From a virus: a stretch of DNA of 16,255 nucleotides. The stretch is taken from the UHGV virus genome UHGV-0338003; one strand, written 5' to 3'. This document shows positions 1 through 16,255 of this stretch, piece by piece. Below the pieces are notes generated by a model. The model did not search any database. It had not been told where the DNA came from and saw only the letters and a program-made list of their open reading frames with translations. The translations under genes were made by a program, and so were the position numbers. How positions within the stretch are numbered: position 1 is the stretch's first letter; the number at the start of each line of letters is the position of its first letter.

Positions 1-155
1 TTCATGGATCAGTAAGCGTAACTCTGGTAGGCTCACTCTGCTTTTGCGCTAAAGCAGTGGGCCGTGGTTCGCTTGTGACCAGTAAGCATGAGCGAATGGC
101 TGGCAGGTGCTACCAACACCCACCAGCCGCCCATTTTCACAGCAGGAAACCGCCA

Positions 156-383
156 TTACTGGCAGCGTCTGAATTTATTCCCGTACCCGCCGTTATCCTT
201 CGCCAGACCCGCCAGAACTAACTGAGTCAGTATTAACTGGCACCGGGCTTCGCTTACTCCGGTAGTTCTCGTCATCATGCGTGGCGTTACCCACTTGTCA
301 GCAGGTAAGAAATGAAGGACTGCGGCGGCGGTTTCTGTCATATCTTGCTGTTTTAGCATGTCTTTTTCCCTTCTGGTTAACAT
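156..383 (-). CDS. hypothetical small protein, possibly winged-helix DNA-binding; first ORF after the Q-dependent terminator
   Basis: 75-aa ORF with ATG at 383 and TAA at 156-158. Helix-turn-helix-like stretch (TGVSEARCQLILTQLVLAGLA). Weak RBS and no recognised family. Confidence 0.3.
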   Translation of the reverse strand: MLTRREKDMLKQQDMTETAAAVLHFLPADKWVTPRMMTRTTGVSEARCQLILTQLVLAGLAKDNGGYGNKFRRCQ

Positions 384-480
384 GACATACCAATAACTCT
401 TGTCTAAAAAGCCAGCAAGATAAAAAGTCAGTATTCACGACCACCAGCGTGTTTACTGTACTGCACCAAGTTTACAGGTA

Positions 481-505
481 CAAAAAACCCGCTCAGTGGC
501 GGGTT
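481..505 (-). terminator. intrinsic terminator downstream of Q (tR'-like)
   Basis: On the minus strand: stem ACCCGC, loop CACTGA, stem GCGGGT, followed by a run of six T. Lies in the 228-bp gap downstream of the Q gene. Confidence 0.55.
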
Positions 506-551
506 CTTAAATCTTATCAACGGTAGACATACAAAGCCCATCGTTGGGAAA

Positions 552-580
552 ATCTTATCCATGTTTTTTGAAAAATGCAA
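552..580 (-). promoter_or_regulatory. candidate late promoter (PR'-like) between Q and the terminator
   Basis: Minus strand reads TTGCAT (-35, 580-575), a 17-nt spacer, then TAAGAT (-10, 557-552). Position matches lambdoid PR'/qut upstream of tR'. Sequence-only prediction. Confidence 0.3.
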
Positions 581-611
581 GCATCATGTCGCCATCTTCG
601 GCGAAAATCAT

Positions 612-1370
612 TTATTTTGTCACTTTTCTCAATTGTGTCTCTGCATATGCTTCTTCCTGCCAGCACTTTGTAACCAGTTTATCAATGACATCTGCATATC
701 CTTTGTACCACTGATAATCCGTCAGATCCGGTACCAGCTTCTGGACATGATGCCGCGCCAGTGTGGTTGGTAAACGGCTAAACCGGTTTCCATTGCAACG
801 CCCACAAATCTTATAAACAGGCGTGCCATGAAGCCGGGTCCTTTTTTCATCCAGGACAATACCTTTACCCTTACACCCTCTGCACGCTGTGCTGACTTCT
901 CCCTTACCATGACAATGCTGACATAGTTCCTTCACCCACTCCTCCTTGATAACAGATTCACCGCTTCTGGAGTGTTTCACCACTTCGCGCAATACATTAT
1001 GAAATCCAGTACCTGCACAATGCTCACAGCGAGCCTTACTTGCCGCAGACCTGGAATAATCAGCAAAGGCAAAATTCACAAGGTAAGGGATGATCTGTAA
1101 CCGGGTTTCTTCACTCAATTTATTCAATGTCGGGTTATCCAGTGCCATCGCGTAATTGAGCAGACCTTCAATCGCAAACTGAGGATCCTGAACACCAACT
1201 TTTGCCAGGAATAAGGCAAAACCCAGTGGTGCTTTCGACTGCACCATCCCCTGCGCAGCCATCACATCCGTAATCGTTAAACCACCAGAGCCTGTCGCCG
1301 GTGCGTCATCGCTCAATTTTGGAGATTTTGGGGAGTAATATTTTGGTAAGGCTTCAAGGTTCATGCTCAT
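612..1370 (-). CDS. antitermination protein Q (long, zinc-finger-containing lambdoid Q family)
   Basis: 252 aa with four CxxCxGxG-like motifs (CEHCAGTG, CQHCHGKG, CRGCKGKG, CGRCNGN). Last gene of the early operon, directly upstream of the candidate PR'/terminator. Resembles Qin-type Q of E. coli prophages, from memory. Confidence 0.6.
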   Translation of the reverse strand: MSMNLEALPKYYSPKSPKLSDDAPATGSGGLTITDVMAAQGMVQSKAPLGFALFLAKVGVQDPQFAIEGLLNYAMALDNPTLNKLSEETRLQIIPYLVNFAFADYSRSAASKARCEHCAGTGFHNVLREVVKHSRSGESVIKEEWVKELCQHCHGKGEVSTACRGCKGKGIVLDEKRTRLHGTPVYKICGRCNGNRFSRLPTTLARHHVQKLVPDLTDYQWYKGYADVIDKLVTKCWQEEAYAETQLRKVTK

Positions 1371-1377
1371 TCTCCAC

Positions 1378-2373
1378 TTACGCCAGTACGCCTATTGCCA
1401 GCGCACGATCGATAAAACGAAATATCAGCTCCAGCTGGGAGCCATACTTCTCTTCAAATGCCACGGTATCCGCATGCAGCTCGTCGTGATGCTTTCTGCA
1501 CAAAGGCAACACAAAGAGGTCATGCGCTTTTGTACCCATTCCCCCCTGACCGTGGCCTATCAGGTGGTGGGGATCATCAGCGGGCTTTCCACAACATGCA
1601 CACGGCTGTGTCTTAACCCAGCGCGTGTACTTTTCATTAACCCAGCGGCGACGTTTTGGGCGTAACATAAAAGACTCCGGCGACTCCGGATCCACTTTCA
1701 GCGCCAGCACCTTTTTTGCCTTATCCTGGATGATGCTGGTGGCAGGAACCGAAGGCACAAGGTCACTTTCCCGGGTGACAGACGGCACAACAGGCTTTGG
1801 TAATCTCAGTGCCTTACGGGCTGCACTTTCCGGTAAGGCATCCGCCAGGTCATTACGAATCAGCCACCAGCACAGTTCCGGCATTGTCACAACGTGACTA
1901 TCATCAAAACCGAGATCCCGACGCACAACAGACAACACCCAGCGGGCACAGTTATCCGTTGCCATTGATTCCAGCCGTTCCGTGAACTGATCGCGCAGCT
2001 GGTTATCACAGTGCCAGCACAGACGGATTGCGCCCGGAGCGTGTCGCATTGTGGTCATGTTCTCGCTGTGCCAGTCGGAATGAGGCCACTGGCAGCCTTT
2101 TTCACGAAGTAACCAGCTTTCAAGACATTCCACGCCACCAGCACGACGGATCACTGCCTCATTGCGGAACACGGCCCGAACGGCAGGATCATCCGCCAGC
2201 GGTTGTGATGCCGCCGGAACGGCACCACTGGAGAAAGATGAATAACGCTCCGGCTCAGGCTCCAGCAGGACACGCCCCTGCATAAACAGGGGCATCAGCT
2301 CTGAACCGGGTCTGAACAATACGATCCCCATACGCGGGGCTATTTCAGGGGTCAGTAGTGCTCTCACGGTCAC
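1378..2373 (-). CDS. DUF968-like prophage protein (YdfU-like) with C-terminal Cys/His-rich motif
   Basis: 331 aa. C-terminus has CACCGKP...HHLIGHGQGG...CRKHHDELH, typical of DUF968 proteins found just upstream of Q in E. coli prophages. Start overlaps the KilA-N stop. Confidence 0.55.
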   Translation of the reverse strand: MTVRALLTPEIAPRMGIVLFRPGSELMPLFMQGRVLLEPEPERYSSFSSGAVPAASQPLADDPAVRAVFRNEAVIRRAGGVECLESWLLREKGCQWPHSDWHSENMTTMRHAPGAIRLCWHCDNQLRDQFTERLESMATDNCARWVLSVVRRDLGFDDSHVVTMPELCWWLIRNDLADALPESAARKALRLPKPVVPSVTRESDLVPSVPATSIIQDKAKKVLALKVDPESPESFMLRPKRRRWVNEKYTRWVKTQPCACCGKPADDPHHLIGHGQGGMGTKAHDLFVLPLCRKHHDELHADTVAFEEKYGSQLELIFRFIDRALAIGVLA

Positions 2374-2374
2374 C

Positions 2375-3184
2375 TCAATGAACGGTATCGAGCAGCTTTA
2401 ACAGCTCAGGGAATCGGGATTCGAAGAAATGCGGCTGCGTCTCACGCGGATTTGCGGGACTGGTAATGTTCTTGCCGAACATGCAACCTTTCGCTGTCAG
2501 CGACCAGAATTTTTTGATGTTGTTAATCGCGGTACGGCTGTATCGTTCGCGTTGTTCAACGATCCCCAGCTTCGCCATCTGGTGATATGCCTGATTAGCC
2601 GTCAGGCGGATACCATACTGCTTCAGCAGTGCACTCAGCGACAGCGTCGGGCGGCTTGAGCCATCAGGCGCGTCAGCAGGTGCATCAATGGCATAGCGCG
2701 GTGCCAGATTCGGTAAGCCAACAGCCTCCTGGAGTTTCTGACAGGCCCCAAGCACTGAAGAGTTAGACAGGTTTAACTCCCTGCGCATAAAGTCCAGCAG
2801 AATCACTCCAGCCTGCATCTTGTCAGCAGCCTGCCCGGATAATTTTTCCGGTACGCTGGTTACCATATCGAAAGTACGGATCACCTTCAGATGGAATGAC
2901 GGGCTGATCCACATTGCATAGGCATACACCAGTTCTTTGCAGACATACGTCCCCTGGTTATTTCCGCCATTAATGACGCTAACTGGTTGATTTTGTTCCA
3001 GAGGCGGAATTCCACCCTCGGTGAAAAGTTGTTCAATCAATTCACAGGTTTGCTTATTGGAGAGCCAGTATTTCGGGCGGTTTTTTTGTTCTCCCCCGGC
3101 TGCCCTGTGCAGATCGTTCAGGCTGTAACGCCCATAAGCATCACGACGAACTTCAATACCATCAATGACCATCAGATTATTCAT
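2375..3184 (-). CDS. KilA-N domain protein (antirepressor-like)
   Basis: 269 aa. N-terminus VIDGIEVRRDAYGRYSLNDLHRAAGG...KNRPKYWL matches the KilA-N signature. Confidence 0.7.
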   Translation of the reverse strand: MNNLMVIDGIEVRRDAYGRYSLNDLHRAAGGEQKNRPKYWLSNKQTCELIEQLFTEGGIPPLEQNQPVSVINGGNNQGTYVCKELVYAYAMWISPSFHLKVIRTFDMVTSVPEKLSGQAADKMQAGVILLDFMRRELNLSNSSVLGACQKLQEAVGLPNLAPRYAIDAPADAPDGSSRPTLSLSALLKQYGIRLTANQAYHQMAKLGIVEQRERYSRTAINNIKKFWSLTAKGCMFGKNITSPANPRETQPHFFESRFPELLKLLDTVH

Positions 3185-3203
3185 ACTTCGTTTCTCCTCT
3201 TAA

Positions 3204-3593
3204 TCAGGCGGCTGCACCCGCCGTTTTCTCGTACTTACTGATAGTGATCTCGACCTTCCCTCCCGGGATAACCGGTCCCCACTCCACCAGCATTCTTTTC
3301 ACCTGACTGTCGTCTTCCCACACACCCGCGTGGGTCAGGGCGTCAAACAGCGCCTTGTTATAGTTGTCCAGATCGCGGATCCGGTTATCCGGAGGAAACA
3401 ACACGATCTCCACTGAAGCAGGTGCCGACGTTGGTTTCGGCAGACGACGTAACTGCTCAACTATTGCTGCGCACGCCGCGCTCTGGAATTTTCGCCCCGC
3501 CGCGCTTATCAGACTCTTACCAGCAAACGCCCCTTTGTTGGGGTGTCGCCAGTACGTGTTCACGCTGGGCGGGAAAGGCAAGATCAGCTTCAT
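3204..3593 (-). CDS. rusA: RusA-family Holliday junction resolvase
   Basis: 129 aa with PPSVNTYW and RDLDNYNKALFDALTHAGVWEDDSQV motifs characteristic of RusA. Typical nin-region gene. Confidence 0.85.
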   Translation of the reverse strand: MKLILPFPPSVNTYWRHPNKGAFAGKSLISAAGRKFQSAACAAIVEQLRRLPKPTSAPASVEIVLFPPDNRIRDLDNYNKALFDALTHAGVWEDDSQVKRMLVEWGPVIPGGKVEITISKYEKTAGAAA

Positions 3594-3595
3594 AC

Positions 3596-3916
3596 TTACA
3601 GGCCTCTCTCATGTAACCAGTGGGCTGCACGCAGCCTGGCGTTTTCCTCACCGGCAAGCAGTGTGCGGATAATCCCGACCGCCTCGCTGTCGTCGTCCTT
3701 CACCGCGGTATGAAGCGTTATCCCCCGGGCCACGCCACGCTTTATCGTGATGACGCCTTTTTTCTCCAGTGCACGAAGATGCTCTACCGCTGCATTCACT
3801 GAACGGTATCCCAGCATGGTTGCCACCTCCTGATTGGTTGGCGGAAAGCCACGCTCTTTCTGGTAAGAAATCAGCATATCCAGCACCTGCTGCTGGCATT
3901 GAGTTAACGTCGTCAT
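3596..3916 (-). CDS. LexA N-terminal DNA-binding-domain-like protein (no peptidase domain)
   Basis: 106 aa. Residues 1-70 parallel the LexA winged-helix domain (QQQVLDMLISYQKERGFPPTNQEVATMLGYRSVNAAVEHLRALEKKGVI...RGVARGI). No S24 Ser/Lys peptidase region. Confidence 0.6.
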   Translation of the reverse strand: MTTLTQCQQQVLDMLISYQKERGFPPTNQEVATMLGYRSVNAAVEHLRALEKKGVITIKRGVARGITLHTAVKDDDSEAVGIIRTLLAGEENARLRAAHWLHERGL

Positions 3917-4566
3917 GCCGCCATCTCCCTGACCAGTTTTTCCGCCTGCTGGCGAACCTGCACCAGAAAGGCTTCACCACATGCCTCAAGTTCATCGCGC
4001 CCGATGTAGCTGATTGCCGGTCCCTTCCAGGTCTTGTCGAAAACAGCAATAGCACCAGCGAAGAAAGCGCCTGTCGGCACCTGCTTCTCATCCTTCGGGA
4101 TAAACCAGGCAGGCAGTTCAAAACCAATACGCCCGCGAATAAAAGCAATATGGTCCGCATCTTCCGGCCACCACACTTCGCTGGTGGCAGCTTTGATCAG
4201 GAAAACATAGCGCCCGCCCTTATCACGCATGGCACTGGCATGTTTCATGATGTAACGCATGCCGGTGATGTATTGCCCCTCATGCTGACTGGCGCGGCTG
4301 TATGGGGGATTACCAAAGGCAGCACCTTTAAGCTCCGCAAGACGTTCTGACCAGTCATGCGCCAGCGCGTTGTCTTCCGCCGTGTAATACGCGGCACATT
4401 TGGCGTTATCACCGTCAGTGAACAGATCCAGAACAAACGGACCAAACAGGGTGTTAATTCCCCAGAAAATGTTATCCGGCGTGCGCCACTGATCTCCCAC
4501 TTCCTTCAGTTCATGGGCTGGTTTATTCCGCAGTTCCACCAGCGCCTGGCAATATTTATTACTCAT
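3913..4566 (-). CDS. phage-type DNA N6-adenine methyltransferase (Dam family)
   Basis: Contains the FGNPPYS catalytic motif. Preferred start is the ATG at 4566-4564, which overlaps the upstream stop as TAATG. The longer ORF reaching 4599 would run into the upstream gene. Confidence 0.75.
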   Translation of the reverse strand: MSNKYCQALVELRNKPAHELKEVGDQWRTPDNIFWGINTLFGPFVLDLFTDGDNAKCAAYYTAEDNALAHDWSERLAELKGAAFGNPPYSRASQHEGQYITGMRYIMKHASAMRDKGGRYVFLIKAATSEVWWPEDADHIAFIRGRIGFELPAWFIPKDEKQVPTGAFFAGAIAVFDKTWKGPAISYIGRDELEACGEAFLVQVRQQAEKLVREMAA

Positions 4567-5060
4567 TAAGCCCCCACGTAATTCCCTGACAGATACCACT
4601 CTTCACCCGATGCAGCGTGCTTGCTGCTTTTCCGTAAGCACCGCTCACGACGCGCCAGAAAATTGTTTCGTTCTGGCTGGGAGTGGCTTTCACGGAATGC
4701 CGCCATCCACACGGTTGCAGCACGACGGTATAAGCCCCTTGACTCCAGTTCTTCCGCCTGGCGGGTCAGGCACAAAATCACCCGGGGATCGTTAGTGCCG
4801 ACATAGAAATTGCGCGCAGGTCTGGTTTCACGAACTGGTTGTGGTTCCGGCTCCTGCGCTCTCTCAGTCAGGCGCGGGAAATGTCTGCGTGTATCCCCTT
4901 CACAACGGTGAGCCACACGCCCACTCTGACGTAACTTGCTTGCTGACTGCAGAACGCGCTGCCGTGAGTAACCAGCAAAAGCATCCGCAATGTCTCCGGA
5001 AGTACACCCCGGATGGGCTTCAATGAATTTCTGAACGTCATTTAACAGACTCATGATCAC
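4566..5060 (-). CDS. PerC-like transcriptional regulator with N-terminal winged-helix extension
   Basis: 164 aa. C-terminal AEELESRGLYRRAATVWMAAF resembles the PerC/Pch signature (LE.KGLWRRAA.W). ATGA overlap with the replication gene stop. Confidence 0.5.
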   Translation of the reverse strand: MIMSLLNDVQKFIEAHPGCTSGDIADAFAGYSRQRVLQSASKLRQSGRVAHRCEGDTRRHFPRLTERAQEPEPQPVRETRPARNFYVGTNDPRVILCLTRQAEELESRGLYRRAATVWMAAFRESHSQPERNNFLARRERCLRKSSKHAASGEEWYLSGNYVGA

Positions 5061-5998
5061 CCCCTGAATCCTGCCGGGATCTGGCTGTAGTCCACGTTGT
5101 CGTAACTGGATTTGAAGTACGGGTCTTCGCGTTTTTCAGTGTACGTGCTTACGGACGGCGATAAGCGCAGGGAAAGCTCATCCCATTTTTCCCGCAGCTT
5201 CGACGGGCTGAGCACGTTACGGCACCAGAACGGATCGCGGCTGACGCGGCTGTACATCTCGCAGATTTGTTTGTGAGTACGACCATCCTGCACACACATC
5301 AGGCGAATTTCGTTTGCCCAGGCTGTCCAGTTCGGTTCTTTGGGACGAACCACCTCGCCGTCACATTCGGCGGCCTGCTCGTACAGGGCGATGATTTTTT
5401 TCCAGAGCCACTGTGCGCAGGTCAAATCATCCTGCGTTCCCCACTGGCGCTTTTTAGGGCTGAATACAACCGCATCAGGATGGCGAGTTAAAAAATCCTG
5501 TTCATCCGTCTGCGTGTCCGGTTGCGAAGCGTCCGGACGAGAAGTTTTTTTATCTGACGGATCATGTTTTGATTTTACTGACGGATCCCCGCCAGATTCT
5601 GACGGGTGAAAACCCGCTTTTTTGCCAGATTTCGACGCATCAAATTTTGACGGGTCAGATTTTGATGCGTCAGATTTTGACGGGTCAGAATCTGACAGTT
5701 GAGAAAATGCCGCTGCCTGAAGCTTCGCAACGTTAAGCTGATAAACATTCGACGCATTGCGGTTACCCTGGCGACGCGCCTTACGCGTTAACCAGCCTTC
5801 TGCTTCCAGCCGTGCGATAGCCGTTCTGACGGTACTCATCCCCGCGCCAATCTGGCGGGCAATGGTTTCAATTGATGGCCAGCACACACCTTCGTCATTA
5901 CTGAAATCAGCCAGGCGGGCCATAATTGCCACGCTGGATAATTTCATGCCTGATGCAGCGCAACCATCCCATACATAGCCGGTTAATTTAGTGCTCAT
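5057..5998 (-). CDS. phage replication initiation protein (O-like)
   Basis: 313 aa. N-terminal HTH (SIETIARQIGAGMSTVRTAIARLEAEGWL), a central low-complexity SKSD/DPSK repeat linker encoded by DNA iterons, and a C-terminal domain as in lambdoid replisome organisers. Confidence 0.6.
   Translation of the reverse strand: MSTKLTGYVWDGCAASGMKLSSVAIMARLADFSNDEGVCWPSIETIARQIGAGMSTVRTAIARLEAEGWLTRKARRQGNRNASNVYQLNVAKLQAAAFSQLSDSDPSKSDASKSDPSKFDASKSGKKAGFHPSESGGDPSVKSKHDPSDKKTSRPDASQPDTQTDEQDFLTRHPDAVVFSPKKRQWGTQDDLTCAQWLWKKIIALYEQAAECDGEVVRPKEPNWTAWANEIRLMCVQDGRTHKQICEMYSRVSRDPFWCRNVLSPSKLREKWDELSLRLSPSVSTYTEKREDPYFKSSYDNVDYSQIPAGFRG
5550..5700. repeat. iteron array (candidate origin of replication) inside the replication initiator gene
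   Basis: About eight tandem copies of a roughly 15-bp unit such as CAGATTTTGACGGGT (also CAGATTCTGACGGGT, CAGATTTTGATGCGT, TACTGACGGATC), flanked by T-runs. Same layout as lambda ori inside O. Confidence 0.5.
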
Positions 5999-6007
5999 GA
6001 CCGACCT

Positions 6008-6346
6008 CTATTTCCCTGAATTTACGACGAAACTGTTCGAGCGGGCTGAAGCACTCATGCTCATAGCCTTCGCGGAGGTAGATAACCCGTTGTGTTTCCG
6101 GCTCCCAACGAATGACTCTGACGGGCACTCCGTAGTGATCTTTGAACCAGCGGTTAACTTGTCGCAAAGGACTGTCTCCTTCTGCCGGTTGAAATCACCC
6201 ACAGCCCACTCTGCAAAGCTGTGGGTTACAATTTCCCTGTCACCTGGTACATTTACTGCATAGCAATACTCCACCTTCGCTTTTCCACCCGGTACAGGAA
6301 GCGCAATCAGTTGCGAGCGACGGTAGTGTGTTGTTAAACTGTTCAT
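6008..6346 (-). CDS. hypothetical protein between the CII-like and replication genes, with a probable frame break
   Basis: ATG at 6346 overlaps the CII-like stop. The first 50 or so residues look protein-like, then the frame turns low-complexity, while a second minus frame over about 6003-6190 is protein-like ([42 protein letters not shown]) but has no ATG. Confidence 0.3.
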
Positions 6347-6894
6347 GCGTTAGTTTCTCCACAGTCACGACACGCCACGGCGCCCGGAGCTGCACACTCG
6401 CGGGCGTCATTACTTTCTGAAATGCAAAAAATTTTGTAGACCAGTGCTGCATGCTCCTGCAGCTTCGAAATTGAGAGGTACAGCTCGTCGTTAATTGCTG
6501 TCTTCTCATGCGGTTCCACTACACCGTCTTCAATTGCTGAACGAATCTGTTTTGAATAACTGCCGATCTGTTCAATGACTTCCAGCAGGCGCTGGTTAAT
6601 ATCGGCGTTGTCCACATCCTCGACGTCAGGAAGAGACACAAAGACGCCATTTGCAGACTGCGCCACAGCGTCAGCAATGAAGTGAGTTCCACCAGCACGT
6701 TGCAAAATCATTGCCCATCCCAGCGGGAAAATCTGATCGCCATCGGCACGAAGGCGGTTAAATAATGCGTTCTCTGTTACATCCAGCCAGTCAGCAGCTT
6801 CAGCGTACCCCCCCGGCAACGCTGCGATAGTTTTTCTGACAGCTTTCACGTACCACTCAGGCTGTTTTTCTACTTTCCAGTGATGCTTACCCAC
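6343..6894 (-). CDS. CII-like regulatory protein (phage CII/CP76-type, YdaT-like)
   Basis: 183 aa, immediately downstream of cro with overlapping start and stop. Central [22 protein letters not shown] resembles CII-family regulators. Assignment from position and memory only. Confidence 0.45.
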
Positions 6895-7147
6895 GGTTCA
6901 CCTCCTGTTCCTGTGGTTTAAACCCATTCTGATTTTGGCTAGATTGAAAACGTGCCGGATAAAGAATCTGCATTTCGCTGACTTCACCCTTAAAAAAATT
7001 GGCTAAACGTTCTGCAAGCTCGATAGATGGAATCTGCTCCAGCCTCTCAATACGACTCAACGTCGCTGGATTGACTTGAACACCCGCAGCAACATGCTGC
7101 AAAGTGAAACCATGCGCCTTACGCACATTTCGTAATGGTGATTGCAT
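6887..7147 (-). CDS. Cro-like HTH (XRE-family) transcriptional regulator
   Basis: 86 aa with HTH GFTLQHVAAGVQVNPATLSRIERLEQIPS. GGAGGA RBS upstream. Divergent from the cI gene across an operator region. Confidence 0.7.
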   Translation of the reverse strand: MQSPLRNVRKAHGFTLQHVAAGVQVNPATLSRIERLEQIPSIELAERLANFFKGEVSEMQILYPARFQSSQNQNGFKPQEQEVNRG

Positions 7148-7161
7148 ATGTCCTCCAAATA

Positions 7162-7224
7162 TTGCGCGTTATGCATGTTATTTCACGCAATTATTTTGCG
7201 CAAGTTGATTTGCTTATCACGCAA
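7162..7224. promoter_or_regulatory. OR-like operator region with three sites between the divergent cro-like and cI genes
   Basis: Three partially palindromic sites at 24-bp spacing: TTGCGCGTTATGCAT (7162-7176), CGCAATTATTTTGCG (7186-7200), TTGCTTATCACGCAA (7210-7224). Divergent promoters are implied by gene arrangement. Confidence 0.55.
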
Positions 7225-7244
7225 TAAAGAAATGTAATAAACGC

Positions 7245-7937
7245 ATGAACATAGGAAACCGAGTCAGACAACTTCGCCAAGCGAAGAACATGAAAATCGC
7301 CGATCTCGCTGAAGCAATAGGAGTAGATGCGGCGAACATCTCGCGCTTAGAAACGGGTAAGCAAAAACAATTTACCGAACAAACACTGAGTAATATTGCC
7401 AAGAGCTTAGGTGTTGATATTGCTGATCTCTTTACCTCTGCCCACAAAAGTAATACTGTATATAAAAACAGTAATAATGAGGATGTTGCGCAGGTGAAGG
7501 ATGTGTTCCGTATTGAAATGCTGGATATCAGTGCCAGTGCGGGAAATGGCCTTATCCAGGGCGGTGATGTCATTGATGTGATTCATGCCATCGAATACAG
7601 AACTGATAATGCTGTATCAATGTTCGGCGGACGACCAGCCAATCACATCAAAGTTATCAACGTTCGTGGGGACAGTATGTGTCCAACCATTGAGCCAGGA
7701 GATCTCATCTTCGTTGATGTCAGCATCAATCAGTTTGATGGTGATGGTATATATGTCTTTGGTTTTGATGACAAAATATACGTTAAAAGACTTCAAATGA
7801 TTCCTGACAAACTGCTGGTGATTTCTGATAACCAGATTTACCGTGAATGGGGAATTACTAGCGAAAACGAACACCGATTCATGGTCTTTGGAAAGGTCTT
7901 AATCAGTCAGTCGCAAACCCTTAAGAGACATAATTAA
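7245..7937 (+). CDS. CI-type prophage repressor (HTH plus S24 LexA-like autopeptidase)
   Basis: 230 aa. N-terminal HTH (MKIADLAEAIGVDAANISRLETGKQ) and a C-terminal S24 domain with GDSM serine motif and downstream KR. No obvious SD before the ATG, so possibly leaderless. Confidence 0.85.
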   Translation: MNIGNRVRQLRQAKNMKIADLAEAIGVDAANISRLETGKQKQFTEQTLSNIAKSLGVDIADLFTSAHKSNTVYKNSNNEDVAQVKDVFRIEMLDISASAGNGLIQGGDVIDVIHAIEYRTDNAVSMFGGRPANHIKVINVRGDSMCPTIEPGDLIFVDVSINQFDGDGIYVFGFDDKIYVKRLQMIPDKLLVISDNQIYREWGITSENEHRFMVFGKVLISQSQTLKRHN

Positions 7938-7957
7938 CCTCAATATCCCATCCATCG

Positions 7958-7980
7958 GCCACCGAAAGGTGGCTTTTTAT
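7958..7980 (+). terminator. intrinsic terminator after the repressor gene
   Basis: Stem GCCACC, loop GAAA, stem GGTGGC, followed by TTTTTAT. Lies 20 bp downstream of the cI stop. Confidence 0.6.
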
Positions 7981-7991
7981 TACCTATAAAT

Positions 7992-8042
7992 TTGCATATT
8001 TCGCAAAAATCACTTGCATATCTCGCAATTTAATTTTATCTT
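7992..8042 (+). promoter_or_regulatory. PL/OL-like promoter with two operator copies
   Basis: Direct repeat TTGCATATTTCGCAA (7992-8006) and TTGCATATCTCGCAA (8014-8028), same TTGC-N7-GCAA pattern as the OR sites. -35 TTGCAT at 8014-8019, 17-nt spacer, -10 TATCTT at 8037-8042. Confidence 0.4.
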
Positions 8043-8199
8043 TTGTTCCAGACCAACTACAGGATTACAACAAAATCTGGTTGCAACACGGTGCATGTGT
8101 CGTAAGCAGTCAGTAAATGTCAAAAACGAACAGGCAGGACGCCCACGAAGTAGCCGCCTGGGGCATATGAAGTCCAGGATGATTCGTTAGCAACAAAAA

Positions 8200-8236
8200 A
8201 GCGCCCTACAGGACGCTTAGCTCTTTAACAATCTGG
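8200..8236 (+). promoter_or_regulatory. BoxA-like antitermination element preceded by a hairpin (nut-like or rrn-like)
   Basis: GCTCTTTAACAA (8220-8231) matches the rrn BoxA core and resembles lambda nut boxA (CGCTCTTA). Preceded by the AGCGCC...GGACGCT hairpin. Sits in the leader between the PL-like promoter and the first plus-strand ORF. Confidence 0.4.
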
Positions 8237-8276
8237 TCCCCATCAACAAGTAACTGATAACTTGAGGAGATGTGAA

Positions 8277-8483
8277 ATGCACAAAACAGAACCCAAAATC
8301 GTCGCGCCTGGCTACACAGATGAGGAAATTTATGAGTGGATGACAAAGAAGCTGGCAGCTATAAACCAGCTTCGTGAAGTGCTGTCTTATCGACAGGAAA
8401 CAATAGACTCCTTAAAAAAACTGGATCAGGAAATCACGGTTTTATCACAGGATGTTACTTTAGATATTGTGCAGACAAATTAG
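8277..8483 (+). CDS. hypothetical small protein (predicted helical)
   Basis: 68 aa from the ATG at 8277, with a GAGGAG RBS 7 nt upstream. The ORF-track start at 8262 is a TTG. The 3' end overlaps the convergent 144-aa gene by 29 bp. Confidence 0.4.
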   Translation: MHKTEPKIVAPGYTDEEIYEWMTKKLAAINQLREVLSYRQETIDSLKKLDQEITVLSQDVTLDIVQTN

Positions 8484-8889
8484 GATCCCATTCATTTTCG
8501 TCAAAATCATCAAAGTGATGAATTTGTGATCTCCAGTCTCGATAATCTAAAAATTTCTGGGCGGTTACGCTTATTTTATCAAGTGTGAGTTCATCCTGAA
8601 TTGAAAGAAGAAGTTCATCAAATTTCATCTCATTAATCTGTTTTGGCATCCAGTGATGCTTCATCAGAATAAGGTGAACCAGAGCCTTTTTCCCATTCAA
8701 CTGATTATAGGGAGTGCCGAATTTCTTCCGGTGCTCATGTAAGACAAGGTCCAGAAGAGTAAGTAATGTTGCCCTTGATTCAACTTTGCTTATTTCGACT
8801 GATGACACTACCCCACTGATTTCAATGCCCCGATACTTTCCAACATTTTCACAGTGGGATTTGTACAGCGTATAGATATTACCGGACAT
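8455..8889 (-). CDS. hypothetical protein, AT-rich immunity-region moron
   Basis: 144 aa. ATG at 8889 with an AAGGA RBS on the minus strand. No recognisable family by eye. Direct repeats lie upstream. Confidence 0.5.
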   Translation of the reverse strand: MSGNIYTLYKSHCENVGKYRGIEISGVVSSVEISKVESRATLLTLLDLVLHEHRKKFGTPYNQLNGKKALVHLILMKHHWMPKQINEMKFDELLLSIQDELTLDKISVTAQKFLDYRDWRSQIHHFDDFDENEWDPNLSAQYLK

Positions 8890-9357
8890 TTCTTTTCCTT
8901 TTGCGTTGTTGGGGATAACCAGATTAACCGAATCCTTGTTGTTGGGGAATAACCAGGTCCACCTCGCCTGATGTGGCTAAAAGCAGGCACATAACAGCTA
9001 AGTATTTTCAACCAGAGAGAATCCTTAGCGTTGTGGTGAATGCGGCTCAGCGCACGCGGGTTAAGGTTGAGGCTGACAGTCGACCTTCTGTGGATACCCA
9101 CCCGCCTGGTGTGCAACCTTCGCCAGGCACCGGGAGGCACCCGGCACCACAACTTTATGCTGTGTGTAGTCCTGGCGGTACCAGCTTGTACCCTTGCTTC
9201 CGGCTGGTACCGTCCTTTTTACAAAACAGAGAAGAGCATCACCGGACGACGGGCTCATAACCCAATCCATCCGGGCGGCAGTCACCGCAGGTGTTCTTCT
9301 CTGTTTTGTGGAGAAACTAACCGACCTTGCAGGGTCGATATGATGAGGAGCAGCAAA

Positions 9358-9720
9358 ATGGCTAGCGAACGCAGTACTGATGTGCAGGCATTTATCGGGG
9401 AGCTGGACGGCGGCGTATTTGAAACCAAAATCGGCGCAGTTCTCAGTGAAGTCGCTTCCGGTGTGATGAACACGAAAACCAAAGGTAAGGTCTCGCTCAA
9501 CCTGGAAATCGAACCGTTTGATGAGAACCGTGTGAAAATCAAACACAAACTCTCATATGTTCGCCCAACTAACCGCGGGAAAATTTCCGAAGAAGACACC
9601 ACCGAAACGCCGATGTATGTCAATCGCGGTGGTCGCCTGACTATTCTGCAGGAAGACCAGGGACAATTACTGACTCTTGCCGGTGAACCTGACGGAAAAC
9701 TCCGCGCAGCAGGTCGTTAA
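9358..9720 (+). CDS. YfdP-like prophage protein
   Basis: 120 aa from the ATG at 9358, with GAGGAG 7 nt upstream. The 5' extension to 9040 in the ORF track is GC-rich and not protein-like. Directly precedes YfdQ/YfdR-like genes, as in CPS-53. Confidence 0.55.
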   Translation: MASERSTDVQAFIGELDGGVFETKIGAVLSEVASGVMNTKTKGKVSLNLEIEPFDENRVKIKHKLSYVRPTNRGKISEEDTTETPMYVNRGGRLTILQEDQGQLLTLAGEPDGKLRAAGR

Positions 9721-9785
9721 TATCGTTCGTAATAAACTGATTATTTATCTCATCACTGAATATCTTTATATAGTGAGGACTTATT

Positions 9786-10610
9786 ATGTCTCAGAACTTA
9801 GACGCAACCGCAATTAATCAAATCCATGCCCTTATTTCTGCTCAGGGTGTTAATGAAATTATCAGTAAGATTGGTGCCGATGCTGTGGCATTGCCTGAGA
9901 ATTTCCGCATTCATGATCTGGAAAAATTTAATTTAAATCGCTTCCGTTTCCGTGGTGCACTTTCCACTGCCAGCATCGATGATTTTACCCGTTATTCTAA
10001 AGATCTTGCAGATGAAGGCACCCGCTGCTTTATCGATGCCGATAATATGCGTGCCGTCAGTGTGCTTAACCTGGGTACTATTGATGAGCCAGGTCACGCA
10101 GATAACACTGCCACTCTCAAACTGAAAAAGACAGCACCGTTCTCTGCTCTGTTGTCTGTTAACGGCGAGCGTAACTCCCAGAAGTCACTGGCAGAATGGA
10201 TCGAAGACTGGGCCGACTACCTTGTGGGCTTTGATGCTAATGGTGACACCATTCAGGCAACAAAAGCGGCTGCGGCGGTCCGTAAAATCACGATTGAAGC
10301 AAACCAGACTGCTGATTTTGAAGATAATGACTTCAGCGGCAAACGCTCCCTGATGGAGTCTGTCGAAGCGAAGACCAAAGACATTATGCCAGTGGCATTT
10401 GAGTTTAAATGCGTTCCGTTTGAAGGTCTGAAAGAACGTCCGTTTAAATTACGCCTCAGCATTATCACTGGCGATCGTCCTGTACTGGTTCTGCGCATTA
10501 TTCAGCTGGAAGCGGTGCAGGAAGATATGGCTAACGAATTTCGTGATCTGCTTGTTGAGAAATTCAAGGACAGCAAAGTAGAAACCTTTATTGGGACTTT
10601 CACCGCCTGA
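9786..10610 (+). CDS. yfdQ: YfdQ-like protein (DUF2303 family)
   Basis: 274 aa with a GAGGA RBS. Recognised from memory as the conserved prophage protein encoded upstream of yfdR in E. coli CPS-53. Confidence 0.65.
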
Positions 10611-10738
10611 TTTCATTACTGCAAATGCCCCTGCGGGGGCATTTATGGAAACGTAATTGACTCAATAATCGCCTGAAGGCGAGGGTTTTCTTTAACCAAA
10701 ATTCAGCGCGGTGCAGCGCATATAACGTGGAGAACAAA

Positions 10739-11263
10739 ATGTCATTTATTAAAACTTTTTCCGGGAAACATTTTTATTATGACAGGATAAATAAAGACAA
10801 CATCGATATTAACGATATCGCGGTTTCCCTTTCAAATATCTGTCGCTTTGCCGGCCATCTTTCACACTTCTACAGCGTCGCCCAACATGCGGTGCTTTGC
10901 AGCCAGCTGGTACCGCAGGAATTTGCTTTTGAAGCGTTAATGCATGATGCAACAGAAGCGTATTGCCAGGACATCCCGGCTCCACTGAAACGCCTTCTTC
11001 CTGACTATAAACGGATGGAAGAAAAAATAGACGCCGTAATCCGTGAGAAATACGGGTTACCCCCGGTTATGAGTACGCCCGTGAAATATGCCGATCTCAT
11101 CATGCTGGCAACCGAACGCCGCGATCTCGGGCTTGATGATGGCTCTTTCTGGCCCGTACTGGAAGGTATCCCGGCAACAGAGATGTTCAAAGTTATTCCA
11201 CTGTCGCCAGGCCATACCTATGGGATGTTTATGGAACGCTTTAAAGAGTTAACTGAGTCGTAA
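10739..11263 (+). CDS. yfdR: HD-domain 5'-deoxynucleotidase (YfdR-like)
   Basis: HD-domain metal-binding residues present (H...H, then MHDATEAY). ATG at 10739 follows a GGAGAA RBS. The ORF track's GTG at 10727 would give 178 aa. Confidence 0.7.
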   Translation: MSFIKTFSGKHFYYDRINKDNIDINDIAVSLSNICRFAGHLSHFYSVAQHAVLCSQLVPQEFAFEALMHDATEAYCQDIPAPLKRLLPDYKRMEEKIDAVIREKYGLPPVMSTPVKYADLIMLATERRDLGLDDGSFWPVLEGIPATEMFKVIPLSPGHTYGMFMERFKELTES

Positions 11264-11371
11264 AAATCAGCACGTACGAATTCAAACTCTGCCATAAAAG
11301 AACATATAAGTAATTTATTAACATATAGATATAGGTTATATTACAAATTGAAAAATTATTGGAGAGCAACA

Positions 11372-12238
11372 ATGAATCAAAATCCATTCTCATTCTATGA
11401 CTTTCTTGGATATTTAATACCAGGTGGTTTTTTTATCCTATTAATGTATTTCTGTGGTTTGACATTCGATCTAGATATTGTTATTGACTTAAGTGAATTG
11501 CTCAGAGGTCAAAGTCAAATCTTTGGCATTTTGAACTACGCTTCAATAGTTATTATATCTTATATAGCTGGACATTTTATTTCTATCACGTCAGCATTTT
11601 TTATCGAAAAATACATGAATAAAGAATTAGGATATCCTTCCAAATATCTATTTAAAAAATTGATAGATACCTCAGAAAGCATTTGTAGCCCATCATGCGA
11701 TGAGAGAAGCGCTGATAAAAAAACAAAAATAAAGAATCGCATAATCAAATGCGTATTATGTCCAATAATACTATGGGATTTTATAACACAAAAACTATGT
11801 TATTCTCAATCTCTACCATTTCATTTAGCTAATACAACATGGTTAATGATCAAAGAAGGTTATGAGAAAAAGTTCATAACAAATCGCCAATTATTACAAG
11901 ATAAAAACGGACTTGATGATGATCTCTTCAGATTGGCATATCATTATGTTTATGAGTTTTCAAAACAACATCAAACAAAAATTCAAAACTATGTTGCATT
12001 ATATGGTTTTTGCAGAAACATATGTTTAATCTTTATAATTTCATTTTGGGTATCAGTTCCAACCTTTATTTATCGATTATGTACTCATAGTGATTATCTT
12101 TATAGTTTACTTTCAATAATGCTTAGCTTTTTCTTCGTCTATGTTTTCTATGTTGGTTTTGTTAAATTTTATAGAAGATATACTTTAGAAGTATTAATGG
12201 CATTTGCTGTACTTCAAAGTAACGACACTATTCGTTAA
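11372..12238 (+). CDS. hypothetical integral membrane protein, AT-rich moron
   Basis: 288 aa from the ATG at 11372, with GGAGAG 5 nt upstream (track start 11348 is TTG). Hydrophobic helices at both ends (GYLIPGGFFILLMYFCGL, IVIISYIAGHFISITSAFFI, ICLIFIISFWVSVPTFIY, LSIMLSFFFVYVFYVGFV) around a soluble middle. Much lower GC than its neighbours. Confidence 0.55.
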   Translation: MNQNPFSFYDFLGYLIPGGFFILLMYFCGLTFDLDIVIDLSELLRGQSQIFGILNYASIVIISYIAGHFISITSAFFIEKYMNKELGYPSKYLFKKLIDTSESICSPSCDERSADKKTKIKNRIIKCVLCPIILWDFITQKLCYSQSLPFHLANTTWLMIKEGYEKKFITNRQLLQDKNGLDDDLFRLAYHYVYEFSKQHQTKIQNYVALYGFCRNICLIFIISFWVSVPTFIYRLCTHSDYLYSLLSIMLSFFFVYVFYVGFVKFYRRYTLEVLMAFAVLQSNDTIR

Positions 12239-12279
12239 TAATGTTGCTCCCGTGTGCAGACGGGATAATGGAGAAACGT

Positions 12280-12486
12280 ATGCTGAACCTCGATTGTGTT
12301 CCTATCTCAACTTATTGCAAAGAAACTGGCGAAACTCCTGAAGCAATAAACAAACGTGTACAGCGCGGTGTTTGGCGTGAAGGTGTTCAGGTTTTAAAGG
12401 TTGAAGGCGTTAAGGAGAGGTGGATTGATCTTAGTGAGGTTGCAAAATGGGCCAGACAAAACTGCTCAAACTACCGCGCGGCGTAA
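12280..12486 (+). CDS. xis: excisionase-like small DNA-binding protein (Xis)
   Basis: 68 aa from the ATG at 12280, with GGAGA 5 nt upstream. Immediately upstream of and overlapping int. Basic protein with Trp residues typical of small Xis proteins. Called mainly from position. Confidence 0.45.
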   Translation: MLNLDCVPISTYCKETGETPEAINKRVQRGVWREGVQVLKVEGVKERWIDLSEVAKWARQNCSNYRAA

Positions 12487-13619
12487 CAATCAGGAAACAC
12501 CGCCAGGGAGAAACGATCAATATAACTTTCACCTACAAAGGAGTTAGATGTCGTGAGCCGCTTTCCAATCTGGAAGTAACACCAAAGAACATTAAATACG
12601 CCGAGCGTACACTCGGCGAAATCCATAATAAGATCGAAAGGGGAACATTCATTTATGCAGAATATTTTCCCCGTTCTGCTCGTTTGAAAATTTTTGGTAA
12701 TGCTGCTGCAGGCAAAACGGTAAAGATGTACCTGGACGAATATCTTGAAATCTGCGAAACAAGAAAACTTTCACCCTCTACGATTGGTGGCTATAAAAAA
12801 TGCCGTAGTGCGTTAGCCTCACTTCACATTTGCCCTGCAAGTGAATTAACACCAGCAACCCTGAAAGCGTGGATTCAAAATCAGAAAACGACCTTAAAAA
12901 CAATTCGCAACCAGTTATCTTTCCTGCGGTCAGCACTTGATGAAGCCGTGACCGATGGGGTACTTCAAATTAACCCCGTATCGTTAGTAACAGCTTCGCG
13001 CTACCAAAGTGATAAGTCAGAAGCAGAAAGCAGCTACGTAGTTGATCCGCTATCACCAGCAGAAGTTGATGCATTACTAGCAGCAGCCGGAAACAAACAA
13101 TGGGAAAATCTGTTCCGGTTCGCTATACATACAGGCCTGCGTAGTTCTGAATTATGTGCCCTTCGATGGCGTGATATCGACTTTGTTGGAAAAACTGCCC
13201 ATGTCCAGAGCGCAAGTGTTGTCGGTGTTATCAAAGGGACAAAGACAAAAGCAGGTACTCGGAAAGTTGAACTGACAGAAGAGGCAATGTTGGCGCTGAT
13301 AAATCAGAAGCCATTTACATTCATGAAGGATACTACTGTCTTTGAAGATCCAAAGACCAATAAGCCTTGGGCAAGTGCTGATGCAATCAGGAAAAAAGCA
13401 TGGGTGCCAACATTGCGAAAAGCAGGTATTCGTTACAGAAATCCATATCAAACTAGGCATACATTCGCCACCCGCCATATCAGCCGGGGAGCAAACCTGT
13501 TTTGGCTTGCAGCTCAAATGGGGCATAAAGGGCCGGAAATGTTATTTCGTCATTATGGTTCATATTTAAAGGAATATGACGGTAATACGACCAGCAATAT
13601 CACAAAAAAAGCCACTTAA
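12447..13619 (+). CDS. int: tyrosine recombinase, lambda-family phage integrase
   Basis: 390 aa. C-terminal catalytic signature: R in AIHTGLRSSEL, HTFATRHISRG, and RHYGSY with the nucleophile Tyr. Adjacent to the att-like tmRNA fragment. Confidence 0.9.
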   Translation: MGQTKLLKLPRGVTIRKHRQGETINITFTYKGVRCREPLSNLEVTPKNIKYAERTLGEIHNKIERGTFIYAEYFPRSARLKIFGNAAAGKTVKMYLDEYLEICETRKLSPSTIGGYKKCRSALASLHICPASELTPATLKAWIQNQKTTLKTIRNQLSFLRSALDEAVTDGVLQINPVSLVTASRYQSDKSEAESSYVVDPLSPAEVDALLAAAGNKQWENLFRFAIHTGLRSSELCALRWRDIDFVGKTAHVQSASVVGVIKGTKTKAGTRKVELTEEAMLALINQKPFTFMKDTTVFEDPKTNKPWASADAIRKKAWVPTLRKAGIRYRNPYQTRHTFATRHISRGANLFWLAAQMGHKGPEMLFRHYGSYLKEYDGNTTSNITKKAT

Positions 13620-13630
13620 GTGGCTTTATC
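13604..13630. terminator. bidirectional intrinsic terminator between convergent int and the HEPN-like gene
   Basis: Perfect 20-bp palindrome AAAGCCACTTAAGTGGCTTT (13608-13627) flanked by A- and T-runs. The int stop codon lies in the loop. Confidence 0.55.
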
Positions 13631-13632
13631 AA

Positions 13633-14016
13633 TTAGGAGGCTCTCGATTTAAGCATTTCCGTACACTTAGCAAAGAGCCTCTCAGTTGTTAGAATCGCAA
13701 CTTCAGACTGTTTAGAAGTGACCGATTGATCAAGTCGATAGTCTGCAACAATCCTCTGAGCTTTAAGTTGACTCAGGATAAAACTAATCCCTTTTAGATA
13801 TCTAGCTTCATATACTTCACTTCCTCTTGAAGCATCGCCCTGCAAATAATTGATTAGCCCCTGATGACTGTCTTTCGGCCCGTTTACCATACAAGGCAAG
13901 ACATGATGGTAAGCGCCATAGTAGGATCTTGCTATAGCATTTCGATAGCCGATTTCGTCATTACGTTGATGACAGTCTTTTGCAAAACCGAGAAAATCTT
14001 GACTATTAACCGGCAT
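13633..14016 (-). CDS. HEPN-like domain protein (candidate effector or toxin)
   Basis: 127 aa from the ATG at 14016, with GGAGGG 6 nt upstream. N-terminal helix AKDCHQRNDEIGYRNAIARSYYGAYHHV and a later R-x4-DY (QRIVADYRL) fit the general HEPN pattern. Overlaps the upstream gene by 11 bp. Confidence 0.45.
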   Translation of the reverse strand: MPVNSQDFLGFAKDCHQRNDEIGYRNAIARSYYGAYHHVLPCMVNGPKDSHQGLINYLQGDASRGSEVYEARYLKGISFILSQLKAQRIVADYRLDQSVTSKQSEVAILTTERLFAKCTEMLKSRAS

Positions 14017-14821
14017 GTGCAACCCTCCGGGTAATCAGACCTAATTCGGAGATAGCATTCTGCTCAATATGTGTGTCTTTACATTCAAACCAAACAGCAA
14101 AATCTTTACCGACTAAACAATCGTGCTCAGCCATTGAAAAAGCAAGCTCAATATTCATATCAGCGATTTGTTCAGCATCAGAAGACTTTGTCATGAATAC
14201 AATCGCATTCACTTTCTCTTCCGAAATATTATAAAAACGCATTCCCGAAAGATGAACCTTCTGAGAATCCATGACATTGGCTACATTATTGAAAATAAGT
14301 TCATATTCTAAACCAGAAAGATCGGCACGTTGCTTAAAGGATTCGACCTGGGAAACAACTTCATCAAAATTGTTGTCCATTTTTTCAGGCTCCTTATCTC
14401 CGAACAATTTAGAGTATGACTGGAAATACTTCTCCGCCAACGCCATCTTCCCCATAAAGAGGGAGTTTTCATAAGCTTGAAGATAAATAAACGGGGATAT
14501 GAAGCTTTCAGCAAGCTTAATGCTTGTTTCAAAGCTTTTCTTCAACGTACCGTAATCTGACAAGAAAACAAGAAAATTCTTTGCAACAACCTCATTATGG
14601 CATACCTGCAAGGAACGCTCAAAGAAGCCTATCGCCTCATTCACTTGGCCATGTGCACCATAGACCAACGCTAAAAGATAGTCCTCAGAGACAGGATCTC
14701 TAAGTGCTTCAATCTCACGTAACATCCTTCTAAAGCTAAAGTCATCAATCCTCACTCCATCTTTGAGGTATTTAGTTAGCCGCGCGCTAATAACTGATGC
14801 TTTTTTTGCTGGCTGCAACAT
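14006..14821 (-). CDS. hypothetical protein, upstream partner of the HEPN-like gene
   Basis: 271 aa. ATG at 14821. Predicted mostly helical. No nucleotidyltransferase motif (GS...D.D) and no recognised family. Confidence 0.5.
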   Translation of the reverse strand: MLQPAKKASVISARLTKYLKDGVRIDDFSFRRMLREIEALRDPVSEDYLLALVYGAHGQVNEAIGFFERSLQVCHNEVVAKNFLVFLSDYGTLKKSFETSIKLAESFISPFIYLQAYENSLFMGKMALAEKYFQSYSKLFGDKEPEKMDNNFDEVVSQVESFKQRADLSGLEYELIFNNVANVMDSQKVHLSGMRFYNISEEKVNAIVFMTKSSDAEQIADMNIELAFSMAEHDCLVGKDFAVWFECKDTHIEQNAISELGLITRRVAHAG

Positions 14822-15248
14822 TAAAAACCTTATCTTACAAATAGTTGGTAATGATGTTGAATTATTTTTTGTTCTTTATGGCTAATAAGATTACATGAAG
14901 GGACAACTTCTGACCACCTTAGAAAACACTCACTTTAGTAACAAGAGTCAATAATATTGTTGACAAATCACAAAAAAACAAACTTATCCAAAACAATCTG
15001 GTTTATCACAAAGCCTCTGTGCATAAATCTGTGCATAACATCATTTTTACACACATTTTTTTATAAAAATATTTTTTAGCAAAAAATGCTATCTATCTCC
15101 GAAACTGCAACCACAAACCATTAATTCCAAATGAAACTATTTTAAAATAAATAGTAAGACAGTAACAGGACAGAAAAAGTTCCGCAAAAGAGCCGCTTGT
15201 AAAATCAACAATATTTGGCTATTTAAATTCAATGAATTACATAACTAT

Positions 15249-15279
15249 GGACACGGGTTCAACTCCCGCCAGCCCACCA
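15249..15279 (+). other. partial tmRNA (ssrA) 3' end, candidate prophage attachment core
   Basis: GGACACGGGTTCAACTCCCGCCAGCCCACCA matches the tmRNA T-arm, acceptor 3' strand and CCA. The rest of the ~360-nt tmRNA body is absent. The sequence upstream is AT-rich phage DNA. Confidence 0.6.
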
Positions 15280-15327
15280 AAATTCTCCATCGGTGATTAC
15301 CAGAGTCATCCGATGAAGTCCTAAGAG

Positions 15328-15358
15328 CCCGCACGGCGCAAGCCCTGCGGGCTTTTTT
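15328..15358 (+). terminator. intrinsic terminator downstream of the tmRNA 3' fragment
   Basis: Stem GCCCGCA, loop, stem TGCGGGC, followed by TTTTTT. Confidence 0.5.
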
Positions 15359-15412
15359 GTGCCTTGAATTTGTCCCGCGAAGTCTGATGCCAACTAATTA
15401 AATCCGAACCTT

Positions 15413-15465
15413 TTAGGCACCTTGTTAGGCACCTCATAAAGCTTTATTGTTTTTGAGGTGCCTAA
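15413..15465. repeat. TTAGGCACC repeats upstream of the degraded P4-type integrase (candidate integrase binding sites)
   Basis: TTAGGCACC at 15413-15421 and 15425-15433, with the inverted copy GGTGCCTAA at 15457-15465. Confidence 0.4.
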
Positions 15466-15483
15466 AACTATGGAAACCCGGCA

Positions 15484-16102
15484 ATGGCAAGACAAACCAA
15501 ACCTCTATCCGTTAAAGAAATCGAATCTGCTAAACCCAAGGAAGCGGACTACGTTCTCTATGATGGCGATGGCCTTGAGCTACTTATCAAATCCAGCGGG
15601 AGTAAAATCTGGCAGTTTCGCTACATTCGCCCTGTCACCAAGAAACGTGCGAAGAAGAGCATAGGCCCCTACCCGTCAGTTACGCTTGCCGATGCCAGAA
15701 ACTACCGGGCAGAGTCACGCTCTCTCCTGGCGAAACAAATCGATCCACAGGAACATCAGCAAGAACAACTTCGCAGTTCGCTTGAAGCTAAAACCAATAC
15801 TTTCCAACTCGTGGCTGAACGATGATGGAATGTGAAGAAAGCCAGCGTGACAGAGGACTATGCCGACGATATCTGGCGCTCTATTGAAGAGATGTCTTTC
15901 CTGCAATTGGCGACGTTAGCGTTACAGATATTAAAGCTCACACACTGGTTCAGGCCGTCCAACCGGTTCAGGCCAGAGGAGCAAAACCGTTTGTCGCCTG
16001 TGCCAGCGCATTAATGAGGTCATGACCTATGCCCAAAACACATGGCTGATTGATGCTGTTCCCAGCGTTAATATTGGTAAAGCCTTCGAGAAGCCTCAGT
16101 AA
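15484..16102 (+). pseudogene. P4-type (IntA-like) integrase, decayed
   Basis: N-terminus MARQTKPL...YDGDGLELLIKSSGSKIWQFRY is the P4-type arm-binding domain. In-frame TGA at 15823-15825. Homology continues in other frames after about 15890 (DVFPAIGD...) and about 15975 (RINEVMTYAQNTW), ending near 16102, far short of a full-length integrase. Confidence 0.7.
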
Positions 16103-16255
16103 AAGAACATGCCCAGCACTGAGAGATCCCCTCATAATTTCCCCAAAACGTAACCATGTGTGAATAGATTTTGAGTAAGCAGGGTTGCAGCCACGAGTGA
16201 GTCTTCCCTTGTTATTGTGTAGCCAGAATGCCGCAAAACTTCCATGCCTAAGCGA

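Follow-up and report, generated by a model that had tools for sequence, protein, structure and literature searches.

A lambdoid prophage of Escherichia coli carries, in its early-right (pR) operon, after the replication and Dam genes and ahead of RusA-Q, a functional and selected gene for a stand-alone LexA-type DNA-binding protein of 106 amino acids. The protein has the LexA winged-helix domain and lacks the S24 protease, and a family-specific tail takes the place of the LexA dimerization/protease domain. The gene is accessory, correctly annotated and unstudied. It lies in the window (the whole stretch of 16,255 nucleotides that was analyzed), which is the early region of the prophage and matches E. 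coli strain 1500 (NZ_CP040269.1) at 100% identity. The gene, its parts and its translation signal are as follows.

3596..3916, minus strand: LexA-like gene, encoding a stand-alone LexA-type DNA-binding protein of 106 amino acids (open reading frame list, PF01726, PHROG 362, PGAP and pN/pS).
3710..3916, minus strand: winged helix-turn-helix domain, codons 1-69 (AlphaFold, Foldseek match 3jso_B, pN/pS 0.016).
3761..3802, minus strand: recognition helix SVNAAVEHLRALEK, codons 39-52 (alignment with E. coli LexA; S39, N41, A42 and E45 kept, V44 for E44).
3599..3709, minus strand: family-specific tail, codons 70-106, with predicted helices 70-88 and 93-103 (AlphaFold block pLDDT 81-87, conservation).
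3925..3929, minus strand: Shine-Dalgarno sequence GGGAG of the LexA-like gene, read from the sequence, 8 nt 5′ of the ATG and within the end of the Dam gene.

The open reading frame list gives 106 codons from an ATG start to a TAA stop at 3596-3598. The ATG overlaps the TGA of the Dam gene (ATGA, 3913-3916) and the TAA stands 2 nt ahead of the RusA ATG (3593), an arrangement which implies that the LexA-like gene is translationally coupled in the pR operon.

An earlier note on this DNA had described the product, by eye, as the LexA N-terminal winged-helix domain without an S24 region, and had proposed a profile search for the LexA DNA-binding domain. The description is confirmed. Residues 1-65 match PF01726 (LexA_DNA_bind) across all 65 model positions with an E value of 2.8e-19 and 69.1 bits, compared with a gathering cut-off of 23.7, which is far beyond chance. 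In a phmmer search the PDB match is the DNA-binding domain of E. coli LexA, 1lea (E 6.7e-16, about 50% identity over residues 2-69). An AlphaFold model of the monomer (pLDDT 83.5, pTM 0.56) shows three helices at residues 6-22, 28-35 and 40-52 and a wing of two strands (56-58 and 66-68), after which come the two helices of the tail. The first Foldseek match of this predicted model, which is not a solved structure, is the LexA-DNA complex 3jso_B, with an rmsd of 1.0 Å over 68 columns and 50% identity.

The protein is not a LexA repressor proper. Against TIGR00498, the equivalog model for true LexA, it scores 70.8 bits where the cut-off is 110.95, and it aligns only to model positions 1-91 of 203. 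The C-terminal S24 domain and its Ser/Lys dyad are absent; Peptidase_S24 (PF00717) gave no Pfam match in the protein even at E values up to 10, and because RusA follows directly 3′ of the gene there is no space for a degraded S24 remnant.

While the finding is real and correctly described, it is already in public annotation, and the earlier note's presentation of it as a discovery does not hold: RefSeq, Pfam and PHROGs all annotate the gene in this way. The PGAP product name is ‘LexA family transcriptional regulator’ (WP_045171905.1), and PHROG 362, ‘transcriptional repressor’, matches the protein over its full length (E 1.6e-58), with residues 1-106 aligned to positions 1-104 of the 106-position profile. 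By tblastn, 50 deposited phages carry the gene at 95-99% identity, including SfV (orf42, ‘unknown’), SfII, SfIV, mEp460 (‘LexA DNA binding domain protein’) and cdtI as well as Stx2a, Stx2c and Stx2k phages. By megablast, 2,233 of 5,426 complete E. coli genomes (41%) carry the gene, with as many as four copies in one genome. Stand-alone LexA-domain proteins are also common among predicted viral structures, where many of the viral ones are 65-150 amino acids long and are named LexA DNA-binding-domain proteins. A literature search outside most subscription journals found no study testing the lambdoid LexA-like family. Membership of a defense system was considered and rejected, since the PADLOC search returned only a weak generic helix-turn-helix match.

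The exhaustive HMMER search also returned many proteins of 140-350 amino acids with two tandem LexA DNA-binding domains (P0130, P0131, P0147, P0150, P0152, P0155, P0160 and others). These may be single-chain pseudo-dimers in which a dimerization domain is unneeded.

Pfam searches place the LexA-like gene in the following gene order, given here in the direction of transcription of the operon and followed by the divergent repressor gene.

6887..7147, minus strand: cro.
6343..6894, minus strand: CII/YmfL-like gene.
Between the CII/YmfL-like and replication genes, minus strand: small DUF4222 gene.
5057..5998, minus strand: replication protein gene.
4566..5060, minus strand: PerC/YfdN-like gene.
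3913..4599, minus strand: phage Dam-type N6-adenine methyltransferase, 5′ neighbor of the LexA-like gene (PF05869, E 1.1e-45; sequence).
3596..3916, minus strand: LexA-like gene.
3204..3593, minus strand: RusA Holliday-junction resolvase, 3′ neighbor of the LexA-like gene (PF05866, synteny).
2375..3184, minus strand: KilA-N protein gene.
1378..2373, minus strand: DUF968/HNH gene.
612..1370, minus strand: Q antiterminator.
7245..7937, plus strand: CI-type prophage repressor, divergent from the operon (HTH_3 and Peptidase_S24).

The repressor of the prophage had been taken to be a CI of the SOS-cleavable type with an S24 domain, and it does carry this domain (E 6e-19). Judging from the architecture of lambdoid phages, the LexA-like protein would be made after the repressor is lifted or during infection. 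The immunity region is not that of the e14 element of K-12, an identification ruled out by the repressor of e14, YmfK, which is of another kind, and by the lack of an SOS box at the corresponding place in e14.

Several other features of the window were noted. Within the replication-protein gene, 5634-5696 holds tandem palindromic repeats, GACGCATCAAATTTTGAC / GTCAGATTTTGATGCGTC and then GTCAGATTTTGAC / GTCAGAATCTGAC, which look like the origin iterons of an O-type initiator. Two uncharacterized genes, of 271 amino acids (weak TPR match) and 129 amino acids, occupy 13633-14821 on the minus strand. They are situated between the prophage integrase (12447..13619) and approximately 15,280, where similarity to the other top-matching genomes stops, a location typical of cargo genes. 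Beyond it, at approximately 15,484, begins a second integrase gene that differs from the first, and no tRNA gene was found in the window.

Selection on the LexA-like gene was assessed with 138 copies from the fetched loci, representing 79 distinct alleles. Mean pS is 0.099 and mean pN 0.0075, so that pN/pS is 0.076 for the whole gene, 0.016 in codons 1-69 and 0.19 in the tail. The gene is under strong purifying selection, which contradicts the proposal that it is a functionless passenger, namely the relic of a once full-length LexA-like gene, truncated and hitch-hiking in the mosaic nin region. We find such a relic scarcely credible. Full-length relatives at 40-50% identity in the exhaustive HMMER search retain both the length and the tail, and position as well is kept down to 45% identity; the start codon, Shine-Dalgarno sequence and translational coupling are intact, and 41% of complete E. 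coli genomes carry the gene. The relic proposal does gain from the fact that the gene is dispensable. Among 60 IMG/VR loci with this cI, the gene is missing from 7 of the 59 that share both the cI and the SOS box described below, and two of these seven (L100 and L141) proceed from Dam directly to RusA.

Three distant homologues (45-50% identity) could be placed on contigs (L163-L167). Each is within a lambdoid prophage, overlaps the stop codon of an upstream replication or methylase gene, and is closely followed on its 3′ side by RusA, an antirepressor-like gene, DUF968 and Q. L167 departs from this order in that it lacks the antirepressor-like gene and has a gene of 158 amino acids, on the opposite strand, between the homologue and RusA. 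The slot before RusA is thus kept even at this level of divergence.

The surrounding nin region varies by the presence or absence of small cassettes (L100, L141, L109, L088 and others), where Dam, LexA-like and PerC genes come and go independently between the replication gene and RusA. Dam is one such independent cassette, since among related loci either dam or the LexA-like gene can occur where the other is missing. These variants are natural deletion controls for genetics.

The tail has no relatives in Pfam or the PDB: no Pfam family covers it, and a search of the PDB with a tail profile gave noise only. Its hydrophobic pattern, approximately EAVxxIRxLLAxExxARxRAxxWLxxRG, is conserved to 40-50% identity, and A97 and L101 are invariant. 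The simplest reading is that the tail is a dimerization module that would assemble into a helical bundle, because a hairpin of 35 residues in which some ten hydrophobic positions are conserved would probably not fold stably by itself. Dimerization by the tail matters for any mechanism, since repression of sulA by the isolated LexA DNA-binding domain depends on fusion to a dimerizing partner, the principle behind LexA two-hybrid systems (PMC7595419).

HMMER carries the LexA alignment to residue 90 and pairs ..IIRTLLAGEEN.. with the LexA cleavage region ..VGRVAAGEPL.., placing A88-G89 opposite Ala84-Gly85 of LexA. Residue 88 is alanine in 77 of the 79 close alleles and G89 is invariant. A retained LexA cleavage site (LLAGEE compared with VAAGEP) is nevertheless improbable, because the Ala-Gly pair is missing from most distant family members and AlphaFold predicts the segment to be helical rather than the strand-loop of LexA. 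The same alignment might speak for a role directed at proteins, in which the linker and tail would act as a pseudo-substrate or trans-substrate of S24 proteases (LexA, UmuD or CI) or would engage a phage protein such as the adjacent RusA, thereby modulating induction without a regulon of their own. Intermolecular cleavage by LexA and CI is established, reportedly through the work of Kim and Little in 1993 (cited in PMC8951638), and the adjacency to RusA is conserved. We regard this role as very improbable, given the distribution and predicted structure of the Ala-Gly segment and given that the strongest constraint falls on codons 1-69, as a DNA-binding function predicts.

Residues listed as contacting DNA in LexA are S39, N41, A42, E44 and E45 (PMC3091678). 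The LexA-like protein has S39, N41, A42, V44 and E45 at these positions and thus keeps four of the five. Among the 79 alleles the four kept residues are invariant and codons 39-48 show no amino-acid change, the sole change in the recognition helix being A49V in one allele. The S-x-N-A-A-x-E-H-L helix is of the type seen in E. coli-like LexA hits and is far closer to that type than to other known LexA classes. We take it to be the E. coli, CTGT-reading type.

Position 44 was tabulated for all proteins returned by the searches. Valine is present in 117 of 123 close relatives, while 11 distant family members have F, A, T, L or Y in nine cases and E in two; glutamate is found in 14 of 23 long (LexA-length) hits and in 56 of 73 other LexA-domain hits. 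One acidic base-contact residue, Glu44, has evidently been given up across the family, and its loss points to altered specificity or affinity. Two outcomes both fit: specificity may have been retuned, as in the phage protein gp6 of GIL01, or affinity for the same box may have been raised by losing a negative charge beside the DNA. Binding of the LexA-like protein to canonical SOS boxes is, on this alignment, plausible but not assured.

Retuning is the core of the main alternative, which we consider possible but less likely than not, and in which the protein is a regulator with a diverged operator. The captured LexA domain, with Glu44 lost and a new tail gained, would recognize a site peculiar to the phage and distinct from an SOS box. 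From there it would activate or repress genes of the phage, such as those near Q and the late region or those of the nin region, with no part played by the SOS regulon of the host. Not only is Glu44 replaced across the family, but recognition-helix positions 42-45 vary among its distant members, and a new dimerization module could shift the spacing of half-sites. There is also a precedent in gp6, which binds a site of its own and activates the late promoter P3 (PMC6182141). The kinship of the helix with the E. coli LexA type argues in the other direction, as does the gene block in which the protein is encoded, which has almost no intergenic DNA to hold an operator.

Candidate operators were sought directly, and two strong SOS boxes were found in or beside the window.

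7454..7473, no strand assigned: near-consensus 20-bp SOS box TACTGTATATAAAAACAGTA, in the linker-coding part of cI about 210 nt past its start.
1478-1497 of locus L001, in a methylase gene on the minus strand: second strong SOS box TACTGTAAAAATAAACAGTG (gene orientation), score 22.7, 4 nt to the left of window position 1.

The cI box is the single perfect CTGT-N8-ACAG of the window and is identical to the E. coli umuDC operator. Its score of 26.5, by a heuristic rather than curated weight matrix built from E. coli sites, ranks with the best of the known sites. The box is present in 59 of the 60 IMG/VR loci with this cI, and variants of it occur in the repressor gene of mEp460 and in the cI of a prophage carrying a LexA-like homologue of 48% identity. 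No promoter-like site was found at the box on either strand. Host LexA is a candidate to bind there, as perhaps is the LexA-like protein, and the box may act as a LexA roadblock that ties cI output to the SOS state.

The second box covers codons 3-9 of a late-region DNA methyltransferase gene (L001 453..1505, minus strand), downstream of Q and upstream of the holin, and recurs in mEp460 (41021) and approximately 20 related loci. Placed where the late/lysis region opens, it is reminiscent of the late promoter of GIL01, which LexA represses. These SOS boxes within genes are a secondary result of the analysis, and the more unusual one. Separately, mEp460 (L002) has two adjacent strong SOS boxes at 23255-23302, 5′ of a phage DinI-like gene, which shows that this phage group carries several elements controlled by host LexA.

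Across 80 carrier loci (1.27 Mb), 49 sites score at least 17, compared with 0-2 in shuffled sequences, and these represent three main sites common to related phages. An obligatory link between the gene and an SOS box was rejected. The cI box and the LexA-like gene occur together in 52 of the 60 loci, which are near-identical phages, and seven loci have the box only. Moreover, among the 19 related carrier loci whose flanks are complete, 10 lack any strong SOS box within 10 kb, and the three distant prophages have none within 8 kb. Because carriers and distant prophages can be free of boxes and boxes persist without the gene, the boxes are best explained as sites for host LexA that are available to the phage protein and do not define it. 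The many carrier phages without an SOS box nearby also favor the diverged-operator alternative.

Against that alternative, no conserved palindrome of a different kind emerged. An inverted-repeat scan of window positions 1-7300 gave only the replication-origin iterons and scattered short repeats. When CTGT-like half-sites were scanned at spacings of 0-20, ACTGT...ACAGT was prominent in distinct sites at spacing 8 only; the repeat hits at spacings 7, 18 and 19 have GC-rich spacers and trace to one or a few sequences common to related loci. Neither scan, therefore, yielded a convincing operator for the LexA-like protein beyond the spacing-8 boxes and the origin iterons.

With E. coli LexA (1lea and 3jso) the protein shares the extent of identity, the fold and the four contact residues given above. 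It differs in lacking the S24 dimerization/protease domain, the catalytic Ser/Lys pair and the conserved cleavage site, in having V44 for Glu44 and a two-helix tail, and in being encoded in a phage pR operon with no autoregulation from an SOS promoter. PHROG 362 and other stand-alone phage LexA_DNA_bind proteins have the same fold, and their names are annotation only.

The closest studied analogue is gp6 of GIL01, a tectivirus of Bacillus thuringiensis. This truncated LexA homologue of 66 amino acids acts at a late promoter that is repressed by host LexA together with gp7 (PMC6182141). Like the LexA-like protein, gp6 is a phage-encoded LexA DNA-binding domain without a protease and is expressed with early genes, and both phages carry boxes for host LexA (PMC6182141). 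However, gp6 is the domain alone whereas the LexA-like protein has 37 additional tail residues; gp6 derives from a Gram-positive LexA and has a different recognition helix; its phage is a linear plasmid-prophage without a CI repressor; and an activator role has been shown for gp6. By hhalign, gp6 matches the family with 96% probability and 33% identity over 64 columns, all in the domain, while BLASTP gave no pairwise alignment between gp6 and the LexA-like protein. The best relatives of the latter are E. coli-type LexA proteins. The lambdoid family is a capture independent of gp6, because the BLASTP match is absent and the likeness detected by hhalign is confined to the domain.

Non-cleavable LexA(Ind-) mutants repress SOS operators constitutively. 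A dimerizing, uncleavable LexA domain would act in the same way here, as do fusions of LexA(1-87) to a dimerizer (PMC7595419 for the fusions). However, those are laboratory constructs with the native helix, whereas here the dimerizer is natural and putative and residue 44 is different.

With regard to mechanism and ALTERNATIVES, we tentatively favor, at somewhat short of even chances, a RecA-insensitive, tail-dimerized LexA-type binder of CTGT-type palindromes that restores LexA-like occupancy. We infer the timing of expression, dimerization, the identity of the operator and all physiological effects in this scheme. Once the switch flips, transcription from pR would produce the LexA-like protein, and the tail would dimerize it in place of the LexA C-terminal domain. 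The dimer would then bind CTGT-type palindromes, either SOS boxes or close variants. With no S24 protease and no conserved Ala-Gly site, the protein could not be inactivated by RecA* as LexA or CI can. When host LexA is destroyed, the LexA-like dimer would restore occupancy of a kind that DNA damage does not abolish. It might do so at the SOS operators of the host, at genes of rival elements under LexA control and, in this prophage, at the cI box, where it might form a roadblock that stops renewed cI transcription and helps to lock in the lytic decision.

The earlier note had suggested that an uncleavable LexA-like binder could occupy SOS boxes or phage operators, a reading that the data partly support. 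The binding of SOS boxes is favored by the LexA fold, the kept residues S39, N41, A42 and E45, the conserved helical tail and the very strong SOS boxes in the prophage. It is opposed by V44 in place of Glu44, the variable positions 42-45, the box-free carriers, and the loci that have the same immunity region and box without the gene. An extended version of this scheme seems unlikely. In it, the protein would be a RecA-proof LexA mimic, switched on at induction, that re-silences the host SOS regulon along with colicins and the LexA-controlled antirepressors of rival prophages and, in phages of the present type, blocks cI re-synthesis through the umuDC-type box, serving at once as a commitment latch and as a weapon between prophages.

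If the protein does bind SOS boxes, a large share of E. coli strains, including lysogens of Stx phages, carry a copy of the reading head of the SOS repressor, a copy that is insensitive to DNA damage and would appear exactly as LexA vanishes. Such a finding would change the view of SOS shut-off, prophage commitment, Stx phage induction and the rivalry of co-resident prophages. If a new operator is read, the family would be the second independent case, after GIL01 gp6, in which a phage has captured and retuned the LexA domain of its host.

Follow-up and report, generated by a model that had tools for sequence, protein, structure and literature searches.

The leader of the leftward early operon in this prophage carries an intact BoxA of the kind found in ribosomal RNA operons, in a setting from which N, boxB and nutR are all absent. 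The BoxA is closely related to those of lambdoid nutL sites, and with the hairpin directly ahead of it appears to form a small, portable cassette that is associated with genes running against the operon. We put forward, tentatively and as somewhat short of an even chance, the reading that this BoxA is a working NusB/S10 (NusE) site that came from a lambdoid nutL and acts independently of N and boxB, in a cassette that would let reverse-oriented morons sit inside the PL operon while shielding transcription from Rho. Upstream of the cassette lies a conserved structured RNA that may be a more important object than the BoxA. Many lambdoid phages and prophages lack N, including the serotype-converting Shigella phages and Salmonella ST64B, and how N-less early operons pass terminators is an acknowledged gap. 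This leader offers two candidate elements that can be mutated, an orphan BoxA of predicted high affinity and an unannotated structured RNA.

The window (the whole 16,255-nt stretch that was analysed, from virus genome UHGV-0338003) is the early region of an Escherichia coli lambdoid prophage of the SfII/SfIV/SfV/ST64B/e14 type. The PR operon lies on the minus strand and includes a cro-like gene (6887–7147), a cII-like gene (6343–6894), a replication protein gene (5057–5998), genes for DUF968, KilA-N, RusA, LexA-like DNA-binding, Dam and PerC proteins, and the Q antiterminator (612–1370; PF03589). On the PL side, the cI-like repressor gene (7245–7937) is followed by a plus-strand intrinsic terminator at 7957–7982 (hairpin GGCCACCGAAAGGTGGCT, then TTTTTATT), and the homologous SfII site is annotated as a terminator. 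The first plus-strand ORF of the PL operon (8277–8483) encodes 68 amino acids and has GAGGAG 7 nt ahead of its ATG; it belongs to PHROG 1744 (function unassigned) and is not N-like, and a homolog follows the same cassette in leader L320. It is met by a convergent minus-strand moron gene of the ECs1072 family (8455–8889, 144 amino acids; RefSeq name, PHROG 5286). A plus-strand region resembling the prophage sRNA STnc100 comes next (9000–9223), with a full-length match to Rfam RF02076 that scores 42.4 bits against a gathering score of 47 (E = 2e-6). The distal PL-operon genes occupy 9358–13619 on the plus strand: yfdP, yfdQ (DUF2303), yfdR (HD phosphatase), an ORF of unknown function, xis and int (12447–13619). 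Farther along, a 3' fragment of tmRNA at 15231–15279 suggests an attachment site.

Two plus-strand OL operators, at 7992–8006 and 8014–8028, are copies of a 15-nt repeat whose third copy lies at 7210–7224, in the cro/cI intergenic region. The copies at 7992 and 8014 have the form TTGCATAT(T/C)TCGCAA, and the pattern TTGC-N7-GCAA is also present at 7210. This recurrence in the cro/cI intergenic region supports the assignment of PL. The predicted plus-strand promoter elements are a −35 of TTGCAT (8014–8019) and a −10 of TATCTT (8037–8042), with transcription probably starting near 8049; the −10 region TTTTATCTT is common to related leaders.

The sequence-only reading had placed essentially the ribosomal BoxA core at 8220–8231, behind a hairpin and downstream of a PL-like promoter, and all of this holds. 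The BoxA (GCTCTTTAACAA, plus strand), whose co-conserved AATCTGG tail extends to 8236, occurs nowhere else in the window as an exact match; it was absent from all 200 dinucleotide-preserving shuffles, and 0 copies are expected by chance. It matches the published gamma-proteobacterial consensus, GYTCTTTAANA (PMC5725501), which has one match in the whole window, and no second BoxA-like site was found in the window on either strand. When the sequences were compared directly, 13 of 13 consecutive bases (GCTCTTTAACAAT) were common to this BoxA and the E. coli rrnG leader. The BoxA is predicted to be unpaired in the PL transcript. NusB binds the rrn BoxA with an affinity of 130 nM versus 2200 nM for the lambda nutL BoxA (PMC2800207). 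Judged by its bases, the window BoxA would be of the high-affinity rrn type and not the weaker lambda type, which is what an N-less site would need.

The BoxA is also conserved. A scan anchored on the hairpin gave 21 distinct contexts with a hairpin followed by a BoxA-like sequence, and the consensus was intact in 20 of them, whereas the loop, the linker and both flanks differed in 4–12 of the 21 sequences per position. The single variable BoxA position (C/A, position 10) is the N of the consensus. The exception, L478, carries a change that breaks the consensus. Selection on the neighboring terminator hairpin, with the BoxA hitch-hiking, or a recent common ancestor of the cassette copies could account for part of this conservation.

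No N-like protein had been reported by the sequence-only reading, which had also advised a profile search for a diverged one. That search agrees with it: no N family was found by Pfam and PHROGs among the ten PL-side and immunity-region ORFs, or by Pfam in the larger ORFs of the PR operon (Q included), cI and int. A six-frame scan for arginine-rich motifs gave matches only in out-of-frame or antisense ORFs, none of them free-standing; as a control, the same detector recovered N in 4 of 4 cases (lambda, P22 and two metagenomic phages that encode N). Likewise, RefSeq annotates no N in a relative whose 1.36-kb leader segment is 99.9% identical. A small basic ORF at 8095–8190 (MCRKQSVNVKNEQAGRPRSSRLGHMKSRMIR) was considered as a cryptic N and rejected, as it has no family match and the conserved part in SfV has no in-frame start downstream of the promoter. 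No boxB hairpin is predicted in 8232–8260, where the sequence differs between relatives (the boxB sequences used for comparison were GCGCTGACAAAGCGC from P22 and GCGCTGAAAAGCGC from L262). The cro-like and cII-like genes overlap by 8 nt, so that there is no intergenic nutR, as had been claimed, and no BoxA-like site to mark one elsewhere in the window. With N, boxB and nutR all absent, any function of the BoxA must be independent of N.

We scanned for the BoxA block of this site, GCTCTTTAACAATC, which is also present in the PL-type, nutL-like leaders of L293 and L310. In both, the ORF after the leader has an arginine-rich N-terminus (MEVLMNARERCRAKRHAIREK... ending KSIPLI, like lambda N, in L293; MNAKQRCKLRRLERRSEERN... 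in L310). Alignment of the leaders of lambda, P22, L293, L310 and the window revealed a common plan consisting of CATCA..GCAGGACGC, a small hairpin and BoxA. The flank just before BoxA, CCCTACAGGACGCT in the window and CCCAACAGGAAGTT in L310, is identical at 11 of 14 positions. Because the same block and a similar 5' flank occur in lambdoid phages that encode N, the window BoxA is best described as an orphan of the nutL type (the P22/phi21/rrn-like class) that has lost, or never had, boxB and N, and not as one borrowed from rrn.

Set beside the nutL sites of lambda, P22 and phi21, which combine boxA and boxB with N, the window site likewise lies in a PL leader in the sense orientation. Its block, identical to that of L293 and L310, is very close to P22 nutL (CGCTCTTTAAC), lambda and P22 contain the same 5' word, CAGGACGC, and directly ahead of BoxA stands a small hairpin. 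It differs in that no boxB follows the BoxA, there is neither N nor nutR, and a mosaic junction comes after the BoxA. Leaders of rrn operons are arranged as boxB-boxA-boxC and employ NusB, S10, NusA, NusG, SuhB and S4. The window has the same order of a hairpin and then BoxA within 1–2 nt (the rrnG hairpin lies 2 nt before its BoxA). However, the window has no GU-rich boxC (8232–8276 reads TCTGGTCCCCATCAACAAGTAACTGATAACTTGAGGAGATGTGAA, with nothing resembling UGUGUGGG), its hairpin is unrelated to rrn boxB and forms better on the opposite strand, and the transcript is that of a phage operon and not of rRNA.

The hairpin directly 5' of the BoxA, at 8199–8218, reads as an intrinsic terminator for transcription of the moron on the minus strand (AAGCGTCCTGTAGGGCGCTT, then TTTTTTGTT). 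On that strand it has a predicted energy of −11.5 kcal/mol and is followed by U6. The plus-strand form is weaker (−7.5 kcal/mol), with a C.A mismatch that is a G.U pair on the minus strand; the hairpin also forms, more weakly, in the PL transcript. The same type of hairpin was found in 85 distinct phage contexts, with a BoxA-like sequence after it in 21 and none in the other 64, and is a generic phage terminator.

Together, hairpin and BoxA appear to make up a portable, optional cassette of about 45 nt (8193–8236), with the block structure AAAAAAGCGCCC-loop-GGACGCTT(A/C)GCTCTTTAA(C/A)AATCTGG. Among 127 related leaders, gathered by a conserved 17-mer upstream, the cassette BoxA is present in 21–23 (~20%), at a constant distance. 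At least six unrelated sequences begin straight after AATCTGG (8236), and for this reason we regard the cassette as a self-contained block that does not belong to any single moron. In 10 of 10 distinct contexts with the cassette, compared with 25–36 of 93 without it, a convergent ORF of 70 amino acids or more on the minus strand ends no more than 300 nt away. The cassette is also found without the upstream leader motif, for example in the Klebsiella phage Kp4882-1, where it is likewise close to a convergent ORF, with 13 nt between it and the stop codon. The cassette is not present in the leaders of SfV, SfII or the K-12 element e14. SfII shares its immunity type, both repressor and operators, with the window. 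The homology of SfV and SfII to the window ends at 8188 and picks up again at the STnc100 region, and both phages have reverse-oriented ORFs in the same operon despite missing the cassette. Since close relatives have the same operon without it, the cassette is dispensable.

Given how closely the cassette goes with convergent morons, it may be an insulator with two faces: its hairpin would end the minus-strand transcript of the moron (here of the ECs1072 family) before it reached PL and cI, and its BoxA would safeguard PL transcription across the antisense stretch. There is no plus-strand ORF in 8484–9357 (~870 nt), a stretch that is antisense to the moron and spans the STnc100-like region. The BoxA, transcribed from PL just before this untranslated RNA, would assemble a host complex of NusB, S10, NusA, NusG and SuhB. 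This assembly would keep Rho from acting on the elongation complex, the effect known from rrn operons and from CRISPR arrays. A C-rich, G-poor segment at 8777–8854 (23 C, 9 G) lies within the untranslated PL RNA, although prediction of a rut site from base composition is weak evidence.

BoxA function without N has precedents at suhB (PMC5725501) and in Salmonella CRISPR arrays, where untranslated RNA is reported to be protected from Rho (PMC7665894). The suhB 5' UTR, like the window, has a perfect GYTCTTTAANA in a promoter-proximal untranslated leader, and the CRISPR array leaders have a BoxA ahead of long untranslated RNA. The window site differs from both in that it lies in a prophage early operon, where it apparently shares a mobile cassette with a reverse terminator. 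If this BoxA is functional, the N-independent Nus regulation seen in rrn, suhB and CRISPR arrays would extend to prophage operons.

Shielding from Rho would not carry transcription to the end of the operon. A strong intrinsic terminator on the plus strand occupies 9174–9222, at the end of the STnc100-like region and between PL and yfdP; its 13-bp stem (~9174–9213; −30.9 kcal/mol, z = −4.95) is followed by U5. A terminator-like site at 10669–10690 is a further obstacle for PL transcription. The distal genes, yfdP to int, lie beyond the terminators near 9222 and at 10669–10690. Complexes of BoxA and Nus factors without N counteract Rho, not strong intrinsic terminators. Because such complexes are not expected to pass 9174–9222, BoxA alone does not deliver expression of yfdP to int. 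Passage needs something besides BoxA, and the leader RNA at 8125–8188 is a possibility. Being optional (21–23 of 127 leaders, with SfV, SfII and e14 among those that lack it), the BoxA also cannot serve this phage lineage as a whole as its means of early antitermination. The suggestion by the sequence-only reading that the leftward operon may use rrn-like antitermination by host Nus factors was therefore only partly borne out: the BoxA is real, conserved, predicted to be single-stranded and independent of N, and a role for Nus factors is plausible, but the site is not specifically of rrn descent, it is optional, and it leaves the terminator at 9174–9222 unexplained. For the RNA-based antitermination that was offered as the alternative, there is now a plausible candidate, described below, which that reading had not noticed and which is not a detectable relative of put. 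A home-made census of terminators downstream of the leader motif was too lax to count as evidence, since the opposite strand alone gave 3.4 sites per 2 kb.

The candidate is a 64-nt segment at 8125–8188 on the plus strand, the stretch of the leader that is conserved across all relatives. Judged by covariation in the alignment, it is a true structured RNA with two covarying helices, P1 (8125–8130 with 8183–8188) and P3 (8157–8161 with 8174–8178). Among 53 distinct sequences, 94.7% of cells in these helices can pair, compared with 20–48% when the partners are slid by 1–3 columns. In the same set, 10 of 14 pairs change on both sides (5 of 6 in P1, 5 of 5 in P3), and the compensatory variants of P1 include CGAA/UUCG, CAUC/GAUG and CACC/GGUG. 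Hardly any change is seen in the unpaired core AGGCAGGACGCCCACGAAGUAGC, in the loop of P3 (GGCRNAYGAA) or in the AUGA junction, and GCCCACGAAGUAGC is an invariant part of the RNA. In a 3'-anchored sample of 136 cores, 98 were canonical, 36 differed by 1–3 substitutions or by a short insertion, and the remaining 2 came from incomplete second copies of the motif that lack the core. The covariance model built from the motif (R1) scores 91 bits at 8125–8188 and has no other match in the window, and Rfam 15 assigns no family to these positions.

A promoter-like site was found in 74 of 102 distinct contexts of the motif, and in 56 of those 74 the −10 hexamer ends 9–24 nt before P1, which places the start of the leader RNA within about 20 nt of the start of the transcript. 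In the window and SfII, this distance is about 75 nt longer. The hosts of record are Escherichia, Shigella, Salmonella, Klebsiella, Citrobacter, Yersinia, Pectobacterium and Pantoea, a taxonomic range drawn from phage records alone; a loose-pattern scan of genome contigs gave only chance matches in GC-rich genomes. The motif is kept while repressors, operators and downstream genes differ between phages, and no adjacent conserved partner protein was found among the phages that carry it. About 87% of 109 distinct motif loci have no arginine-rich ORF nearby, and 82 of 106 have no BoxA within 1.5 kb. In L262, however, a canonical boxA-boxB nut site and an N-like protein accompany the motif, so the motif does not just stand in for N. 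The 5' core word of the motif, CAGGACGC, is also found in the N-dependent PL leaders of lambda and P22.

We compared the motif with the put RNAs of phages HK022 and HK639, which antiterminate in cis without protein factors and are blocked by mutations in the zinc-binding domain of beta' (PMC9378689). The leader RNA resembles them in length (~65–70 nt), in having several helices, in its promoter-proximal place in the PL transcript and in occurring in phages that mostly lack N, and it resembles HK639 put in being a single site. It differs from them in its architecture, with a closing helix, P1, that encloses two arms where put has two side-by-side stems, and at least one phage carries both this RNA and N. 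Model R1 did not match HK022 or HK639 put, and a put model (R2) had no match in the window or in seven related phages. Since the covariance models fail in both directions, the motif is not a detectable relative of put. Other identities were considered and rejected. A CsrA site would require GGA, and this is lost in covarying variants (AGAUGA, GAAUGA). The ops element matches at only 6–7 of 12 positions. We also asked whether STnc100 could be the put-like RNA; the Rfam model gave no STnc100 match in the HK022 put regions, and the literature treats STnc100/PasD as prophage-encoded base-pairing sRNAs.

These features raise the question of whether the leader RNA, and not the BoxA, is the real early antiterminator, acting in cis on RNA polymerase as HK022 put does, with the BoxA as an accessory or as part of a composite, nut-like loading site. 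It is a structured RNA that begins within ~25 nt of the −10 in 56 of 74 contexts, as does putL (PMC9378689), and it persists where repressors, operators and downstream genes have all been exchanged. Most of its loci manage without an arginine-rich ORF or a nearby BoxA, and a strong intrinsic terminator lies downstream in the window. A 2025 study of the related ST64B/LLS-type phages noted that N is missing and guessed at a put-like mechanism (PMC12315714). Against this, neither model recognizes the other RNA, L262 has the motif alongside a nut site and an N-like protein, and the core word CAGGACGC is shared with lambda and P22. The same observations would fit equally well if it affected RNA stability, served as an sRNA or bound some other factor. 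We regard such an antiterminator as possible but rather unlikely. The fuller proposal, in which the RNA represents a new class of protein-independent, cis-acting processive antiterminator, analogous to put but unrelated in sequence, for N-less lambdoid phages of the Enterobacterales, with the cassette as an optional Nus-loading add-on against Rho at reverse morons, is doubtful. The phages that such a class would serve are SfV, SfII, SfIV, ST64B, phiNP, ZF40, YeP1, SPN3UB and K-12 e14.

The remaining explanations concern the cassette itself. The BoxA could be a functionless remnant of nutL, or a patch of recombination homology, that is kept because it lies 1–2 nt from a selected terminator hairpin. 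The same block with 11 of 14 flanking bases in leaders of phages that encode N, the mosaic junctions immediately after it, its dispensability in SfV, SfII and e14, and the broken consensus in L478 would all be expected of a relic. Nevertheless, every consensus position is kept in 20 of 21 contexts while neighboring positions vary freely and the one variable position is the consensus N; the form retained is, by its sequence, the high-affinity rrn type and not the lambda type; and the terminator needs no such tail, since 64 contexts have the hairpin without a BoxA. We think this relic reading, the main rival, unlikely. A negative cis-regulatory role, with Nus factors repressing translation of the 8277 ORF and so exposing the transcript to Rho, as at suhB and the lambda N leader, seems improbable. 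The BoxA does end 45 nt before the ATG at 8277, suhB-type sites have been called using a 50-nt window (PMC5725501), and L307 and L320 also have a small plus-strand ORF 45–50 nt after the start of the BoxA. But most cassette contexts have no plus-strand ORF there and only a convergent gene, and the product of the 8277 ORF is neither a Nus factor nor a regulator. We give equally little credence to a bidirectional terminator or insulator in which the T-rich BoxA is merely the tail of the plus-strand hairpin and stops PL transcription unless an antiterminator is present. The run of A before the hairpin and TTAGCTCTTT after it have the right form, and many other copies of this hairpin have T-runs after them. 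The plus-strand stem, on the other hand, is weak and mismatched (−7.5 kcal/mol), the tail has only 4 U in its first 8 nt, and a need for U-richness does not explain an exact 12-nt BoxA. The reading we tentatively prefer remains that of a Nus-binding BoxA that would protect PL transcription opposite a reverse-oriented moron.

The 121-nt leader was matched in 1531 of 5426 complete E. coli genomes (~28%), and the motif plus the cassette in 1086 of 5426 (~20%); among the matches listed, no annotated feature lies under the 121-nt leader. We found no description of the leader RNA or of the cassette in the literature on early antitermination in SfV and SfIV, on mEp237 and mEp460, or on ymfJ and ymfK, and the leader RNA has probably not been described so far. 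A copy of the motif is present in K-12 e14 between ymfK and ymfJ (NC_000913.3, 1,202,109–1,202,178, minus strand; 72.6 bits), and experiments on it should therefore be easy to set up.

The PL leader carries a 64-nt structured RNA on the plus strand (window 8125-8188), which contains two covarying helices around a core that hardly varies. The PL transcript of most relatives has this leader RNA close to its start. No entry in Rfam 15 matched it, and neither did the model of put, the protein-independent antiterminator RNA of HK022 and HK639. The 121-nt leader that contains it has a match in approximately 28% of complete E. coli genomes. A partial second copy comprising only the 3' half was found in two loci, L099 and L278 (IMG/VR); in L278 some 670 nt separate it from the full copy. 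These partial copies may be recombination scars.

Overlapping the leader RNA on the same strand is a K/R-rich ORF of 31 amino acids (window 8095-8190). Phage SfV retains the position of its stop codon and has no available start codon, and we judged the ORF to be non-coding.

E. coli K-12 MG1655 has an unannotated copy of the motif in its cryptic prophage e14, where it lies between the repressor gene ymfK and ymfJ (L488 6110-6179, equivalent to NC_000913.3 1,202,109-1,202,178, minus strand; 72.6 bits). It is directly preceded by a promoter, TTGACA-17-CATAAT. The hairpin-BoxA cassette is absent from this e14 site.

The leader RNA motif and N can coexist: in one phage, L262 (IMG/VR), the motif, an ORF, a canonical nut site (CGCTCTTTAACAG-ACA-GCGCTGAAAAGCGC) and a 98-aa N-like protein follow one another in that order from approximately 60 to 1100 nt after PL. 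The PL leaders of lambda and P22 share a word with that of the window, and each of the three has a small hairpin immediately 5' of BoxA. The lambda (L390 590-700, minus strand) and P22 (L389 1300-1400, minus strand) PL transcripts start with (C)AUCAGCAGGACGC, and the word CAGGACGC is common to these starts and to the leader RNA core in the window (8130-8145). Within the window, the hairpin that precedes BoxA contains this 8-mer as well (8209-8216). The shared element may be ancestral to PL leaders, or it may be a linker for recombination.

SPN3UB-like and Klebsiella phages have an additional conserved leader element (..TTAACGCGCAGCAGGT..AAACGTTCCGC..) after the motif. In L007, L012, L086, L288 and other loci it lies 10-60 nt downstream of either the motif or PL, and in Kp4882-1 it is found upstream of the hairpin-BoxA cassette in a leader that lacks the RNA motif.

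Farther downstream, STnc100, a family of prophage sRNAs, is matched over its full length at window 9000-9223 (plus strand), with a score of 42.4 bits, just under the Rfam threshold of 47. At its 3' end the matching region has a terminator hairpin of very high stability (-30.9 kcal/mol), which PL transcription must get past to reach the distal gene yfdP. Between this region and the start of the convergent ECs1072 moron are two direct repeats of TTGTTGGGGA(A)TAACCAG (window 8906-8922 and 8939-8956), which may constitute a divergent promoter or a regulator-binding region. In many loci the sequence around these repeats is conserved together with STnc100.

Within the replication gene, a run of ATCTGAC..GTCAAAA-type repeats (window 5623-5697, minus strand) looks like origin iterons; a miRNA match to this run was rejected as spurious. 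A tmRNA 3'-end fragment (window 15231-15279, plus strand) followed by a terminator hairpin (15302-15358, plus strand) fits a prophage integrated at ssrA, the integration site reported for related phages (PMC12315714).

Follow-up and report, generated by a model that had tools for sequence, protein, structure and literature searches.

The gene pair and its surroundings

The window (the whole 16,255-nt stretch analysed here, from virus genome UHGV-0338003) is a lambdoid E. coli prophage from the SfIV/SfII/SfV group. In order, it carries a Q-like antiterminator, genes for replication, a cII-like gene, cro and a cI-like repressor. Between cI and yfdP, a gene of the leftward early operon, lie two convergent genes with overlapping 3' ends, one encoding a protein of 68 and the other a protein of 144 amino acids (Table 1). 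The strands, sizes and 29-bp overlap that a previous, sequence-only reading had reported for them all match the ORF listing. Its claim of a good ribosome-binding site on the 144-aa gene was borne out by an AGGA-type site before the ATG; the 68-aa ORF has GAGGAG 8 nt 5' of its own ATG. The pair is also AT-rich, as had been said, with a GC content of 35-41% over positions 8400-8900 vs 50-59% in the adjoining 8900-9400 leader. It had been placed right after the cI terminator and the PL-like operators: the order stands, the immediacy does not, the 68-aa ORF beginning about 250 nt past the operators. These consist of an exact pair of the 15-mer TTGCATATNTCGCAA, degenerate copies of which lie in the cro-cI intergenic region, and "PL-like operators" is thus a reasonable name. 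No match was found when the whole window was searched against Rfam at gathering thresholds.

Table 1. Positions of the genes and sequence features discussed in the text, counted from the first letter of the window.
Feature	Position	Strand	Remarks
cro	6887-7147	-	
Degenerate copies of TTGCATATNTCGCAA	7162-7176, 7210-7224		cro-cI intergenic region
cI-like repressor	7245-7937	+	Peptidase_S24 (6e-19) and HTH_3/HTH_26; SfII shares the allele, annotated cI
Intrinsic terminator 3' of cI	7957-7974	+	7-bp stem then TTTTATT; annotated terminator in SfII
OL-like operators (n=2)	7992-8006, 8014-8028	+	exact 15-mer TTGCATATNTCGCAA twice
Weak PL-like promoter	overlaps the OL-like operators (7992-8028)	+	TTGCAT-17-TATCTT, by eye; below scan threshold
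Conserved leader segment, left edge of the variable slot	8122-8188	+	blastn vs SfIV, SfII, SfV, PhiR29_1
Strong intrinsic terminator, likely 3' end of the 144-aa mRNA	8199-8218	-	8-bp GC-rich stem then UUUUUUGUUGC
Inverted-repeat left arm, imperfect	8230-8250		matches the direct repeats at 8906-8948
68-aa ORF	8277-8483	+	ORF listing 8262..8483, ATG at 8277
9-bp hairpin in the 68-aa ORF, possible weak first terminator	8348-8373	-	z -3.7; weak U-tract
144-aa ORF	8455-8889	-	ORF listing; ECs1072 family, antisense to the PL operon
Shared coding overlap, 29 bp	8455-8483		ORF listing
Tandemly duplicated leader unit	8906-8922, 8939-8956	-	34-nt duplication immediately 5' of the 144-aa gene
Conserved upstream block TGTGCCTG-N-CCACnTCAGGCnnGTGG	8957-8995	-	common to all minus-strand cargo genes of the slot
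yfdP	9358-9720	+	leftward early operon
yfdQ/DUF2303	9786-10610	+	leftward early operon
yfdR	10727-11263	+	leftward early operon
xis/int	12447-13619		downstream of yfdR in the leftward early operon

The minus-strand terminator that probably ends the 144-aa mRNA lies beyond the 68-aa ORF, so this mRNA would be antisense to the entire small gene; in the related locus L181 (see below) the same element is found at the corresponding place. The possible weak first terminator inside the 68-aa ORF is 82 nt beyond the 144-aa stop. Transcription from PL would in turn be antisense to the entire 144-aa gene. A scan for consensus sigma-70 promoters upstream of the 144-aa gene found none, and PL also fell below its threshold. 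An extended -10, TGGTATNNT, picked out by eye in the Proteus, Providencia and SfII leaders, is degenerate in the window and is not claimed as a promoter.

Upstream of the 144-aa gene, three direct repeats had been suggested as possible regulator binding sites. Two copies, of the form TTGTTGGGGA(N0-1)TAACCAG, are real (0/200 shuffles gave any match), although their coordinates had been one base off; the third, at about 9019-9036, agrees at only 14/18 positions, no better than many chance two-copy families. When the upstream regions were aligned, the leader unit proved to be single in SfII, SfV, L175, L178-L180 and the Proteus/Providencia phages; the window, L181, L174 and PhiR29_1 each have it twice. 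The leader precedes unrelated minus-strand cargo in SfII, SfV, PhiR29_1 and the Proteus/Providencia phages. Since the conserved block and the unit are shared across cargo genes, the repeats belong to the slot and not to the 144-aa gene. A search for a consensus promoter within the block found none.

An accessory slot at the sieB position

Comparison with related phages by blastn placed the left edge of the variable region at the conserved leader segment, which is common to phages with different cI alleles, and the start of the right conserved flank at 8959 or 8905. The pair is present in SfIV, Kati and two vB_Eco phages. Other cargo was found in the same place in SfII (a 63-aa minus-strand gene, phrog_2605), in PhiR29_1 (a minus-strand phrog_1244 gene) and in SfV, where orf33, on the plus strand, converges, as we read the sequence, on an unannotated minus-strand ORF. 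Flanks are thus conserved and the content swapped among related phages, and the pair lies in a variable accessory slot beside the immunity region. Among 5426 complete E. coli genomes the cassette was found in 409-435 (about 8%), always with both genes; likewise, related E. coli phages have both genes or neither. The cassette is linked to several cI alleles.

The first reading had equated the slot with that of rexAB and sieB. The second half of the comparison holds: in lambda (NC_001416), sieB (34482-35036, +) runs against the PL operon and towards N (35037-35438, -), the first gene of that operon, and the pair occupies this position and orientation. It does not occupy the rexAB slot, as rexAB lie between cI and OL, co-oriented with cI, where the window has only a terminator. 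We rate the locus as a prophage moron that occupies the sieB position and has a convergent partner coding for protein: it is present or absent between conserved flanks, its GC content is deviant and it has a minus-strand terminator, while lysogen expression comes from the ST64B homologue only.

Two protein families that recur as a pair

No family had been recognised for either protein from the sequence alone, and here the results differ. The 144-aa protein passes the curated NCBIfam model NF033230, "ECs1072 family phage-associated protein", with 157.8 bits vs a cutoff of 70, its residues 4-144 covering profile positions 2-142 of 142, and the identical RefSeq protein WP_000016389.1 bears the same family name. 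Its only PHROG match is phrog_5286, of unknown function. The family is small: an exhaustive HMMER search at E<=1e-3 returned only 65 representatives, all of about 145-150 aa, the named ones coming from Escherichia, Salmonella, Enterobacter, Proteus and Providencia. In a 51-member alignment H72 and W134 are invariant, and R54, L64, G66, A69 and W80 nearly so. AlphaFold2 gave a confident all-alpha model (pLDDT 93.8), for which the best Foldseek match in BFVD had an E value of 0.6; sequence searches of Pfam, PADLOC and the PDB, with the single sequence and with the 51-sequence profile, found no match. Its fold thus matches nothing that was searched, and the protein is predicted to be all-alpha and soluble.

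The 68-aa protein matches phrog_1744 (6e-35) and is YdfC-like. It is 41% identical to the "YdfC family" protein of PhiR42_1 over 66/68 residues (E 9e-18), and a tblastn search with it matched ydfC in 19 phage records; Pfam and NCBIfam have no curated YdfC model with which to compare it. The AF2 model (pLDDT 88.7) consists of a 14-residue N-terminal segment and a single long helix, residues 15-57, and the protein is acidic (pI 4.8). Like ydfC of the E. coli K-12 prophage Qin, to whose product its own is 41% identical over the full length, the 68-aa ORF is an early ORF of a repressor-controlled leftward operon: it is the first ORF 3' of the OL-like operators, the same relative place as that of ydfC behind dicA. 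Unlike it, ydfC of Qin-like phages is not paired with an ECs1072-family gene, and dicF/dicB or other genes follow. YdfC is a small protein, with no function assigned to it, that is encoded in the dicBF operon of Qin under control of DicA, and induction of the K-12 ydfC-containing operon from which dicF and dicB had been deleted does not inhibit growth (PMC5069750). This speaks against a toxic small protein and fits an antidote instead.

Neither protein has a membrane-like segment, the maximum 19-residue Kyte-Doolittle means being 0.84 and 0.29; lambda RexB, in contrast, is a membrane protein. Pfam at E<=0.01 gave no family for either one, nor any likeness to SieB, RexA or RexB. PADLOC-DB v2 had no family for the two proteins, their partners or the other occupants of the slot, with one insignificant match (E 0.0067), and no toxin-antitoxin domain was detected in either protein in Pfam, NCBIfam or PADLOC. 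The remote homology search and structure prediction that had been proposed earlier have thus assigned families and yielded helical models, but no known domain or fold relative for either protein.

We then looked at how often the two families occur together. Two viral scans for related loci returned mostly near-identical ones, and we examined what lies around ECs1072-family genes that are 23-58% identical. Hereafter we call the ECs1072-family gene A and its small partner B. From the side of A, the pairing recurs in about 12 independent contexts, and altogether it is found in prophages of Escherichia, Salmonella, Klebsiella, Enterobacter, Proteus, Providencia and Serratia, in either of two slots: behind PL, or in the interval between Q and the holin gene. 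A converges on B and in most cases overlaps it. The latter type (n=6) comprises ST64B sb50, Klebsiella KPP5665-2, Proteus, Enterobacter and Providencia loci and one further contig, with convergent partners of 85-93 aa and overlaps of 71-107 bp. In Serratia, where we started from the partner (P0168), the neighbouring gene that converges on it encodes 148 aa, and its product matches the profile of the ECs1072 family at 99.9%. In every pair A is antisense to the lytic operon and B co-directional with it.

All partners share an invariant P6 and W21 (P-x14-W) in a gap-free alignment, with a helix after them; away from the partner position, this signature occurred in only 3-4/6785 unique ORFs of the fetched loci. 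YdfC-type and Sb50-type partners were matched by hhalign with 80.6% probability (E 1.3e-5), whereas the Sb50 type escaped an HMM made only from YdfC-type sequences even at E<=10, so the homology of the partners rests on hhalign, the gap-free alignment and synteny.

Five loci have the module behind a cI-type repressor, as in the window. The module of L181 is 58% identical to that of the window and has a 68-aa partner and a 50-bp overlap. In L175, L179 and L180 there is a YdfC-like gene of 67-73 aa and, in addition, a gene of 190-202 aa that has the motif in its C-terminal half and overlaps the ECs1072 gene by 150-230 bp. L178 retains only a 45-aa remnant of the partner. One ECs1072 homologue, at L174, has no partner, and YdfC-like genes without an ECs1072 gene occur in Qin-like phages and Arsenophonus, followed by unrelated convergent genes. 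The two members of the pair have diverged in parallel, to about 30% identity for A and 20% for B. The pairing is conserved, and this is our main new result.

Expression data come from the Salmonella prophage ST64B, whose locus resembles the window in having a 144-aa ECs1072-family gene that overlaps the next one (sb50), and differs from it in lying in the Q-holin slot instead of behind PL and in being only about 30% identical. The ST64B pair (L006, 2845-3279 and 3209-3568) corresponds in lengths, 71-nt overlap and place after the holin gene to STMMW_20121 (2090066-2090500, 435 nt, beside the holin) and STMMW_20131 (2090430-2090789, 360 nt, overlapping STMMW_20121 by 71 nt) (PMC7067206). Lysogen RNA-seq, which the earlier reading had named as a check on expression of both genes, shows these two homologues to be transcribed under almost every condition, at about 20-270 TPM, compared with 0.1-40 TPM for the flanking lytic genes in the same lysogen, and the authors describe STMMW_20121 as accessory-like, antisense to lytic genes and having its own promoter (PMC7067206). 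Owen et al. 2020 treat it as a single lysogeny-expressed gene, with neither partner nor family described (PMC7067206). ECs1072 itself appears in the literature in one microarray table, from O157 Sakai, as growth-phase-responsive. We also found a good PR'-like promoter, TTGAAA-16-TATGAT, 5' of the ST64B partner, and a terminator for the ECs1072-sense transcript inside the partner ORF. In 11 diverse modules of the Q-holin type, 97.7% of the cells of this embedded terminator are paired and the T-run is invariant; with only one compensatory pair, the RNA structure is inseparable from the coding constraint.

Searches of the literature for the protein accessions, the PHROG ids or NF033230 found none of them named, neither the pairing nor a function for either family was found to be described, and the ECs1072 protein is absent from the DefensePredictor supplements. 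Both families are thus catalogued yet uncharacterised, one homologue having been flagged as a candidate accessory gene in 2020.

Possible functions of the module

What the analysis shows is a module of two convergent, overlapping genes that is conserved yet accessory, occupies the sieB position and, in one homologue, is transcribed during lysogeny. Two "hypothetical proteins" so become a defined, testable unit, by virtue of the orientation antisense to the lytic operon, the convergent overlap and the expression in lysogens. We favour, with some hesitation, the view that this is a two-gene accessory module of Enterobacterales lambdoid prophages whose proteins would work together in phage conflict. 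By analogy with the occupants of such slots, a role in phage-phage conflict would be the most likely one, and an exclusion function is plausible.

One of the closest parallels is sieB of lambda and P22, like gene A an accessory gene that lies within the PL operon in the opposite orientation and points towards the first gene of that operon. Lysogens express sieB, and in P22 the inhibitor Esc and an antisense RNA (sas) provide self-protection. The window proteins differ in having neither sequence or family similarity to SieB nor a hydrophobic segment, and the candidate for self-protection is a separate convergent protein gene and not an internal start. BstA/aba is another prophage defence beside the repressor, expressed in lysogens and with built-in self-avoidance, in which the self-immunity element is DNA; the likeness is in concept only, the protein being unrelated and the self-immunity element of another nature.

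On the favoured reading, A would be transcribed during lysogeny from its own upstream region, while B would be the first lytic-direction ORF behind a phage promoter, PL in the window and PR'-like in the ST64B type. Because the genes converge with overlapping 3' ends, each transcript would be antisense to part or all of the other. The proteins may act as a pair, in which A would be the effector and B a cognate modulator or antidote of it, with convergent transcription setting the A:B ratio; in that case A would be silenced and B raised once PL is de-repressed. The role could be to exclude superinfecting phages or to abort infection, with self-protection built in, as for sieB of lambda and P22, and the solitary ydfC genes of Qin-like phages could then serve as counter-measures. 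A more specific version, which we consider possible but doubtful, is that the pair is a hitherto unrecognised two-component conflict system around an orphan fold, in which the large protein, made in the lysogen, blocks or aborts infecting phages, and the small helical protein binds and neutralises it, sparing the resident phage and phages that bear a solitary ydfC, with the overlapping transcription as the switch. Note that the partner lies behind the cI-repressed PL in the window, whereas ST64B lysogens express it, which rules out a "lytic-only antidote" as a general rule.

Were exclusion or abortive infection with a cognate antidote the true function, the pair would be a new family of prophage-encoded immunity and would provide a first function for the long-orphan ydfC of E. 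coli K-12; an exclusion system would also explain the sieB-like position as a cargo hotspot. Otherwise, it would still be a clean case of conserved overlapping convergent genes for antisense control in a prophage.

An unlikely alternative, and yet the one that survives best, is that the two genes are unrelated neighbours, the YdfC-like gene being an ordinary early or late leader gene whose 3' end is a hotspot for morons, of which the ECs1072 gene is one. YdfC-like genes do face other convergent genes in PhiR42_1, PPompW and Arsenophonus, the slot has other cargo in SfII, SfV and PhiR29_1, and the L174 homologue stands without a partner. Mere neighbours, however, would not be expected to stay together in two slots and seven genera while diverging in parallel, to keep a coding overlap (29-230 bp), to be both present or both absent in related E. 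coli phages, or to have the terminator of A embedded in the ORF of B.

Less probable still is a toxin-antitoxin-like module for addiction or stabilisation, in which A would be the toxin and B, as protein, antisense transcript or both, the antitoxin, keeping the prophage in the population. Type I systems such as txpA/RatA and bsrG/SR4 have convergent transcripts that overlap at their 3' ends. The present pair resembles them in this overlap and in the terminators embedded in the partner, but here the "antisense" partner codes for a conserved protein and the large protein is no small hydrophobic peptide; from type II systems it differs in that the genes are convergent, not a co-directional operon, and lack toxin-antitoxin domains. 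Expression of both genes in ST64B lysogens, the small size and acidity (pI 4.8) of the partner and the non-toxicity of YdfC would suit such a module. Against it speak the position of the window partner behind the cI-repressed PL, which would leave the toxin unopposed in the lysogen, the lack of likeness to any toxin-antitoxin family in Pfam, NCBIfam or PADLOC, and the retention of A alone at L174.

We give somewhat lower weight again to a lysis-lysogeny regulatory device, in which antisense transcription at PL or at Q/PR' would damp leaky lytic transcription, like lambda paQ or oop, the proteins being secondary or regulators. Gene A is always aimed at whichever lytic promoter is nearest, its transcript in the window would span the whole PL leader to 8199, and that of STMMW_20121 is constitutive in lysogens. 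Yet amino acids are conserved over wide divergence, with H72 and W134 invariant in A and P6 and W21 in B, and the module is dispensable in close phage relatives.

Finally, an invertible or transposable cassette between 8230-8250 and 8906-8948, switching the gene that faces PL, is very improbable: although imperfect inverted repeats flank the window cassette and different cargo in PhiR29_1, L181 and L174, inversion was rejected because in 80/80 IMG/VR loci the cassette is arranged and oriented alike with respect to its two flanks, the full-length E. coli matches are all single co-linear pieces, no recombinase is associated, and the arms in the window are degenerate (15/20). Better inverted pairs flank L181 (12/12), PhiR29_1 (26 nt, 85%) and L174 (19 nt, 74%).

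Flanks of the cargo slot

The slot behind PL is bordered by several sequence elements, whose positions are collected in the table together with those of the other open reading frames discussed here. On the strand read in the PL direction, a hairpin directly precedes the stretch GCTCTTTAACAA, which we take to match the rrn boxA antitermination consensus at 12 of 13 positions. The same type of arrangement is present in PhiR29_1 and in the locus carrying the related module (L181), and is absent from SfII and SfV. No N gene was recognisable in the window phage. The hairpin with its boxA-like stretch could be a nut-like site.

The slot cargo is flanked by inverted repeats with the palindromic core AATCTGGATATCC, even where the cargo differs, and in L174, the locus of an ECs1072 homologue lacking the partner gene, they enclose that lone homologue. 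A start codon lies 16-47 nt downstream of each arm. An operator, a long-range RNA stem and a recombination scar are all candidate explanations for these repeats.

A GC-rich, strongly structured leader precedes yfdP. Its plus strand folds at -174.5 kcal/mol (z -7.4; minus strand, z -3.2), and in Rfam it is matched over the full length of the STnc100 sRNA model (RF02076), at a score of 42.4 bits (E 1.7e-7) that falls short of the gathering score, 47. STnc100 has been linked to the prophage sRNA PasD (2026 preprint). RefSeq annotates the stretch as a frameshifted hypothetical pseudogene.

Features in the window and inverted-repeat arms in related loci
Feature	Coordinates	Strand	Remarks
Hairpin, then boxA-like stretch	window 8199-8218, then 8220-8231	+	PL-direction strand
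Structured yfdP leader	window 8959-9357, especially 9000-9223	+	folding, Rfam
Inverted-repeat arms	window 8230-8250 vs 8906-8925		
Inverted-repeat arms	L005 (PhiR29_1) 3110-3135 vs 3664-3689		
Inverted-repeat arms	L181 2967-2978 vs 3647-3658		
Inverted-repeat arms	L174 3968-3986 vs 4548-4566		
296-aa ORF	window 11348-12238	+	between yfdR and xis/int; phrog_12528 (function unassigned)
129-aa ORF	window 13633-14022	-	just past integrase; overlaps 271-aa ORF
271-aa ORF	window 14006-14821	-	just past integrase; overlaps 129-aa ORF
Second integrase-like ORF	window 15484-15825		beyond the 271-aa and 129-aa pair

Annotation of slot genes in related phages

In SfIV the 68-aa gene (about L002 3157-3363) is unannotated, and SfIV_35 and SfIV_34, which overlap each other, are annotated in its place; these two are spurious ORFs. 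The ST64B record (AY055382) leaves its ECs1072-family gene (L006 2845-3279) unannotated, as does the Klebsiella KPP5665-2 record. In SfV, a putative unannotated ORF starting MTFDEKELDNAINKII can be read on the minus strand at about L004 3310-3558. If read correctly, it would converge on and overlap orf33 (3095-3391, plus strand), and the SfV slot would hold a different convergent overlapping pair.

Neighbourhoods of other modules and further window ORFs

At two loci with Q-holin-slot homologues (L172 and L176), the sequence about 130 to >200 nt upstream of the ECs1072 homologue start (TGGTGGCCCTTGCTGGACTTGAACCAGC...) resembles a tRNA gene in reverse complement. Were this reading right, the module there would adjoin phage tRNA genes, a neighbourhood shared with Stx-phage late regions.

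Defence-associated domains are encoded near some modules: SIR2_2 and DUF87 (L171 5892-8453) adjoin the Proteus module, and the early-left operon (L181 1-2201) beside the L181 module carries DndB-like, dATP/dGTP pyrophosphohydrolase-like and ParB-like genes.

In the window itself, the 296-aa ORF has no Pfam family and gave weak PADLOC matches to Csx27 (1.4e-5) and tm_4, accessory membrane proteins of CRISPR type VI-B; it is probably a further cargo gene of the early-left operon. The 271-aa and 129-aa proteins belong to no Pfam or NCBIfam family, and the 129-aa one gave a faint HEPN_IX match (E 0.0014). This ORF pair may form an islet of its own at the attachment site.

Follow-up and report, generated by a model that had tools for sequence, protein, structure and literature searches.

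Is the GC-rich DNA directly upstream of the yfdP gene the residue of a coding sequence, or does it act as RNA? The question arises from a preliminary description of the viral genome UHGV-0338003 (16,255 nt, hereafter the window), which reported a hairpin-dense noncoding segment at 9040–9357 and proposed that it could be a structured leader with a terminator or attenuator, a cis-acting antitermination RNA, or the remnant of a deleted gene. The compositional contrast was reproduced. Indeed, the GC content of 200-nt intervals was 0.565 (9000–9199), 0.590 (9100–9299), and 0.530 (9200–9399), with 0.57–0.59 within 9000–9357 against 0.35–0.45 in the flanks (0.35–0.45 at 8400–8999 and 0.395–0.44 at 9600–9899); the start of the segment had been placed about 40 nt too far to the right, and its membership of a large, conserved RNA family, in which an STnc100/PasD core is here joined to a KilS-type 3' module, had gone unnoticed. 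A 471-nt query (8890–9360) matched 2,782 of 5,426 complete Escherichia coli genomes, 1,610 of which hold most of it, and the region is also found in phages SfV, SfII, SfIV, ST64B, and phiES15. Today it is left without annotation, is filled with spurious ORFs, or is called a "frameshifted" pseudogene; recognition of the RNA corrects these annotations. The analysis presented here indicates that 9000–9357 is noncoding, is structured with covariation, is homologous to STnc100-type cores and to KilS, and has mosaic, modular boundaries.

The existing annotation offers some grounds for a coding reading, in which 9040–9357 would be a degraded or mis-started coding sequence, either an N-terminal extension of YfdP or a frameshifted pseudogene. 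A 226-aa ORF (9040–9720) is open and in frame with yfdP, this ORF is annotated as the CDS SfIV_34 in phage SfIV, and PGAP annotates 9033–9343 as a frameshifted hypothetical protein. However, the variable sites fall 5/8/10 over the three codon positions in 9040–9357, versus 2/2/17 in yfdP, with no third-position excess. Moreover, in one homologue a single nucleotide is inserted at 9222, an indel that is not a multiple of three, and ST64B and phiNP carry insertions of 20–25 nt. The ORFs had previously been judged not to be protein-like, and coherently neither the 9040–9357 translation nor the other ORFs of the region matched Pfam; the 9040–9357 translation also lacked a PHROG match. PHROG 204 (aligned from residue 1) and K-12 homology begin at the ATG at 9358, which is the RefSeq start of yfdP and is preceded by a strong Shine-Dalgarno sequence, while the ATG at 9040 falls where the RNA described below has its conserved AAU junction and P1. 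We rejected the protein-coding gene, to which we assign a negligible probability; the codon-position split, the 1-nt insertion, and the lack of a protein-family match likewise refute the remnant of a deleted gene.

As RNA, the plus strand of 8990–9225 folded at −96.1 kcal/mol, versus −76.5 ± 4.7 for shuffled sequences (z −4.14, 0/200), and 9215–9375 at −65.1 versus −42.2 ± 4.2 (z −5.47, 0/200). The minus strand of 8990–9225 reached a z of only −1.69; the plus strand is thus favored by the fold z-scores, as well as by G-U pairs. The three inverted repeats listed in the preliminary description are all present, with coordinates shifted by 1–3 nt: CCGGG/CCCGG at 9130–9134/9140–9144 (given as 9128–9142), CGGTACCAGC/GCTGGTACCG at 9176–9185/9203–9212, which is 100% complementary and extendable to 9174–9215, followed by TTTTT at 9216–9220, and CGACC/GGTCG at 9322–9326/9333–9337 (given as 9321–9335). 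The biggest features, namely a 9-bp closing stem, a 25-nt inverted repeat, and a pseudoknot, were absent from it.

The closing stem and the pseudoknot belong to a multi-helix core of 124 nt, of the STnc100/PasD superfamily, at 9030–9153 (plus strand, as for all features below unless stated otherwise). The 9-bp stem P0 (9030–9038/9145–9153) encloses an AAU junction (9039–9041), the P1 hairpin (9042–9057, with the pentaloop UCAGC and a bulged A9054), P4 (9104–9111/9121–9128), and P5 (9130–9134/9140–9144, with the loop AGGCA); the pseudoknot pairs 9063–9069 (AAGGUUG) with the P4 loop at 9114–9120 (CAACCUU). Upstream of the core, an inverted repeat with 85% complementarity forms a hairpin in the MFE fold (8997–9029, arms 8997–9009/9017–9029), and its 3' arm contains a degenerate boxA-like motif, AUCCUUAGC. 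A tRNA-like or RNase P substrate, considered on account of P5 stacked on P0 and of the CACCA sequence, was left as unsupported: no tRNA or tmRNA model matched the region, and the CCA is fully paired.

Folding and covariation analysis across homologous prophages, the check put forward with the preliminary description, revealed covarying helices in a large family of Enterobacterales prophages. We gathered 135 unique cores from viral contigs and computed covariation on 88 distinct sequences. Across the four nested helices, 92.8% of cells were paired, versus 71.2% in shuffles and 36–45% with slid partners, and 21 of the 26 core pairs change on both sides; in an unfitted MAFFT alignment the values were 85.8% for the core and 75.3% for shuffles (0/500). 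The pseudoknot beat loop shuffles at p < 0.05 in 30 of 50 representatives, is formed by at least 11 different complementary pairs, and is compensated in phiES15 (AAGGCUG/CAGCCUU). It is an addition of this analysis; the Rfam consensus structure line from cmscan has nested helices only. Among close homologues, the core is the least variable part (3/124 sites). Our own covariance model R1, built jointly with canonical STnc100 members, scored the window core at 90.9 bits, and neither R1 nor the Rfam STnc100 model detected a second copy in the 16-kb window, including the cro-side operon. Scanning one-genome-per-species contigs with a degenerate 20-mer also gave matches in high-GC Actinomycetota and others; the high-GC matches were dismissed as chance, and R1 confirmed cores almost only in Enterobacterales loci, with the sole exception of a 388-nt contig labelled Prolixibacteraceae (L261).

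The Rfam STnc100 model (RF02076) aligned over its full length, with positions 1–206 of 206 on 9000–9223 and positions 1–30 corresponding to the 5' hairpin. Its score was 42.4 bits (E-value 8.5e-8 on 701 nt and 2e-6 on the whole 16-kb window), under the curated gathering threshold of 47 bits, and the match appears only in E-value mode and is missing from the gathering-mode Rfam scan. SfIV, ST64B, and phiES15 have sub-threshold STnc100 matches of 33–41 bits at this position, and P1 and RCS47 also bear a copy of the core. The closing stem, P1, P4, and P5 are present and covary with the canonical members. The terminator stem of the window begins 21 nt after P0, with U5 at 9216–9220; in 60 of 78 canonical STnc100-type cores a terminator is found 25–37 nt past the core. 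The window element departs from STnc100 in its location, as it sits between cI and int, upstream of yfdP, and not at a late-region moron site: the Q gene is 8 kb from the element, on the other strand. STnc100 copies are expressed in EHEC lysogens (PMC5331693), and EcOnc27 is a 235/247-nt Hfq-bound RNA (PMC4104026 supplement).

Downstream of the core, the sequence is homologous to KilS. A 15-nt KilS-type motif, UGCUGUGUGUAGUCC (9158–9172), is unpaired in the centroid fold and is a putative base-pairing seed. The 21-nt block 9158–9178 is identical to E. coli K-12 KilS, and nt 35–98 of KilS match 9158–9220 at 48 of 63 positions (score 61, versus 19 ± 3.3 for shuffles). The core pattern of the motif, used as search pattern, is common to 26 distinct modules with differing terminator stems; within the window, matches complementary to a 13-nt version of the motif were not above chance. 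The motif is followed by a Rho-independent terminator (9174–9220), consisting of a 12-bp stem with one bulge (9174–9185/9203–9215), a 17-nt loop, and U5 at 9216–9220. The stem is changed on both sides between KilS (CAUCAG/CUGAUG) and the window (UACCAG/CUGGUA), and the 3' end of KilS is annotated at the equivalent U-run. The loop is unusually large for a terminator, a point against the terminator and sRNA model. KilS has been verified by Northern blot, was assayed in wild type and Δhfq, and has its own transcription start site (PMC8175672); this site has no clear counterpart in the window, where the full core occupies its position.

Of the first of the three initial proposals, the terminator is thus supported, being homologous to the mapped KilS 3' end, and the attenuator is not. 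In an attenuator, the RNA would adopt either a terminator or an antiterminator fold, each precluding the other, and this choice would decide on yfdP transcription; the terminator does sit within a long structured leader. However, the terminator is retained in both the MFE and the centroid folds, and we found no conserved alternative pairing with its 5' arm, no leader peptide, and no known sensing element. Without an alternative antiterminator pairing, attenuation is unsupported, and we consider it very improbable.

The remaining part of the segment is the yfdP leader (9216–9357). Its main element is a long hairpin (9216–9314), with a 25-bp stem (9216–9240/9290–9314) and a conserved branched tip, which is underlain by the 25-nt inverted repeat 9221–9245/9285–9309 and whose 5' arm begins with the U-run of the terminator. 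This hairpin is kept in ST64B (z −3.8), phiNP (z −3.6), and SfII (z −6.6), with one compensatory pair (9231–9299, G-C to A-U in ST64B), and is a candidate RNase III-type processing or stability element. A small hairpin, CGACCU/GGGUCG (9322–9337), lies just 5' of the ribosome-binding site, and its sequences differ in ST64B, phiNP, and SfII. The Shine-Dalgarno sequence GAGGAG (9345–9350) and the start codon (9358–9360) follow; homology to K-12 CPS-53 starts about 27 nt before this ATG.

Regarding the genomic setting, a reverse-oriented gene of the ECs1072 family (PHROG 5286; 8455–8889, minus strand) is directly upstream of the RNA region, in a position that parallels those of sieB upstream of kilS in Rac and of upl upstream of the P1 core. 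The early-left promoter and operators are probably contained in 7992–8042, about 950 nt before the RNA: the putative hexamers TTGCAT (8014–8019) and TATCTT (8037–8042) are separated by 17 nt and match the consensus at 7 of 12 positions, and the operator-like TCTCGCAAT at 8021–8029 resembles TCACGCAAT, present twice in the cI-cro spacer. This putative promoter follows the cI terminator (7957–7974), a layout shared with mEp460. A placement of OL/PL at 8890–9000 was rejected, as the direct repeats there, TTGTTGGGG(A)ATAACCAG in two copies, are unlike the cI-cro operators, and operator-like sites are found at 7990–8030. A scan and manual inspection of 8959–9000 yielded no convincing sigma-70 promoter for the RNA, which may therefore come only from the repressible early-left promoter, or from processing. 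In SfV, the sequence upstream of 8959 is different and includes a terminator, SfII has retained the RNA without yfdP and yfdQ, and mEp460 and others share only 9173–9360 with the window. By these sequence comparisons, the RNA module persists when its neighbours change.

This setting bears on the proposal of a cis-acting antitermination RNA. In its explicit form, the core would be a processive antiterminator, put-like or boxA-assisted and nut-like: the nascent core would modify the RNA polymerase coming from the early-left promoter, which would read through the 9174–9220 terminator and later signals, and the core would stand in for the N protein missing from this phage. Coherently, the core lies between the putative PL (8014–8042) and the only strong plus-strand terminator before int, and the window has a Q gene and no recognisable N-like gene. 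In mEp460, a divergent core and the same terminator are found between the PL region and yfdP, where no plus-strand gene is annotated. In addition, a boxA-like UGCUCU(U/C) is located just 5' of P0 in P1, mEp460, and three other loci (L087, L067, and L230), and every checked copy (window, ST64B, phiES15, P1, and RCS47) is co-oriented with the genes downstream. On the other side, 60 of the 78 canonical members terminate shortly after the core, as reported above, and canonical members accumulate as discrete sRNAs in lysogens (PMC5331693; PMC4104026), which argues against an efficient antiterminator, as this would prevent them. The Rac-type core comes after the KilS terminator, not before it, and no second copy was found downstream of PR. 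The motif AUCCUUAGC of the window is degenerate relative to (C/U)GCUCUU(U)A and is predicted to be paired, and the UCAGC loop of P1 is not GNRA-like. The boxA/nut reading was set aside, the UGCUCU(U/C) motif being limited to a subset of relatives and absent from canonical and Rac-type copies. As for put, the R1 search of HK022 22000–34000, the putL/putR region, gave nothing at E ≤ 10. Antitermination is not supported by these results, and we judge it unlikely.

We consider it probable that 9000–9357 is a base-pairing sRNA unit of the KilS/STnc100 type whose terminator gates yfdP-int, followed by the yfdP leader. The first module (about 9000–9220) would be the sRNA unit, composed of the 5' hairpin, the STnc100/PasD core, and the KilS-type 3' two-thirds. 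Transcripts entering or starting at this module would mostly stop at U9216–9220, yielding an RNA of about 190–225 nt. This RNA would bind Hfq and pair with mRNAs through the exposed motif, as KilS, EcOnc27/STnc100, and PasD do, with the core as a stable body that may bind a factor or resist nucleases. The terminator at 9174–9220 would be a gate ahead of yfdP-yfdQ-yfdR-xis-int. On read-through, the second module (9216–9357) would act as the yfdP 5' leader, in which the 25-bp hairpin could be an RNase III-type processing or stability site, followed by the small hairpin and the strong Shine-Dalgarno sequence. The Rfam score under the threshold, the chance-level matches to the motif within the window, and the negative promoter search in 8959–9000 weigh against this model. 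Expression, 5' end, Hfq binding, seed function, terminator efficiency, and RNase III cleavage are thus predictions for the window RNA; an expressed, Hfq-associated RNA of about 160–250 nt is established for its relatives only (PMC5331693, PMC4104026, PMC12711010).

The distribution of the core offers another perspective. Among the GCGGC-type cores, the P1 type of the window, 48 of 57 have no terminator and lie 20–45 nt upstream of an ORF, including kilR, P1 tciA, and genes for small membrane proteins, so the role of the core itself may be in cis and have nothing to do with sRNA action. The core could be chiefly an aptamer-like, cis-regulatory domain of the 5' UTR, to which a host or phage protein, or a small ligand, would bind, with effects on stability, on Rho access, or on how the early gene downstream is translated; the sRNA-like layout found here would then be secondary. 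The conserved unpaired AAU junction, UNNGC pentaloop, and AGGCA loop around a hypervariable insert fit such a domain, as does the compact pseudoknotted architecture, unusual for an Hfq sRNA. However, in the window the core is kept apart from yfdP by the terminator and by structured sequence of about 200 nt more, so that it cannot act directly on the ribosome-binding site, and P0 does not overlap the ribosome-binding site in Rac-type leaders. Furthermore, the downstream genes (toxic proteins, lipoproteins, an esterase) have no obvious common function and give no pointer to a ligand, and no Rfam riboswitch or ribozyme family matched. This alternative is, in our view, rather doubtful.

More speculatively, and with a similarly low degree of belief, the core (P0-P1-PK-P4-P5) could be a portable domain that binds a host or phage factor, making a new class of dual cis/trans riboregulator; candidate partners are RNA polymerase or Nus factors, an RNase or adaptor, or a small molecule. 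If so, Enterobacterales prophages would use the same core as the body of Hfq sRNAs (STnc100, PasD, and the window element) and as a cis 5'-UTR switch before toxic or conditional early genes (kilR and tciA), and the window core would control in cis the early-left passage of the KilS-type terminator into yfdP-xis-int.

By this analysis, three prophage sRNAs described separately (STnc100/EcOnc27, PasD, and KilS) are joined into one modular system. The same core is also found, unannotated, directly upstream of kilR in the Rac prophage of E. coli K-12 and of tciA in phage P1. As kilR is normally repressed and its product is a toxic FtsZ inhibitor (PMC12711010), the conserved structured RNA before it is a testable candidate for kilR control. 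For the window, the practical outcome of the favored sRNA model is a predicted sRNA and a terminator gate before the yfdP-int operon of an N-less lambdoid prophage.

Lastly, we compared the window element with known systems. The C4 and IsrK antisense RNAs (P1, P7, and Gifsy-type prophages) are, like the window element, prophage RNAs with a closing stem, and belong to the immunity region. The C4 (RF01695) and IsrK (RF01394) models gave no match at E ≤ 1 in the window and were found at 64–84 bits in the PR operon of ST64B and mEp460. Homology to C4/immI of P1, prompted by BLAST matches to P1 and P7, was excluded: in P1, the homologous core is situated in the ban operon, flanked by upl and tciA, and not in immI. 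The lambda N-leader/nutL region has a similar succession of early promoter, RNA element, long double-stranded hairpin, and RBS of the first early-left gene; in lambda, boxA-boxB precedes a hairpin processed by RNase III, and the N RBS comes next. The window differs in having no N gene, no boxB-type GNRA-like pentaloop, and only a degenerate boxA-like motif, and its RNase III site is putative. HK022 putL/putR are likewise structured RNAs upstream of a terminator in the early operon of an N-less lambdoid phage. However, put elements are about 70 nt long, with two stem-loops, no closing stem or pseudoknot, and two copies (PL and PR), whereas the window element has a closing stem, four or five helices, a pseudoknot, and a single copy, and its relatives terminate right after the core. 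The short resemblance between GCGGGUUAAGGUUGA and GGCGGGUUCAGGAUGA, noticed on reading putL and putR in the HK022 genome, was attributed to chance, as the order of the elements differs and R1 gave no match; the short GGGUU(C/A)AGG(A/U)UGA resemblance was not reproducible.

The known small RNAs to which the window element is related are KilS and STnc100/PasD. KilS (b4833) is Hfq-dependent and is encoded in the region 5' of kilR, in the Rac prophage of E. coli K-12. It shares with the window the 21-nt block including the motif, a homologous terminator, and an early-left operon position that comes after a gene in reverse orientation (sieB in Rac, the ECs1072 family here). It is 98 nt long and has only a short 5' hairpin in place of the full 124-nt core of the window; the complete core of Rac comes after the KilS terminator, right next to kilR, which makes the module order a permuted one. 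STnc100 (RF02076; EcOnc27/sRNA103 in EHEC) and PasD (EPEC) have the core architecture of the window, with the common blocks UGGUGAAU..., P1 with a UNNGC loop, the P4 hairpin, and CACCGGGAGGCACCCGGCACCA, and, like it, an A/U-rich linker and an intrinsic terminator after the core; they too are prophage-borne in Enterobacterales. Unlike STnc100, the window element has a P1 stem of the GCGGC type (CCCCC in STnc100), a KilS-type 3' module, and an early-left location between a reverse-oriented exclusion-like gene and yfdP, while STnc100 occupies the late-region moron site by Q, stx, nanS-p, or lysis genes. Judged by its sequence, the window RNA is an unannotated member of the STnc100/PasD/KilS-type prophage RNAs rather than a new class.

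The prophage in the window is lambdoid, of the SfV/SfIV/ST64B-like E. coli type, and the 471 nt around the RNA region match many E. coli chromosomes with 100% identity. Matches to these 471 nt were found in 2,782 of 5,426 complete E. coli genomes and in 74 phage records. The gene order was derived from RefSeq and phage annotation of identical DNA and from our own Pfam and PHROG scans. The Q antiterminator gene (612-1370), replication and regulatory genes, a CII-like gene (6343-6894) and a cro-like gene (6887-7147) lie on the minus strand. They are followed by a cI-like S24 repressor gene (7245-7937, plus strand; terminator at 7957-7974), a 68-aa ORF (8277-8483, plus strand), an ECs1072-family gene (8455-8889, minus strand), the non-coding stretch 8890-9357, and then, all on the plus strand, yfdP (9358-9720), yfdQ, yfdR, a 296-aa ORF, an 81-aa ORF and int (12447-13619). 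By this order the RNA region belongs to the early-left arm, at the site that PL, nutL and the N leader occupy in lambda.

Operator-like repeats at 7992-8042 (TTGCATAT(T/C)TCGCAA) resemble those of the cI-cro spacer at 7160-7230 (TCACGCAAT, twice). They do not adjoin the RNA region, being positioned at about 7990-8030, 3' of the cI terminator, beside a weak promoter-like TTGCAT-17-TATCTT (8014-8042); mEp460 has the same operator/promoter arrangement. We infer that OL/PL probably lies at 7992-8042, some 950 nt 5' of the RNA. Between the RNA and the start of the ECs1072-family gene (8889) there are also direct repeats (8905-8927 and 8939-8961, TTGTTGGGG(A)ATAACCAG, 34 bp spacing), dissimilar to the cI operators, which could serve this reverse-oriented gene as a promoter or regulatory site. 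Past int and two minus-strand ORFs, Rfam gave weak fragment matches to tmRNA (14.3 bits) and IsrM (31.1 bits) (15231-15279, 15302-15358); a second integrase is annotated just past the equivalent of 15231-15358 in an identical RefSeq genome, and the fragments may mark the prophage attachment site. ST64B (L002 3409-3597, minus strand) and mEp460 (L008 823-1011, minus strand) have genuine C4 RNAs (80-84 bits) and IsrK RNAs (64-67 bits), within or beside Sb41/Rha-antirepressor genes of the rightward operon; the window has no C4, IsrK or Rha gene.

The GC content of the region agrees with its preliminary description as GC-rich, and every feature listed there is real, with coordinates off by 1-3 nt. 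Larger features had escaped it: a 9-bp closing stem (9030-9038/9145-9153), a 25-nt inverted repeat (9221-9245/9285-9309) and a pseudoknot. When the proposed folding check was run, the plus strand folded far better than shuffles at 8990-9225 (z -4.14) and 9215-9375 (z -5.47), and the minus strand of 8990-9225 reached only z -1.69. This asymmetry, with the G-U pairs in the closing stem P0 and hairpin P4, points to a plus-strand RNA.

An ORF at 9040-9720 is open and in frame into yfdP, and is an annotated CDS in SfIV; PGAP annotates 9033-9343 as a "frameshifted" pseudogene. Among 19 full-length homologues (97-100% identity), variable sites at codon positions 1/2/3 numbered 2/2/17 in yfdP and 5/8/10 in 9040-9357. 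One homologue carries a 1-nt insertion at 9222, ST64B and phiNP carry insertions of 20-25 nt, the translation of the region matched no Pfam or PHROG family, and the PHROG 204 alignment to YfdP begins at residue 1. Both the YfdP-extension CDS and the pseudogene were rejected on these grounds, and by these comparative measures 9040-9357 is non-coding. The codon-position pattern, the 1-nt insertion and the lack of family matches also refute the earlier suggestion of a remnant of a deleted gene. Homology to K-12 CPS-53 covers only the last ~27 nt 5' of the yfdP ATG, and the least variable part is the core at 9030-9153 (3/124 sites), below the variability of yfdP itself. The SfII_35 ORF of phage SfII overlies the RNA, and SfIV_34 and SfIV_35 are likewise flagged; all three are probably spurious.

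The Rfam family STnc100 (RF02076), run in E-value mode, aligned end to end with 9000-9223 at 42.4 bits (E 8.5e-8 on 701 nt, 2e-6 on the whole window), below its gathering score of 47 bits. Other sub-threshold matches occur in SfIV and ST64B, positioned as in the window, in Cronobacter phage phiES15 3' of cI and 5' of kil, and in P1 and RCS47 between upl (minus strand) and, on the plus strand, tciA (P1) or a small membrane protein gene (RCS47). Two exact-pattern scans of viral contigs yielded 135 unique cores. The cores share the closing stem P0 (UGGUG...CACCA), an AAU junction, hairpin P1 (2 bp, a bulged A, 3 bp; UNNGC pentaloop closed by C-G), a hypervariable insert, hairpin P4, and an invariant-looking hairpin P5 (CCGGG-AGGCA-CCCGG) adjoining the 3' strand of P0. 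The covariation check called for earlier was also run: with 50 diverse cores aligned by MAFFT alone, pairing in P0, P1 and P5 reached 85.8% vs 75.3% in shuffles (0/500) and 35-47% with slid partners. In an alignment of 88 distinct sequences, which leans toward structure because it was fitted to a covariance model, the four helices were 92.8% paired vs 71.2% (0/500) and 36-45%, with changes on both sides in 21 of 26 pairs. Covariation thus supports a shared predicted architecture.

In a one-genome-per-species scan, our covariance model of the core family (R1) confirmed cores in more than 20 Enterobacterales genera, and high-GC genomes matching the short pattern had no core by the model. The sole other confirmed hit, a full core of 87 bits on a 388-nt contig (L261) of the Bacteroidota assembly Prolixibacteraceae bacterium JC049, is most likely contamination. 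A divergent core in mEp460 (L008 3348-3495; R1 26.6 bits), between the PL region and the shared terminator, has P0 and the AAU junction unchanged, a different P1 (GCGCAGGCUGAUGCGC) and P5 (CCGG-AGAUCAGCA-CCGG), and a boxA-like GUGCUCUCAGCG on its 5' side.

The pseudoknot joins the P4 loop to a segment 3-5 nt 3' of P1. At least 11 different complementary pairs occur among the cores, including AUCAGC/GCUGGU, CCAGUC/GACUGG, CUGGUG/CACCGG, CUAGGC/GUCUAG, CCAGAC/GUCUGG, CAGUUAA/UUAACUG, UGGUUAU/AUAACCA, GCCAGGUC/GACCUGGC and AGACUGACAAA/UUUGUCAGUCU; the pair is AAGGUUG (9063-9069)/CAACCUU (9114-9120) in the window and AAGGCUG/CAGCCUU in phiES15. A loop-shuffle test gave p<0.05 for 30 of 50 representatives (24 of 40 distinct loops), and only 0.07-0.1 for the window by itself.

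The abundant Rac-type cores led to E. coli K-12, where the annotated sRNA kilS (b4833) lies 5' of a full unannotated core adjoining kilR. KilS nt 35-98 and window 9158-9220 are identical at 48 of 63 positions, including all of the first 21 (score 61 vs 19 +/- 3.3 for shuffles), and the terminator stem is changed on both sides (CAUCAG/CUGAUG in KilS, UACCAG/CUGGUA in the window). The motif-core pattern [G/U]C[U/A]GUGUG[U/A]AGUC retrieved 26 distinct modules with differing terminator stems, among them Rac types, the window type, ST64B, phiNP, phiES15 and L143. Base-pairing seeds usually show this pattern of a constant single-stranded motif beside a terminator stem that varies, and the motif at 9158-9172 may be such a seed. 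Experimental support is confined to relatives: KilS has its own TSS, was detected by RIL-seq and was verified on Northern blots of wild type and delta-hfq (PMC8175672), EHEC lysogens express STnc100 copies, one Northern-confirmed (PMC5331693), and EcOnc27 is a 235/247-nt Hfq-crosslinked RNA 3' of stx2B (PMC4104026 and supplement; PMC12711010). A shared ancestry of PasD and STnc100 was proposed earlier (bioRxiv 10.64898/2026.05.13.724894).

The K-12 Rac core (L232 6257-6398, minus strand; NC_000913 about 1418256-1418397; R1 77 bits) sits 3' of the KilS terminator and 5' of the kilR start codon; as kilR is toxic and normally held repressed (PMC12711010), an RNA 5' of it may matter. Phage P1 carries another unannotated core (L005 2995-3131, plus strand; NC_005856 about 70071-70207; R1 86.5 bits) in the ban operon, 3' of the reverse-oriented plp/upl and 37 nt 5' of the tciA start codon. 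RCS47 carries this core too, 5' of the small membrane protein gene, and has a weak second match (L006 2305-2452).

Canonical cores, with CCCCC/CCUUU-type P1, have a terminator in 60 of 78 cases, usually 25-37 nt downstream, which is the arrangement of an sRNA gene. Among GCGGC-type cores, the type of the window, 48 of 57 have none and lie 20-45 nt 5' of an ORF (kilR, a 62-aa ORF, a 283-aa ORF, P1 tciA, small membrane proteins). This common placement in 5'-UTRs suggests that the core may act in cis as an aptamer-like regulatory element. The window belongs to a minority, with SfV, SfII, SfIV, ST64B and phiES15, in which a GCGGC-type core is joined to a KilS-type motif and a terminator. Arrays of up to four cores were found 5' of a nanS-p-like esterase gene. 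At L017 2319-3358 (minus strand; at least two cores with their own terminators), L282 3109-4493 and L305 943-1996, four to six cores stand in tandem at intervals of a few hundred nt; one array is 5' of a 681-aa nanS-p-like esterase gene and two are on the Pantoea sp. App145 plasmid pAPP145_2. With their constant scaffold and hypervariable insert, array cores resemble a family of diversified regulators.

The yfdP leader contains a 25-bp hairpin (9216-9240/9290-9314) whose 5' end is the terminator U-run, a 6-bp hairpin (9322-9337) and the SD GAGGAG (9345-9350). ST64B (z -3.8), phiNP (z -3.6) and SfII (z -6.6) all keep the long hairpin. The changes comprise a single compensatory pair and several that affect one side only, and a comparison this shallow allows no firm statement. 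Stems of this length are typical RNase III substrates, with a parallel in the lambda N leader. Homology breaks at 8959 (SfV and SfII diverge upstream, the SfV terminator lying just 5'), at 9014 (ST64B), at about 9173 (mEp460, cdtI and Stx2c phages share only the terminator, long hairpin and yfdP start) and at about 9339 (K-12 CPS-53). In SfII (L234 2501-2985) the RNA region is complete, with core, terminator and long hairpin, but yfdP and yfdQ are missing, so that the leader lies 5' of a yfdR-like 5'-deoxynucleotidase gene. Given these breakpoints and SfII, the RNA modules behave as yfdP-independent units.

The best-supported reading of module 1 (about 9000-9220) is a KilS/STnc100-type small RNA, whose terminator (9174-9220) would also gate transcription into yfdP-int; the yfdP leader would add a second layer through hairpin processing or stability and partial RBS shielding. 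Processive antitermination by the core, the most interesting rival, would suit a phage that has Q and no recognisable N, with the core 5' of the sole strong plus-strand terminator before int, but it fits poorly with relatives that are abundant and discretely terminated, with Rac, where the core comes after the terminator, and with a single core copy in the window that has no similarity to put. Sequence comparison establishes that the region is non-coding, that it is structured, and that it is homologous to STnc100-type cores and to KilS. That the small RNA is expressed, where it starts, that it binds Hfq, what it targets, how strong its terminator is and that RNase III cuts the leader hairpin are inferred.

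We consider the finding real and biologically meaningful. The new points are a pseudoknot, a link between KilS and STnc100, a subtype located in an early operon, and hitherto unannotated cores 5' of kilR in K-12 Rac and of tciA in P1. In Rac, KilS and its terminator come before the core and kilR; in the window the core comes first, followed by the KilS motif, the terminator, the long hairpin and yfdP. The RNA does not represent a new class: it is a variant, so far unannotated, of prophage sRNA families already known.

Follow-up and report, generated by a model that had tools for sequence, protein, structure and literature searches.

An AT-rich cargo cassette upstream of xis-int in a lambdoid E. 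coli prophage encodes a stand-alone predicted membrane protein with distant similarity to Csx27

The DNA analyzed here, a 16,255-nucleotide (nt) stretch of virus genome UHGV-0338003 that we refer to as the window, belongs to a lambdoid, CPS-53-like prophage of E. coli in which a very AT-rich gene lies between yfdR and xis. The locus raises the question of what this gene is, how it came to occupy its position and what its product might do for the phage or for the lysogen. The open reading frame (ORF) extends from the ATG at position 11372 to the TAA at 12236-12238, encodes a product of 288 amino acids (aa) and corresponds to the same coding sequence in RefSeq, WP_001075212.1. Its start Met coincides with the point at which the N termini of the protein family align, and a GGAG sequence (11361-11364) is located 7 nt upstream of the ATG. 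The GC content of the ORF is 28.4% (GC3 of 21%), compared with 44-47% in the flanking yfdQ, yfdR, xis and int genes and a mean of 46.4% across the window. These values, together with 25.9% GC in the leader, agree with the first-pass annotation, which had described a segment far more AT-rich than the flanking genes with its own AT-rich upstream region and ribosome-binding site. The alternative that the segment is AT-rich junk DNA and the ORF spurious or decaying, for which no support was found beyond the point that such DNA yields long ORFs easily only if stop codons are avoided, is refuted by a dN/dS ratio of 0.16-0.23 (against alleles 69-85% identical), by full-length homologs with invariant motifs in hundreds of clusters across phyla and by a confident AlphaFold2 (AF2) model (pLDDT 90), which leave it practically no probability. 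We conclude that the ORF is a genuine gene and that it is maintained by purifying selection.

To describe how the gene is embedded in the prophage, we collected the features of the region in Table 1. When the window was compared by blastn with the sister prophage in NZ_CP081192, homology was present at 10700-11258 and 12249-13000 only. In the sister prophages in which the cassette is absent, the xis protein is identical, the int region is approximately 97% identical, and homology likewise ends at 11258 and restarts at 12249; the slot between these points measures 610 bp, has a GC content of 47% and encodes yfdS and a 71-aa gene. This break in homology and the presence of unrelated genes in the sister slot define the AT-rich segment as an exchangeable cassette, and the event is, as judged from the alignments, a cassette replacement and not a simple insertion. 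The hairpin at the right boundary is kept in prophages without the cassette and is therefore part of the xis leader. The borders of the cassette show neither transposon-like ends nor target duplications, the repeats present there being short, AT-rich and attributable to chance, and within the window there was no tRNA at the attachment end.

Table 1. Coordinates of the cassette, its flanks and the segments of the encoded protein within the window.
Feature	Coordinates	Strand	Basis or identifier
Left flank, yfdR-like HD-domain 5'-deoxynucleotidase	10727..11263	+	11258 is the last position homologous to ~2,970 E. coli genomes
AT-rich exchangeable cassette, 990 bp, ~28% GC; yfdS and 71-aa gene in its place in sister prophages	11259..12248	.	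blastn vs L085 (NZ_CP081192)
AT-rich leader, 108 bp, 25.9% GC, GGAG at 11361-11364	11264..11371	+	Sequence scan
CDS, predicted four-pass inner-membrane protein, 288 aa, Csx27-like family	11372..12238	+	WP_001075212.1, UniProt A0A0B1MB33, phrog_12528
Residues 1-31, N-terminal motif NPFSxYDFLGYxxPG (D10, Y14 invariant) into TM1	11372..11464	+	Hydropathy, alignment
Residues 52-79, TM2; invariant Y64, G67, S74, E79 and near-invariant H68 in predicted cytoplasmic half	11525..11608	+	Hydropathy, alignment
Residues 80-206, K/R-rich helical domain, predicted cytoplasmic	11609..11989	+	Hydropathy, alignment, AF2
Residues 207-266, TM3 (YVALYGFxR, R215 invariant), short unconserved outer loop, TM4	11990..12169	+	Hydropathy, alignment, AF2
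Residues 267-288, C-terminal tail, predicted cytoplasmic	12170..12235	+	Alignment
Hairpin TCCCGT-GTGCAG-ACGGGA, exactly at right cassette boundary	12248..12265	+	Sequence; kept in prophages without cassette
Right flank, excisionase, 68 aa, overlaps int start	12280..12486	+	phrog_2917 (E 7.7e-44)
Tyrosine integrase	12447..13619	+	Annotation and profile match

The association of the gene with this slot extends well beyond one prophage. Elsewhere among enterobacterial prophages, which have three unrelated types of xis, this position is taken by alleles that are 48-85% identical, and of the 51 IMG/VR loci with an integrase, 44 have the gene in this slot, as do enteric loci. The exact protein is encoded on at least 1,000 public contigs and in 181 of 5,426 complete E. 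coli genomes, while other alleles reside in prophages of Shigella, Salmonella, Citrobacter, Klebsiella and Enterobacter. Collectively, these data show that the gene is exchangeable cargo that closes the early-left operon and immediately precedes xis-int, as expected from its initial description as an accessory gene of a lambdoid prophage; the proposed comparison of presence and absence across related prophages revealed the swap described above. As for its expression, a consensus scan found no sigma-70 site in the leader (11264-11371), and a terminator scan found no terminator between yfdR and the ORF, its single result being a weak hairpin inside the ORF. The AT-rich leader is thus only a candidate for an own promoter, and expression of the gene in the lysogen may come only after induction.

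Kyte-Doolittle hydropathy located four hydrophobic segments at about residues 10-31, 52-79, 207-237 and 244-266, that is, two hydrophobic helix pairs that enclose a K/R-rich helical middle of about 127 aa. AF2 run on an alignment of 83 sequences placed long helices over all four segments in an all-helical model (pLDDT 90, pTM 0.89), which superseded a mediocre earlier run with 15 close homologs (pLDDT 71). Both results match the arrangement first read from the sequence, namely paired hydrophobic helices at both termini and a middle of roughly 130 aa. Despite a mean column identity of approximately 32%, D10, S74, E79, H191, R215 and K265 are invariant in the 83 sequences, and H68, E195, H200 and K203 are conserved in at least 90% of them. 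The middle domain carries the motifs YPSxYL (88-93), P131 and DxFRxxYHYxxExxxxHxxKxQN (184-206) and a variable linker modeled with low confidence (residues 101-115), and a further motif, FxKFYRRxxLExxM, starts in TM4 (F263, invariant K265) and runs into the C-terminal tail. Using the positive-inside rule, we infer an N-in/C-in topology. In this orientation, each of the four transmembrane (TM) helices is strongly conserved in the half predicted to lie on the cytoplasmic side (2.7-3.5 bits), in contrast to the halves and loops predicted on the periplasmic side (0.3-1.2 bits), and D10, H68, S74, E79, H191, E195, H200, K203, N206, R215, K265, R268 and E273 would lie together at the interface between the inner leaflet and the cytoplasm. 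It should be noted that we infer this spatial clustering of conserved polar residues from their positions in the sequence alone.

We then asked which known proteins the product resembles. No Pfam match at E ≤ 10 and no NCBIfam match was obtained, the sole match in PHROGs was phrog_12528, whose function is unassigned, and neither a sequence-profile search of the PDB (E ≤ 10) nor Foldseek against the PDB and BFVD (E ≤ 0.001) returned any match. These searches are in line with the first-pass annotation, which recognized no motif in the protein, and they brought up no homology to a housekeeping transporter, the result named there as speaking against a role in phage exclusion. No paper mentioning WP_001075212 was found. 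The homologs nevertheless fall into 949 clusters when grouped at 50% identity, 490 of them with E ≤ 1e-10, and this family is distributed over many bacterial phyla, both Gram negative and Gram positive. The family gene was more AT-rich than its flanks in 70 of 71 diverse loci, with a median difference of -9 GC points; a tyrosine recombinase was located within 8 kb in just 11 of 78 diverse loci, and most members lie outside recognizable prophages. The family has no conserved partner gene, as blastp clustering showed no neighbor shared beyond close relatives, and in a Pfam scan of 145 neighbors at positions ±1-2 in 39 loci the commonest family occurred in 3 of the 145, with unlisted families seen at most once. 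These results establish a large, horizontally mobile, stand-alone and previously uncharacterized family.

The proposed combination of structure prediction and remote homology search yielded, besides the confident all-helical fold, a match to the PADLOC model of Csx27. This model (PDLC01605) matched the window protein with an E value of 1.4e-5, residues 6-268 being collinear with positions 4-188 of the 206-position model, and it matched 63 of 83 diverse family members at E < 0.01 (best E value, 2.2e-10). The tm_4 model was matched by 22 of the 83 members, and ten reversed sequences gave no match to Csx27 or tm_4 at E ≤ 10. Profile similarity of this kind shows that the family is distantly related to Csx27, the accessory membrane protein of type VI-B1 CRISPR systems, and that the similarity is specific. 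Both proteins have four predicted TM helices and both are linked to immunity loci; however, the window protein exceeds the Csx27 model by about 80 residues, which the match coordinates alone place between the helix pairs. Furthermore, Csx27 proper adjoins cas13b and a CRISPR array, whereas the window gene is accompanied by neither (a 27-kb annotated region contains prophage genes only), stands alone and is, in enterobacteria, phage borne. Cas13b was also absent from the PADLOC matches listed for neighbors in 39 other loci. The extended Csx27 family of Makarova and colleagues reportedly has natural-transformation/competence components, ubiquitin-like multidomain proteins and WYL-HTH proteins as operon partners, none of which was found among the 145 neighbors in 39 loci of the window-protein family. 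In the passages of PMC7642515 and PMC11662929 that summarize Makarova et al. 2019, Csx27 family proteins are predicted to be membrane channels for single-stranded DNA (ssDNA). The only known effect of Csx27 in E. coli is dampened Cas13b interference, and its RFP fusions showed no membrane localization there (bioRxiv 10.1101/092577). The literature found on Csx27 and prophages, as judged by titles and abstracts, consisted of general CRISPR, anti-CRISPR and defense papers only.

A second line of evidence came from the accessory genes of P2-like prophages. System #3 of the P2 gpA-gpQ defense hotspot, labeled 'DUF4760', occurs 1,102 times in P2-like prophages of E. coli (Rousset 2022, Table S5B) and is the third most common system of that hotspot (Rousset 2022). 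Its protein 2 (280 aa, annotated '4 TM') is a member of the window-protein family, with 42% identity over 287 aligned positions (blastp E value of 2e-64). Both genes are cargo in accessory slots of phages, although the slots differ, the window gene being located elsewhere, between yfdR and xis. The P2 paralog is preceded by a one-TM DUF4760 protein in 10 of 10 loci, whereas the lambdoid alleles are solo; DUF4760 was found only in the P2-type loci (L003, L151-L157, L173 and L174), and tblastn of DUF4760 against the window gave no match. System #3 carries no functional note and, as far as the supplements of Rousset 2022 show, does not belong to the systems cloned there; DUF4760 is otherwise mentioned in one unrelated paper. 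In addition, genes of RM, CBASS, Old, Lamassu, AbiE and PARIS are more frequent right beside diverse family members than at control positions. With neighbor genes called by a greedy ORF caller, 292 PADLOC models were matched by 145 proteins at ±1-2 and 55 models by 105 proteins at ±6-7, a comparison that is crude because the models are redundant.

The first-pass annotation had suggested a superinfection-exclusion or abortive-infection factor. Kinship with Csx27, the paralog in the P2 hotspot and the defense genes nearby support this proposal circumstantially. On this basis we tentatively favor the reading that the protein is a stand-alone membrane effector of anti-phage defense or exclusion that benefits the lysogen, stopping just short of calling it probable. 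In such a mechanism, the conserved cytoplasm-facing site would sense or bind something made or delivered during infection, and the helical bundle, probably as an oligomer, would then perturb the inner membrane, either by a leak of ions or energy or by blocking the passage of nucleic acid, so that the infection would be aborted or excluded. As there is no partner gene, sensing and effecting would both sit in one polypeptide. A broader version of this proposal, which we regard as possible but somewhat doubtful, holds that the whole family may represent an unrecognized immune module made up of one gene, which is distributed over bacterial phyla and has been acquired by temperate phages, and in which a self-contained, Csx27-homologous sensor-effector of the inner membrane would detect infection or incoming nucleic acid through its cytoplasm-facing Ser/His/acid site and gate a membrane lesion or a DNA block.

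The closest competitor is strict superinfection exclusion, in which the protein would reside in the inner membrane, either during lysogeny or shortly after induction, and would constitutively block the translocation of incoming phage DNA without cell death. Such blocking is known for P22 SieA, HK97 gp15, T4 Imm and lactococcal Sie2009, and a single prophage membrane protein in an accessory slot, with SieB genes found elsewhere in related prophages, would fit this picture. The ssDNA channels predicted for the Csx27 family provide a conceptual link to DNA passage (PMC7642515 and PMC11662929, in the passages cited above). However, conservation of the protein is lowest in the loops and outer helix halves that are predicted to face the periplasm, and the family occurs in Gram-negative and Gram-positive phyla, mostly outside prophages. 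Weak conservation of the outer face and broad non-prophage spread make it less plausible that the protein recognizes one specific phage injection apparatus, and searches of Pfam and PHROGs revealed no resemblance to a Sie family. Taken together, we consider strict exclusion unlikely.

The invariant Ser/His/Asp/Glu set could equally well mark an enzyme. The Ser/His/acid cluster at the inner leaflet would then be catalytic and would modify or cleave a lipid, a lipid-linked envelope precursor or a membrane-anchored protein, serving lysogenic conversion or stress adaptation with no pore involved. The unusually strict conservation of polar residues (six invariant and four at 90% or above), their concentration at one predicted membrane face and the isolation of the gene are in agreement with catalysis. 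Nevertheless, no enzyme family was matched by sequence or fold, and the patchy, AT-rich, defense-island-like distribution is unusual for envelope-modifying enzymes, which in such phages are usually Gtr proteins or acyltransferases encoded on the far side of attP/int. Lysogenic conversion of the Oac/Gtr type was rejected, as the protein shows no similarity to those families. We therefore rate a membrane-embedded enzyme as quite unlikely.

An early function serving the phage itself, such as taking over the host, regulating the timing of lysis or the energetics of the membrane upon induction, or dampening host immunity in a Csx27-like manner, appears very unlikely. It would account for the orientation of the gene along the early-left operon, with no terminator after yfdR and no own promoter detected, and Csx27 does repress Cas13b interference. 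Most family members nevertheless lie outside recognizable prophages, and E. coli has, to our knowledge, no type VI CRISPR system on which such dampening could act. Moreover, the slot holds the unrelated yfdS and 71-aa ORF elsewhere while the prophage architecture remains intact, and this tolerance implies that the phage can complete its cycle without the gene.

The gene is a common prophage moron that is annotated as 'hypothetical' everywhere. An established activity would give this moron a function and would also offer an experimentally tractable handle in E. coli on the Csx27 family, the biochemical role of which has been open since 2017, and it may add a stand-alone membrane protein to the single-gene defense systems. 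If the family-wide immune module were true, Csx27 would represent a domesticated member of a much broader family of membrane immunity, and a role would be found for the cargo that ranks third in frequency in the P2 hotspot. If the protein were instead an enzyme or a phage-serving factor, the speculation on this family as a 'channel for ssDNA' would be corrected.

Among known membrane systems, the stators MotA, PomA and ExbB, including ZorA of Zorya, share the gross topology of the window protein, with TM1-TM2, a large cytoplasmic domain, TM3-TM4 and a C-terminal tail. The weak Foldseek matches, which included MotA/PomA chains, were not significant (E values of 0.9-3, probability of 0.13-0.33, TM-score of about 0.2), and no MotB/ExbD-like partner gene lies alongside the window gene; homology to MotA/ExbB/TolQ/ZorA was rejected on these scores, and the stators are kept as an analogy only. 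The Sie proteins (P22 SieA and SieB, HK97 gp15, T4 Imm and Sie2009) are, as here, single membrane proteins borne by prophages in accessory slots. No homology to SieA, SieB, Imm, gp15 or Sie2009 was detected (Pfam at E ≤ 10, PHROGs), and in contrast to them the window protein has its conserved face predicted on the cytoplasmic and not the periplasmic side and belongs to a family that is mostly non-phage outside Enterobacteriaceae. Lambda RexB (4 TM), KwaA of Kiwa (4 TM) and Csx28 are likewise small helical inner-membrane proteins of prophages or defense loci; PADLOC gave no sequence match between them and the window protein, and no fold match to a known effector was found. RexB, KwaA and Csx28 need a separate sensor (RexA, KwaB and Cas13b, respectively), whereas the window gene has no conserved neighbor. 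Upon infection, RexB and Kiwa depolarize or permeabilize the membrane. The same has been described for Csx28 (bioRxiv 10.1101/2021.11.02.466367), and by analogy with these proteins, infection-triggered depolarization or permeabilization of the membrane would be our working model for the window protein.

Our analysis bore out, on the plus strand, the 288-aa reading frame that the first-pass annotation had proposed (ATG at 11372, TAA at 12236-12238). E. coli strain 1500 carries identical DNA, in which RefSeq holds the same coding sequence as WP_001075212.1, a "hypothetical protein," and the methionine at 11372 is the point at which the N termini of homologues align. Comparison of the ORF with alleles 69 to 85% identical yielded dN/dS values of 0.16 to 0.23, and a profile run against 1.84 billion representative proteins retrieved 949 family clusters at E ≤ 1e-3, of which 490 passed E ≤ 1e-10; almost all are full length (270 to 300 aa). 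Because of this purifying selection and these full-length homologues, a spurious ORF is refuted and the frame is a true gene. The annotated AT richness held as well, the GC content being 28.4% in the ORF (GC3, 21%) versus 44 to 47% in yfdQ, yfdR, xis, and int and 46.4% on average in the window. In the upstream region, the AT-rich leader (108 bp, 25.9% GC) and the ribosome-binding site (GGAG at 11361-11364, 7 nt 5′ of the ATG) stood as described, while a consensus scan of the leader revealed no sigma-70 site. Since no terminator was found after yfdR either, the early-left operon, a weak AT-rich promoter, or both may drive transcription of the gene.

The window represents a lambdoid, CPS-53-like prophage with the gene order yfdP, yfdQ, yfdR, 288-aa ORF, excisionase, and tyrosine integrase. 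The yfdR gene is common to about 2,970 of 5,426 complete E. coli genomes, and in most of the sampled yfdR-sharing genome rows homology ends at position 11258, the end of yfdR. Two sister prophages (NZ_CP081192 and NZ_CP122872), with an identical xis protein and an int region approximately 97% identical, carry yfdS (120 aa) and a 71-aa gene in this slot (610 bp, 47% GC), and homology restarts at 12249. As the slot thus alternates among related prophages that share the same xis, the segment 11259-12248 is an exchangeable cassette. No transposon-like repeats were found around it. The hairpin in the xis leader stands exactly where homology with the cassette-free sister prophages restarts, and these carry a near-identical copy (CCCGTGTGCAGCGGG); it may have a regulatory role or mark a boundary of recombination.

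Features of the window, of the P2-type loci, and of the protein family
Feature	Location	Strand	Details
Hairpin TCCCGT-GTGCAG-ACGGGA	12248-12265		xis leader; conserved; abuts right cassette edge
Excisionase	12280-12486		phrog_2917, E 7.7e-44
Tyrosine integrase	12447-13619		
129-aa gene	13633-14022	minus	directly after integrase stop; overlaps 271-aa gene
271-aa gene	14006-14821	minus	overlaps 129-aa gene
DUF4760 protein	L003 5464-5961; also IMG/VR loci L151-L157		165 aa, one TM, phrog_2284
Motif NPFSxYDFLGYxxPG			
Motif YxxGHxxSxxSSxxxE			
Motif YPSxYL			
Motif DxFRxxYHYxxExxxxHxxKxQNYVALYGFxR			
Motif FxKFYRRxxLExxM			

The 129- and 271-aa genes match PHROGs of unknown function (phrog_5176 and phrog_17809), with only a sub-threshold TPR match in Pfam and none in PADLOC. 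A sister prophage carries an AAA ATPase at their position, and the int end appears to be another variable slot for cargo. A stretch of 30% GC (14800-15200) is followed by a second integrase-domain gene, which occupies the last part of the window from about position 15446 (16747-17976 in L001, the strain 1500 locus). Past the window end lie a response-regulator-receiver and ATP-binding gene pair and IS3, which, together with the second integrase-domain gene, points to integrative elements arranged in tandem at a single site. A KilA-N domain protein (2375-3184, minus strand) gave a weak PADLOC match to the candidate PDC-S22 (E 1.4e-6) over only about 35 residues, probably reflecting a shared domain and not a system. 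Apart from a frameshifted pseudogene, so classed by RefSeq, just 5′ of yfdP (9033-9343; L001 10334-10644), the early-left operon is intact.

Among the complete E. coli genomes, an allele at least 95% identical is present in 181, one of 80 to 90% identity in 27, and a more distant paralogue in about 284. Alleles 48 to 85% identical lie directly 5′ of a small recombination-directionality gene followed by the integrase, an order seen in Klebsiella phage P7641, Enterobacter prophages, and 44 of 51 integrase-containing IMG/VR loci; the adjoining xis genes are of three unrelated types (phrog_2917, PrtN/PyocinActivator, and DUF4224). The 78%-identical allele, present in 2,138 contig-index blocks, belongs to a prophage remnant near zur in E. 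coli/Shigella, where it lies 5′ of a PrtN-type gene and where no adjoining integrase was called. In L087-L092, loci from these hosts, the remnant adjoins zur/dinF/lexA, and the PrtN-type gene is followed by three small genes on the minus strand and a gene with a SocA_Panacea domain. Some relatives that carry the four-TM gene (Enterobacter prophages L095 and L097) also hold a SieB-family gene (PF14163) between the repressor and early-left genes; the SieB-family and four-TM genes would not duplicate each other's function. Loci with relatives were found in Gamma-, Beta-, and Deltaproteobacteria, many Bacteroidota, Firmicutes, Chloroflexi, Acidobacteria, Gemmatimonadota, and Spirochaetes. In only 11 of 78 diverse loci does a tyrosine recombinase lie within 8 kb, and thus the prophage location is a trait of the enterobacterial clade. 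The family gene is AT-richer than its flanks in 70 of 71 diverse loci (median, −9 GC points; largest difference, −27 points in Pseudomonas), and this bias is a signature of horizontal mobility across the whole family.

The Kyte-Doolittle profile revealed hydrophobic segments at about residues 10-31, 52-79, 207-237, and 244-266, two pairs separated by a lysine/arginine-rich middle of 127 residues, in keeping with the paired terminal helices and the roughly 130-aa middle of the first-pass annotation. Its author had recognized no motif, and indeed neither Pfam nor NCBIfam yielded a match, the sole PHROG match (phrog_12528) is of unknown function, and all database names in the family are "hypothetical" or "uncharacterized." Using an alignment of 83 diverse relatives (27 to 78% identical to the query; mean column identity, 32%), AlphaFold2 produced a confident all-helical model (pLDDT 90, pTM 0.89) with long helices at 8-31, 52-86, 198-237, and 243-287, a helical domain between them, and one low-confidence linker (about 101-115). 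The best Foldseek E value was 0.4 against both PDB and BFVD, and a sequence-profile search of the PDB was empty. Ten positions of the alignment are invariant (F6, D10, Y14, Y64, G67, S74, E79, H191, R215, and K265) and 27 more are at least 90% conserved, together making up five motifs. By the positive-inside rule, the lysine/arginine-rich middle and the C-terminal tail are probably cytoplasmic, which points to an N-in/C-in topology. In each of the four TM helices, the half predicted to be cytoplasmic carries 2.7 to 3.5 bits per column, and the predicted periplasmic halves and loops carry only 0.3 to 1.2, suggesting that the functional site faces the inner leaflet and cytoplasm and not the periplasm.

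No recurrent neighbor of the family genes was found; blastp clustering showed sharing only among near-identical genomes, and the commonest Pfam family among 145 neighbors occurred three times. Judged from these neighborhoods, the gene appears to act alone or with ubiquitous host components. Strong PADLOC matches within two genes comprise type I and II RM, a CBASS cyclase and phospholipase effector, Old, LmuA, AbiEi, AriA, Mad3/8, and others. At E ≤ 1e-8, 145 proteins within two genes matched 292 PADLOC models versus 55 models (including DpdF, ThsB, and PsyrT) for 105 proteins encoded at a distance of six to seven genes within these loci, a contrast that is crude because models are redundant and gene calls were our own, and that is consistent with life in defence islands.

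Csx27 is a membrane accessory protein of type VI-B1 CRISPR-Cas. Its PADLOC model matched the window protein collinearly (residues 6-268 to model positions 4-188 of 206, E 1.4e-5) as well as 63 of the 83 relatives (best E, 2.2e-10), 22 of which 83 were matched by the sister model tm_4. Ten reversed sequences, with composition and hydrophobic blocks preserved, gave no Csx27 or tm_4 match even at E ≤ 10, indicating that the likeness is sequence specific; by this profile, the window protein and a CRISPR-associated membrane protein are homologues. The expansive four-TM Csx27 family is reportedly linked to competence, ubiquitin-like, and DNA-modification genes, whereas none of these associations was seen in the window region or among neighbors of the family genes. 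For the Csx27 family, ssDNA channels were speculated by Makarova et al. 2019, as related in PMC7642515 and PMC11662929.

The window gene is a stand-alone mobile gene under purifying selection that encodes a four-helix membrane protein, and its family occurs in phage cargo slots and defence-rich neighborhoods. Our preferred reading, tentative and at slightly under an even chance, is that the protein acts as a defence or exclusion factor. The conserved cytoplasm-facing polar cluster would be a sensing or catalytic site, and the helical bundle, probably oligomeric, would compromise the inner membrane or the passage of nucleic acid in the course of infection; about half of that chance would fall to a membrane lesion of the Abi-like type. 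A constitutive block of DNA injection is unlikely, as the predicted periplasmic face is unconserved and the family spreads across phyla and beyond phages. It is distinctly unlikely that the protein is a membrane-embedded enzyme, which would use the invariant Ser, His, and acid residues, and very unlikely that it serves the phage in an early function or dampens immunity, as Csx27 does in repressing Cas13b interference in E. coli (bioRxiv 10.1101/092577). As a candidate defence or exclusion factor, the window gene makes a good, cheap target for experiment.

P2-like prophages, among them those of ST131, carry a paralogue flanked by the portal gene Q and the replication gene A, at a locus shown to be a defence hotspot (Rousset et al. 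2022). Table S5B of that study lists system #3, "DUF4760," with 1,102 occurrences and the remark "1 TM in protein 1, 4 TM in protein 2" and gives no functional remark; nor does the system appear in the examined supplement files that name cloned systems. The window protein shares 42% identity with protein 2 (E 2e-64). The DUF4760 protein, always 39 bp 5′ of the P2-type paralogue and matched by no PADLOC model, partners the P2 clade only, whereas the window lacks it; the pair is possibly a two-gene variant of the system. Already known, then, were the family as visible in databases, the listed P2-hotspot paralogue, and the Csx27 family as a kind. New are the link from a widespread stand-alone family of 280 to 300 aa to Csx27, the definition of an exchangeable cassette between yfdR and xis in lambdoid prophages, the AT bias across the family, and a conservation pattern predicted to face the cytoplasm.

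Follow-up and report, generated by a model that had tools for sequence, protein, structure and literature searches.

Two overlapping genes, strictly paired and horizontally mobile as one unit, make up a self-contained mobile cargo cassette in the int-attR slot of an ssrA-integrated lambdoid prophage. They were analyzed in a stretch of viral DNA of 16,255 nucleotides (UHGV virus genome UHGV-0338003; one strand), which is referred to here, at its full length, as the window. According to structure prediction, the 127-aa product of the second gene has a HEPN fold of a non-canonical kind, and its 271-aa partner, encoded directly upstream, combines a TPR-like array with a C-terminal domain of no known family. 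We propose, with a probability of about one half, that the pair is a HEPN-based abortive-infection or toxin-antitoxin-like anti-phage module in which the small protein would act as an RNase.

Organization of the cassette and its surroundings

The window is 99.9% identical to the genome of E. coli YF-1, where it corresponds to the right-hand end of a prophage of the lambdoid type whose early region carries yfdP/yfdQ/yfdR; the same pair is present in the UPEC strain CFT073. The preliminary description of this DNA, made from the letters alone, had reported two overlapping minus-strand genes with products of 271 and 127 amino acids and an overlap of 11 nt, and the coordinates of the open reading frames agree with it (Table 1); the peptide quoted there is found in the 127-aa protein. 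The length of 127 residues is counted from an ATG, while the program-made list of open reading frames gives 129 from an upstream TTG. A GGAGG Shine-Dalgarno sequence lies 8-9 nt ahead of the ATG of gene 2, and an AAGG lies ahead of the start of gene 1. The overlap, together with the GGAGG upstream of gene 2, implies translational coupling. Both genes can be taken as real since both are annotated in RefSeq, under the label 'hypothetical protein', and homologs number from dozens to hundreds for each.

The pair had been described as clearly more AT-rich than the phage backbone. It is AT-richer (GC 0.403 against 0.493 at positions 1-11300), although to a moderate degree; the xis/int region has a GC content of 0.442, and a 296-aa open reading frame at 11348-12238 is, at 0.284, far AT-richer than the pair.

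Table 1. Coordinates of the cassette, its components and its neighbours in the window
Feature	Coordinates	Strand	Basis and remarks
Tyrosine integrase gene	12447..13619	plus	Pfam Arm-DNA-bind_2 (9e-24) and Phage_integrase (8e-17); convergent with the cassette
Exchangeable cargo cassette (approximate)	13580..15249		Borders from sibling comparison
Intrinsic terminator hairpin (AAAGCCACTTAAGTGGCTTT then TTTTTGTG)	13608..13627	minus	Closes the two-gene operon
Gene 2, 127-aa HEPN-domain protein (predicted fold)	14016..13633	minus	ATG start; WP_001145022.1; PHROG 5176
Overlap of genes 1 and 2, 11 nt (ATGCCGGTTAA)	14006..14016	minus	
Gene 1, 271-aa partner	14821..14006	minus	ATG start, ORF list; WP_045171897.1; PHROG 17809
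Partner C-terminal domain (predicted), residues ~150-250	14072..14374	minus	AF2 model
Partner TPR-like helical repeat array (predicted), residues ~4-140, eight helices	14402..14812	minus	AF2 model
Non-coding AT-rich leader, 409 bp, GC 0.289	14822..15230		Travels with the cassette
tmRNA (ssrA) 3'-end fragment	15231-15279		Rfam partial match
att core derived from the ssrA 3' end (GGACACGGGTTCAACTCCCGCCAGCCCACCA)	15249..15279	plus	
ssrA terminator	15323-15356		3' of the att core

The position of the pair between the integrase gene and a tmRNA-derived att site, also part of that description, is borne out by the Pfam domains of the integrase and by the Rfam match to the tmRNA fragment. Downstream of gene 2, the terminator hairpin overlaps the stop codon of the integrase gene. 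It had been taken for a bidirectional terminator, and this holds in one direction: the hairpin scores as a terminator for the minus strand only, the plus strand having no proper T-tract. Similarly, what had been called a long AT-rich promoter region upstream of gene 1 is indeed long and AT-rich, but a consensus scan of the minus strand of the leader gave no sigma-70 site, and the promoter was not located. The leader contains the direct repeat TCTGTGCATAA twice, at 15016-15038. Beside the pair, the cassettes compared share no conserved non-coding element. An RNA as a third component was considered and rejected because there is neither an Rfam match nor upstream conservation across cassettes. 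On the 3' side of the att core and of the ssrA terminator, the gene for a P4-type integrase of the next island begins.

The small protein: predicted fold and candidate active site

The small protein had been described as HEPN-like, an assignment that is sustained by structure prediction, by profile matches in the PDB and by the Pfam matches of its homologs. Its predicted structure (pLDDT 92) is an up-and-down HEPN bundle of four to five helices. Fifty homologs of 119-144 aa were collected, in addition to one fragment of 90 aa, some of them carrying the source labels 'UPF0332 family' or 'HEPN domain-containing', and PHROG 5176, a family of no assigned function, matches the protein with an E value of 1e-29. 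A profile built from 30 sequences retrieved from the PDB the chains 9xbd (2.7e-5) and 9xbc (1.4e-4), both entitled 'HEPN domain-containing protein', and AF0298 (2hsb; 0.019). In these alignments the RAYY, SH and R..sDY motifs are in register, with H51 falling on the SH of 9xbd. Ubiquitin chains that ranked above the HEPN chains were discarded as artefacts, since they arise from a 25-residue match to 'R..sDY', summed over polyubiquitin repeats that each have an E value of about 400. The Pfam family HEPN (PF05168) is matched by 24 of the 30 homologs, with a best value of 2e-5. The protein of the window itself has no Pfam match at E<=1, and the NCBIfam scan of it was likewise empty. By sequence, the family would thus be placed in the AF0298/UPF0332-type HEPN-T class, an assignment that applies at the level of the family, the window protein lying below Pfam detection.

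Eleven residues are invariant among the 30 homologs: R25, N26, R30, Y32, Y33, Y36, H37, H51, R88, D92 and Y93. The last four are kept in relatives at 33-38% identity, and R88 and H51 also in the distant members from loci L021, L036, L038 and L039. None of the 30 homologs has the canonical catalytic motif Rx4-6H, Tyr93 occupying the position of the histidine. The motif present instead had been given as R-x4-DY, which has to be corrected: it reads R88-I-V-A-D92-Y93, that is, R-x3-DY or, equivalently, R-x4-Y. HEPN proteins of the AF0298 type lack the motif histidine, keep the arginine and have a second conserved histidine N-terminal to it, and an alternative active site could be built from these two residues (Anantharaman et al. 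2013, PMC3710099). The same arrangement, a motif arginine with a second histidine on its N-terminal side, is found here in R88 and H51, which by analogy may constitute a plausible alternative active site.

The invariance of H51, R88, D92 and Y93 over such a wide divergence points to an active or ligand site and not to a scaffold. It weighs against an alternative that we regard as unlikely, namely that the HEPN-type protein is not a nuclease but a ligand-, nucleotide- or protein-binding adaptor and that the pair acts by binding, the TPR protein excluding incoming phage proteins in a non-abortive manner or the pair regulating a host or prophage process. HEPN domains accompanying nucleotidyltransferases were first proposed as binding domains, and the absence of the Rx4-6H motif is in line with such a function. 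In the same direction, we know of no demonstrated nuclease activity for AF0298, TT1696 and ST0689, which are structurally the closest to the window HEPN, nor for AF0298-type HEPN-T proteins as a class. However, a HEPN protein with the same arrangement of histidine and arginine is an experimentally shown RNase, and the small-protein family resembles that protein, the HEPN of a retron, in sequence. Two further points, the protein-binding nature of TPR arrays and the persistence of the HEPN gene without an intact partner, would be accommodated by the adaptor alternative.

Architecture of the partner protein

The partner is matched by PHROG 17809 (1.6e-37), again a family of no assigned function. 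An exhaustive profile search yielded 210 representatives, about 120 of which are stand-alone proteins of 245-290 aa; the remaining matches are TPR-repeat proteins aligned only at residues ~50-80. These counts come from the exhaustive search of representatives, a second, word-indexed homolog search having added little. The direct Pfam/NCBIfam scan of both window proteins gave only sub-threshold TPR matches and a spurious match to VapB15.

The AF2 model of the partner (pLDDT 87) is divided into two parts. The TPR-like array that makes up the N-terminal one is a putative sensor or protein-binding domain. The modelled C-terminal domain consists of a helix followed by an alpha-beta-beta-alpha-beta arrangement (helices 152-166, 170-187 and 216-231; strands 191-199, 204-211 and 242-247) and contains the conserved motif DMNxxLAxxLAE...K.F..WF. 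This domain gave no significant sequence match in Pfam or the PDB, also when it was used as a separate profile. A match to DUF1902 appeared in one member only and was not repeated, and DUF1902 was rejected as an identity for the partner. Nor was a nucleotidyltransferase domain detected in the partner with Pfam, NCBIfam or PADLOC; the preliminary description was right in holding that the partner is not a minimal nucleotidyltransferase.

Cargo exchange at the int-attR junction

Comparison with sibling prophages that carry other cargo delimits the cassette. Homology to them ends at 13579-13588, in the last codons of int, so that their integrase matches extend over only nucleotides 1-1133/1142 of 1173, and it resumes at ~15170-15250, at the att core. 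These sharp breaks define an exchangeable cassette of about 1.6 kb that comprises the terminator, both genes and the leader. The idea that the leader is a shared attP arm was rejected because, with homology resuming only at its far end, the leader is cassette-specific.

Among 5426 complete E. coli genomes, 412 carry the integrase, and about 50 of these, that is, ~1% of the complete genomes, also have the pair. With the same integrase and in the same slot, sister prophages have DarT with a NADAR antitoxin, in the same orientation as the pair, or PD-Lambda-5, consisting of an AAA ATPase and a Dam-type methylase (B subunit 5.8e-124). In other siblings the slot is filled by a cassette of three genes whose products include HATPase-like and STAS-like proteins, by a single protein (259 or 272 aa), or by ParA together with two proteins of no assigned function. 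The slot is thus occupied in siblings by validated defence systems, and the earlier view of the int-att position as a place for cargo is confirmed by the DarT-NADAR and PD-Lambda-5 cassettes. In lambdoid prophages integrated at ssrA, the int-attR junction is now defined as a cargo hotspot with sharp borders, which houses at least three further uncharacterised cassettes.

Genomic contexts of the pair

Both genes were found in each of 25 complete loci, sampled from the HEPN side and from distant partner homologs, with the partner gene always directly upstream of the HEPN gene. The loci reached from the HEPN side are gammaproteobacterial and belong to Escherichia, Citrobacter, Enterobacter, Pseudocitrobacter, Mixta, Serratia, Xenorhabdus, Aeromonas, Gilliamella and a Thiotrichaceae MAG, and the sample also includes three metagenome contigs. 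Four distant representatives of the partner (E 1e-24 to 1e-5) are each followed by a gene of the HEPN family (E 1e-14 to 1e-37). The junction of the two genes varies from an overlap of 1-20 nt through direct abutment to a gap of <=15 nt. Of the two proteins, the partner has diverged more rapidly, with identities of, for example, 36% against 61% for the HEPN protein in one comparison and 29% against 47% in another. In a Proteus locus both genes are decayed.

The surroundings of the pair vary. At prophage ends it adjoins different integrases; in Mu-like Aeromonas prophages it lies between mor/gemA-like genes and the lysozyme gene; in siphoviruses, such as Klebsiella phage ST405-OXA48phi1.3, it is placed between the tail chaperone and tape-measure genes, and it is also found in a baseplate module. 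Other copies are solitary chromosomal insertions, flanked in Mixta by genes that we read from their translations as murJ and flgN, and placed in Gilliamella behind a gene read in the same way as frr (frr|MFS). A megablast search of sequenced phages gave no match, and tblastn gave distant relatives only.

The location of several homologous pairs within tail or baseplate gene clusters, and the membership of both proteins in PHROG families without an assigned function, would suit a pair that benefits the phage itself, either in counter-defence, for example by soaking up or inhibiting components of host immunity, or as a helper of virion or tail assembly. Such a role is very unlikely in our judgement. 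Some copies stand by themselves in bacterial chromosomes, with no phage genes nearby, and in the window the pair is convergent to int, with a leader and a terminator of its own. Moreover, the gaps upstream of the pair in phage modules are mostly of 120-440 bp, as in independently expressed cargo and not as in structural operons, and the other occupants of the slot are defence systems.

A disrupted partner gene beside an intact HEPN gene

A 1-nt insertion at nucleotide 367 of the partner gene occurs in at least 18 E. coli contigs, from a clade of isolates. The frameshift leaves an N-terminal open reading frame of 137 aa and a second one of 124 aa that starts at M148, and the HEPN gene beside them is intact. 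From its sequence, the 124-aa frame (M148-271) would encode exactly the C-terminal domain, intact, and it is preceded by AAGGAG-N8-ATG, a possible translation start. The existence of this allele with an intact HEPN gene shows that viability does not depend on a full-length partner. Judging from the allele, either the HEPN protein would be inert or non-toxic until activated, or the C-terminal fragment alone may be enough to restrain it; the latter would fit the division of labour proposed below.

The frameshift allele therefore gives no support to a simple 'essential antitoxin' model. This bears on the possibility, distinctly unlikely to our mind, that the pair is a plain addiction module, which would stabilise the prophage or a chromosomal site by post-segregational killing without anti-phage sensing. 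Several features of the pair recall such modules. Overlapping genes that are always found together, as here with 11 nt of overlap and joint presence in 25 of 25 loci, are typical of type II toxin-antitoxin systems, and the larger putative neutraliser is encoded upstream. Many toxin-antitoxin loci are solitary insertions free of integrase genes, as are those copies of the pair that stand between housekeeping genes, and one of the systems in the same slot of siblings, DarTG, is a toxin-antitoxin system. Yet the upstream protein, of 250-270 aa and with a TPR array, has no recognisable DNA-binding antitoxin domain, and a labile antitoxin that was obligatory would hardly persist in frameshifted form beside an intact HEPN gene. 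The recurrent cargo positions in phages, tail modules included, also fit defence against superinfection better than stabilisation of a prophage.

Proposed mode of action

For the anti-phage module that we favour, the following sequence of events may be envisaged. The partner would be made from the same transcript as the HEPN protein, in a translationally coupled manner, and through its alpha-beta-beta-alpha-beta domain it would hold the HEPN protein in a bound, inactive state. The N-terminal TPR array would recognise a protein made by the infecting phage, and once this trigger was bound the HEPN RNase would be released or activated. The 127-aa effector, probably a dimer, would then cleave cellular RNA (tRNA, rRNA or mRNA) by means of a non-canonical active site formed by His51 and Arg88 in place of the classical Rx4-6H, and translation would stop in the infected cell. 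The defensive role, the RNase activity and the assignment of sensing to the partner and of killing to the HEPN protein are what we infer from the predicted folds, the conserved residues, the strict pairing and the position of the cassette in the hotspot.

If the cassette does defend against phages, it would add to the HEPN-based systems one whose partner has a new architecture, a TPR array joined to an unclassified domain, and it would provide a natural test of whether HEPN proteins of the AF0298/UPF0332 type are active RNases. That class is large, and its structures, which came from structural genomics, have since been left without a demonstrated activity. The presence of the pair in the reference uropathogen CFT073, in ~1% of complete E. 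coli genomes and, through its relatives, in Enterobacterales, Aeromonas and Gilliamella makes the proposal easily testable. As a candidate HEPN-based conflict module with a new partner, the pair is one of many uncharacterised candidate defence systems.

Relation to known systems

The accessions of the two proteins and the PHROG identifiers were not mentioned in the literature searched, an earlier description being possible. Of the described anti-phage systems, those in PADLOC-DB 2.0.0 were compared, and none gave a system-level match for the pair. The DarTG-like and PD-Lambda-5 cassettes share with the pair the int-att position, the integrase and the att site, but their proteins and chemistry are unrelated to it, and the relation is positional only.

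In fold, the small protein is closest to the HEPN-T proteins of the AF0298/UPF0332 type (PF05168; PDB 2hsb, 1ufb, 1wol, 9xbd and 9xbc). These are typically paired with or fused to minimal nucleotidyltransferases (PMC3710099), whereas the HEPN protein studied here is always paired with a TPR-containing protein of 250-270 aa. The earlier remark that this is not a standard HEPN/MNT pair was correct, there being no minimal nucleotidyltransferase beside the HEPN gene, and the type VII toxin-antitoxin system HepT/MntA was rejected as an identity for this reason. Neutralisation based on AMPylation cannot apply to the pair, since the partner has no nucleotidyltransferase domain. The motifs differ as well, Rx4HxY in HepT/MntA and R-x3-D-Y in the window HEPN.

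Other HEPN-based systems were compared and set aside. HepS, from Gifsy-1, has the canonical RX4-6H motif and no partner gene. Tha, from S. aureus phages, is described as a defence system with a HEPN domain that tail proteins activate. HepS and Tha are prophage-encoded single-protein abortive-infection systems, in contrast to the non-canonical motif and the strictly conserved partner found here. AbiV was rejected on account of its canonical motif. The DS systems of DefensePredictor were also rejected, DS-28 having a HEPN protein of 163 aa in the reverse gene order, and the accessions of the pair are absent from the DefensePredictor supplements searched.

A parallel is provided by the type IX retron. 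HEPN_IX of PADLOC is the only defence-library model that the small-protein family matches consistently (19 of 30 homologs, best E 9e-6); the window HEPN itself matches it weakly, with an E value of 1.3e-3 over 40 residues. The partner shows no sequence similarity to the PADLOC models and no consistent match among them. [quoted passage not shown] The pair resembles this retron (Retron-Kva2) in having a HEPN protein without Rx4-6H, with a conserved histidine and arginine on successive core helices. The predicted C-terminal domain of the partner has the same order of secondary-structure elements as the HEPN-binding domains of the WH protein, a likeness in topology alone.

There are differences too. 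The cassette consists of two open reading frames only, with neither a reverse transcriptase nor an msr/msd ncRNA; Rfam gave no retron RNA in the window, and the leader shows no conservation from one cassette to another. Lacking both the reverse transcriptase and the ncRNA, the pair is not a retron. The partner gene comes first here, and a TPR array stands in place of the HTH domain.

The pair might nevertheless be related to the effector module of the type IX retron while standing on its own, free of reverse transcriptase, with a split His/Arg HEPN RNase and an alpha-beta-beta-alpha-beta cage, a kinship that we hold to be rather improbable. In such a relative the TPR array would recognise the phage protein directly and control the release of the effector, no msDNA being involved. 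If this were true, it would link retron effectors, UPF0332-type 'orphan' HEPNs and the defence genes of prophage cargo evolutionarily, and it would give the large AF0298 HEPN class its first defined biochemical role.

Exchange of the cargo cassette

Replacement of the cassette between integrase and att site reaches into int itself, the final 10-13 integrase codons (13579-13619 of the window) being swapped. In the sister prophages with other cargo, integrase matches stop at nt 1100-1142 of 1173, and therefore the integrase C-terminus varies with the cargo. Among the occupants of this slot (see table), the uncharacterised cassette of E. coli NU14 and UTAK-10 consists of three genes. One product, of 303 aa, weakly matches HATPase_c_2, another, of 108 aa, is STAS-like, and the remaining one has 199 aa; PADLOC matched none of them. 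In ST131 and other strains the slot is filled by one protein of 259 or 272 aa, with nothing in Pfam or PADLOC, and in one strain by a ParA-family protein together with 137-aa and 221-aa proteins.

Features of the window and of the comparison loci
Feature	Location	Strand	Context
STnc100 match	9000-9223	+	Rfam, full model length, 42.4 bits
296-aa ORF	11348-12238	+	between yfdR and xis/int
TCTGTGCATAA, two perfect direct copies	15016-15038		AT-rich leader, 12-nt spacing
TTAGGCACCT, two direct copies, plus inverted copy AGGTGCCTAA	15411-15467
Three-gene cassette	L029:4665-6535 (E. coli NU14); L031:4680-6568 (UTAK-10)		same int-att slot
Additional slot occupants (sister prophages)	L024:5715-6494; L026:5716-6534; L030:4927-6849
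HEPN-like relative	L042:3007-3366		Yersinia phage YP3, baseplate module

The position of the 296-aa ORF looks like a second cargo slot, because sister prophages L024 and L025 carry other small genes in its place. The ORF has a very low GC content (0.284) and matches PHROG 12528 (9e-174); in PADLOC it gave weak matches to Csx27 (1.4e-5) and tm_4 (1.1e-3), accessory membrane proteins of type VI-B CRISPR systems. The encoded protein may serve in membrane exclusion or in defence. The match to STnc100, a gammaproteobacterial sRNA, scored slightly below the Rfam gathering score of 47.

Repeats flanking the att site

The TCTGTGCATAA repeat, about 200 nt upstream of the two-gene operon, is confined to the HEPN/partner cassette and was not found in the siblings with other cargo; it may be an operator. 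The P4-type integrase gene at 15484 has the TTAGGCACCT/AGGTGCCTAA copies immediately upstream of it; these copies are likely to be arm-type or regulator binding sites of the neighbouring island.

A partner-gene allele and a distant HEPN-like relative

The partner gene has a natural allele, found in E. coli GCA_028491845.1 (L032:3001-4190) and in at least 17 further contigs, with a 1-nt insertion at nt 367. The insertion breaks the gene into two ORFs, one of 137 aa and one of 124 aa, the latter starting at M148 with AAGGAG ahead of it, while the adjacent HEPN gene is intact. The HEPN-like protein of phage YP3 is more distant (32% identity, E 8e-9). No annotated gene of partner size lies upstream of its gene, and this protein may represent a separate, solo branch of the family.
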